A stretch of DNA of 64,000 nt from Nemertoderma westbladi (Eukaryota > Animalia > Xenacoelomorpha): NCBI GenBank assembly GCA_032718475.1, contig JAUCBJ010008699.1, positions 1 to 64,000 on the forward strand, in the 5' to 3' direction. Numbering within the stretch: the stretch's first letter is position 1; the number at the start of each line of letters is the position of its first letter. The position numbers and the translations under genes are program-made. The notes under the pieces are model-generated. The model worked only from the letters and a program-made list of their open reading frames with translations. It had not been told where the DNA came from and made no database searches. Shown here piece after piece: positions 1 through 64,000 of this stretch.

Positions 1-817
1 CCTTAAGATAATGTACGCGGTTAAATTTAATTGAATAATATACTGTAAAAGATACTAATTTATACGAGGCTATCGTAAAGTATATGCCTGGTTACGAGGA
101 TGCTATTAAATAATTAAAATAAATAAAAATATGAGCAGTGTTAAAAAGAGATATTAGGTTGACATGGAGGATAAATTAATTTAAAATAGATAAGTACGTA
201 AAATAAAGTTCAATATATAATAATGTGATACTTTTCGGATGAACAATCGATAAAATGCGAAGTGTGGCTAAGGCTAGGTAGATACAATTAATTAAGTTAA
301 AATAAGTAAATATAAATAAAAAGATATACGGCAATTCAGGTATGGACGGCTAGGAAGGTACAATTAAATAAAATGAAATAAAGTGAAATGAAATAAAATA
401 AAATTATTTAAAACATGAGCAGACAATCGATAAAATTCATAAAATGAGATAAAGTTGATAGATGACACCACAATGCTGGAATAAATTACTGCAGGTCTAG
501 CAGCTGTTGAAACGAGCCGCATATAATAATATAATATAACACCACCATTGAAGGTACGCTATTGTTATACAAAGTTATACAAAGTGAATCGAGTTACAAA
601 AAGCAGAATGATGGTGTAAATTAATAAGGATGGCTTCGGTGTGAATACGCCGGTGGTGATTACGATATTGCTTTACGCATGTAACAGTATATTTCCGACA
701 CTGGGCGAAGTTGCTGGTCACCACGTTCGGTTTGTTGGGTTTAGGAGGGGCATTTAGGGACTTCCGATATTCTTGGATATTCTCCCGGTGCTTGTTGAGT
801 CGTTTAATCGATCAACT

Positions 818-1400
818 TACTTACTGGGCGGAAAAGCCAACCAACCACCAAGGTTAAGGCTGAATCACCAGCCGATCGCCTCAATGGTTGGAAGGCCCAC
901 TTTGAATAGCTCCTCAATAATGACAGGGTATTGCCTGATAACTTTATAGAAGTAAAAGTGTCTGAGTCTGTACTCCCAGATATTCCCATTGGCGATATCT
1001 CCTTTGCAGAAGTGAAGGCTGCTGCAAAGAGCATTAAGACCAATCGTGCCAGTGGAGTAGATGGTGTTCCCCCTGAGGTCTTTAAAATACCTGAGTGTTT
1101 AAAGCTCATCTATCCCATCATAGTAGACATGTACCGAACAACAAGAGTCCCACAAGAAATGAAAACAAATAAGTTGGTGCCAGTTCCCAAGAAGGGCAAC
1201 CTAACACTCTATAGTTCTTTTCGGGGAATCTCATTGATCTCGATTGCTGCAAAGCTGTACAATAGAATTTTATTAAATCGCATCAGGAATCCCATTGAGA
1301 GACTGCTCCGTGGAAATCAGAATGGGTTCCGTAAAGGTCGTGGGACAAAAGGAGCCCATTTTGACACTTAGAAGGATAATTGATCACAGGCTGTTTGTTA
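818..1400 (+). mobile_element. Non-LTR retrotransposon (RTE-like) ORF fragment, N-terminal part of RT domain
   Basis: ORF 931-1371 has LINE pre-RT/RT motifs ASGVDGVPPEVFK, LVPVPKKGNL, FRGISLISIAAKLYNRILLNRI and NQNGFRKGR; frameshifted and truncated. Boundaries approximate. Confidence 0.85.
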
Positions 1401-1416
1401 TCTTTGTTGACTTCTT

Positions 1417-1760
1417 CAAGGCTATAAGCTTTTTCTTTTTTCCGTTTGAAGTGAAGTGGGAATGAAAGCGATGACTGGAATATGACTCCGAGATATTCGT
1501 AGAGGGTTACGAGTTGAACAGCGCGGTTGTTGTAAGAGAACCGGTCGACGTGTGCAATGCGCGCCCGCCTTTGCGTAATTTTACTATTTGGGTTTTGGTT
1601 AGGTTTACCTCCATCCCATTTGCAGTGCACCAGGTCTGGAGAGTGTTGAGAGCTGTTTGGATGTCTTGTTTATTGCTGGAGTAAAATACTAGGCCGTCTG
1701 CATAAAATATGAATTTAAGGTGGGTGACAGCTCTACGGAGGACGGGTCAGCGATTATAAA
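1417..1760 (-). mobile_element. Degraded LINE (CR1/L2-like) reverse transcriptase fragment
   Basis: Minus-strand translation gives LKFIFYADGLVF (degenerate YADD motif) near 1690-1720 and YEYLGVIFQSSLSF in ORF 1283-1630. Confidence 0.6.
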
Positions 1761-3372
1761 ACATAATAAATAACTCATCGATAACATTTATATAACAAAA
1801 TTATATGGTATAACATATTTATATTAATAGCAACATTATAAATATAGTTTACAACAGTGGTTGATATATAAACCATTCAGCAGCTTTATTTAACTACGGT
1901 AATTACTACTAAAAAACGTGGGAATAAAAAAACTAAAATAATGGATGAACCAGTGATGTGGGTATAGAACAACAATAAGGAAGGATTCTATTTATTTATG
2001 TACTTCGAAATTATATTTATGTATAATATTTTTATTCTTAAATTGTTACCTTTTCTTCCGAATATAACCCAAAATCCTGAGAAAATATGTAAAATAATAT
2101 TTATTTCCTTAGGGAAAAAAAGTAACCCATATGTTTGCAGTAACCCGTATATTTATTTTTCAAAATGATTTTAATGCACTTTTTAAGCCACGAAATCATG
2201 ACATTTTCATTTTTATAGACTACACAGGTTTTTATCTAATTTTTCTCGAGAACTAGAGCGAAATTTAAAAATTCATCTCTGGAATCAGTTCAGGAGAGAC
2301 CGAACAAAAAAATGTCAAATTGGATAAAGATTGAAGTAAATACATTGTTAGGCGCTAAAAGTGATAAAGAAATTAAATTGGAGTAACTGACAAAAACAAA
2401 ATGTATTTTCTTCCCGCGCTATACTGTCTGTGAATGTGAAAGAGTGTCAGTTTACTAATGTCCGGCAGTAAGTGGCAGTAAGAGTCCAGGCAGTTTAGTT
2501 ATGGGATTATCGGGGTCGGAAATTTCATTTAAGAAATCTTGGTGGAATCTAGGCGTCCGAACAGACAGTCTGTCTGCTGTTGTCCATCCAATTATAATAA
2601 ATCACACCACCTTGCTGAAATTCCCATTACGGGCGTTTACCAGGTCGGATATTTAATTTCTGATGTCATTTTTGAGTTTGACAGAATCTAGGCCGTTCGA
2701 AAACGAAACCGCGTAATAATTTCAAATCTCCATAAAAGAGTCTTATTTTGAGTCGAAATCTATTGTTATAAAAATACCAACGAATAAAAAAAACTCTAAA
2801 AATATATATTTTGCAACTGGTGCAATATAAATTAAGCATAAAGCATCTTATGCTTATATTACATCAACTACCATCTAATTACGAGCAAAAATGAAACGGT
2901 ATATCTCATCATTTATTGTTTTGTATCGTTTCAATTGATTGTTTTGGATATAATAACAGCCCTTGTAATAAATATAACATGTTCTCATTACCTTTGTTAA
3001 AGATTAACAATTATTGTCTATGGTATTCTATTTGTCTCGTCAATAATAATGAATAAATATATTATGCTAGAAAGCAACTCGCGTTGTAGTGTATGTTTGT
3101 GGTGGCGGGTATGGTTTGTTATTATTCACAGTTCGCAGATCGCAGGTAACCAAACCACCAATGTACGAATGCATAGTGTTTTTTAAAGTTTAACATCAAT
3201 GCTTATGCAGTCAGAATTGTTACTTTCGCTTTGAAAAAAGTGTCTTCAACTGCAAATATTTCACCAGTAGAAGTATAATCTATGCTTAGCCAACTTTTTT
3301 GGTGCTCTGCGAAATACGTGATATTTTCGAACGTTTCTATTATTCGGAGAGATTCTTGTTTTTAATTATATA

Positions 3373-3769
3373 TACTCTGTAGTCCCGAATACACGGCTTA
3401 TTTCAATGTTTAATGTTTCTTTTCAATGTTTATTTTACCGTTCAAATAATAATAATAGGGCTATTAATTTTTGAAAAAAATCCACCAACAATTATCTTAT
3501 TCCAGACACCCCGACTATTTAGTACATTTTTTATTATGAGTAAATAAACGTTTGTTCTCATAATAATTGAGAGTTGAAAGTGAAAGAAAACAAAAACCGT
3601 GTACCGAGTATACCACCGGTAACCGTAGGTACAACTGTACCTGAACGCCTATACTGTATGTTAAGTAAGTTTTTCAAAATTTTCCACCCTCCACGTTTAT
3701 CCCAGCCACCCCGACTATTAGCATGGTGAAATTTTGCCACCCACCCCGTCTATTCGAGACTCAAGAGTG
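3373..3769. mobile_element. MITE with ~25-bp imperfect TIRs (Tc1/pogo-like)
   Basis: Left end TACTCTGTAGTCCCGAATACACGG matches reverse complement of right end CACTCTTGAGTCTCGAATAGACGG; internal repeated CACCCCGACTATT. Confidence 0.5.
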
Positions 3770-5019
3770 ATAAATATAAATATAATGCTTCTTTCCATGA
3801 GTCAGCACCTACAAAAATTATGAAATTTCTCAAAATCTTTTGAAATTTTATGATTGAAATTCTTTTAAGATTAGCAGAAAAATTATAGGGGAAGAGATGG
3901 GTGGAGTAAGATGTGATAAAGACACTTATTTCAGGGGTATAGTGATCGAACATTGCACTTGAAGCACCGAACAGTCGCACCCGCATTATCTCACAAATGC
4001 TGACATTTCTACGGGTTGTATTTTAATTTCCCCAATGTGGGGGGAGAGAACCTAGTTAACCTGCGTGAACGGTTGATGTACAGCTGAATTATATATGATA
4101 TTGGTAAAAATCTTTACGATATGGGTAAAGAAATGAGGGTAGCCAATTAATTTCAACGCAGACAGATATTTAGTACGCTGATCTGGGGAAACATTATCTG
4201 GCACCTTTTTTCGGCTGTCGGAAGGGATAATATAAAGTATACTTTACCCCACCCTCTATAGCTACCAACATGGTAGAGTTGTAAAAAGTTGTTACGAAAC
4301 AGCTACAATAATTAATGGAATGGGTAACAACATCTGTGTACTGTAGTTATACTGTACACACTAAAAGGTAATGAAAAAGTAACAAAATTGTGAATATAAT
4401 AACACACACTGCAACAATCATTGGTTAAAGATAACCTGCAACATAATGGCTGTAAACGGCAATAATTATGTAAAGCAATCCGAATACAATGAGAATAAAC
4501 CTGATAATAAATAAACGTAGATTAGCAGAATAATAAGATTGGAAGGGGGCCGGGGGGGGGGGGGGTATAGAGGCACATTTAGGGGTGTTTAGGGTGTAAC
4601 ATCCGCGTTAATATTACCAGTTCTGCTTTAACAATGAGAGAGTTCATAATTATCTCATTACGAGCTAATAAACGGGGGGGGGGGGGGGGGATCCAATTTC
4701 GGCGAATTAATATTTCGTCTCAATGTTAAATTTTCAATTCAGGGAAAGGAGCAGGATACAGTGGCACGTTATTCCAACCTAAACAATAAACTGTAGTCAA
4801 TATGAAGGGTTACAGACAGTTTTATTATTTTTGAGATTAATCAGCTGTTATTTGCGTTGATTTTCTCTGGAGGTTAAATGGGATGACAGATAGTTGAGAC
4901 CGAGATATGTAAAACAGCGGGAAAATAGAGGAGAGGAAAAGGCGACATCTACAATAGTTAGAGAGCAATAAGGCTGACAGACAGCTGATACACACATGAT
5001 TGTGTCTGTGGATGGGACT

Positions 5020-5673
5020 TCATTCTGCACCATCTAGTAACTGCACTAGCAATGCGGCCTCCATATCAGCCTCAATATCGCTTCCGGTAGGGGATGACAA
5101 CAGTTTCTGTTCGGCCGTGACGTCATTAACTGACGAATCAACACCAATAGAACTGTCTTCCATCTGAAATGGATTGGTGACGTCATCGCCGTCTACAAGA
5201 TCACCGACTTCGTCCGACACAGTTCCGACTGCTTCCTCTGACTGCGATCCGACACCCTGTTCAGGAATAATACACGCTAACTCCCCAATATTATTGGACA
5301 ACCCATCACTTACTAATGGATTAATGGGGCCAGTTGGAACGAGTCCGTCGCTAACGGCGGCTTCGGGTAACCGCGGCCGCCACAACGAGGTATCATCCTC
5401 GTCTTCCGACAGTCGGTTGCAGCCCCAGTAACGCTTCTCCACGCGGTCCACCGGTAGAGCCTCCTTTAGTGACCGCTGGATGGCGATGTTAATATCGTCG
5501 TCCTCCTGTTGCCTGGCCAACCGGCGGGACAACTCGATGGCTTGGAAGAGTTGCGGCTCGAGCATGAGGTCGGAGTCGAGTACATCGTCATGGCAACCGA
5601 CGGAACGGCAATCAGCGTTAGTAACAACATTTGCTACGTCATCGGAGCCATAGAGACTTCCTAGCAGTTCGGC
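5020..5673 (-). CDS. ANKIB1: ANKIB1 coding exon 3 (last; acidic tail with UIM-like motifs)
   Basis: Acceptor tttccAG at 5675-5674, phase 0, in frame with ORF 5020-5565; UIM-like LFQAIELSRR and INIAIQRSLKE; TGA stop at 5020. Confidence 0.8.
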   Translation of the reverse strand, partial: AELLGSLYGSDDVANVVTNADCRSVGCHDDVLDSDLMLEPQLFQAIELSRRLARQQEDDDINIAIQRSLKEALPVDRVEKRYWGCNRLSEDEDDTSLWRPRLPEAAVSDGLVPTGPINPLVSDGLSNNIGELACIIPEQGVGSQSEEAVGTVSDEVGDLVDGDDVTNPFQMEDSSIGVDSSVNDVTAEQKLLSSPTGSDIEADMEAALLVQLLDGAE

Positions 5674-5762
5674 CTGGAAATAAAGTTAATTAGTTAATCA
5701 TTAACCTTTTTATATCGTACCGAAAATGTCATAGTGGGGATACCGCGTTGGGTTATTAGAAC

Positions 5763-5832
5763 TTTTGTTGGGCGCAGCTTTGCAAAGTCGGCAATGACGT
5801 CCAGGTGGGATCGAACAGGTGACCTCCGGGTT
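5763..5832 (-). mobile_element. Partial tRNA-derived SINE copy, inverted relative to 6061-6170
   Basis: ~70 bp near-exact reverse complement of 6096-6168, including the B-box GTTCGATCCC. Confidence 0.65.
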
Positions 5833-6060
5833 GCTGTCCTACCTAAATTAGCTAGAGTGTATAATTAATCATAGTGGCCGTGATGGTTCATGGTTAATAT
5901 ACCCTTTCATTGTAGCGAGTGGTTAAAGACGGCCAAGTACTGTAGGGTTGAGCTGAGCACAGTGGCAGCATATGATGGTATTGACAGATGGGAGGCCATG
6001 ATGAGGTAAATTGCGGACATACAAGGTATCAGGTAGTATTTCCAGGTCTACCATTAACCC

Positions 6061-6170
6061 GAGCCGGTAGCGGAATGGTTAGAGCGTCAGACTTCCAACC
6101 CGGAGGTCACCAGTTCGATCCCACCTCGTCGTCATTGCCGACTTTGCAAAAAGCTGCGCCCAACAAAAGA
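6061..6170 (+). mobile_element. tRNA-derived SINE (tRNA-Gly-like head)
   Basis: A-box TAGCGGAATGG, anticodon-like loop CTTCCAA and B-box GTTCGATCCC, followed by a non-tRNA tail; lies in ANKIB1 intron 2. Confidence 0.6.
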
Positions 6171-6281
6171 TATAATAATATGAAGCCACTCATTCACCCA
6201 TAACACTCATAATAAATTATAAAAACGATGGGTTATGAATGTGAGAGACGTTGGTTCGAATCTCACCCATCGCATACTAAC

Positions 6282-7334
6282 CTGTTCTATTAACAGCCGT
6301 CGACTCATCTCGACAGCTCGCAGGTAATCCAATCTCTCGTCGTCGATACTCGAGGAGTTGTACAACTGGTCCTCCTTGGCCGAGTCCAGACTGTGTCTGG
6401 CCAGCTTGTCCAGCCGCATACACCGCAGACTGCAGTGCCGATGGAGTTGGCGGGTGCGCCCGTTGTAGGTGCGCGCCCGGGTGCACCCCGCTCGGGCGCA
6501 CACCTCGTCGCTGGACGAGGTGTCCACGGCGACGGACCCGTCAACCTCCTCCGAGTCGCCGCACAGCAACGGCAGGTTGCTGTGCCGACCGTGGGAGTCG
6601 ACGACCCAGCCGTCCGACGGGGTTATATCGTGGAGGGAGGTCTCCGGCTCCAGATGGATCCCGAGACTGCGTCGCAGGTTGCTGGAACTCCTTCGGCGTA
6701 GCAACGGGGATGTGTCGGTAGGGAGGAGTCCCTTCGCGATACCCTCCAGGAAGACTACCCGTTTCCTAGCGACCGTACGCATCGCGGATATTATCTTGGA
6801 GCGCGGCGTGCGGAGATACGGGCGGGCGATCAACTGCGACAAACTCTCCAAAGCTTCCTCCAGTTCGTTTTGCATAAACTCGAATATAAGTAGAGCCTGC
6901 GAGTCGGGGGCCAGGAAGTAGCCATAGGCGTAGGAGCTCTTTAGCATCCGTCGGGAGCGGAGTAACTCCTTAACCGCGTCGGATAGGAAGTGGATCTCCG
7001 GGCCCGAGATGCACTCGGAACTCAGCACCGCCTTGGCCAGAGTCAGCATCTTCTCTTTGGCGTCGGTGAGGAGGGGCGACTCGATCTTGAGGCTGTTGTC
7101 GTGGTTGCGGTAGCGCGTGTAGTAGTGCATGAAGCGGCTGAGCTCCTGGAACTTGTGGTTCTTGGATTGGGCCTCCGAGATGACGCGACCGAATTGATCC
7201 TCGAGTTTTTTCGTCGCCTCGTACCGGTTGCATTTGAAGTAGCCCCCGGTGGCGCCGCCGTGTTTCTTCCAGACCTCCTGGCAGACCCAACAGAACTCGT
7301 GTTTGCATTTGGAACACTTCATGTGGTTACAGCC
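6282..7334 (-). CDS. ANKIB1: ANKIB1 coding exon 2 (RING2 completion and Ariadne domain)
   Basis: Acceptor ctgtAG at 7336-7335 gives KNE|GCNHMKCSKCKHEFCWVC (RBR RING2); Ariadne domain RFMHYYTRYRNH...LKSSYAYGYFL; donor GTTAGT at 6281. Confidence 0.92.
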
Positions 7335-7445
7335 CTACAGGAAATAAAAGCTTAGGAAGAAATCATTGATTTACTATTACTACCATCTAACTGCGGATTC
7401 ACTGTTATCATATTTTGCTAATCAAATTAAAACTGGTGCAAAAAT

Positions 7446-7900
7446 GGGTGTCCATGTTTATCTCTAACTGTAAAGGATACCAAATCTCTGGATGGCACAT
7501 TCACAAGAATGCTACGCCGGGTTCATTGTGTCAAGTACAATGCACATCTCCAACCAGACACTATATAACATTGGAGGTGTCTCATTGGTTCCCCAAGCTT
7601 AATACTAGAACAAAGCCGCCTCCGCTTTGCAGGACATTGCTTTCGCTGTGAGGACCATCCAGTCCATATTCTTGTACTTTGGCAGCCTCATGGAGTGAAT
7701 AAGCATGGTGGACAGCCCATGACTTTCTTGAGACGCATCTTAAAGGACACTGAAGATGCGGATGATCTAGCAAATGTCATGGGTGATAGGGAGTTGTGGC
7801 GGCGCAATTTTGTCGACAAGCCGCCACAGCACTCTTAATATATATGCAATATATATATAATTGAGCTGCAATGCAGCATGCCGATCGTAGTAGTAGTAGT
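7446..7900 (+). mobile_element. 5'-truncated RTE-like LINE 3' end with (GTA)n tail and 12-bp TSD
   Basis: Close match to 13335-13705; ends in GTAGTAGTAGTAGT; TGGTGCAAAAAT flanks both sides (7434-7445 and 7901-7912). Confidence 0.85.
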
Positions 7901-9114
7901 TGGTGCAAAAATACTAAAAAACATAAATATCGTCATTTCATGCGACGACCTCACCAAAAGATGGATTAGATTAAAAACATTTGCTTATACTGGACACATC
8001 GGTATGATTAATATTTATTGAGTTTAGGTAGAATAAACTTATTATAACCGACACCTGATTGGGATTCTCTGTAAGAGAATGTCACATGATTTAATATTTT
8101 TTTAGTAAATTTACCAAATTTGTCAAATGAGTTAAGGGAAAGGAGCAGGTTACACCTACTAGTGGGGGTGCAGGGTGTGGTGGTGATTTCTAATCAAATC
8201 AGCAAATAATGGTAATTGAAACTATATTTGGATAATTAAATGGAAAGGAGCAGGATACAATGGCGTGAGTTTCTAACCAAAACAATAAACAATAACTCAA
8301 TAATATACCGACATAGAGAATGGTTAATAGTGACGTGTATAAAATGAGAAAGGGCAGGGTTGAGTTCGTTGGACTGCTTTCTATCTGTCTAGGACCTCTA
8401 GTACCAGGACACCGTGCCAAATACAGCACAAAATGTATAAATATAAAATACTCAAATCTATGAAACATAAAGGTACCTAAGATGCTATTTTACATGACAG
8501 ACCTGTCAGAAATTTTTATTTTTTTTTATTTTAATTTTGATTTTTAATATCAGTTAATACTAGTTAACAATACAAAATGTTGGTTGCGCTTAACACCCTA
8601 AGGCTTTTACAGTTTTGAATCTAATCACATGAAAGTTTTTTTATATGATAGATCAAAGATGGGGCAACATAACTATCAGGCGAAATTTTGTGAAAAAAAT
8701 TCTGTACCGGTAGGTGGCGCTGCAAATTTATGCTATTTTTTATAGGTTTGTTATAAATTGTATTAAATTTTATTAACAAAATATTTCAAAAAGTTGTCTG
8801 GTACTTTTATTCAGGGTGGTTATCTAGACACCCACAGAAAGTTTCAGACTAATTCCTCAAAAATTGTAGAAGTAGTAGGGTTTTGAAGTTGACAATTTCA
8901 TAAAAATTGTTATATTATAATAGATCATAAAAATAATATCGACATATTTTGGACCAAAATTGTGTACCCCCCACACCCCCCCCCCCCCCCCCCCCTACTA
9001 TAAAGAAGAAGTTTTAAAAAAAAGCGCGAAATCGCCCAAAGTTCCGCGTCTACTAACGCATGAACTGTCTCCTTGAATGGCTTACTACTACCAATCTTTC
9101 TATCAAAACAAATT

Positions 9115-9200
9115 CACCTGAACGTGAGGATTGAACTCGGTATCTAGATATTCATCTAGGTATTCCAAGTCCAACGCTCTACAAACTGAGCCACTAGAAA
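9115..9200 (-). mobile_element. tRNA-derived SINE-like head
   Basis: Minus strand has A-box-like TGGCTCAGTTTG and B-box-like GAGTTCAATCC; no intact cloverleaf. Confidence 0.4.
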
Positions 9201-9262
9201 ACTAGGCCCCTATATTAATTAAAAACAACTAATAAGGTGGAATACAAAGTAAAGAGACTTAC

Positions 9263-10807
9263 TTCGTTCTTCTGTATGGGGGAGCGGCAGTTAGGGCAGG
9301 ACTTTGAGTTAGTAACGAGCCACAGAGAGTTGGCGGCGGACTCCCTTAACTCCTCGGTCTTGGAGATCTGATCGGGTTGGATCTCCTCGATCTTAGCCAA
9401 CCAGAGCTGCCAGTTGTCGCAGCCGCAGGGGGCGTGGCCCCCCTTGCCGCACTCCCAACAGAAGGCGTGCCCCCCGCCCGGGGCACGGCAGTCCACCTCC
9501 GTTGAGTACGGCGGACACTTGTTCAACTCCATGATGACGCCGACCTCCGGGGCCGGACGTCCGGGGTCCAACCGGACAGCCCGACCGCACCCCGGGTACG
9601 GACACCACTTGATACTCGGGTTGCTCTCCACGAAGTCCTTGAGGTTGAAATCGAAGTACCTCTTGGCGATCTCAGGGTCTACCAACGCTTCGATCACGTT
9701 TAAAGGGACCAGGATGGGACAGTTATACTCTGGGCACTCGATATTCTGTATCTCCCCCGATTGAATCTTGAGCGTAAGGTACTGAGTCCAGCACTCGTGG
9801 CAGAAGGTGTGTTCGCAGGGAGTTTCCACTAGGTTGGAGACGGAGACAACCCCGTAACAGACCCGACACTCAACCCCGTCGGCGGCGTCTAGCAGTCGCA
9901 CGGGGCTGTCCGTCCCCCCGCCGCCCACGGGTAGCAGATCGAACACATCGGCACCGGGGACCGGGAGTTTAACCCCCGCCGACCGACAGCACTGCTCCCT
10001 GTCGCGCACCCAGTCCTCCAGTAAAGCCTCCCGGGACCACTGGTGGTTGCGAAGCAACGCCTCCGCAGTAAACAACGGCACATGCAACATATCGGCGGTG
10101 TCTATCAACAGTCTGTCCTTGGCCTCCTGCAGTTCTTGCTGTTTCAACCCGCAGAAATGGTCCACCTCCTCTAACTTTTCGGAGGGATTAAGTTTCACTT
10201 TGCCTTCCTTAACAGTTATCTCGTCCGAGAAGACCATCTTGGTCTCCAACATCCTCGCGATATTCCCGCAGTTGCTCTTCTCCGCCAGTTCGCAGGGCGT
10301 CAGACTCTGACTGTTCTCCCCGAAGATATAAGCGCCGTGAGCTAACAGCAGCTCAACGCATTGTTTGAGACCCGACTGGGCCGCGTAGTGCAACGGCTGG
10401 TTGTTCAAACAATCCGAAGCATTCACATCAACCCTCTGCCACTGCCCCGTAACCCCTTTAGGTTTCTTCCACTGCAGTATCAGCTGAAGGCAGTAAAGCC
10501 TCTTCTCTTGCTCGAGTTTACTCGCTGCAGAAACCGGCAACCGACACGCCAAATGCAGACAAGTCTCTTTGTTGTAGTTGGTCAACGTTGGATTGCCGTC
10601 GAAATCTTTTAGGAATATATTGAGTAAGGATTTCATTGCGTGCAAACATACGTAATGCAAGGGAGTGTTTTCCTTGTAATGTTTACCATACGGTTCGTTA
10701 ACGTTTAAAGTTTTACGGAATTCCGGATTTTGACAATATATCTGTAACGCCGCCGCATCGTCGCCAGCTACTAAAGCCTTTCGGAACTTGGACGCCGCAG
10801 TCCCCAT
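9263..10807 (-). CDS. ANKIB1: ANKIB1 coding exon 1: ankyrin repeats, RING1, IBR and start of RING2 (RBR E3 ubiquitin ligase)
   Basis: N-terminus MGTAASKFRKAL; ankyrin repeats TPLHYVC, TCLHLAC and PLHYAA; RING1 CRVC...CEHTFCHECW; IBR KWCPYPGC...FCWEC; KSCPNCRSPIQKNE followed by donor GTAAGT at 9262. Confidence 0.95.
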
Positions 10808-12465
10808 TATAAAAGTAACATTACCGGTAAATAGATTAGCAGAAGATTACAGGATTACTGGATTAGGCCTAGTCCATCCATAGTCCATCAGTCCATTACG
10901 ATTACACCATTAGCATTACAGCATTACCGGTAGGTCTAGGCCTATACAGTTCACAGTTCAGCAGTTATACATACAAAAACCAAGGTGTACATAATAACAG
11001 GTCATGCAGCGAGCGGTTTCCTAAAATTAGCGTGGGCCGATCGTTTCCCTATTTACAGATTTATGACACTATTTTCATAATATTTCCTTAGAAACCTCTC
11101 TTACATGTCTTATGCAACTTTGGTTAGGTGGATATGATTGACTACAGGACTAGGGTTTATAGAAATATAATAAAATGTCTTGGTTCTGGAATTTTTATCT
11201 TGTAGTTGCCAACAAGGTAACCGGGCTGCCGGGTGCAAGGTTCAAATTTCGAGCGCCTGTAATCAGGTAATTCAAGACGACAAGGGATTCTGTTCTTGAG
11301 ATTTGGTATATGAGTAAAGGGAGAAAGGAAATAAAAGTATATCTAAATATTTTACATTTAAATTTTTTTTCAATCCCGTTTCCTTTCCATGTATTGTATT
11401 GTATTTTCACTCCAGTTCGACAAATTAAATTAAAATAAACGGAACACAATGTTTTAAATAACGTAATTGCACAATAAAATGTTGGAGGGAGAAACCACCA
11501 AGGCAAATTGCTCTTACTGGTGGCGAGAGTTATTGGGTACAGACTATGTCTAAAAAATATATTTATTTTAAAAATTAAAAAGTTAAAAATACAGTTATGT
11601 TCTCAATTAAAGTCCATTCTTCAATCTGTTCAATCTGCTCAATTTCATCAATCTGGAAATATCTTTCATGACGCTGCAGGTTTCTAGCCAACTGAGTGAT
11701 TGACAGGCGGACATGGTAGGCTCCCCAAAATAGAGCCGTTGGTTTAAAAGAGATTATTGTAGGGATCAGATAATTATGGGACACTTGCAAGCAAATAAAG
11801 TATATGTACAGTAGTAAGCATAATTATTTATAAATTTTACAAATGAAATGTTTTACTCACTATGATTACATTTGGTCTAGCTAATAAAGAGATCATTCCA
11901 TAAATATAATTAATTATGAACAAGAACAATTATTTTTTGTTTGAATATTATTTATAGGTAATAACAATCAATCTATCAAACATTCGCAGGGGCGCAGGGG
12001 TCTGTTTGAATATTGAAATGCAAGGGAGGGCGGGAAACGACAAGTAACAAAAAATGGCAACATAATCGATAGACGCTTTAGTGCGAACTGCGCTGAGTGA
12101 AAATTATATTTAATAATATCTAATAATAATATTCTATAATAATATTTAATAATAAAACCGCCCCCGCCCATGCCTAACTTTACTTCCTACACTCACATAT
12201 CTCACATGCGGGTGGGTATGTGGCCCACAGAAAAGACAAGTCTTTTCTACTGTACTTATCAATTTCCTCTTGCTGCATAGACTATTATCTAAGCAAGGGG
12301 GTTATTATGATACTCGTTAACTCGTTACACAGTTTGTACAGTCTACACGGCGATTTCTTGACATTCAATAGGTACTAGCCTATGTAGAATACGATGTATT
12401 AAAGTTTCCCTGAATAATGTTTACAGTGAAACCCGTGATGAATAAATTCCACTGTTAACAGTTAA

Positions 12466-12837
12466 GGCCTGTTTACACGTGGCAACTTTTAGAGTAACTT
12501 TCTCGGCAACTTGTAGAGCAACCCAGGTTGCCGATCAAGTTGCTCCGTGTAAACACGTAAAAAGTTGCCGTAAAAGTTGCTCAACATTTACTGCAACCTG
12601 AAGGAATTTACGTTAACGAATAATCAAATTAAATTATCAAAAACTAGCTACTGTAGTAGATAAAATGACCCACTACTGTATTTTAAGTCAAACTAGCCAA
12701 GTTGCTCAAAAAGTTGCCGGCCAAGTTGCTGGTACAGTAAAGTTGCCACCTGTAAACAGCGATTAAATTAAGTTGCTCCAAAAAAGTTGCTAGTTGCAGA
12801 GAAAGTTGCTCTAAAAGTTGCCACGTGTAAACAGGCC
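12466..12837. mobile_element. MITE with long TIRs (PIF/Harbinger-like terminal motif, TTAA flanks)
   Basis: GGCCTGTTTACACGTGGCAACTTTTAGAG at the left and its reverse complement at the right; TTAA on both sides; internal AAGTTGC repeats; no ORF. Superfamily uncertain. Confidence 0.85.
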
Positions 12838-13039
12838 TTAAATTAATATCTTGGGATCGTATTGGGTTCTTAACTACGAATAAGCTTCAAACTTGATACA
12901 ATCAATCACCTTAAATAATTATAACAGTCCTGGCTTCACACTGGACCAGCCTCAGTAAACACCCTAACACTCGGGTCCCCAATGCGACAAGGTGAGCTGA
13001 CTGCCTTGGCAGATAAGCTTTCTCTTAGCGCAGTGGGTG

Positions 13040-13705
13040 TTCAAGAGCACCGAATGCAGACTGGACAGACTGATGAGGTTCTGATTAAGGACATGGGGGG
13101 CGGTTGACGACTCGCCCTCGCGTCAGCAGACCTGGGATCATGGATCCGGAAGTCAGGTGAGGACCTTCGAATACGTAAGGGAAAGGCATGGGCAGCCTTG
13201 AATAGGCTTTCCAGGATTTGGAAGTCACCGAGAATTAATCGGAAACTTAAGGTCCGATTATTAGAGCAGCAGTAGTTCCAGTACTCCTCTATCAGACTAT
13301 GGGAGTCCATGCTGGGCTCTAACTGCTGCGAGGACACCAAATCTCAGGATGGCACATTCACAAGAATGCTACGCCGGGTTCATTGTGTCAAGTACAATGC
13401 ACACATCTCCATTCAGACACTATATAACATTGGAGGTGTCTCATTGGTTCCCCAAAGCTTTGACACTAGAACAAAATCGCCTCCGCTTTGCATGACATTG
13501 CTTTCGCCGTGAGGAAAGGCCAGTGCATAATCTTGTACTTTGGCAGCCTCATGGAGTGAATAAGCATGGTGGACAGCCCATGACTTTCTTGAGACGCATC
13601 TTAAAGGACACTGGCCTTGAAGATGCGGATGATCTAGCAAATGTCATGGGTGATAGGGAGTTGTGGCGGCGCAATTTTGTCGACAAGCCGGCACAGCATT
13701 CTTAA
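13040..13705 (+). mobile_element. RTE-like LINE 3' fragment (RT thumb/C-terminal region)
   Basis: Translates to LGSWIRKSGEDLRIRKGKAWAALNRLSRIWKS...KLKVRL and MGDRELWRRNFV; same family as 7446-7900. Confidence 0.75.
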
Positions 13706-14454
13706 AAATAATATATTAATAATATATTATAACGTAATATATTCTAAAGTTCTAAGCAGCTTAAGTCTGTACGTCAGAAAGTAGCTGACAGAAACTGAAA
13801 CTCAGAAAGGAAGGAACAGTGATCAGTCGGGGAGAAGTTATATTGTCGAGTGAGTTGAAATTTCAACTTTATTTTTTTAAATTCAACTTTTTCTGTTTTT
13901 ATTAAAATTGCACTTTTTTTTAATTCAAATTTTGGAGTAGGTTTGGAAGTACTGAAATATGGAGTTGGAATCCATTACTCAGTTACAGGTATTCCATTGT
14001 ATAGGCCTAATAATTATCACATCACATACATTGGTAATTTAATACGTCTAACAGTCTAATAAATTCCCTTAGTATTTCAGCTAATTTCAAAATATAATCA
14101 CTTACCGGTACCGGTAAAATTTTTAAAATAAAAGTAATCCCGACGGTGAAATTTTTTGTTCCATCGGTACCGGTAATCTGGTAATGAGTGTTAATTTTTC
14201 GAGTAACATCAGAACATCGATAAAAACAATAAAAACACGCTTGGGGGGCCTTCTGGCTCTGAGCCTCATGCATGCCATTTTAGAGTTGAATTTACAACTT
14301 AATAGGCCCCAGTCAGCCAGTCTGCTAGTTTAATTTCTGAATTAAAAAAAAAGTTTTAAATTTTAACTCAGTTGAAATTTGAACTTCTCCCCGACTGCCG
14401 ATAGGCTGATACATGTGATAGGTACGGTAAGGTACTCGGTTAGATAATATCATA

Positions 14455-15172
14455 ATGGATAGGCCTATAGATGATCTCGGGACAGATGGTTCACCGCGGG
14501 CACAAAGTCCGCCACTGCCACAAATGCCGGAGAGCAGCCCCGTCGTCCCGGCTACGGGAAACAGCCGCGGCGGGGCGCAGCTCATGGACATATCCATGGA
14601 GACCAGTTCGCCGCTAAAGTACGGCACACCGAGCTCTCGGGGCACACCCCGGCAGACACCGGCCCGGGCGCGGGCCGACCTCGTCACACCGGGTGTCCGA
14701 AGGGAAGTTCGTGTCGGACATCCGGGCGACTTGACGTCGGACATCCTGGAACCGACATCGCGAGTCGGTCGCAGTGAGTTTGACATAACAACCGACTCGG
14801 TAGATCCCACAGGACCTCGACTCGTTATCTGGGGCACCAACGTTGTCATTTCCGAGACAAAGGCTAAGTTTATCGCCTTCCTGGAGAACTTCAACGACCG
14901 CTCAGCTAACCTCTCTATCGACGGGTTCGACCCCTCCCAACCTCTCTATCTTCAACTTCTCCACGATATCTCGCAGTCCGTCAACCCCTTCCTCAATGTC
15001 GACTGTTCCCATATCCGAGAGGTGGACCCGAACCTGTACATACAGACCAAGTGCTACCCCCAGGAAGTTATCCCAACCTTCGATATGGCCGTTAACGAGG
15101 TCTTTGAGAAGAGATGGCCCGGTGTTCAGCTGCCCCATCAGATTCAAGTTCGAACCTTCAACGTCGCTGGAG
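14455..15172 (+). CDS. MCM4: MCM4 coding exon 1 (S/T-P-rich N-terminal tail and MCM N domain)
   Basis: SSPLKYGTPSSR, RLVIWGTNV and CYPQEVIPTFDMAVNE motifs typical of MCM4; donor G|GTAAAA at 15173, phase 1. Confidence 0.93.
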
Positions 15173-15578
15173 GTAAAACCTTATACTACCACACTACAGT
15201 ACTACCGGTAGCCCTTCTATGTTCTACTTTAATTTATATTTTTTTTACATATTATGTTGATTTATGTTATGTGTTTATTTTTTTAAGTTTGATGCTTGAT
15301 ACATCCCCTAAAGGCTAAATCCGTTTGTCCTTTTCCCTCTAGTATTGTGGAGTGAACCCTAATAACCAATAATAAACTAATGCGAGAAAGCGTCGTTTTA
15401 GATTTCTCAGCATTACGTGTATTATTGACGTGTTCTGATGATGTGAATTTGCGTTGAGCATTTAATCTGGATGAGAATGGATATAAATGTTTGCATTTTT
15501 CAAATGTTCACAATCTGGAACGAAAATCCAAGGGTGAGTTTTTTATTTCTGAATGGACTCGCGACGATTTATCTTTAG

Positions 15579-15943
15579 GTAAGAACATGCGGATGCTGAA
15601 CCCAGAGGATATTGATACGCTGATTACCATCTCGGGCATGGTGATCAGGACGTCTACCCTGATACCCGAGATGCGGCAGGCCTTCTTCCACTGCGCCGTG
15701 TGCGGCAAGGAGACCTCGGTAGACATCGACAGGGGTCTCATTAACGAGCCCACCATGTGCCCCAACTGCAGCACCAACCACAGCTTCGTGTTGGTTCACA
15801 ACCGCTCGCTCTTCTCCGACAAGCAGATCGTTAAGTTGCAGGAGTCCCCCGACGATATGCCCCCGGGACAGACCCCGCACACGGTGTTGCTAACGGCTCA
15901 CAACGACCTGGTAGACGCTGTTCACCCAGGGGACCGCATACAG
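15579..15943 (+). CDS. MCM4: MCM4 coding exon 2 (OB fold and zinc finger)
   Basis: Acceptor ctttAG at 15577-15578; [16 protein letters not shown]...CPNC and [18 protein letters not shown]; donor CAG|GTTAGG. Confidence 0.95.
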
Positions 15944-16097
15944 GTTAGGGGATGAGTTTAGTCGCTCGTTAATTAAATGAAACTGTATTAATTATATCGT
16001 CGCTCAAGTACCGGTACCGAAAGGCCTTTAACTCAATTTTTATCATTTTGCAGGTGAAGCAAAAAACAAAACAAAAAAAGTTTTTTTTATGTAATAA

Positions 16098-16250
16098 TAA
16101 CTATTTACATACTTGTGTGTAAAGTGGCACTTTACATTGTGATGATCCGAGTGGCTTTGTTACACGAACGAACGTTAGTGAGTGAGTGAAAATAAAGCCA
16201 CGAGGATCAGAACACTGTAAAGTACTTTGCAACAAGTATGTATGTAGTTT
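16098..16250. repeat. ~150-bp imperfect palindrome (long hairpin)
   Basis: Nested inverted pairs TACATACTTG/CAAGTATGTA, ACTTTACA/TGTAAAGT, GATCC/GGATC and GTGGCTTT/AAAGCCAC around a central ACGAACGAACGTTAGTGAGTGAGT. Confidence 0.75.
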
Positions 16251-16924
16251 TATTCAAAAATTTTAACATTACGAAATGATTGTACATATACATATACATT
16301 ATAAGTGATAGAAACTGCACAAATTATATTAGTTGCTGTATAAATAAATGTAAAAATGACATAAATTATGTTATAAATAAGTTAGCTTATATTTATGGTG
16401 GCGTTTGGAGCCGTGTTATAATAATATAGCTAAGCCCTACTGGTTATCAATAGCTATACCCCGCCTACCGGTAGGTATTACAGTATGCCTATCTGGCTGT
16501 GAGGCAAATTTCCACCTATTGTTTACGTTGACGCTACTTATTTTTAAGTTCGTAGATATCGGAGATGCGGCCTTTTTTACACATTAAAATTTATTGACGT
16601 GGATTTGCAGTTTGGCTTTTGATTTAGTAGCGTAATGGAATTGGAATTGGGGCTATTTGTATTTTGTATGTATAGAGTACAGAAATACATTATTGTGAGT
16701 AGATTATATGTTCATTGTTCAACTGATAATTGAACATGGTTGACGTTTCTAATGTCATGGTGATTGGATGTTGTACGTTAAAGAAAGGATATATTGGACA
16801 GCTGTTTAAAACTGATTATTATTAGATTCGGATTATACGATTAGTTTTCGATTATCAGGATTTATCTTTTTATATAGCTTTACAATTATTATACTGTACA
16901 TTAGATTTATTAGGTAGTTAGTTT

Positions 16925-19900
16925 ATTAGTAGGTTTTATTTGAGTAGGTTTTACATTTACACTGGATTTATGTCCCTTATTTGAGTAGGTTGTACATTTG
17001 ATTTTTGTCCCTTATTTGAGTAGGTTGTACATTTGATTTTTGTTCCTTATTTGAGTAGGTTGTACATTGGATTTATGTCCCTTATTTTTTGTAGGTTGTA
17101 CACTGGATTTATGTCCCGTATTTGAGTAGGTTGTACATTTGATTTTTGTTCCTTATTTGAGTAGGTTGTACATTGGATTTATGTCCCTTATTTTTTGTAG
17201 GTTGTACACTGGATTTATGTCCCGTATTTGAGTAGGTTGTACATTTGATTTTTGTCCCTTATTTGAGTAGGTTGTACATTTGATTTTTGTTCCTTATTTG
17301 AGTAGGTTGTACATTGGATTTATGTCCCTTATTTGAGTAGGTTGTACATTGGATTTATGTCCCTTTATTTGAGTAGGTTGTACATTTGATTTTTGTCCCT
17401 TATTTGAGTAGGTTGTACATTGGATTTATGTCCCTTATTTGAGTAGGTTGTACATTGGATTTATGTCCCTTTATTTGAGTAGGTTTTGCATTGGATTTAT
17501 GTCCCTTTATTTGAGTAGGTTGTACATTGGATTTATGTCCCTTATTTGAGTAGGTTGTACATTGGATTTATGTCCCTTATTTGAGTAGGTTGTACATTGG
17601 ATTTATGTCCCTTATTTGAGTAGGTTGTACATTGGATTTATGTCCCTTATTTGAGTAGGTTGTACATTGGATTTATGTCCCTTTATTTGAGTAGGTTTTG
17701 CATTGGATTTATGTCCCTTTATTTGAGTAGGTTTTACATTGGATTTATGTCCCTTATTTGAGTAGGTTGTACATTGGATTTATGTCCCTTTATTTGAGTA
17801 GGTTGTACATTTGATTTTTGTCCCTTATTTGAGTAGGTTGTACATTGGATTTATGTCCCTTATTTGAGTAGGTTGTACATTGGATTTATGTCCCTTATTT
17901 GAGTAGGTTGTACATTGTATTTATGTCCCGTATTTGAGTAGGTTGTACATTTGATTTTTGTCCCTTATTTGAGTAGGTTGTACATTTGATTTTTGTCCCT
18001 TATTTGAGTAGGTTGTACATTGGATTTATGTCCCTTATTTGAGTAGGTTGTACATTGGATTTATGTCCCTTTATTTGAGTAGGTTTTGCATTGGATTTAT
18101 GTCCCTTTATTTGAGTAGGTTGTACATTGGATTTATATCCCTTATTTGAGTAGGTTGTACATTGGATTTATGTCCCTTATTTGAGTAGGTTGTACATTGT
18201 ATTTATGTCCCGTATTTGAGTAGGTTGTACATTGGATTTATGTCCCTTATTTGAGTAGGTTGTACATTGGATTTATGTCCCTTATTTGAGTAGGTTGTAC
18301 ATTCGATTTATATCCCTTATTTGAGTAGGTTGTACATTGGATTTATGTCCCTTATTTGAGTAGGTTGTACATTGTATTTATGTCCCGTATTTGAGTAGGT
18401 TGTACATTTGATTTTTGTTCCTTATTTGAGTAGGTTGTACATTTGATTTTTGTTCCTTATTTGAGTAGGTTGTACATTGGATTTATATCCCTTATTTGAG
18501 TAGGTTGTACATTGGATTTATGTCCCTTATTTGAGTAGGTTGTCCATTGGATTTATATCCCTTATTTGAGTAGGTTGTACATTGGATTTATGTCCCTTAT
18601 TTGAGTAGGTTGTACATGTACACTGGATTTATGTTCCTTATTTGAGTAGGTTGTACATTGGATTTATGTCCCGTATTTGAGTAGGTTGTACATTTGATTT
18701 TTGTTCCTTATTTGATTAGGTTGTACATTTGATTTTTGTTCCTTATTTGAGTAGGTTGTACATTGGATTTATATCCCTTATTTGAGTAGGTTGTACATTG
18801 TATTTATGTCCCGTATTTGAGTAGGTTGTACATTTGATTTTTGTTCCTTATTTGAGTAGGTTGTACATTTGATTTTTGTTCCTTATTTGAGTAGGTTGTC
18901 CATTGGATTTATATCCCTTATTTGAGTAGGTTGTACATTGGATTTATGTCCCTTATTTGAGTAGGTTGTACATTGGATTTATGTTCCTTATTTGAGTAGG
19001 TTGTACATTGGATTTATGTCTCTTATTTGAGTAGGTTGTACATAGGATTTATGTTCCTTATTTGAGTAGGTTGTATATTTGATTTTTGTTCCTTATTCGA
19101 GTAGGTTGTACATTTGATTTTTGTTCCTTATTTGAGTAGGTTGTACATTGGATTTATATCCCTTATTTGAGTAGGTTATACATTTGATTTATGTCCCTTA
19201 TTTGAGTAGGTTGTACATTGTATTTATGTCCCGTATTTGAGTAGGTTGTACATTTGATTTTTGTTCCTTATTTGAGTAGGTTGTACATTTGATTTTTGTT
19301 CCTTATTTGAGTAGGTTGTACATTGGATTTATGTCCCTTATTTTTTGTAGGTTGTACACTGGATTTATGTCCCGTATTTGAGTAGGTTGTACATTTGATT
19401 TTTGTCCCTTATTTGAGTAGGTTGTACATTTGATTTTTGTTCCTTATTTGAGTAGGTTGTACATTGGATTTATGTCCCTTATTTGAGTAGGTTGTACATT
19501 GGATTTATGTCCCTTTATTTGAGTAGGTTGTACATTTGATTTTTGTCCCTTATTTGAGTAGGTTGTACATTGGATTTATGTCCCTTATTTGAGTAGGTTG
19601 TACATTGGATTTATGTCCCTTTATTTGAGTAGGTTTTGCATTGGATTTATGTCCCTTTATTTGAGTAGGTTGTACATTGGATTTATGTCCCTTATTTGAG
19701 TAGGTTGTACATTGGATTTATGTCCCTTATTTGAGTAGGTTGTACATTGGATTTATGTCCCTTATTTGAGTAGGTTGTACATTGGATTTATGTCCCTTAT
19801 TTGAGTAGGTTGTACATTGGATTTATGTCCCTTTATTTGAGTAGGTTTTGCATTGGATTTATGTCCCTTTATTTGAGTAGGTTTTACATTGGATTTATGT

Positions 19901-22900
19901 CCCTTATTTGAGTAGGTTGTACATTGGATTTATGTCCCTTTATTTGAGTAGGTTGTACATTTGATTTTTGTCCCTTATTTGAGTAGGTTGTACATTGGAT
20001 TTATGTCCCTTATTTGAGTAGGTTGTACATTGGATTTATGTCCCTTATTTGAGTAGGTTGTACATTGTATTTATGTCCCGTATTTGAGTAGGTTGTACAT
20101 TTGATTTTTGTCCCTTATTTGAGTAGGTTGTACATTTGATTTTTGTCCCTTATTTGAGTAGGTTGTACATTGGATTTATGTCCCTTATTTGAGTAGGTTG
20201 TACATTGGATTTATGTCCCTTTATTTGAGTAGGTTTTGCATTGGATTTATGTCCCTTTATTTGAGTAGGTTGTACATTGGATTTATATCCCTTATTTGAG
20301 TAGGTTGTACATTGGATTTATGTCCCTTATTTGAGTAGGTTGTACATTGTATTTATGTCCCGTATTTGAGTAGGTTGTACATTGGATTTATGTCCCTTAT
20401 TTGAGTAGGTTGTACATTGGATTTATGTCCCTTATTTGAGTAGGTTGTACATTCGATTTATATCCCTTATTTGAGTAGGTTGTACATTGGATTTATGTCC
20501 CTTATTTGAGTAGGTTGTACATTGTATTTATGTCCCGTATTTGAGTAGGTTGTACATTTGATTTTTGTTCCTTATTTGAGTAGGTTGTACATTTGATTTT
20601 TGTTCCTTATTTGAGTAGGTTGTACATTGGATTTATATCCCTTATTTGAGTAGGTTGTACATTGGATTTATGTCCCTTATTTGAGTAGGTTGTCCATTGG
20701 ATTTATATCCCTTATTTGAGTAGGTTGTACATTGGATTTATGTCCCTTATTTGAGTAGGTTGTACATGTACACTGGATTTATGTTCCTTATTTGAGTAGG
20801 TTGTACATTGGATTTATGTCCCGTATTTGAGTAGGTTGTACATTTGATTTTTGTTCCTTATTTGATTAGGTTGTACATTTGATTTTTGTTCCTTATTTGA
20901 GTAGGTTGTACATTGGATTTATATCCCTTATTTGAGTAGGTTGTACATTGTATTTATGTCCCGTATTTGAGTAGGTTGTACATTTGATTTTTGTTCCTTA
21001 TTTGAGTAGGTTGTACATTTGATTTTTGTTCCTTATTTGAGTAGGTTGTCCATTGGATTTATATCCCTTATTTGAGTAGGTTGTACATTGGATTTATGTC
21101 CCTTATTTGAGTAGGTTGTACATTGGATTTATGTTCCTTATTTGAGTAGGTTGTACATTGGATTTATGTCTCTTATTTGAGTAGGTTGTACATAGGATTT
21201 ATGTTCCTTATTTGAGTAGGTTGTATATTTGATTTTTGTTCCTTATTCGAGTAGGTTGTACATTTGATTTTTGTTCCTTATTTGAGTAGGTTGTACATTG
21301 GATTTATATCCCTTATTTGAGTAGGTTATACATTTGATTTATGTCCCTTATTTGAGTAGGTTGTACATTGTATTTATGTCCCGTATTTGAGTAGGTTGTA
21401 CATTTGATTTTTGTTCCTTATTTGAGTAGGTTGTACATTTGATTTTTGTTCCTTATTTGAGTAGGTTGTCCATTGGATTTATATCCCTTATTTGCGTAGG
21501 TTGTACATTGGATTTATGTCCCTCATTTGAGTAGGTTGTACATGTACATTGGATTTATGTTCCTTATTTGAGTAGGTTGTACATTGGATTTATGTCCCGT
21601 ATTTGAGTAGGTTGTACATTTGATTTTTGTTCCTTATTTGAGTAGGTTGTACATTTGATTTTTGTTCCTTATTTGAGTAGGTTGTACATTGGATTTATAT
21701 CCCTTATTTGAGTAGGTTGTACATTGGATTTATGTCCCTTATTTGAGTAGGTTGTACATTGGATTTATGTTCCTTATTTGAGAAGGTTGTACTTTGGATT
21801 TATGTCCCGTATTTGAGTAGGTTGTACATTTGATTTTTGTTCCTTATTTGAGTAGGTTGTACATTGGATTTATATCCCTTATTTGAGTAGGTTGTACATT
21901 GGATTTATGTCCCTTATTTGAGTAGGTTGTACATTGGATTTATGTCCCTTATTTGAGTAGGTTGTACATTGGATTTATGTCCCTTATTTGAGTAGGTTGT
22001 ACATTGGATTTATGTCCCTTATTTGAGTAGGTTGTACATTGGATTTATGTCCTTTATTTGAGTAGGTTTTGCATTGGATTCATGTCCCTTATTTGGATTT
22101 ATGTTCCTTATTTGAGTAGGTTGTACATTGGATTTATGTCCCTTATTTGAGTAGGTTGTACGTTGGATTTGTCCCTTATTTGAGGAGGTTGTACATTGGA
22201 TTTATGTCCCTTATTTGAGTAGGTTGTACATTGGATTTATGTCCCTTATTTGAGTAGGTTGTACATTGGATTTATGTCCCTTATTTGAGTAGGTTGTACA
22301 TTGGATTTATGTCCCTTATTTGAGTAGGTTGTACATTGGATTTTTTTGTCCTTTATTTGAGTGAGGTTGTACATTGGATTTATGTCCCTTATTTGAGTAG
22401 GTTTTGCATTGGATTTATGTCCCTTATTTGGATTTATGTTCCTTATTTGAGTAGGTTGTACATTGGATTTATGTCCCTTATTTGAGTAGGTTGTACGTTG
22501 GATTTGTCCCTTATTTGAGGAGGTTGTACATTGGATTTATGTCCCTTATTTGAGAGGTTGTACATTGGATTTATGTCCCTTATTTGAGTAGGTTTTGCAT
22601 TGGATTTATGTCCCTTATTTGAGTAGGTTGTACATTGGATTTATGTCCCTTATTTGAGTAGGTTGTACATTGTATTTATGTCCCTTATTTGAGTAGGTTG
22701 TACATTGGATTTATGTCCCTTATTTGAGTAGGTTGTACATTGGATTTATGTCCCTTATTTGAGTAGGTTGTACATTGGATTTATGTCCCTTATTTGAGTA
22801 GGTTGTACATTGGATTTATGTCCCTTATTTGACTAGGTTGTACATTGGATTTATGTCCCTTATTTGAGTAGGTTGTACATTGGATTTATGTCCCTTATTT

Positions 22901-24690
22901 GAGTAGGTTGTACGGTACATTGGTGTCCCTTATTTGAATAGGTTGTACATTGGATTTATGTCCCTTATTTGAGTAGGTTGTACATTGGATTTATGTCCCT
23001 TATTTGAGTAGGTTGTTGTACATTGGATTTATTTACCTTATGTGAGTAGGTTGTACATTGGATTTATGTCCCTTATTTGAGTAGGTTGTATATTGGATTT
23101 ATGTCCCTTATTTGAGTAGGTTTTGCATTGGATTTATGTCCCTTATTTGAGTAGGTTTGGCATTGGATTTTTGTCCCTTATTTGAGTAGGTTTTGCATTA
23201 GATTTATGTCCCTTTATTTGAGTAGGTTGTACATTGGATTTATGTCCCTTGTATTTGAGTAGGTTGTACATTGGATTTATGTTCCTTATTTAAGTAGGTT
23301 TTGCATTGGATTTATGTCCCTTTATTTGAGTAGGTTGTACATTGGATTTATGTCCCTTATTTGAGTAGCTTGTACATTGGATTTATGTCCCTTATTTGAG
23401 TAGGTTTTGCATTGGTTGGATTTATGTCCCTTATTTGAATAGGTTTTACATTGGATTTGTCCCTTATTTGAGTAGGTTTTGCATTGGATTTATGTCCCTT
23501 TATTTGAGAAGGTTCTACATTGGATTTATGCCCCTAACTTGAAAGTAGGTTTTGCATTGGATTTATGTCCCTTTGTTTGAGTAGGTTGTACATTGGATTT
23601 ATGTCCCTTATTTGAGTAGGTTGTACATTGAATTTATGTCCCTTATTTGAGTAGGTTGTACATTGGATTTATGTTCCTTATTTGAGTAGGTTGTACATTG
23701 AATTTATGTCCTTTATTTGAGTAGGTTGTACATTGGATTTTTGTCCCTTATTTGTGTAGCTTGTACATTGGATTTATGACCCTTATTTGAGTAGGTTGTA
23801 CATTGGATTTTTGTCCCTTATTTGAGTAGGTTTTGCATTGGATTTATGTCCCTTTATTTGAGTAGGTTGTACATTGAATTTATGTCCCTTATTTGTGTAG
23901 GTTGTGCATTGGATTTATGTCCTTTATTTCAGTAGGTTGTATATTGGATTTATGTCCCTTATTTGAGTACGTTGTACTGTACATTGAATTTATGTCCCTT
24001 ATTTGAGTAGGTTGTACACATTGAATTTATGTCCCTTATTTGAGTAGGTTTTACATTGCATTTATGTCCCTTATTTGAGTAGGTTGTACTTTGAATTTAT
24101 GTCCCTTATTTGAGTAGGTTGTACATTGAATTTATGTCCCTTATTTGAGTAGGTTGTACATTGGATTTATGTCCATTATTTGAGTAGGTTGTACATTGGA
24201 TTTATGTCCCTTATTTGAGTAGGTTGTACATTGGATTTTTGTCCCTTATTTGTGTAGCTTGTACATTGGATTTATGATATGACCCTTATTTGAGTAGGTT
24301 GTACATTGCATTTTTGTCCCTTATTTGAGTAGCCTAGGTTGTACATTGGATTTATATCCTTTATTTGAGTAGGTTGTACATTGTATTTATGTCCCTTATT
24401 TGAGTAGGTTGTACATTGGATTTTTGTCACTTATTTGAGTAAGTTGTACATTGGATTTATGTCCCTTATTTGAGTAGGTTGTACATTCGATTTTTGTCCC
24501 TTATTTGAGTAGCCTAGGTTGTACATTGGATTTATATCCTTTATTTGAGTAGGTTGTACTGTACATTGTATTTATGTCCCTTATTTGACTAGCTTGTACA
24601 TTGTGATTGGATTTATGTCCCTTATTTGAGTAGGTTGTACATGTACATTGGATTTTTGTCCCTTATTTGAATAGGGTGTACATTGGATTT
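16925..24690. repeat. Intronic satellite, 35-bp unit TTGAGTAGGTTGTACATTGGATTTATGTCCCTTAT, ~220 copies
   Basis: Directly visible head-to-tail repeats with variant subtypes and no unique spacers; fills most of MCM4 intron 2. Confidence 0.98.
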
Positions 24691-25078
24691 AGATCTCAAC
24701 AACCATATCTCTAATTTGATTGGCTGAAACATTTCAAGTATACCACCACTGGATAGAACATGTCGATTAAGTGCAGTTGGTAGTAGATGTGAAAATCGTC
24801 AAAAATGGATTTAGTTATTTTTTATTTTAGAGATAGCAACCTACTGGTGCAAAAGTTAATAAAATAACATTTTATTGAATTGGCCTCCAGAAGTTACCCA
24901 ATTTAGTTTTTACTTCTATATATTAATTAACTGTATTATTAAGTAGTGTTTTTGTTTTTTTAATATATTTTAATATTACTTTTTGTACTGTTAATTACTT
25001 AGTTACATCGACTATCAGCATCTTATTAGCTAATTTATATTATTAACTTGTTTTTATATTGTGCTTTACTGTTACCAG

Positions 25079-25968
25079 GTAACCGGTATCTACCGCGCCA
25101 GCCCGTTGCGCCCAAACCCCCGACAACGCAACGTAAAGGCGGTCTACCGGACGCACATCGACGTCATCCATTACCGACCACCCTCGGTCGGCACGGACGG
25201 CCCTCCTCGCTTCGCTCCCGAACGCGTCGCCTTCCTCCGCGAGCTGTCCGGTCGTCCGGACGTCTACGAACGTCTGGCTCGCGGCCTCGCCCCCTCCGTC
25301 TACGAACACGACGACATCAAGAAGGGGATCCTGCTGCAGCTGTTCGGTGGACGTCGGAAGGACTTCAGTGCGTCTGGAAGGAGCAACTTCCGCGCGGAGA
25401 TCAACGTGTTGCTGTGCGGAGATCCCGGGACCTCCAAGTCGCAGTTGCTGCAGTATGTGCACCGACTAGCGCCGCGGGGGCAATACACCTCGGGGAAGGG
25501 CAGCAGCGCGGTTGGACTCACAGCCTATGTTACCAAGGACCCGGAGAGTCGCCAACTGGTGCTGCAGACAGGCGCCTTAGTGCTCAGTGATAACGGGGTC
25601 TGCTGCATTGACGAGTTCGACAAGATGTCCGAGTCGACGCGCTCTGTGCTGCACGAGGTTATGGAGCAGCAGACATTGTCCATCGCCAAGGCGGGGATTA
25701 TTTGTCAGCTGAACGCGAGAACCTCGGTGCTCGCCGCCGCCAACCCCGTCGACTCCCAGTGGAACGCGAAGAAGACGGTGGTTGAGAACGTCCAGCTGCC
25801 GCACACGCTGCTATCCCGGTTCGATCTGATATTCCTGATGCTGGACCCCCAAGATGAGTTGTTCGACCGACGGCTCGCCAACCATTTGGTTTCGCTTTAC
25901 CATCAGGGAGGCGCTGCGGAGGAGCCGGAGGAGTTCCTTCCTGTCGAAGTCGTCAAGGATTACCTCGG
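25079..25968 (+). CDS. MCM4: MCM4 coding exon 3 (AAA+ MCM box)
   Basis: Acceptor taccAG; Walker [10 protein letters not shown] (MCM4-type), Walker [10 protein letters not shown] and arginine finger SRFD; donor GG|GTGAGT, phase 2. Confidence 0.97.
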
Positions 25969-26036
25969 GTGAGTAGCTCTGATGTTGAGTTAAGTTTGTG
26001 TTGTGTTTCGTAGAATTTCGAGAAGTGGTTCAGGTT

Positions 26037-26155
26037 GTGAGGCGGTTAGACAGTCACTCTTCCAACCGGACGGTCGTGAGTTCGATCCCGAGAAACTGAA
26101 CAGCCCATTTTTTAGCTGTTAATAATTCTAAATGACAAGAGCTTTTAGCCCAGTC
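26037..26155 (+). mobile_element. tRNA-derived SINE-like insertion in MCM4 intron 3
   Basis: GGCGGTTAGA...CTTCCAA...GAGTTCGATCCC; absent from the duplicated intron copy at ~57465. Confidence 0.55.
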
Positions 26156-27074
26156 AGCTGTAATGGGAACTATTACTATTGGGATTATTGAACCTTGGGA
26201 GTTAATGTGGCGCCCTTCAATGAAGTTTTAAGTTTTTTATTTACGCCAAGATTAAGAAGTATTCGATAGCAACGATAAAAATTTACAATAAAATATATAA
26301 CACAATAATTATTAAGTAATTTAAACAATAATTATGCGTGTTAAAACACGATTATTAAAATATCACAAGTTATAATCTTCCTCAGTAAATTTTGATAGGT
26401 TAGATAATTCATGGCCTCATGAGGCCAAACCTCGTTTCCATGAAAGTCCCATGGAATGTCTAAAAACAAATTGCACAATAATAAATACCAGTAACATATT
26501 TAAAAAAATAATGATTTTACTAAAACATCTGAAACGACTATTTAAAAATATGTATTAAGATGGCAAAATTAGAACTGAACTAAAATATTAAGGAAACATT
26601 TACACCAATGTGCACCAATTAGTCCAATAACTTACAGGTAACATCCAAGAGATATTAGAGCTTCGGGAGTAGTAGGTGTTTGGGCGGCTTGGTGACACTT
26701 AGACCCCACTCATGACCCATCACTTAGGAATGTGACACCTAGGGTGTCATTGGCGCCAGACTGTCTGTGTCTGGGTGACACCTCCCAATTAGGCTAATTA
26801 GACCCTAATTGACGGGTGTTATCAATTAATTAGTACATTTAATCCCTAATAGATTTCTTATGACTCCAAATTAGGGTTTAATTGATTATCCTAATTAATC
26901 AGACCGATTAGCGCCCTAACACCCAATGGATCATGAGTGATGTCTAACCATCACCTAGAGGCCCAAACGGGTGTCATAAGTGACACCTCTGCTCTTTTAT
27001 TTATTGGTACTTATTTATTTGTATTTAATTTTAATTTATTTAATTGTATTGCTTTTACTTTATTTAATTGATTT

Positions 27075-27367
27075 TGTGACGGGATCAAGGGATCCCGACC
27101 GGTTAAATAGACTACGCGTCACCGTAGTAGTGAAATAAAATAGGAGTTTGTTGTTATCTCTCTGATACTTTGAGTGTTAATACTGAATATAGGTGAACTG
27201 AATAATAGCACAATGAAAGGTAGCGGATGCTATAGCTGTATAGGGTACCGGTATGTGGATATATTGGTGACGGTGAGGATTGTCACCGGTCTGCACTAAA
27301 AACCAATAATTGAATAACTGATTTACAGACCGGTAGCAGGATAATATATATATGTATAATTACTACA
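27075..27367. mobile_element. Possible LTR remnant (TGTGAC...ACTACA) truncating the left TIR
   Basis: TGT...ACA termini typical of LTRs; begins exactly where the TIR match stops; no TSD seen. Confidence 0.35.
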
Positions 27368-27457
27368 CTGCTGTGGCCTCTTAACCTAGTGGATGCTTCC
27401 CTCGCCCCTATTGGCTGATAATCTACTTCACGCCTCTCCCCTCTCTGGGAGTGTTTC

Positions 27458-28600
27458 CCCCCTGCTGTTGGCCCCTGCTGGTTGTTTCATCTCCCGAGGT
27501 GATTTGACCTCTAACCTCCCTTTGTGTGGCTTTGGGGTTTGTGTTGTCCCCGGTTATTGGTTGTGATACGAGATTGGTTGTCGCCAATCTCGTATCTCCA
27601 ATATTGCTGAAAAGGGTGCCACTGCCTAACTTTGTGAGGGTAGTGCGGCGGAATTGAATCCGCATACACTCCCCCCCCATGCTATCTTCCCGGTGAGAAG
27701 ATAGCATCACCTGTAAGTGTGCTTCAATTCCGCTGGAACCCGATCTACTATCGGGTGTGGGGTGGAGTTCTTTTCTTGGAGTCGGCTTTCCAGGCCGCTC
27801 CCTCTGGGTATGATATTACTACCCCTTCTTGGTGCAACCGCAACCTATGTTGCACCAAGACATCTGACGTCTCTGTTTGAGACAATTGTGGACTCCTCAC
27901 ACAATTTTAAAAACTCCTCTCACTCTAAGTTCACTCTAACTCCACTTCAGCTCCACTCTAACTCCACTCTACTCTATCTTACTCGCCCCCCGCACCCGAA
28001 TCGCATTCCTCTCACTTTCCCTCATCCTGTCAACACCTCCTCTCCATTCTTCCCCCCGATTCCCATTCTCGCTTTCATCCCTTGCACACTTATTGGGCCC
28101 CACACATGTGCGCACATGTTAGTGGGAGCCGTCTAAGTCCCGTCCTGTCGCCCTAGTCAATTAGTCCCCAGTCCCAGTAGCTAATTGGAAAAAGGTTGTA
28201 CTTGACTATGGTACATACTCTATAATATATATACGAGTTATATATAACAATTAATTATTATAATTATATATTATATTATATGCTCGTCTACATGATGCGC
28301 CTTAACCCCCCCCCGCTCATAGGTGATATGACTCGTCACTCCAAGTCTCGCCCATTTCATTCTTTCCCCGACTTTCTCGTTTGGCGACTTCTTCCAGTCG
28401 CTTCTCCTCAAGTCTATCCGCTTCCAACTTCTCCCACCTCTGATATGGTGTATCCACCTCCCTGTCTACTAGATGCCGGTTGTTGTAGTACACCGACTCG
28501 TCCTTCAGCCCCGGGTGGTCTACCAGACCTTCGAAGGCCACCTTGAAGGCTCTTCTGTAGTTCGGGGGTGGTTCTGATATTCTTAATTTTTTTTTTTAAT
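27458..28600 (-). mobile_element. BEL/Pao leader and 5' gag fragment of a second or permuted copy
   Basis: 27458-27668 is a ~210-bp near-identical direct repeat of 34796-35006 (upstream gag) and continues into purine-rich degenerate coding sequence. Confidence 0.55.
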
Positions 28601-28649
28601 TTTGATTTTTTGTTTTATCCTCATTTGCCCCTGTTCTGTGCTATCATTT

Positions 28650-29352
28650 TGTACCTACCTCTCTACTTACTTCTTACTTACTACTTACTGCTATGGTGTG
28701 TTGTACCCATATACCATATTCTCTAGTCTATTACTGCTAACTCTACTAACTCCACTAGCTCTACTAACTCCCTAACTCTACTAACTCTCTAACTCTACTA
28801 ACTCTCTAACTCCAATGGTACTATCTACCCTCCTACTACCCTCGTGGTATGTCTCTATATCACACTCCCTGATCTCTAAATCCAACGGTACTGCGTACCC
28901 TCTTACTCCCGTGGTATGTCTCTATACCACACTCCCTGATCTCTAACTTCTAACTCTCACGGTACTATGTACCCTCTTACTCCCATGGTATGTCTCTATA
29001 CCACACTCCCTGATCTCTAACTTCTAACTCTTACGGTACTATGTACCCTCTTACTCCCGTGGTATGTCTCTATACCACACTCCCTGATCTCTAACTTCTA
29101 ACTCTTACTCTTACTCTTACTAACTTCTATTAACTTTCTAACTATTACTAACTTCTGCTAACTTTCTAATAACTACAACTAACTTTCTAACTACAACTAA
29201 CTTCTGCTAACTTTCTAACTACTACTTAGTGCTACATACTATCTACTACTATCACTTTCTGACTTTCTCCTTTCTAACTTTCTTTCTATTATTTTATTTA
29301 TTTTATTATTTTTTATATTTTGTGTGGGAAGGGCGTTTCGCCCTCTATCCCA
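28650..29352 (-). repeat. BEL/Pao LTR with internal tandem repeats (distal end approximate)
   Basis: Polypurine tract GAGGGGGG (29360-29353) then TG, just after the integrase stop; contains 67-74-bp repeats (28844-29100) and CTAACT-rich runs. Confidence 0.6.
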
Positions 29353-29385
29353 CCCCCCTCAGTCCAACTCTTGGACGACTAAACT

Positions 29386-30525
29386 CTATGGTGCCCCTTC
29401 TAGCAGGCAGCACTTTCCTACAGCCCTCCTGTAGGTCTTCCTATCCTTTGCTCCTATCTTACCCCCTATCGGCACTTCCACCGATCGGACTCTTCCGTCC
29501 TCGTCGGGGTAAGTGTCTACTACTCTCGCTAGCCTCCACTGATTGTTGATGATTGTGTCATCGGTGACGATCACTAAATCACCTTTCTTTAACTCTCTAG
29601 TGGTATTTCTCCACTTGCTCCTCCTGTGTAATGTAGGTAGATATTCCTCGACCCACCTCCTCCAATACTCTGCGCTTATCGCCTTGGCGACTTTCCAACT
29701 CTGTCGTGAGTGTATGTCATCTGGGTCTACACACCGCATGTCGATGGTCGCTGGCCTTTCCATCAGAAAGTGGCTCGGTGTTAGCACGTCTAGTGATTCC
29801 GGGTCGTCATTCTCTGGATATAGCAGTCTGCTATTGATGATTCCCTCGCACTTAGCTAGCACCATTCTTAGAATGTCCTCTGTCACCATGTGGGTGTTCA
29901 TCAACTTCGTCATCAGACGCTTGGAACTACCCACAAGCCTCTCGACGCATCCTAAAGTATGTGGCGCATACGGCGTCCTCCTTTCCCACTTCACCTGTCG
30001 TCTCCTCATGGCTGCCCTGACTTCTTCTCCTTCTAGGATGTCCAAGGCCTCCTCCAACTCGTTCTCTGCCCCCACAAAGTTGGTTCCATTGTCGGAATAG
30101 ATCACTGCGATCGTCCCACCTTTGCGGTCCCTGAATCTCTCTAAGGCATTGATGAATGCCGATGCCGTGGCGTCCTGGGCGAGTTCTCTCCCTACCACCC
30201 TCGTGTTGTTACATACGAAGATGATGCCGTATCGTTTCTCCGTGTGTCGCATCACCTTGATCTTGATCGGCCCAAACATGTCTATGCCGCAGTGCATGAA
30301 TGGCGGGTCATGCTGTCTCACCCTACTGGCCGGTAATGGCGCCATCTCCTGTACGGCCCTCTCCTTTCTTGTCCATCGGCAGGTCTGGCACTGCCCCACT
30401 ACCGCCTTCACCTTCTTTCTCAGCTGCGCAATCCAGAAGGTCCTCCGTATCTCTGTGAGGGTTTGGTTGGTGCCTCCGTGTAATATCGACTTGTGGGAGT
30501 CCCAAATGATCTGGTGGACTATCGG
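29386..30525 (-). pseudogene. BEL/Pao integrase (HHCC and DDE), separated from pol by a premature stop
   Basis: CQTC, CGIDMFGP, IYSDNGTNFVGA, ERLVGSSK, YWRRWVEEYLPTL and LKKGDLV. Confidence 0.9.
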
Positions 30526-33500
30526 CTATCTGTTGGGGATGATAATGGGTTTTGGTGGGATGATAAGGCTGTTGTTACTCAGCACTCTGGAATTCATCAC
30601 CAGAATCCCGTCATCATTGAGTTGTGGTGACAGCGTGATGAGCTCGCTGTCCCGACGAAGGTGTTGTGGTTTGCTGACCCGATCCACTTCGTCGCCATAG
30701 TTCTTTCTCTGTTCGTACCGTATCACGGGCTTAGCCGCTCCCTCCAGATCGATGTTTAGTTTCCTCTTGGCGTCCTTGCCAACTCCCTTGAGGAAATTCC
30801 CGTAGGCCCTCCAGTACGCCACCAACTTCTTGGTCTTGTACCAACTGGAGCTGTAGCTAAGTAGCCTATCTGTCGGGTTGTCGCATGGCTCTTCTAATTT
30901 CGGTTGCACCTCCCTGACTTCCCTAACCATCTGACTATATATCTCTTCTCCCTTTGAGTCTTCTTCCTCTCCCCCAGGTGCTACTTCCTCTGAAACCGGG
31001 TCCACCTTCTTCATTGGTGGCCAGGCCGATCTATCGTTCAGGAAGTGTGGCCCGTGTTGCCACAATACTTCCTTCTTTAAGAAAGTGTGGCGTGCCATGC
31101 CCCTCGATAACAAGTCTGCTGGGTTCTCGTCCGTTGGGCAGTAGTGCCACCTTTCCAAGTCTGTCGTCGCCCTTAATTCGTCCACCCTATTCGCGACGAA
31201 TATAGGGTATCTCGTCTTCTCGTTGTGCAGCCACCCGAGCACTACCATGGAGTCCATCCAGTAGTGTGTTTCCACTATGTTGGGGATAGTGTCCATCAAG
31301 TAGGCTGTGTCCCTTACTCTTAATCTTGCAGCTGTCAACTCGAGTTTCGGGACCGATGCTGAATCTGGCGGCGTCGACTTTGCTTTGCTGAATGCAAGTC
31401 TGGGCTTATGAGCCCCCTTTCGTTGTACTAGGTAGAGTGCCGCTCCGTATGCTTCCAGTGATGCATCGGAGAACATGTGTAGGTCCAGATCCGTCATGTC
31501 CCCATCCGGGAAATACACGCGTGGCATGCTGTACGTCCCCATCTGTTCTAAACTCCCTGTCCACTTACTCCATTGCTTGCTGATTTCTTCCAGGACCTCT
31601 GTATCCCACTCGTCCTTTAACTTATATACTTTCTTAAGTATCTGTTTCCCCGTGACTAACAGTGGGGTTGCTAGGCCTAAGGGATCGTATATCCTTGCTA
31701 TGTACGATACATAGCCCCTCTTTGTGTGGATGTCCGCGCCCTCCTGGCTCAGTTGATACTTGAACTCGTCTGTCTCCCGGTTCCACACGATCCCCAGTGC
31801 CTTCTGCTGAGACTCCGCTCTCTTGCTCGCCATGTCCTGTCCCTTGGCTGTTGTGGGGTTATCCATGGTCGACTCTGGTCGTCTGTCTTCTATGGCTTTC
31901 ATAAACTCCTCTGAGCTGGATTGGAACTTGGTCAGGTTAAACCCGGATCCCTTCAGGGTGTCGCGAACCTCGCGCCCCGTATCCAGTAATTCTTTAACCG
32001 TGTTTCCAGACTCCATTCCATCGTCTACGTAGAAGCCGCGTCGAATCATATCGACCGCTTTGGCGCTATACTTCCCTTCTTTCCCCTCTACTGTATCTCT
32101 TACAGCCACAGTCGTCGTGAATGAGGATGACTTGGCCCCCATATTCTGCACCACCATCTTGTACATTGGTATTGTTGGCAGTTCCTCATCGCCGTTGTAC
32201 CATAGGAAGCGCTGGCTGTCGCTATCATCCTCCGTCACACGGACTTGGTTGAACATGCCTTCAATATCACAGGTGAAGGCGTGTCTCCCATTTCTAAATC
32301 TCAGTAGGACCTCGATTCCCGAGTTATAGATATTGGGGCCCTCCAGCAGATAGTCGTTTAGGCACTTGCCGCTGGTTTTAGCCGATGCGTCAACTACCAT
32401 CCGCAATTTGCCTTTCTTTGGATCTAAAGCCACATGAAGTGGCAGGTAGTAGGTCCTGTCCGTGTTTGGTTCGTCGACCGGCAACTCCACGGCCCATCCT
32501 TTCTCGACGTACTTGTTTATCGTCTTATGGATGTACTCATCCTTTTCGGGGCTCCGTTTCAGCGTTTGCTTCAGTTTGCGAAGCCTCGTGAGTACCATCC
32601 TCTTGTTGTCAGGCAACGGTAGCTTCGGCTGTTTCCACACCATGCCTATGGTGTACCGTCCCTCCTCGCATCTCATCAACTCCTTCATACTTTGTACCAC
32701 TTGTTTATCCTCTACCGAGGTTCCGACCCCGGTCTCCTTTAGTCCCTCAAAGTCCTGTCTCAGCAGTCTCCTAAGCTGCTCCTCCGCTCCTTCATCTTCC
32801 ATCTCCCTCATAGTTCCCGCGAACATGCACCCTGATGTCTCCGACATCCTAAACGGAATCTTGGTTTTAATTGGGCCGTTTAGCGTCCACCCGAATGGTG
32901 TTAGAATTGCCATCGGGTCACGCTGTCTGTCTTCGCCGAAGACCGTTTGCATTCTCTCGTGGGCCGTGGGGCAATCCATTCCCACTATGATGGATACCTT
33001 CCTGACGTCCACCTCCGGTATCGAGAAATCGATGTTGTCCAGGAATTTGTATTGTTCGACCTCAATGTTGGTTGGTCGCCTGGCGTTGATGTTGATCGAT
33101 TCTATTACCTGGATGGGGTTGATGGTCGCCCCATAATCGCATCCCGGTGCTATCTCGCACCGTCCCGTCCTCATCTCCAGGACCTCATCTTTGCTGGAGA
33201 TGGTTGTTACCGCCATCCTACTTGGCCTCGTCTTTAGTCCTATCTCTTCGGCCACCCAATTCTCCACCAATGTGAAGGCTGCTCCACTGTTGATCAGCAT
33301 CAACGTGGTTACTGATCGACCTCCTTCCCCTATCACCCTCACTGGTACTACCCCGAGTAGTACCGTTCCTCTTTTCTTCGCCCCTATGGTGCTTGTCACC
33401 ATTGTTTGACCTTTGCCTTGACCGAATCTTACTGGTGTCTCCTTACACTCTTCAACCTTGTGTCCCCCTATCACATATCGGTGACAAATTCCATTCTTAT

Positions 33501-33555
33501 CCGCATAGGCTTTCCGATCTTGTTCGGGTAATGCCTGCCAATGCTTACAGTCCAT
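30526..33555 (-). mobile_element. BEL/Pao pol: aspartic protease, RT, RNase H
   Basis: LINSGA (protease DSG changed to NSG), TPFGWTL, YYLPLH, RMVVDAS, DIEGMFNQV, FYVDD, IYDPLG, FSDAS, SVPKLEL and ENPADLLSRG. Confidence 0.95.
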
Positions 33556-33559
33556 GGTC

Positions 33560-35006
33560 TTATGGGTTCTGTCTATGCAACTGACATTTGTATTCTGGGT
33601 TGTAACGTTCCCTATATAACCTTACACGTATTGCGCGTAGGTTTACGTCTACCGGTCTAGTGTTTTGGATATTTGAGTTTGGCCTACTGGGTATGTTGGG
33701 ATTATATTTGTTCGTGTTGTTATTTGGACCCTGTTCGTGCCACAGTCTGGCCCCACTTCCAGCTATCTGTGGACTTGCAGTCCCCTGTGTCGCTGCGTAT
33801 GATAGGGATTGTCTTAATTTTGGCAACGCATTTGCCGCGTTATGCTCTGGTTTCGGCCTGTTGTATTCAGCCCTCGGCGCCTTCCCCAGACTATCCTCGC
33901 TGTAGACTGGGTCCGTGATTAACTCTGCTTTGTAGTTGAGGAAGTTCGACATTTCCTCTAAGCCCAGTTCCGCACCTTTCTTCTCCCGGGTGGAGAAGGC
34001 GATCTTTCTCCATTTATTGCGCAGCCAGATTGGCAGTGTCTGCGCTATTGTGGTGATATTATTAGATGCGTTGAGTTCGTATGGCGCGTCTAGCGTTTTC
34101 AGCACGATTAACGCCTTTTCGACCTTGGTCGCGAAGGTCTTTATGCTAACAGGGTTATCCTGTAGGCCACCTGATGTTATCCCCCTTAGGGTCTGCCAGA
34201 TGATCTTGGCTGGGTGTCCGTATTCCCTGTCTAGGGCCCGCCATGCAGTCGTGAAGCCACCCTCGATGCCCTGATACTGCCTCACGATGTCGTACGCTGG
34301 GCCTCCTGTATATACTTGTAGATATTTTAGGCACTCCGCCTGCGTCAGGTTCTTAGTTAATATCTCGTTGCTGTATATGCGCCGAAATTGCAGGTATTCT
34401 TCTGGCCTACTTCCGTCGAATTTAAATGGCTCTACGGGTGGTAGCTCGATTCTGGTCTTGAGCACATCGATTAGTGTAGCCATTCCCATTGCCTGTGCTT
34501 CCAATGGGTTCGAGGGATGCTGTATAGATTCTCCCGTCAGGTGCAGCCCGCCCGTCCGGCCTGTTGTCTTCCGTTGCGTCGGATATACCATTGGGGGTAA
34601 CGGCCCCCTCCATATTTGCGTGTCGCAAGATCTGTTCTCGTCCAGGGGGTTCGATGTTCTTATTTCTGTTTGAGTGTACTGTTGATATTGTAATGGGGGC
34701 ATGTCACCGTGTCCCCCCCCCCCCCCCCCCACCCCCACCGATGGTATGTTTGGTACTGGGGTTGATTTTAATATATTGGGGAAGCCCAATATATACCCCC
34801 TGCTGTTGGCCGCTGCTGGTTGTTTCCTCTCCCGAGGTGATTTGACCTCTAACCTCCCTTTGTGTGGCTTTGGGGTTTGTGTTGTCCCCGGTTATTGGTT
34901 GTGATATGAGATTGGTTGTCGACAATCTCGTATCTCCAATATTGCTGAAAAGGGTGCCACTGCCTAACTTTGTGAAGGTAGTGCGGCGGAATTGAATCCG
35001 CATACA
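33560..35006 (-). mobile_element. BEL/Pao gag, 5'-truncated, frameshifted relative to pol
   Basis: LPPVEPFKFDG, CLKYLQVYTGGPA, AWRALDREYG and LPIWLRNKW are BEL gag motifs; zinc-knuckle region broken at ~33560. Confidence 0.85.
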
Positions 35007-35261
35007 GATTTCTATTTTTAGAATTACCAATAATTAGTTTTATATATTACTTTCTAAATAAGGTCATTGACTTTCACCTCGCTATATTTAGCCCTAGGGT
35101 ATAGCTCCCTTACTGGTAACCAGTGGCGGAGATCTGTATTTGGGAGTGGTGGGTAAATAACTAATTTTCCAACAACATTTAATAATAAATATTATAACAA
35201 CAACAACAACAATAGTTATAGATAAAACAAGAAAAGTTTTTATTTAATAAGACTATTTATA

Positions 35262-35507
35262 TTAATAGAGAAGTTGGTCTCTAGGAATAATGTTTGGTTT
35301 TACCCTTTTAGTGTCCACTACTATTGGCGTTTGCAATAATTTTTGCTTTAATAGCTTGTTGAGATATCCATTTCTTGGGGGGTGAAATAGGTTGAGATGT
35401 GTTTGTTGCAGGTTATAGATAAAGGCTGCACTATTGTTATTTATTAGATATTGTTGGTGATTGGGAATCATAATCTGCTTTGGTTCGAAAGCAAATTGTA
35501 TAGCCAT
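35262..35507 (-). CDS. Hypothetical 81-aa protein in the ITR cassette
   Basis: ATG 3 nt after the upstream stop; followed by AATAAA (35244-35239) and a GT/T-rich tract. Confidence 0.4.
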   Translation of the reverse strand: MAIQFAFEPKQIMIPNHQQYLINNNSAAFIYNLQQTHLNLFHPPRNGYLNKLLKQKLLQTPIVVDTKRVKPNIIPRDQLLY

Positions 35508-35510
35508 AGC

Positions 35511-36528
35511 CTAGAATCTGATTAGAGCTTTGCGCGCTCGAATGATGTTAGCTATAGTAAAGGGTTCGTTAAATTTTCTCTCGGTTATCTGCATGTCGCG
35601 TTTTGAACCGCATCCACTGTAACTTTGTACCGATATCTGTTCGGAAATGTTTTCTTGGCAGGCACTAAGTTCTTTGTAACAGTTACAATCACTATCCTCG
35701 ATGGTTGAATCGAACCATTTCAATTTGGCTACCTCGGTTGGTGTAAGTAGAATCGTGTCCCGAGACGAAACAATGGGCTTTCCATTGTCGACCTCGTAAC
35801 CACTGGTGATCGCTAAATTACGCTCATTCTGAATATTTGTAACACCCAATCGCCTGGTTTTAAGACAAAGTGACTAATGGGATTAATAAAAGGGCGAAAG
35901 ATGTTTACATAATGTTGAAATAAATTGGCGCAGGCAATGGAAAAGGTGATCCAAAAACCGTTTACAGTGTCTTCCAACTTTATTAATTCGAGTGGTTTCA
36001 CTGGGTTAACACTTCCGTAGGTGCCAACTCTATAATTGAACCCAAAGTAATAAGAGACTTTATTAGCATAAAAGCAGGTGAGCTTATTCAATTTCTTGCC
36101 GAAAGCGAGAACATCCTTGGCGAAAAGTTTAAAGAAACGAGTCTCCTCTTCCTCGGTTGGAGTCGAGGAGTTCCAGATGAGAAGAAGAATCGAGCGATAT
36201 TATGAAAATTGAATAAAAGGTCGTCGGAGAAGAAGGATGTTACAAGAGTGGTTAAACCAAGTAAACGATTTGCGATGTCTTGGTTGATGTTTTCTCGAAT
36301 AAAAACAACAATACTAGTTGGAATCGTAAACTTCTCGTGCGAAGTAGTTAGATTAAACGTTATTTTGTTACCCTTTTTAAAAAATTTGAAACCGTGGTTG
36401 GAGGAATGAAGTTTATTATCATCGAGAGTTTGATAGTGTCCATCGTGAAGTTCATAGCAGGCGCGGAAAATAAAGTGCATGTAGTTTGCCGGAATCGGAA
36501 GGGGTTGGTTTAAGGTTGTATTTATCAT
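35511..36528 (-). pseudogene. Hypothetical protein, probably one ~340-aa ORF broken by two frameshifts (or three overlapping ORFs)
   Basis: ATG at 36528 (MINTTLNQPLP); overlapping open frames 36088-36528, 35813-~36200 and 35511-35849, the latter two lacking their own upstream ATG. Confidence 0.4.
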
Positions 36529-37300
36529 TATAATGGAAAGAGTTTGTTCACCGAATCGAAATAGAAGCCAAATGAGTTGTCTAGTAGCGTAAACTGATTC
36601 TCGCTGCAAACCAATTTGTTGGTTGAAAAGCTGATTTCTGAATGTGCCATTGTGAATGTGAATTGTGAATGTAACTCGTTTTAGGAAAGAAAGAAATAAT
36701 TAAATATATACTTTTAAGAAAATAACTAAAAATTTTAAACACTAAAATAGAGAATGAATGGGAATGCAATGAACGGGGGTTATTATAGAGGGGGCTAGAA
36801 AGGGATTAGCCAATCAGGGCATGGGAGGGATATAGACAGCAAATCAGAGAGCAGCTTTGATGACGTTATAAGAGGCTAGTTATAGTTTGCCCAATGTTAT
36901 TCAATTGCAACCATAATGGCGCCATTGAATAACGAAGGCAAAGGGAGGGCCGCAATAGAGTAATTAGTTATCAGTATGGGAGCTATATACCCTAGGGCTA
37001 AATATGGCTGAAAGTCTATGGCGAGGTCGTAGCCGGAGTGGCGCCAAAGATGAGGTCATTAAGCCTCGGGGTATAATATAAATAGGTTCAATACAATAGA
37101 GGACCCTACGCTGATTAGTATAGGATTATTAGAGTCTATTGGATTAGGGGCAGGGGCGCTTGGATATAGATAAGAATAATTAGTTACCAGTAAGGGAGCT
37201 AGCTATACCCTAGGGCTAAATATAGCGAGGTGAAAGTCAATGACCTCATTTAGAAAGTAATATATAAAACTAATTATTGGTAATTCTAAAAATATAAATC

Positions 37301-39180
37301 AATGAGCTGAGGAACAAGATGTCATCCTAAAGCTTGATTTTAAGAACGCTTTTAATACTTTGAGAAGGGATCACATTGCAGATTGTATTGCAGATAAAGC
37401 CCCCGAGCTTCTCCCATTTTATAGGTTATGTTATGGTAGAACGACCCTCCTCTCATTTGGTCAAGATCTGCTGCTTTCTGAGGAGGGTTTCCAACAGGGG
37501 GTTAGCTGTCTTTGGATTTTGCCTAGGACTCCACCCGAATCTTGACAAATTACAGACAATATTCAAAGCAGGTTATATTGATGACGTTACAGTTGGAGGA
37601 AACTGGGAAAAGGTACACTCCAATCTTTCATCTTTCAGAACAGCATGTAGCGATATAGGGCTATCTCTTAATGAGTCAAAATGTGAACTAACCATCATTG
37701 GGGACAAGTCAGGTGAGGAAAACCCAATCTTAACTTCATTCCAGAAGATCTGTCCAGGAATCAAGTTGACTAGATCACAGGATTTAGAGCCACTTGGTGC
37801 CCCCATTGGCCCCGAAGCCCTCTCTAATGTCATCTCTAAGAAGTTGGACAACCTCAGTCTGTTTCACAATCGTCTCCGTCTCCTTGACAACCATGACGCC
37901 TTTTTCCTACTCAAAAACTGTCTAGCCATACCCAAACTTACATACATGCTCCGTCCATCACCAACTTTCAACGAACCCCATCTACTTAGCAAGATCGATA
38001 ACAATATAAGGGAGTCTCTAGAAGAGATAACGAACGTTAAACTGGAAACTGAAACCTTGGAGCAAGCAATCCTTCCTTGTCGACACGGTGGCCTCGGAAT
38101 CCCTTCTGTGACAGATATTGCGCCTTGTGCATACCTCTCATCATTGCATAAGAATGAATCGTTAATTAAAGAGATTTATCAGTCTCCTAGTGAGAACAAA
38201 CACCATGGAGAAGCCATAGACTGTTGGAAAAGCATGATCCCAGAGGCGAATACTCCAGAAGATCCAAAGAGGCAGAGAAACTGGTTGGAACCAATAACAG
38301 TTTCACGGTTTGCCTCGCTCCTGGAAGTATCAGACAAAACATCAGCTGCACGCCTGAGAGGTTGCAAGGTCCAAGGATCTGGGGACTGGCTCAACACCTT
38401 GCCATCTCCCTCCCTTGGCCTGAAATTATCTAATGAAGATTTTGGAATCGCTGTTGCTCTTCGGCTGGGCGCACAAGTTTGTATCCCGCACCCTTGCGTG
38501 TGTGGCGCTGCCGTAGACTCATCAGCTCACATGCTTTCACCTGCAACCACATTAAGAGCCGCCATCAACATCACAGGCTCGGGAATGATGCAATTCATCG
38601 GGCACTTGCGTCTGCAGAGATTTCTAGCACGTTAGAACCTGTTGGAATGTGTAGAAGTGATGGTAAGAGACCGGACGGGGCCACATTGCTCCCATGGGTG
38701 AGAGGCAAGCCTCTTATTTGGGACTTTACTTGCGTCCACCGCCAGGCTCCCTCTTACTCCCAAACAGCACTCCTAGATGGTCCTACTGTAGCAGACATGG
38801 CTGAAGATAGGAAACTAATGAAATATAGCGAACTCTCACGTAATTATATAATTCAACCTGTAGCTGTCGAATCACTGGGCGGTCTTGGTACCTCTACGAT
38901 AGCATTCATCCGTGAGCTAGGGCACTGTATACAGAAGGTATCTGGCAACAAAAAATCGATTGAACACCTCCGTCAACGTTTAGGGGTTTTTGTATCCAGG
39001 TCGGTAATGCTGCATGCGTCAAAGAGTCCTTTGCTGCACATTCCGAGTCTTTTAGAGAAATTTTATTTAAATAGTGTCAGAGGAATCTAGCGTAAAAGCT
39101 AACGGGTCTGGAAGTTATGATCAGGACAATGTTGAAGATCCACAATTAGAGTTTATCGAATAACATTATTTGTATTAAAA
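37301..39180 (+). mobile_element. CRE-clade (RLE-type) non-LTR retrotransposon, 5'-truncated and frameshifted
   Basis: RT motifs LKLDFKNAFN, GFQQG, YIDDV and HGGLGI; CCHC-like CVC...HAFTC; restriction-like endonuclease DGKRPDGATLLPW...IWDFT...AEDRKLMKY...PVAVESLG. Confidence 0.88.
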
Positions 39181-40011
39181 TAATGGAACATTAATATTTA
39201 TCTACGTATTGTATTATTACTCAACTATACAGTTCTCTATTTAATTTAAATCAATTAAATAAAGTAAAAGTAATACAATTAAATAAATTAAAATTAAATA
39301 CAAATAAATAAGTACCAATAAATAAAAGAGCAGAGGTGTCACTTATGACACCCGTTTGGGCCTCTAGGTGATGGTTAGACATCACTCATGACCCTTTGGG
39401 TGTTAGGGCACTACAGTAATCAGTCTGATTAATTAGGATAATCAATTAAAACCCTAATTAGACGTCGTAAGACATCTATTAGGGATTAAATGTACTAATT
39501 AATTGATGACACCCGTCAATTAGGGTCTAATTAGCCTAATTGGGAGATTGTCACCCAGACAGTCTGGTGCCAATGACACCCAATGACACCCTAGGTGTCA
39601 CATTCATAAGTGATGAGTCATGAGTGGGGTCTAAGTGTCACCGAACCACCCAAACACCTACTAATTTCGGGTTACCTCCTGTGCACATTCAACTGGAGAA
39701 CAAGTTGTTTTTAAACTTTTACTTTCCTAAATTCTAAATATTGATAGGGCCTATAGCATCTACATAATTATTAATTTATTATTTAATTATTAATTCATTA
39801 TTTCAATAATTTATTTTGTATTTTATTTCAAAAACGTTAATAAATGAATTATTTCGACTTCTCATCGTCTTCTAAAAATAATAATAAAATAATCCGGCTG
39901 GATATCGGTTAATAATTCCACCCAAACAGATAGGATATCCGGATATAATATTACATATTGAGTAGAGAACAGATAGGCCAGCAACTGAACGGGTGTGATT
40001 ATTTGTCGCAG

Positions 40012-40531
40012 GTACGCGCGCTCCGCTATAGATCCGTTGCTAGACGACCAGGCGGCCCAGCTGCTGGTCCAGAAGTATGTTGAGATGCGTAAAGCGGGCG
40101 CCGGTCGAGGTCAGGTGTCCGCATATCCAAGGCAACTGGAGTCCCTGATCCGACTGTCGGAGGCCCACGCGCGGATGCGGTTGAGCGGCTCGGTGGAGGT
40201 CTGCGACGTGGAGGAGGCCCACCGGTTGCACCGGGAGGCCTTGAAGCAGTCGGCGGTGGACCCGGTCACCGGAATAGTCGATATCAACATCCTCACCACC
40301 GGAATGACAGTGACGGCTCGCAAGGCCCAGGGGGTGCTCGCCCGCGAGGTGCTGGCAGTCCTCAAGGAGTGCAGACACACGGTGGTGTCGCGGAAAGACG
40401 CCTTCAAGTTGCTCAACGAGAAAACCGAGCGAACCAATCAGAAGGCGATGTTTGAGGAAGCCTTGAGGATCCTTCAGGACGATGACCATATCATTATGAG
40501 TAACCAGAACATTCGTATTCTTAGTAAATAG
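40012..40531 (+). CDS. MCM4: MCM4 coding exon 4 (AAA lid and C-terminal winged helix)
   Basis: Acceptor tcgcAG at 40010-40011 restores KDYLG|YAR; SAYPRQLESLIRLSEAHA and ALKQSAVDPVTGIVDINILTTG; TAG stop. Confidence 0.95.
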
Positions 40532-42702
40532 TCTTCATTAATCCACAGTGGGGGTCAGTCGATATCAGTTGGATGACGTCACCATGTAGTCAGGGAGACG
40601 GGTATTAGATTGTCTACCAATCGCCAATAATGCTAATATCAATAATGCAATGAATAATACAGTGAATTTTATGTGAAATAATTCTATTTGTTGTTGATTT
40701 TCTATATAAAGTAGAATGCAGGTTTAATCGTAGTTGAGCGCGACTATAAACTCGATATTATTATTATTGGCACCGCCGAATCGATTGTCGTTGTCACTGA
40801 AACTGCCTTTACTCTATACAATATTACTGTGTCTCGTTATATTTACTATAATTCAACGTTATTGTTATGTTATAATATTGTGTAGACGTACAGTAGGTAT
40901 AATATCTGTTATAGTTTATAACCATTAGTTGTAGATAACAGTGCAATCCATTCTCACAAGTATAAACTCAATGCAATAAATATAGGAGGTACGTTGTTTA
41001 GGATGTATTAACATTTATTGATTAGACTTTTATTAAGATTTATTAACATTTATTTTGGAATATATTAGTTATGATTATAATTTGTAGGAATCAATAATCC
41101 TTATCCAACTCAAAACATTAAAGGATTTATGGGAGTTTTGAGTTATAATTAGTTATTATTATTATTAAATATTACCATTTTTTTGTTCGACATATTTTTA
41201 TCTATCCAGCTATAAAACTTGTTATATTCAATTCGAGTTAATAGGAAAGCCGTTATTGCGAACCGGGGCCACTAATTTTAAGCGAAATTATTTGTTATTA
41301 ATATTTAGAAATTTTACTATAATTCGTCGCTGTCCATCTCAAACTCGAGTATTTTCTATAATAAATTTATTATAAATATTACACTAGTTTCTATATAAGC
41401 TAGGAGTCTGTAATATTTACTATTATTATTATTATAGTTTGTCTCTTGTTTTATATTCTTGGTGAGTGGCTTCTTGTTTACATAAACATCAATATATTAA
41501 ACCAAATAAATATTTGTTTTATGTTATATAATATTATACTATTTTTCTACCTCTACCCAATATTTTCACTTCATCCAACTGCAATAGAAATCAAAATTAA
41601 TCTGTCACGTGTAACTTTAGTTTATTGTTTTGGTTAGAATAAGGTGCCACTGTTATTGGAAAGTACATTAAAAAGTATATAAGACAATCACCAAACTTAC
41701 TTCATAAGAAAAATTACAAATCGAAATGATATATTGGCCTTCTATCTACATAAACTGAAAGTAAATGGGCCGTACGGCGTTACGTAATCACAAAAAGCGA
41801 CCTGATTACGATGCCATTTTATATGAAATCCCTTTAATAAGTAACTTCCCAAAAAAGTTATTAAGATTTTTTTACATATTAATAATCCTGAATAATGTAG
41901 CTTTCAAATGAACTATAAATTATAAAGTGCCGTGTACGAGATCGAGAGTTACATTTGTTTTAATACACAAAATCAACTAAATTACTCATCAATCGATTTT
42001 TTGCAAATTAAATATTCTAGCTCGCCAGTTAGTAGCCAATGAGAGTCCAGGATTCCCATTAACAATGATTGTTTAAGGCCGCCGCCAGGTTAATGCTTGT
42101 AGTATGGAGTGTAGCGCTATAGAGGAGAATTAATCTTATTGAGTTGAATCGGCAAAGTTCAATTACATTATAATTCGCTTAGGATATTTTTTGTTGTTCT
42201 GGATTGCGGTTTTTAATATAACTATTTAAAGTTGATGCAATAAAGACTTTCTGCCGCTATATTTCACTTTGCAGTTACCCCCATGTGAAGAATACCAGGT
42301 TTTCACCAAAAACACAGGTTACAAAAGGATAACTTTTCTCTGAGAGTTTGAAAACTGGGCTGTGATATTTTATTTTAATAGAAAATCGAATTTTATATAA
42401 ATAAATATAATTCAAACTCAACATTCTCTTGCCCTGGAAGTCTGTAAATCTGGGCGTCCAGTAAACGTGTAGTCTGCCTATTTGTCTGTTCCAAAGTCTT
42501 CCCGGGCGTCCGGGTGTCCGGACGCCTGGGCACTATAATGCCCGGACATCCTAAAATCCTTCAAATTGTCCGGATTTCCGAGCAAATTTCTCCAACAAGT
42601 ATAACAAGTACAAATACAAGTATAAGTTATAGTACTAGTACTAGTACAATTACAAGTACAAGTACAATTCCAAGTACAATTACAAGTACAAGTACATGTA
42701 CA

Positions 42703-44687
42703 TGTACATGTCAAAATGTCAATTCAAAAGTGACATTTTGGCAAAATGACATGGCAAAATGTCAACTTGAAAATGACATTTTGGCAAAATTACATGTCAA
42801 GATGTCAATTCGAAAGTGACATTTTGGCAAATGACATGTTAAAATGTCAATTTGAAAGTGACATTTTGGCAAATTGACATGTAAAAATGTCAATTTGAAA
42901 GTGACATTTTGACAAAATGACATGTCAAACTGTCAATTCGAAAGTGACATTTTGGCAAAATGACATGTCAAAATTTCAATTCGAAAGTGACATTTTGGCA
43001 AAATGACATGTCAAAATGTCAATTCGAAAGTGACATTTTGGCAAATGACATGTCAAAATGTCAATTTGAAAGTGACATTTTGTCAAAATGACATGTCATA
43101 ATGTCAATTCGAAACTGACATTTTGGCAAAATGACATGTCACAATGTCAATTCGAAAGTGACATTTTGGCAAAATGACATGTCAAAATGTCAATTCGAAG
43201 TGACATTTTGGCAAAATGACATGTCAAACTGTCAATTTGAAAGTGACATATTGACACATTGACATTTTGGCAAAAATGACATGTCAAAATGTCAATTCGA
43301 AAGTGACATTTTGGCAAATGACATGTCAAAATGTCAATTTGAAAGTGACATTTTGTTAAAATGACATGTCACAATGTCAATTCGAAAGTGACATTTTGGC
43401 AAAATGACATGTCAAAATGTCAATTCAAAGTGACATTTTGGCAAAATGACATGTCAAACTGTCAATTTGAAAGTGACATATTGACACATTGACATTTTGG
43501 CAAAATGACATGTCAAAATGTCAATTCGAAAGTGACATTTTGGCAAATGACATGTCAATTTGAAAGTGACATTTTGTCAAAATGACATGTCAAAATGTCA
43601 ATTTGAAAGTGACATTTTGACAAAATGACATGTCAAACTGTCAATTCGAAAGTGACATTTTGGCAAAATGACATGTCAAAATGTCAATTCGAAAGTGACA
43701 TTTTGGCAAATGACATGTCAAAATGTCAATTTGAAAGTGACATTTTGTCAAAATGACATGTCACAATGTCAATTCAAAAGTGACATTTTGGCAAATGACA
43801 TGTTAAAATGTCAATTTGAAAGTGACATTTTGGCAAAATGACATGTAAAAATGTCAATTTGAAAGTGACATTTTGACAAAATGACATGTCAAACTGTCAA
43901 TTCGAAAGTGACATTTTGGCAAATGACTGTAAAAATGTCAATTCGAAAGTGACATTTTGGCAAAATGACATGTAAAAATGTCAATTTGAAAGTGACATAT
44001 TGACAAAATGACATGTCAAACTGTCAATTCGAAAGTGACATTTTGGCAAAATGACATGTCAAACTGTCAATTTGAAAGTGACATATTGACACATATTGAC
44101 ATTTTGGCAAAATAACATGTCAAAATGTCAATTCGAAAGTGACATTTTAGCAAATCACATGTCAAAATGTCAATTTGAAAGTGACATTTTGACAAAATGA
44201 CATGTCAAAATGTCAATTTGAAAGCGACATTTTGACAAAATGACATGTCAAAATGTAAATTTGAAAGTGACATTTTGGCAAAATGACATGTCAATATGTC
44301 AACTTGAAAGTGACATTTTCACAAAATGACATGTCAAACTGTCAATTTGAAAGTGACATATTGACACATATTGACATTTTGGCAAAATAACATGTCAAAA
44401 TGTCAATTCGAAAGTGACATTTTAGCAAATGACATGTCAAAATGTCAATTTGAAAGTGACATTTTGACAAAATGACATGTCAAAATGTCAATTTGAAAGC
44501 GACATTTTGGCAAAATGACATGTCAAAATGTCAATTTGAAAGTGACATTTTGGCAAAATGACATGTCAAAATGTAACTTGAAAGTGACATTTTGACAAAA
44601 TGACATGTCAAACTATCAATATGAAAGTGTCATATTGACACATTGACTTTTTGGCAAAATGACATGTCAAAATGTCATTTTGACAAA
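42703..44687. repeat. Quasi-palindromic ~43-bp satellite GTGACATTTTGGCAAAATGACATGTCAAAATGTCAATTCGAAA
   Basis: Directly visible tandem array. Confidence 0.97.
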
Positions 44688-46500
44688 CATAGCATAGCAT
44701 AACATAGCATATCATAGCTTAACATAGCACAGCATAGCACAGCATAGCATAGCATAGCATAGCATAGCATAGCATAGCATAGCATAGCATAGCATAGCAT
44801 AGTATAGCATAGCATAGCATAGCATAGCATAGCATAGCATAGCATAGCATCGCATAGCATATCATAGCATAGCATAACCCATAACATAGCATAGCATAGC
44901 ATAGCATAGCATGGCATAGCATAGCATAGCATAGCATAGCATAACATAACATGATAGCATAGTATAACATAGCATAGCATAGCATAGCATAGCATAGCAT
45001 AGCATAGCATAGCATAGCATAGCATTACATAGCATAGCATAGCATAGCATAGCATAACATAGCTTCGCATAGCATATCATAGCATAGCATAGCATAGCAT
45101 AGCATAGCATAGCATAGCATAGCATAGCATAACATAGCGTAGCATAGCACAACATAATATATGATAGCATAGCATAACATAGCATAGCATAACGTGACAT
45201 ATAGCATAACATATAACATAGCATATAACATATAGCATAGCATATAGCATAGCATATAGCATTGCATATAGTATCGCATATAGCATAGCATATAGCATAG
45301 CATGTGACAAAATGATTGATATTGATAATTAATTGATAATATAGCATATAGCATAGCATATATCATATAGCATAGCATAACATATAGCATAGCATATAGC
45401 ATAACATGGCATATAGCATAACATATAACATATAGCATATGACATATAGCATATAGCATAGCATGTAGCATAACGTGGCATATATCATAACATAGAACAT
45501 ATAGCATATAGCATATCATATAGCATATCATATAGCATACCATATAGCATATCATATAGCATATAGCATAGCATATAGCATAAAGTATAGCATATAGCAT
45601 AGCATATATCATAGCATATAGCATAGCATATATCATAGCATATAGCATAGCATATATCATAGCATATAGCATAGCATATAGCATATAGCATAGCATGTAC
45701 TATAGCATATAACACAACATGGCATATAGTATAACATATAACAAATAGCATATGACATATAACATATAGCATAGCATATAGCATAACGTGGCATATAGCA
45801 TAACATAGAACATATAGCATATAGCATATCATATAGCATACCATATAGCATATAGCATAATATGGCATATAGCATAACATGTAACATATAGCATAACATA
45901 TAATATATAACATATAACATATAGCATAGCATGTAGCACAGCATATAGCATAGCATATAGCACAGCATATAGCATAGCATATAGCATAGCATATAGCATA
46001 GCATGTACTATAGCATAATATATAGCATATGACATATAGCTTAAAACATATAGCATATATCATAGCATATATCATATAGAATAGCATATAGCACAGCATA
46101 TAGCATAGCATGTACTATAGCATAACATATAACATATAGCATATAGCATAGCATATAGTATAGAATATAGCATAGCATATAGCATAGCATGTGCTATAGC
46201 ATAACATATAACATATAGCATATAGTATAGCATATAGCATATAGTATAGCATATAGCATAGCATATGACAAAATGATTGATATTGATAATTAATTGATAA
46301 TATAGCATATAGCATATAAAATATAACATATAGCATATAACATATAGCATAGCATATAGCATAGCATATAGCATAGCATGTACTATAGCATAACATATAA
46401 CATATCGCTTATAGCATATCGCATATAGCATAGCATATACCATACCATATAGCATATCGCAGAGAATGTACTATAGCATATAACATGAAATATAGCATAT
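44688..46500. repeat. (TAGCA)n / (TAGCATA)n microsatellite, degenerating distally
   Basis: Directly visible; source of the spurious MLCYA ORFs. Confidence 0.97.
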
Positions 46501-46504
46501 AACA

Positions 46505-46810
46505 TTAAGTGTACTGCATCGTTATGAAGTGCACTACTAACACCTTTATGAAGTGCACTACACCTTTATGAAGTGCACTGCGCCGTTATAAAGTACACTG
46601 CACCGTTATGAAGTGCACTCGTTATTAAGTGCACTGCGCCGTTATGTAGGGCATTCGTTATTAAGTACACTGCACCGTTATGAAGTGCACTCGTTATTAA
46701 GTGCACTGCGCTGTTATGTAGGGCATTCGTTATTAAGTACACTGCGCCGTTATGTAGGGCATTCGTTATTAAGAGCACTGCACCGTTATGTAGTGCACTC
46801 GTTATTAATT
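46505..46810. repeat. 36-bp minisatellite with GTGCAC core
   Basis: GTGCACTGCGCCGTTATGTAGGGCATTCGTTATTAA-like units; also at 55330-55580. Confidence 0.9.
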
Positions 46811-46854
46811 GAAATTCTCGTAAGAACACCTTTCATTTAAATTTGATTGTCATT

Positions 46855-47150
46855 TCAAAAGCCCTTCCCAAAATTAGCCATAATTTACTGAAATAACTTG
46901 TCATTTAAATTTATTTGCCCGGGTTAATCAACTTAAAATCAGACAAATATTCAACTGTATTAAATAATAAATTGCCAACACAAAAGCCCTTCCGTTAATT
47001 AGCCATAATTTATCGAAATAACTTGTCATTTAAATTTATTTGCCCGGGTTAATCAACTTAAAATCAGACAAATATTCAACTGTATTAAATAATAAATTGC
47101 CAACACAAAAGCCCTTCCCAAAATTAGCCATAATTTATCGAAATAACTTC
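46855..47150. repeat. 125-bp tandem repeat (~2.4 copies)
   Basis: GCCCTTCC recurs at 46861, 46986 and 47111. Confidence 0.9.
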
Positions 47151-48057
47151 CGATTTTTTTCAAAAATCACCATCGATTTTCATTTTCGCGCCTTCTAACC
47201 GACACCACGAGATAGAGCATAAAAAATATATTTTAAGGAAATGATCCCCAAAAACAGTTAGAATCGCCTGGCGACACCGCTAACACCTCCTCACCCCTCT
47301 ATAGTGCATTTCAAGTGTAATTATTTATTGATGGGGAAAATATTTACAAGAGAATTAATTTACAGGCAATATTGAGCTGAGCTGCCTGCATTGTATGTGT
47401 TGTAGGAGGCGCCAGCCGGGCTGGACGGCTGGGATACAATGTGCTGTGCTTCAGCATTGTGTGGACGGGTTGGTTTGGTTCACTCAAGGTAAATAATTTC
47501 ATATTCTAGAACATATTACCATGGAAACTAACCAACCAAGGCCAAGGCCTCAGCCACCCACGTCAAGCAACATATTATTATTATACATTAACGTATACAT
47601 TGCCTTTGCTTGAACAACCAATAATTGTTATACCGTCTTATTATTGGATAGCGCGGCTTCACACAAAGACACAAGGTCAATGGCCAGACATTTGTTCGCT
47701 TTGTATTACAGACACCAACACCAATATATAATAAGCGCTGCTTCCTCAGTAGCTGAATATATTATAAGTTACGTTTAACAAAGTTTCTTATTTAAAATAG
47801 CTTTGGTTTAAAGTTTAATTACAATTGATTATTTAGAGGTTAGATTTACTGTTTATTCACAACATTACCAGCAAACCGTTCGCAATGAATTATTTATTAA
47901 AGTGTTGGGACGTCTGGCTTGCAATTATTGTTACAACAGGTAATTATTCATTCCTACATTATATGTGTTTGTTTATTATAAAATAATGTGTTTGTGTTTA
48001 ATGATATTTAATTATATTAGATTTTTAATTAATTGTTTTCTCCAGGTTGAAATTGGG

Positions 48058-48106
48058 ACGCTGCTGTCCCGGTTCGATCTTATATTCCTGATGCTGGACC
48101 CCCAAG
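48058..48106 (+). pseudogene. MCM4: 49-bp MCM4 exon 3 fragment ([16 protein letters not shown])
   Basis: Matches 25805-25853 with two substitutions; lies at the copy 1/copy 2 junction. Confidence 0.9.
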
Positions 48107-49782
48107 TCATTTATTTATTAACATTTATTTTGGAATATATTAGTTATGATTATAATTTGTAGGAATCAATAATCCTTATCCAACTCAAAACATTAAAGGA
48201 TTTATGGGAGTTTTGAGTTATAATTAGTTATTATTATTATTAAATATTACCATTTTTTTGTTCGACATATTTTTATCTATCCAGCTATAAAACTTGTTAT
48301 ATTCAATTGGAGTTAATAGGAAAGCCGTTATTGCGAACCGGGGCCACTAATTTTAAGCGAAATTATTTGTTATTAATATTTAGAAATTTTACTATAATTC
48401 GTCGCTGTCCGTCTCAAACTCGAGTATTTTCTATAATAAATTTATTATAAATATTAAACTAGTTTCTATATAAGCTAGGAGTCTGTAATATTTACTATTA
48501 TTATTATTATAGTTTGTCTCTTGTTTTATATTCTTGGTGAGTGGCTTCTTGTTTACATAAACATCAATATATTAAACCAAATAAATATGTTTTATGTTAT
48601 ATAATATTATACTATTTTTCTACCTCTACCCAATATTTTCACTTCATCCAACTGCAATAGAAATCAAAATTAATCTGTCACGTGTAACTTTAGTTTATTG
48701 TTTTGGTTAGAATAAGGTGCCACTGTTATTGGAAAGTACATTAAAAAGTATATAAGACAATCACCAAACTTACTTCATAAGAAAAATTACAAATCGAAAT
48801 GATATATTGGCCTTCTATCTACATAAACTGAAAGTAAATGGGCCGTACGGCGTTATGTAATCACAAAAAGCGACCTGATTACGATGCCATTTTATATGAA
48901 ATCCCTTTAATAAGTAACTTCCCAAAAAAGTTATTAAGATTTTTTTACATATTAATAATCCTGAATAATGTAGCTTTCAAATGAACTATAAATTATAAAG
49001 TGCCGTGTACGAGATCGAGAGTTACATTTGTTTTAATACACAAAATCAACTAAATTACTCATCAATTGATTTTTTGCAAATTAAATATTCTAGCTCGCCA
49101 GTCAGTAGCCAATGAGAGTCCAGGATTCCCATTAACAATGATTGTTTAAGGCCGCCGCCAGGTTAATGCTTGTAGTATGGAGTGTAGCGCTATAGAGGAG
49201 AATTAATCTTATTGAGTTGAATCGGCAAAGTTCAATTACATTATAATTCGCTTAGGATATTTTGTTGTTCTGGATTGCGGTTTTTAATATAACTATTTAA
49301 AGTTGATGCAATAAAGACTTTCTGCCGCTCTATTTCACTTTGCAGTTACCCCCATGTGAAGAATACCAGGTTTTCACCAAAAACACAGGTTACAAAAAGG
49401 ATAACTTTTCTCTGAGAGTTTGAAAACTGGGCTGTGATATTTTATTTTAATAGAAAATCGAATTTTATATAAATAAATATAATTCAAACTCAACATTATC
49501 TTGCCCTGGAAGTCTGTAAATCTGGGCGTCCAGTAAACGTGTCTGTCTGCCTATTTGTCTGTTCCAAAGTCTTCCCGGGCGTCCGGATGTCCGGACGCCT
49601 GGGCACTATAATGCCCGGACATCCTAAAATCCTTCAAATTGTCCGGATTTCCGAGCAAATTTGTCCAACAAGTATAACAAGTACAAATACAAGTATAAGT
49701 TATAGTACTAGTACTAGTACAATTACAAGTACAAGTACAATTCCAAGTACAATTACAAGTACAAGTACAAGTACATGTACAT

Positions 49783-52700
49783 GTACATGTCAAAATGTCA
49801 ATTCGAAAGTGACATTTTGGCAAAATGACATGGCAAAATGTCAACTTGAAAATGACATTTTTGCAAAATGACATGTCAAAATGTCAATTCGAAAGTGATA
49901 TTTGGGCAAATGACATGTTAAAATGTCAATTTGAAAGTGACATTTTGGCAAAATGACATGTAAAAATGTCAATTTGAAAGTGACATTTTGACAAAATGAC
50001 ATGTCAAACTGTCAATTCGAAAGTGACATTTTGGCAAAATGACATGTCAAAATGTCAATTCGAAAGTGACATTTTGGCAAAATGACATGGCAAAATGTCA
50101 ACTTGAAAATGACATTTTGGCAAAATGACATGTCAAAATGTCAATTCGAAAGTGACATTTTGGCAAAAGGACATGTCAAAATGTCAATTTGAAAGTGACA
50201 TATTGACACATTGACATTTTGGCAAAATGACATGTCAAAATGTCAATTCGAAAGTGACATTTTGGCAAATAACATGTCAAAATGTCAATTTGAAAGTGAC
50301 ATTTTGTCAAAATGACATGTCACAATGTCAATTCGAAAGTGACATTTTGGCAAAATGACATGTCAAAATGTCAATTCGAAGTGACATTTTGGCAAAATGA
50401 CATGTCAAACTGTCAATTTGAAAGTGACATATTGACACATTGACATTTTGGCAAAATGACATGTCAAAATGTCAATTCGAAAGTGACATTTTGGCAAATG
50501 ACATGTCAAAATGTCAATTTGAAAGTGACATTTTGTCAAAATGACATGTCATAATGTCAATTCGAAAGTGACATTTTGACAAAATGACATGTCACAATGT
50601 CAATTCGAAAGTGACATTTTGGCAAAATGACATGTCAAAATGTCAATTCGAAGTGACATTTTGGCAAAATGACATGTCAATCTGTCAATTTGAAAGTGAC
50701 ATATTGACACATTGACATTTTGGCAAAATGATATGTCAAAATGTCAATTCGAAAGTGACATTTTGGCAAATGACATGTCAAAATGTCAATTTGAAAGTGA
50801 CATTTTGTCAAAATGACATGTCACAATGTCAATTCGAAAGTGACATTTTGGCAAAATGACATGTCAAAATGTCAATTCGAAGTGACATTTTGGCAAAATG
50901 ACATGTCAAACTGTCAATTTGAAAGTGACATATTGACACATTGACATTTTGGCAAAATGACATGTCAAAATGTCAATTCGAAAGTGACATTTTGGCAGAT
51001 GACATGTCAAAATGTCAATTTGAAAGTGACATTTTGTCAAAATGACATGTCACAATGTCTATTCGAAAGTGACATTTTGGCAAAATGACATGTCAAAATG
51101 TCAATTCGAAGTGACATTTTGGCAAAATGACATGTCAAACTGTCAATTTGAAAGTGACATATTGACACATTGACATTTTGGCAAAATGACATGTCAAAAT
51201 GTCAATTCGAAAGTGACATTTTGGCAAATGACATGTCAAAATGTCAATTTGAAAGTGACATTTTGTCAAAATGACATGTCATAATGTCAATTCGAAAGTG
51301 ACATTTTGGCAAAATGACATGTCAAAATGTCAATTTGAAAGTGACATTTTGGCAAAATGACATGTCAAAATGTCAATTCAAAGTGACATTTTGCCAAAAT
51401 GACATGTCAAAATGTCAATTCGAAGTGACATTTTGGCAAAATGACATGTCAAACTGTCAACTTGAAAGTGACATATTGACACATTGACATTTTGGCAAAA
51501 TGACATGTCAAAATGTCAATTCGAAAGTGACATTTTGGCAAATGACATGTCAAAATGTCAATTTGAAAGTGACATTTTGTCAAAATGACATCTCAAAATG
51601 TCAATTTGAAAGTGACATTTTGACAAAATGACATGTCAAACTGTCAATTCGAAAGTGACATTTTGGCAAAATGACATGTCAAAATGTCAATTTGAAAGTG
51701 ACATTTTGGCAAAAGGACATGTCAGAATGTCAATTTGAAAGTGACATATTGACACATTGACATTTTGGCAAAATGACATGTCAAAATGTCAATTCGAAAG
51801 TGACATTTTGGCAAATAACATGTCAAAATGTCAATTTGAAAGTGACATTTTGTCAAAATGACATGTCACAATGTCAATTCGAAAGTGACATTTTGGCAAA
51901 ATGACATGTCAAAATGTCAATTCGAAGTGACATTTTGGCAAAATGACATGTCAAACTGTCAATTTGAAAGTGACATATTGACACATTGACATTTTGGCAA
52001 AATGACATGTCAAAATGTCAATTCGAAAGTGACATTTTGGCAAATGACATGTCAAAATGTCAATTTGAAAGTGACATTTTGTCAAAATGACATGTCATAA
52101 TGTCAATTCGAAAGTGACATTTTGGCAAAATGACATGTCAAAATGTCAATTTGAAAGTGACATTTTGGCAAAATGACATGTCAAAATGTCAATTCAAAGT
52201 GACATTTTGACAAAATGACATGTCAAACTGTCAATTTGAAAGTGTCATATTGACACATTGACTTTTTGGCAAAATGACATGTCAAAATGTCAATTCGAAA
52301 GTGACATTTTGGCAAATGACATGTCAAAATGTCAATTTGAAAGTGACATTTTGTCAAAATGACATGTCATAATGTCAATTCGAAAGTGACATTTTGGCAA
52401 AATGACATGTCAAAATGTCAATTTGAAAGTGACATTTTGGCAAAATGACATGTCAAAATGTCAATTCAAAGTGACATTTTGCCAAAATGACATGTCAAAA
52501 TGTCAATTCGAAGTGACATTTTGGCAAAATGACATGTCAAACTGTCAACTTGAAAGTGACATATTGACACATTGACATTTTGGCAAAATGACATGTCAAA
52601 ATGTCAATTCGAAAGTGACATTTTGGCAAATGACATGTCAAAATGTCAATTTGAAAGTGACATTTTGTCAAAATGACATGTCATAATGTCAATTCGAAAG

Positions 52701-53665
52701 TGACATTTTGGCAAAATGACATGTCAAAATGTCAATTTGAAAGTGACATTTTGGCAAAATGACATGTCAAAATGTCAATTCAAAGTGACATTTTGCCAAA
52801 ATGACATGTCAAAATGTCAATTCGAAGTGACATTTTGGCAAAATGACATGTCAAACTGTCAACTTGAAAGTGACATATTGACACATTGACATTTTGGCAA
52901 AATGACATGTCAAAATGTCAATTCGAAAGTGACATTTTGGCAAATGACATGTCAAAATGTCAATTTGAAAGTGACATTTTGTCAAAATGACATCTCAAAA
53001 TGTCAATTTGAAAGTGACATTTTGACAAAATGACATGTCAAACTGTCAATTCGAAAGTGACATTTTGGCAAAATGACATGTCAAAATGTCAATTCGAAAG
53101 TGACATTTTGACAAAATGACATGTCAAACTGTCAATTTGAAAGTGACATATTGACACATATTGACATTTTGGCAAAATAACATGTCAAAATGTCAATTCG
53201 AAAGTGACATTTTAGCAAATGACATGTCAAAATGTCAATTTGAAAGTGACATTTTGACAAAATGACATGTCAAAATGTCAATTTGAAAGTGACATTTTGG
53301 CAAAATGACATGTCAAAATGTCAATTTGAAAGTGACATTTTGGCAAAATGACATGTCAAACTGTCAATTCGAAAGTGACATTTTGGCAAAATGACATGTC
53401 AAAATGTCAATTCGAAAGTGACATTTTGACAAAATGACATGTCAAACTGTCAATTTGAAAGTGACATATTGACACATATTGACATTTTGGCAAAATAACA
53501 TGTCAAAATGTCAATTCGAAAGTGACATTTTAGCAAATGACATGTCAAAATGTCAATTTGAAAGTGACATTTTGGCAAAATGACATGTCAAAATGTCAAT
53601 TTGAAAGTGACATTTTGGCAAAATGACATGTCAAAATGTCAACTTGAAAGTGACATTTTGACAAA
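49783..53665. repeat. ~43-bp TGACATGTCA satellite (copy 2)
   Basis: Directly visible tandem array. Confidence 0.97.
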
Positions 53666-55330
53666 GCATAGCATAGCATAACATAGCATATCATAGCTTA
53701 ACATAGTACAGCATAGCATAGCATAGCATAGCATAGCATAGCATAGCATAGCATAGCATAGCATAGCATAGCATAGCATAGCATAGCATAGCATAGCATA
53801 GCATAGCATAGCATAGCATAGCATAGCATAGCATATCATAGCATAGCATAGCATAGCATAGCATAGCATAGCATAGCATAGCATAGCATAGCATAGCATA
53901 GCATAGCATAGCATCGCATAGCCTAGCATATCATAGCATAGCATAACCCATAACATAGCATAGCATAGCATAGCATAGCATAGCATAGCATAGCATAGCA
54001 TAGCATAGCATAGCATAGCATAGCATAGCATAGCATAGCATAGCATAACATAGCTTCGCAAAGCATATCATAGCATAGCATAGCATTGCATAGCATAGCA
54101 TAGCATAACATAGCATAGCATAACGTGGCATATAGCATAACATATAACATAGCATATAACATATAGCATAGCATATAGCATAGCATATAGCATCGCATAT
54201 AGTATCGCATATAGCATAGCATGTGACAAAATGATTGATATTGATAATTAATTGATAATATATCATATAGCATAGCATATATCATATAGCATATAGCATA
54301 GCATAACATATAGCATATAGCATAGCATATAGCATAACGTGGCATATAGCATAACATAGAACATATAGCATATAGCATATCATATAGCATATCATATAGC
54401 ATAGCATATAGCATAAAGTATAGCATATAGCATAGCATATATCATAGCATATAGCATAGCATATATCATAGCATACAGCATAGCATATATCATAGCATAT
54501 AGCATAGCATATAGCATAGCATGTACTATAGCATATAACAACATGGCATATAGCATAACATATAACATATAGCATCTGACATATAACATATAGCATAGCA
54601 TATAGCATAACGTGGCATATAGCATAACATAGAACATATAGCATATAGCATATCATATAGCATGCCATATAGTATATAGCATAGCATGTGCTATAGCATA
54701 TAGCATAATATGGCATATAGCATAAAATGTAACATATAGCATAACATATAATATATAGCATATAACATATAACATATAGCATAGCATGTAGCACAGCATA
54801 TAGCATAGCATATAGCACAGCATATAGCATAGCATATAGCATAGCATATAGCATAGCATGTACTATAGCATAATATATAGCATATGACATATAGCTTAAA
54901 ACATATAGCATAGCATATAGTATAGAATATAGCATAGCATATAGCATAGCATGTACTATAGCGTAACATATAACATATAGCATATAGCATATAGTATAGC
55001 ATATAGCATATAGTATAGCATATAGCATATAGTATAGCATATAGCATAGCATATGACAAAATAATTGATATTGATAATTAATTGATAATATAGCATATAG
55101 CATATAAAATATAACATATAGCATATAACATATCGCATGACATATAACATATAGCATACAGCATAGCATATAGTATAGCATATAGCATATCATATAGCAT
55201 AGCATGTATTATAGCATAACATATAACATATCGCTTATAGCATATCGCATATAGCATAGCATATACCATACCATATAGCATATCGCAGAGAATGTACTAT
55301 AGCATATAACATGAAATATAGCATATAACA
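53666..55330. repeat. (TAGCA)n microsatellite (copy 2)
   Basis: Directly visible. Confidence 0.97.
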
Positions 55331-55624
55331 TTAAGTGCACTACTAACACCTTTATGAAGTGCACTACACCTTTATGAAATGCACTGCGCCGTTATAAAGT
55401 ACACTGCACCGTTATGAAGTGCACTCGTTATTAAGTGCACTGCGCCGTTATGTAGGGCATTCGTTATTAAGTACACTGCGCCGTTATGTAGGGCACTCGT
55501 TATTAAGTGCACTGCACCGTTATTTAGTGCACTTGTTATTAAGAGCAATGCACCGTTATGTAGTGCACTCGTTATTAATTGAAATTCTCGTAAGAACACC
55601 TTTCATTTAAATTTGATTGTCATT

Positions 55625-56330
55625 TCAAAAGCCCTTCCCAAAATTAGCCATAATTTTGCGAAATAACTTGTCATTTAAATTTATTTGCCCGGGTTAATCA
55701 ACTTAAAATCAGACAAATATTCAACTGTATTAAATAATAAATTGCCAACACAAAAGCCCTTCCGTTAATTAGCCATAATTTATCGAAATAACTTGTCATT
55801 TAAATTTATTTGCCCGGGTTAATCAACTGTCATTTAAATTTATTTGCCCGGGTTAATCAACTTAAAATCAGACAAATATTCAACTGTATTAAATAATAAA
55901 TTGCCAACACAAAAGCCCTTCCGTTAATTAGCCATAATTTATCGAAATAACTTGTCATTTAAATTTATTTGCCCGGGTTAATCAACTTAAAATCAGACAA
56001 ATATTCAACTGTATTAAATAATAAATTGCCAACACAAAAGCCCTTCCGTTAATTAGCCATAATTTATCGAAATAACTTGTCATTTAAATTTATTTGCCCG
56101 GGTTAATCAACTTAAAATCAGACAAATATTCAACTGTATTAAATAATAAATTGCCAACACAAAAGCCCTTCCGTTAATTAGCCATAATTTATCGAAATAA
56201 CTTGTCATTTAAATTTATTTGCCCGGGTTAATCAACTTAAAATCAGACAAATATTCAACTGTATTAAATAATAAATTGCCAACACAAAAGCCCTTCCGTT
56301 AATTAGCCATAATTTATCGAAATAACTTCC
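55625..56330. repeat. 125-bp tandem repeat (5-6 copies)
   Basis: GCCCTTCC recurs at 55631, 55756, 55915, 56040, 56165 and 56290. Confidence 0.92.
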
Positions 56331-57230
56331 GATTTTTTTCAAAAATGACCATCGATTTTCATTTTCGCGCCTTCTAACCGACACCACGAGATAGAGCATA
56401 AAAAATATATTTTAAGGAAATGATCCCCAAAAACAGTTAGAATCGCCTGGCGACACCGCTAACACCTCCTCACCCCTCTATAGTGCATTTCAAGTGTAAT
56501 TATTTATTGATGGGGAAAATATTTACAAGAGAATTAATTTACAGGCAATATTGAGCTGAGCTGCCTGCATTGTATGTGTTGTAGGAGGCGCCAGCCGGGC
56601 TGGACGGCTGGGATACAATGTGCTGTGCTTCAGCATTGTGTGGACGGGTTGGTTTGGTTCACTCAAGGTAAATAATTTCATATTCTAGAACATATTACCA
56701 TGGAAACTAACCAACCAAGGCCTCAGCCACCCACGCCAAGCAACATATTATTATTATACATTAACGTATACATTGCCTTTGCTTGAACAACCAATAATTG
56801 TTATACCGTCTTATTATTGGATAGCGCGGCTTCACACAAAGACACAAGGGCAATGGCCAGACATTTGTTCGCTTTGTATTACAGACACCAACACCAATAT
56901 ATAATAAGCGCTGCTTCCTCAGTAGCTGAATATATTATAAGTTACGTTTAACTAAGTTTCTTATTTAAATTCGCTCTGGTTTAAAGTTTAATTACAATTG
57001 ATTATTTAGAGTTTAGATTTACTGTTTATTCACAACATTACCAGCAAACCGTTCGCAATGAATTATTTATTAAAGTATTGGGACGTCTGGCTTGCAATTA
57101 TTGTTACAACAGGTAATTATTCATTCCTACATTATATGTGTTTGTTTATTATAAAATAATGTGTTTGTGTTTAATGATATTTAATTATATTAGATTTTTA
57201 ATTAATTGTTTTCTCCAGGTTGAAATTGGG

Positions 57231-57993
57231 ACGCTGCTGTCCCGGTTCGATCTTATATTCCTGATGCTGGACCCCCAAGATGAGTTGTTCGACCGACGGC
57301 TCGCCAACCATTTGGTTTCGCTTTACCATCAGGGAGGCGCTGCGGAGGAGCCGGAGGAGTTCCTTCCTGTCGAAGTCGTCAAGGATTACCTCGGGTGAGT
57401 AGCTCTGATGTTGAGTACTAAGTTTGTGTTGTGTTACGTAGAATTTCGAGAAGTGGTTCAGGTTCCAGCTGTAATGGAACTATTACTAGTGGGATTATTG
57501 GATTTAAGTTTTTTATTTACAATAAGATTAAGAATTACAGGTAACAGCCAAGAGAGAGGAGCTTCGGGTTGCCTCCTGTGCACATTCAACTGGAGAACAA
57601 GTTGTTTTTAAACTTTTACTTTCCTAAATTCTAATTATTGATAGGGCCTATAGCATCTACATAATTATTAATTCACTAATTAATTTTTAATTCATTATTT
57701 CAATAATTTATTTTGTATTTGACCCGGTCACCGGAATAGTCGATATCAACATCCTCACCACCGGGATGACAGTGACGGCTCGCAAGGCCCAGGGGGTGCT
57801 CGCCCGCGAGGTGCTGGCAGTCCTCAAGGAGTGCAGACACACGGTGGTGTCGCGGAAAGACGCCTTCAAGTTGCTCAACGAGAAAACCGAGCGAACCAAT
57901 CAGAAGGCGATGTTTGAGGAAGCCTTGAGGATCCTTCAGGACGATGACCATATCATTATGAGTAACCAGAACATTCGTATTCTTAGTAAATAG
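57231..57993 (+). pseudogene. MCM4: Partial MCM4 duplicate: end of exon 3 (57231-57394), short intron 3, distal exon 4 (57721-57993)
   Basis: Matches 25805-25968 and 40259-40531 plus the 3' flank; exon 4 acceptor and first 247 coding nt are missing. Confidence 0.93.
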
Positions 57994-58503
57994 TCTTCAT
58001 TAATCCACAGTGGGGGTCAGTCGATATCAGTTGGATGACGTCACCATGTAGTCAGGGAGACGGGTATTAGATTGTCTACCAATCGCCAATAATGCTAATA
58101 TCAATAATGCAATGAATAATACAGTGAATTTTATGTGAAATAATTCTATTTGTTGTTGATTTTCTATATAAAGTAGAATGCAGGTTTAATCGTAGTTGAG
58201 CGCGACTATAAACTCGATATTATTAATATTGGCACCGCCGCCGAATCGATTGTCGTTGTCACTGAAACTGCCTTTACTCTCATACAATATTACTGTGTCT
58301 CGTTATATTTACTATAATTCAACGTTATTGTTATGTTATAATATTGTGTAGACGTACAGTAGGTATAATATCTGTTATAGTTTATAACAATTAGTTGTAG
58401 ATAACAGTGCAATCCATTCTCACAAGTATAAACTCAATGCAATAAATATAGGAAGAACGTTGTTTAGGATGTATTAACATTTATTGATTAGAGTTTTATT
58501 AAG

Positions 58504-61500
58504 ATTTATTAACATTTATTTTGGAATATATTAGTTATGATTATAATTTGTAGGAATCAATAATCCTTATCCAACTCAAAACATTAAAGGATTTATGGGA
58601 GTTTTGAGTTATAATTAGTTATTATTATTATTAAATATTACCATTTTTTTGTTCGACATATTTTTATCTATCCAGCTATAAAACTTGTTATATTCAATTG
58701 GAGTTAATAGGAAAGCCGTTATTGCGAACCGGGGCCACTAATTTTAAGCGAAATTATTTGTTATTAATATTTAGAAATTTTACTATAATTCGTCGCTGTC
58801 CGTCTCAAACTCGAGTATTTTCTATAATAAATTTATTATAAATATTACACTAGTTTCTATATAAGCTAGGAGTCTGTAATATTTACTATTATTATTATTA
58901 TAGTTTGTCTCTTGTTTTATATTCTTGGTGAGTGGCTTCTTGTTTACATAAACATCAATATATTAAACCAAATAAATATGTTTTATGTTATATAATATTA
59001 TACTATTTTTCTACCTCTACCCAATATTTTCACTTCATCCAACTGCAATAGAAATCAAAATTAATCTGTCACGTGTAACTTTAGTTTATTGTTTTGGTTA
59101 GAATAAGGTGCCACTGTTATTGGAAAGTACATTAAAAAGTATATAAGACAATCACCAAACTTACTTCATAAGAAAAATTACAAATCGAAATGATATATTG
59201 GCCTTCTATCTACATAAACTGAAAGTAAATGGGCCGTACGGCGTTACGTAATCACAAAAAGCGACCTGATTACGATGCCATTTTATATGAAATCCCTTTA
59301 ATAAGTAACTTCCCAAAAAAGTTATTAAGATTTTTTTACATATTAATAATCCTGAATAATGTAGCTTTCAAATGAACTATAAATTATAAAGTGCCGTGTA
59401 CGAGATCGAGAGTTACATTTGTTTTAATACACAAAATCAACTAAATTACTCATCAATTGATTTTTTGCAAATTAAATATTCTAGCTCGCCAGTTAGTAGC
59501 CAATGAGAGTCCAGGATTCCCATTAACAATGATTGTTTAAGGCCGCCGCCAGGTTAATGCTTGTAGTATGGAGTGTAGCGCTATAGAGGAGAATTAATCT
59601 TATTGAGTTGAATCGGCAAAGTTCAATTACATTATAATTCGCTTAGGATATTTTGTTGTTCTGGATTGCGGTTTTTAATATAACTATTTAAAGTTGATGC
59701 AATAAAGACTTTCTGCCGCTCTATTTCACTTTGCAGTTACCCCCATGTGAAGAATACCAGGTTTTCACCAAAAACACAGGTTACAAAAAGGATAACTTTT
59801 CTCTGAGAGTTTGAAAACTGGGCTGTGATATTTTATTTTAATAGAAAATCGAATTTTATATAAATAAATATAATTCAAACTCAACATTATCTTGCCCTGG
59901 AAGTCTGTAAATCTGGGCGTCCAGTAAACGTGTCTGTCTGCCTATTTGTCTGTTCCAAAGTCTTCCCGGGCGTCCGGATGTCCGGACGCCTGGGCACTAT
60001 AATGCCCGGACATCCTAAAATCCTTCAAATTGTCCGGATTTCCGAGCAAATTTGTCCAACAAGTATAACAAGTACAAATACAAGTATAAGTTATAGTACT
60101 AGTACTAGTACAATTACAAGTACAAGTACAATTCCAAGTACAATTACAAGTACAAGTACAAGTACATGTACATGTACATGTCAAAATGTCAATTCGAAAG
60201 TGACATTTTGGCAAAATGACATGGCAAAATGTCAACTTGAAAATGACATTTTTGCAAAATGACATGTCAAAATGTCAATTCGAAAGTGATATTTGGGCAA
60301 ATGACATGTTAAAATGTCAATTTGAAAGTGACATTTTGGCAAAATGACATGTAAAAATGTCAATTTGAAAGTGACATTTTGACAAAATGACATGTCAAAC
60401 TGTCAATTCGAAAGTGACATTTTGGCAAAATGACATGTCAAAATGTCAATTCGAAAGTGACATTTTGGCAAAATGACATGGCAAAATGTCAACTTGAAAA
60501 TGACATTTTGGCAAAATGACATGTCAAAATGTCAATTCGAAAGTGACATTTTGGCAAAAGGACATGTCAAAATGTCAATTTGAAAGTGACATATTGACAC
60601 ATTGACATTTTGGCAAAATGACATGTCAAAATGTCAATTCGAAAGTGACATTTTGGCAAATAACATGTCAAAATGTCAATTTGAAAGTGACATTTTGTCA
60701 AAATGACATGTCACAATGTCAATTCGAAAGTGACATTTTGGCAAAATGACATGTCAAAATGTCAATTCGAAGTGACATTTTGGCAAAATGACATGTCAAA
60801 CTGTCAATTTGAAAGTGACATATTGACACATTGACATTTTGGCAAAATGACATGTCAAAATGTCAATTCGAAAGTGACATTTTGGCAAATGACATGTCAA
60901 AATGTCAATTTGAAAGTGACATTTTGTCAAAATGACATGTCATAATGTCAATTCGAAAGTGACATTTTGACAAAATGACATGTCACAATGTCAATTCGAA
61001 AGTGACATTTTGGCAAAATGACATGTCAAAATGTCAATTCGAAGTGACATTTTGGCAAAATGACATGTCAATCTGTCAATTTGAAAGTGACATATTGACA
61101 CATTGACATTTTGGCAAAATGATATGTCAAAATGTCAATTCGAAAGTGACATTTTGGCAAATGACATGTCAAAATGTCAATTTGAAAGTGACATTTTGTC
61201 AAAATGACATGTCACAATGTCAATTCGAAAGTGACATTTTGGCAAAATGACATGTCAAAATGTCAATTCGAAGTGACATTTTGGCAAAATGACATGTCAA
61301 ACTGTCAATTTGAAAGTGACATATTGACACATTGACATTTTGGCAAAATGACATGTCAAAATGTCAATTCGAAAGTGACATTTTGGCAAATGACATGTCA
61401 AAATGTCAATTTGAAAGTGACATTTTGTCAAAATGACATGTCACAATGTCTATTCGAAAGTGACATTTTGGCAAAATGACATGTCAAAATGTCAATTCGA

Positions 61501-64000
61501 AGTGACATTTTGGCAAAATGACATGTCAAACTGTCAATTTGAAAGTGACATATTGACACATTGACATTTTGGCAAAATGACATGTCAAAATGTCAATTCG
61601 AAAGTGACATTTTGGCAAATGACATGTCAAAATGTCAATTTGAAAGTGACATTTTGTCAAAATGACATGTCATAATGTCAATTCGAAAGTGACATTTTGG
61701 CAAAATGACATGTCAAAATGTCAATTTGAAAGTGACATTTTGGCAAAATGACATGTCAAAATGTCAATTCAAAGTGACATTTTGCCAAAATGACATGTCA
61801 AAATGTCAATTCGAAGTGACATTTTGGCAAAATGACATGTCAAACTGTCAACTTGAAAGTGACATATTGACACATTGACATTTTGGCAAAATGACATGTC
61901 AAAATGTCAATTCGAAAGTGACATTTTGGCAAATGACATGTCAAAATGTCAATTTGAAAGTGACATTTTGTCAAAATGACATCTCAAAATGTCAATTTGA
62001 AAGTGACATTTTGACAAAATGACATGTCAAACTGTCAATTCGAAAGTGACATTTTGGCAAAATGACATGTCAAAATGTCAATTTGAAAGTGACATTTTGG
62101 CAAAAGGACATGTCAGAATGTCAATTTGAAAGTGACATATTGACACATTGACATTTTGGCAAAATGACATGTCAAAATGTCAATTCGAAAGTGACATTTT
62201 GGCAAATAACATGTCAAAATGTCAATTTGAAAGTGACATTTTGTCAAAATGACATGTCACAATGTCAATTCGAAAGTGACATTTTGGCAAAATGACATGT
62301 CAAAATGTCAATTCGAAGTGACATTTTGGCAAAATGACATGTCAAACTGTCAATTTGAAAGTGACATATTGACACATTGACATTTTGGCAAAATGACATG
62401 TCAAAATGTCAATTCGAAAGTGACATTTTGGCAAATGACATGTCAAAATGTCAATTTGAAAGTGACATTTTGTCAAAATGACATGTCATAATGTCAATTC
62501 GAAAGTGACATTTTGGCAAAATGACATGTCAAAATGTCAATTTGAAAGTGACATTTTGGCAAAATGACATGTCAAAATGTCAATTCAAAGTGACATTTTG
62601 ACAAAATGACATGTCAAACTGTCAATTTGAAAGTGTCATATTGACACATTGACTTTTTGGCAAAATGACATGTCAAAATGTCAATTCGAAAGTGACATTT
62701 TGGCAAATGACATGTCAAAATGTCAATTTGAAAGTGACATTTTGTCAAAATGACATGTCATAATGTCAATTCGAAAGTGACATTTTGGCAAAATGACATG
62801 TCAAAATGTCAATTTGAAAGTGACATTTTGGCAAAATGACATGTCAAAATGTCAATTCAAAGTGACATTTTGCCAAAATGACATGTCAAAATGTCAATTC
62901 GAAGTGACATTTTGGCAAAATGACATGTCAAACTGTCAACTTGAAAGTGACATATTGACACATTGACATTTTGGCAAAATGACATGTCAAAATGTCAATT
63001 CGAAAGTGACATTTTGGCAAATGACATGTCAAAATGTCAATTTGAAAGTGACATTTTGTCAAAATGACATGTCATAATGTCAATTCGAAAGTGACATTTT
63101 GGCAAAATGACATGTCAAAATGTCAATTTGAAAGTGACATTTTGGCAAAATGACATGTCAAAATGTCAATTCAAAGTGACATTTTGCCAAAATGACATGT
63201 CAAAATGTCAATTCGAAGTGACATTTTGGCAAAATGACATGTCAAACTGTCAACTTGAAAGTGACATATTGACACATTGACATTTTGGCAAAATGACATG
63301 TCAAAATGTCAATTCGAAAGTGACATTTTGGCAAATGACATGTCAAAATGTCAATTTGAAAGTGACATTTTGTCAAAATGACATCTCAAAATGTCAATTT
63401 GAAAGTGACATTTTGACAAAATGACATGTCAAACTGTCAATTCGAAAGTGACATTTTGGCAAAATGACATGTCAAAATGTCAATTCGAAAGTGACATTTT
63501 GACAAAATGACATGTCAAACTGTCAATTTGAAAGTGACATATTGACACATATTGACATTTTGGCAAAATAACATGTCAAAATGTCAATTCGAAAGTGACA
63601 TTTTAGCAAATGACATGTCAAAATGTCAATTTGAAAGTGACATTTTGACAAAATGACATGTCAAAATGTCAATTTGAAAGTGACATTTTGGCAAAATGAC
63701 ATGTCAAAATGTCAATTTGAAAGTGACATTTTGGCAAAATGACATGTCAAACTGTCAATTCGAAAGTGACATTTTGGCAAAATGACATGTCAAAATGTCA
63801 ATTCGAAAGTGACATTTTGACAAAATGACATGTCAAACTGTCAATTTGAAAGTGACATATTGACACATATTGACATTTTGGCAAAATAACATGTCAAAAT
63901 GTCAATTCGAAAGTGACATTTTAGCAAATGACATGTCAAAATGTCAATTTGAAAGTGACATTTTGGCAAAATGACATGTCAAAATGTCAATTTGAAAGTG
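58504..64000 (+). repeat. Tandem segmental repeat, copy 3 (runs off the window; 43-bp satellite from ~60174)
   Basis: Near-identical to 48113-53600 at offset 10391. Confidence 0.92.

What the first reader, a model, noticed from the sequence alone, without database searches (positions are those of the whole stretch)
35007..37300. Orphan virus-like 2.3 kb cassette with its own inverted termini and translationally coupled ORFs
Seen: ~113-bp ITRs ending exactly at junctions with two unrelated truncated retroelements. The minus strand looks like one intronless transcription unit: CRE-like TGACGT (~36861), CCAAT (~36830) and TATA-like (~36785) motifs; a 40-aa ORF (36650-36528) joined by a TAATG stop/start overlap to MINTTLNQP...; further overlapping frames; an 81-aa ORF 3 nt after the previous stop; then AATAAA and a GT-rich element. 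I recognise no transposase, integrase or known domain. Inference: a segment or satellite of a linear DNA virus (Polinton-like virus, bidna/densovirus-like or transpoviron-like) or a Pack-type TIR element. Its position inside a Polinton shell hints at dependence on Polinton machinery.
Basis: partly seen in the sequence, partly recalled or inferred. Interest (0 to 1): 0.8.

Follow-up and report, generated by a model that had tools for sequence, protein, structure and literature searches.

The report
Mini-Polinton carrying one broken orphan gene
The 2.3-kb 'cassette' is not a separate virus-like unit but the middle of a 3.1-kb, many-copy jumping element with the end signature of Polinton virus-like transposons, whose two long end repeats were each split by a retrotransposon at the mirror-image spot; it likely relies on a full-length Polinton to move and carries what is likely one broken gene with no relative found.

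Summary
The inverted repeats and ORF pieces are real, but the cassette has no ends of its own. Its ~115-nt 'ITRs' are the inner part of ~520-nt TIRs of one element, 26668-39665. That element has AGTAGT/ACTAAT ends, a 6-bp target duplication and an empty site at 57563. A BEL/Pao LTR element (5-bp duplication) split the left arm and an RLE-type non-LTR element (9-bp repeat) the right. A contig from another sample joins inner and outer arm without the insert. Without the inserts the element is 3,109 bp and multi-copy. The 'coupled ORFs' tile as one ~460-codon frame with 4 breaks (12.6 in shuffles, 0 of 300 as low); two pieces lack a start codon. No homologue was found. A PC4/PUR-like fold is only a weak lead (Z about 3). 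Best reading: a non-autonomous Polinton/Maverick-type element with one degraded orphan gene, likely moved by a helper Polinton that I could not look for. Unexplained: both retroelements hit the same mirror position. The scan noted Polinton-ended elements without core genes in other genomes before, but not this sequence.

The parts
26662..26667 (+). left copy of the 6-bp target-site duplication TTCGGG of the whole element
   Evidence: single copy at the empty site 57563
26668..27074 (+). outer part of the left TIR; begins AGTAGT; repeated TGACACC/GGTGTCA words; about 90% AT at its inner end
   Evidence: 380 matches, 22 mismatches to the right arm
27075..35006 (-). inserted BEL/Pao LTR retrotransposon (3' LTR 27075-27668; 5' LTR reduced to 211 nt, 34796-35006), flanked by GATTT at 27070-27074 and 35007-35011
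   Evidence: Pfam Peptidase_A17, DUF1759, DUF5641, rve; direct repeats
35262..35507 (-). piece D (81 aa), same frame as piece C behind an in-frame stop at 35511-35513; AATAAA at 35244 downstream
35511..35873 (-). piece C (stop-to-stop 120 aa, no start codon near its beginning)
35813..36199 (-). piece B (stop-to-stop 128 aa, no start codon near its beginning)
36088..36528 (-). piece A (146 aa from MINTT); residues about 40-100 modelled as four strands followed by helices
36528..36650 (-). first piece (40 aa), ending at the TAATG overlap, where some sister copies differ in length
   Evidence: table 4
36780..36870 (-). candidate promoter words (TATAAT 36787 on -, CCAAT 36810 and TGACGT 36861 on +); function untested
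36957..37020 (+). partial internal duplicate of the inner arm (84% to 37173-37242)
37304..39246 (+). inserted 5'-truncated non-LTR retroelement with RT remnant and an RLE-like C-terminus (the label 'CRE-like' is recalled from motifs, not tested); second copy of the 9-nt repeat at 39247-39255
   Evidence: Pfam RVT_1 E 0.0019, below its cut-off; translation; family runs on upstream of 37300 in 3 of 4 runs
39247..39665 (+). outer part of the right TIR, ending ACTAAT (one mismatch to ACTACT)
39666..39671 (+). right copy of the 6-bp target-site duplication TTCGGG
57535..57617 (+). empty site in a partial duplicate of the same host MCM intron, with one TTCGGG at 57563
   Evidence: 31 of 34 and 54 of 55 bases match the left and right flanks

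Best explanation
The 2.3-kb stretch is the interior of a single 3.1-kb element (26668-39665 without its two retroelement inserts) that has ~520-nt terminal inverted repeats, AGTAGT-type ends and a 6-bp target duplication, and it is likely a non-autonomous Polinton/Maverick derivative that would be copied and inserted by the polymerase and integrase of a helper Polinton recognising those ends. Shown: the element's limits, the target duplication, the empty site, continuity of inner and outer arms, and multi-copy relatives. Inferred order of events: the element inserted into an intron of a host MCM gene after that stretch had been partly duplicated (the duplicate keeps the empty site). A BEL/Pao element and an RLE-type non-LTR element then inserted into the AT-rich inner zone of the left and right arm, cutting each TIR in two and creating the look of a nested cassette. 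Inferred: the minus-strand ORF pieces are one ~460-codon intronless gene that decayed in this copy (breaks near 36529, 36200, 35850 and 35512). My guess for its product, at about 1 in 5, is an accessory single-strand nucleic-acid-binding protein of PC4/PUR-like build that would coat displaced strands during replication. Otherwise it is a Polinton accessory or cargo gene with no detectable relative.
For: Ends and duplication match the published Maverick signature: 5'-(AGT)2//(ACT)2-3', 6-bp TSD, TIRs 46-1,447 bp (PMC8097293 passages; our values). Empty site with one TTCGGG; the word occurs 9 times in 64 kb. Each retroelement is bounded by a direct repeat: GATTT and TAAATCAAT; the 9-mer occurs only at these 2 places in the window. 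One X3 contig (another sample) joins 37291 to 39248, skipping the non-LTR insert (22 letters on the short side). One X2 contig links 37166 to 39345 (53 letters on the short side, letters between not known). Loose ends at 37291 (3 contigs, X1) and 37303 (4 contigs, X3) run into AT-rich sequence that looks by eye like the outer arm. Arm divergence does not differ significantly between outer (22 of 402) and inner (2 of 114) parts (P 0.13). Summed depth over the gene region is 1,348-5,223 in X1 and 4,873-22,225 in X2, against 18-58 for contigs identical to this copy (summed depth is not a copy number). One frame with 4 breaks spans 1,386 nt, against 12.6 +/- 1.9 in shuffles (0 of 300 as low) and 17 on the other strand. 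Sister contigs show a length difference at the TAATG place in X1 (depth 1,698 of 1,806) and gaps across the middle frame changes.
Against: No Polinton core gene lies in the element, and no helper with the same ends was seen: no genome is held, and 2 look-ups of earlier notes on this genome showed none. The right end reads ACTAAT, not ACTACT. The direct joint across the insert rests on 1 contig with a short side under 30 letters, and no read was laid across the BEL side. At the TAATG place only depth 197 of 16,710 shows the length difference in X2, and none in X3 (0 of 28) or X5 (0 of 113), so a real stop/start overlap in some subfamilies is not excluded. Coding constraint was not shown: 13 of 39 listed differences are synonymous against 10.7 expected (P 0.25; these are 39 of the 40 rows shown, 218 more were hidden). 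The PC4/PUR rows reach only Z 2.8-3.2 (rmsd 3.1-4.8, 53-80 residues aligned), below unrelated top rows (Z 4.2), on a model with mean pLDDT 56. The coincidence of both inserts at the mirror position is not explained.
Confidence: 0.72

Rival explanations
1. The same single element, but not Polinton-dependent: a non-autonomous member of another TIR superfamily with 6-bp duplications, or an autonomous element whose orphan gene is an unrecognised transposase.
For: No Polinton gene or helper was seen. About 460 codons is a plausible transposase length. The terminal ~250 nt has 10-30 times the depth of the interior, as in MITE families.
Against: AGT-repeat ends, a 6-bp duplication and ~520-nt TIRs together fit Mavericks. 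No DDE family was hit in any piece, even at E 10.
Confidence: 0.13
2. Two nested units: a palindromic Polinton-ended MITE whose centre took up an independent 2.3-kb element with its own ITRs. The seam between them would be a fragile site that attracted both retroelements.
For: Both inserts sit at the same mirror position, 403-407 nt from the left end and 411-419 nt from the right end; uniform chance is about 0.4%. The inner arms are slightly more alike than the outer ones (1.8% vs 5.5% mismatches).
Against: The only direct repeats at the seam are those of the two retroelements. Arm sequence runs on across the seam, and sister copies are continuous there. The step in depth lies near 39410, about 250 nt from the end, not at the seam. 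The difference in arm divergence is not significant.
Confidence: 0.07
3. One element as in the best reading, but the interior is a real small operon-like unit of several short viral ORFs coupled by stop/start overlap, read-through or frameshifting.
For: The TAATG overlap and the in-frame stop are real genomic sequence: contigs with 0 differences span them in X2 (36403-36600) and X3 (35120-35596). None of 39 differences makes or removes a stop in the tiled frames, against 5 and 2 in shifted frames.
Against: Pieces B and C have no start codon. The frame returns to its first phase after three changes. Sister copies differ in length at the overlap in X1.
Confidence: 0.08

Closest known systems
Polintons/Mavericks (PMC8097293 passages; bioRxiv 10.1101/2023.08.22.554363 passages; PMC3014272 passages)
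   Same: AGT-repeat terminus, 6-bp target duplication, TIRs of several hundred bases, intronless gene layout.
   Different: 3.1 kb instead of 13-25 kb; no integrase, pPolB, ATPase, protease or capsid gene detected; one orphan gene; apparently many copies, whereas the Anolis paper reports few copies and no non-autonomous ones.
Non-autonomous or core-less Polinton derivatives (the name Polinton-N1A_NV appears in PMC11296320 passages; unchecked notes on other genomes)
   Same: Polinton ends and duplication without the replication and integration genes.
   Different: Polinton-N1A_NV still encodes a capsid protein; the noted elements are 10-18 kb and mostly gene-less palindromes. This one is compact and built around a single gene.
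Maverick cargo and accessory genes (bioRxiv 10.1101/2022.07.12.499685 passages)
   Same: A gene of unknown origin lying next to the TIR.
   Different: The nematode cargo genes described sit in largely complete Mavericks, some with introns; here the gene is intronless and alone.
Transpovirons (PMC5499653 passages)
   Same: Small, TIR-bounded, capsid-less, helper-dependent DNA descended from Polinton-like elements; a working analogy.
   Different: Transpovirons are ~7 kb, depend on mimiviruses and encode an SF1 helicase; none of this is seen here.

Membership tests
Polinton/Maverick | long terminal inverted repeats (46-1,447 bp) | tested here: met
   about 520 nt once outer and inner parts are counted together; range
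Polinton/Maverick | 5'-(AGT)2//(ACT)2-3' or (AG)3//(CT)3 end motif | tested here: met
   left AGTAGT exact; right ACTAAT with one mismatch
Polinton/Maverick | 6-bp target-site duplication | tested here: met
   TTCGGG on both sides, single at the empty site
Polinton/Maverick (autonomous) | pPolB and retroviral-like integrase plus virion genes, 13-25 kb | tested here: not met
   interior is 2.3 kb with one tiled frame and no Pfam hit; it works like a dependent derivative and is not filed as an autonomous member
non-autonomous Polinton derivative | an autonomous Polinton with the same ends in the genome | not testable with these tools
   no genome held; contigs cannot be retrieved from the read-laying tool
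   arm sequence continues beyond both inserts and in sister copies
   all 4 runs are short-read contigs
transpoviron | SF1 helicase gene | tested here: not met
   no helicase family in 5 of 5 pieces at E 10; coding capacity about 460 codons against 1,000-1,400 aa
Pack-type TIR element | captured host gene fragments | tested here: inconclusive
   no homologue found, but the host proteome could not be searched
PC4/PUR/Whirly-like fold (gene product) | [quoted passage not shown] | tested here: inconclusive
   topology present in a pLDDT-56 model; 6 of 50 rows are PC4, Sub1 or PUR chains at Z 2.8-3.2; fold definition from PMC7549692 passages

The most novel reading that the evidence does not exclude
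A high-copy, gene-bearing satellite of an animal Polinton: a 3-kb element reduced to the Polinton ends plus one conserved, transcribed orphan gene for a PC4/PUR-like single-strand-binding protein that boosts or hijacks helper replication, the animal counterpart of transpovirons. The AT-rich mirror site in its arms would be a functional origin or open site that retroelements target.
Probability: 0.15. Interest if true: 0.7.

Novelty: new variant of a known kind. Interest (0 to 1): 0.35.

Why it matters
Polintons have hardly been watched in action, and compact dependent derivatives are thinly described: in 7 literature searches I found no account of a multi-copy mini-Polinton built around one gene, though Repbase entries and subscription papers were out of reach. 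A family that kept only the ends and one gene would mark out the minimal cis sequence for Polinton movement and point to a gene worth keeping. As it stands, the claim of a new virus-like cassette falls. This copy is a decayed, twice-interrupted insertion, and the lesson is practical: retro-insertions into both TIR arms can fake a nested element.

Tried and rejected
Protein searches without a real hit: piece C against longer proteins (300 candidates, 0 hits); piece B against longer proteins (61 candidates, 0); C plus D against 111-354 aa proteins (70 candidates, 0); piece A against 1.84 billion representatives (1 hit, P0001, a 2,129-aa Ig-repeat protein whose score is the sum of 10 weak stretches of about 25-27 bits; rejected); ESM Atlas (best 0.89 to bacterial hypothetical proteins for C, no usable hit for A); PDB sequences; Pfam and PHROGs. 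Pieces A and B were not searched at 'near' length in the 90% collection. No related loci in viral contigs or metagenome contigs. The model of piece C had pLDDT 32, so its fold search is meaningless. Foldseek for piece A gave nothing at E 0.001. No internal repeat among the pieces by BLASTP. No Rfam match in 26500-39900. No RNA holder was listed, which says nothing on expression. X5 has no cover over the body of the non-LTR insert, which is not used as evidence. Assembly error as the cause of two breaks was rejected because contigs identical to the window span them. No whole genome is held. Papers opened without result: PMC11662393, PMC4642659, PMC6431247, bioRxiv 10.1101/2025.02.07.637071; passages only.

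Full report
Setting. The window is animal-type DNA. It holds an ankyrin-RING-IBR gene and an MCM gene whose exons lie at 14431-15318, 25034-25972 and 39989-40531. The finding sits in the last intron of that MCM gene. No whole genome is held, so other copies were studied through contigs of public runs: 4 runs, at most 3 samples, X1 and X2 being one sample that may be the source of the assembly.

Observation. The inverted repeats are there: 35007-35120 against 37183-37300, 94.9% over 118 columns. No piece hits Pfam or PHROGs at E 0.01.

The repeats are not the cassette's own ends. Left of the cassette lies a BEL/Pao element (27075-35006) with intact LTR outer ends and GATTT on both sides. Right of it lies a 5'-truncated non-LTR element with TAAATCAAT on both sides. 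Part of that 9-mer may be microhomology: the family's own sequence matches from 37300 on, so the true duplication may be shorter. Beyond both inserts are a second pair of inverted arms, 26668-27074 and 39248-39665, and their inner ends continue the inner repeats base for base. In other copies the two parts are joined. One X3 contig goes from 37291 to 39248 (short side 22 letters), one X2 contig links 37166 to 39345, and loose ends at 37291 and 37303 (3 and 4 contigs) run into AT-rich sequence that looks by eye like the outer arm. The single direct joint is short, so the case rests mainly on the direct repeats and the arm alignment.

The mobile unit. The outer arms start AGTAGT and end ACTAAT and are flanked by TTCGGG twice. 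A partial duplicate of the same intron at 57535-57617 has both flanks joined over a single TTCGGG. So 26668-39665 inserted as one unit with a 6-bp duplication; without the two retroelements it measures 3,109 bp, with TIRs of about 520 nt. These are the published Maverick hallmarks: (AGT)2//(ACT)2 ends, 6-bp duplications, TIRs of 46-1,447 bp (PMC8097293 passages). The core genes are absent, so it is not an autonomous member. Summed contig depth over the interior is in the thousands in X1 and X2, lower and patchy in X3 (22-1,241), against 18-58 for contigs identical to this copy. The terminal 250 nt is 10-30 times deeper still. Depth is not a copy number, but it shows a repeated family.

The gene. 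One frame path across 36650-35265 needs only 4 breaks, against 12.6 +/- 1.9 in 300 dinucleotide shuffles (lowest 7) and 17 on the opposite strand. The first, fourth and fifth pieces share a frame, and the two middle-to-late pieces B and C have no start codon near their beginning. Sister contigs differ in length at the TAATG place in X1 (depth 1,698 of 1,806, 2 contigs), much less in X2 (197 of 16,710) and not in X3 or X5, and several carry gaps across the middle frame changes. Contigs identical to the window span the TAATG place (X2) and the in-frame stop (X3), so these are real features of this copy. The simplest reading is one ~460-codon gene broken four times. Purifying selection was not shown: 13 of 39 listed differences are synonymous against 10.7 expected (P 0.25). 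The listed differences are mostly those that set this copy apart, so the test is weak either way.

What the gene encodes. All sequence searches were blank or spurious. A single-sequence model of residues 1-109 of piece A has mean pLDDT 56, with a helix, four strands and helices. I had suspected a PC4-like module by eye before this (search terms). In the wide structural search 6 of 50 rows are PC4, Sub1 or PUR chains, at Z 2.8-3.2, rmsd 3.1-4.8 and 53-80 aligned residues, below unrelated rows at Z 3.9-4.2; no chain of 48,161 reached Z 5. This is a lead at about 1 in 5, not an identification.

Mechanism. Most likely a helper Polinton's protein-primed polymerase and integrase act on the shared ends to copy and insert the small element; this follows from the end signature and is not shown, since no helper could be sought. 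After insertion this copy lost its gene and took two retroelements in the AT-rich inner zone of its arms. That both landed at the mirror position (403-407 and 411-419 nt from the ends) is the one oddity left. It may be a coincidence favoured by AT content and by selection of striking cases in a large scan, or a real hotspot.

Comparison and novelty. The element works like a dependent Polinton derivative, and by analogy like a transpoviron (PMC5499653 passages), but fails the gene-content tests for both. A Polinton named N1A is mentioned in PMC11296320 (passages) but retains a capsid gene. Earlier unchecked notes of this scan describe core-less Polinton-ended elements of 10-18 kb in other genomes; they agree with a reading I had stated before the look-up and are not used as support. 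Nothing like this sequence was noted before. Seven literature searches gave no description of a compact, multi-copy, one-gene form. I read passages only, no supplements, and did not see Kapitonov and Jurka 2006 or Repbase, where such families may be recorded.

Verdict. Observation partly confirmed, interpretation partly supported. This is a new variant of a known kind, interest 0.35. The bolder reading, a maintained one-gene satellite of an animal Polinton, has probability about 0.15 and would deserve about 0.7.

Noticed in passing
window 27070-27074 / 35007-35011 and 37295-37303 / 39247-39255: Two unrelated retroelements inserted at overlapping mirror-image positions of the two TIR arms, at the edge of a tract about 87% AT. 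Chance is about 0.4% if sites are uniform over 3,109 bp and roughly 5-10% if limited to the AT tracts (my estimate). Some RLE elements target transposons (PMC4640811 passages).
   Followed up: partly
window 57200-58000: Partial, internally deleted duplicate of the host MCM gene's last exons and intron; it supplies the empty site. 48113-53609 is repeated at 58504-64000 at 99.9%, a recent tandem duplication or an assembly repeat.
   Followed up: partly
window 34796-35006 vs 27458-27668: The BEL element keeps only the first 211 nt of its 5' LTR (97.6% to the 3' LTR), fused to gag by an internal deletion, yet has intact outer ends and a 5-bp duplication.
   Followed up: partly
run X5, loose end at 39087: The loose end resembles the template-switch oligo of SMART cDNA kits (recalled, not from a call), so X5 may be a cDNA library although listed as 'DNA?'. 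It holds roughly 90%-identical relatives of 35880-36650 at depth 43-113, a weak hint that sister copies are transcribed.
   Followed up: no
window 39409-39742: The terminal ~250 nt of the arm has summed depth 119,559 (X1), 192,779 (X2) and 25,065 (X3) in its top bin, far above the interior: a much larger family of short or other elements shares these ends.
   Followed up: no
window 36898-37240: Sister copies show several deletions and rearrangements between the internal arm duplicate and the inner arm (joints 36945-37062, 37036-37237 and others).
   Followed up: no
window 16958-24691, 42706-44680, 49785-53665, 60176-64000: A 35-bp satellite of 217 units inside an intron of the MCM gene, and partly palindromic 43-bp satellites followed by CATAG/ATATAGC microsatellites whose long ORFs are repeat artefacts.
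   Followed up: no
window 5020-10846 (-), 14431-40531 (+): Host genes: an ankyrin-RING-IBR (Ariadne-type) ligase and an MCM helicase subunit with an MCM4 winged-helix hit.
   Followed up: no
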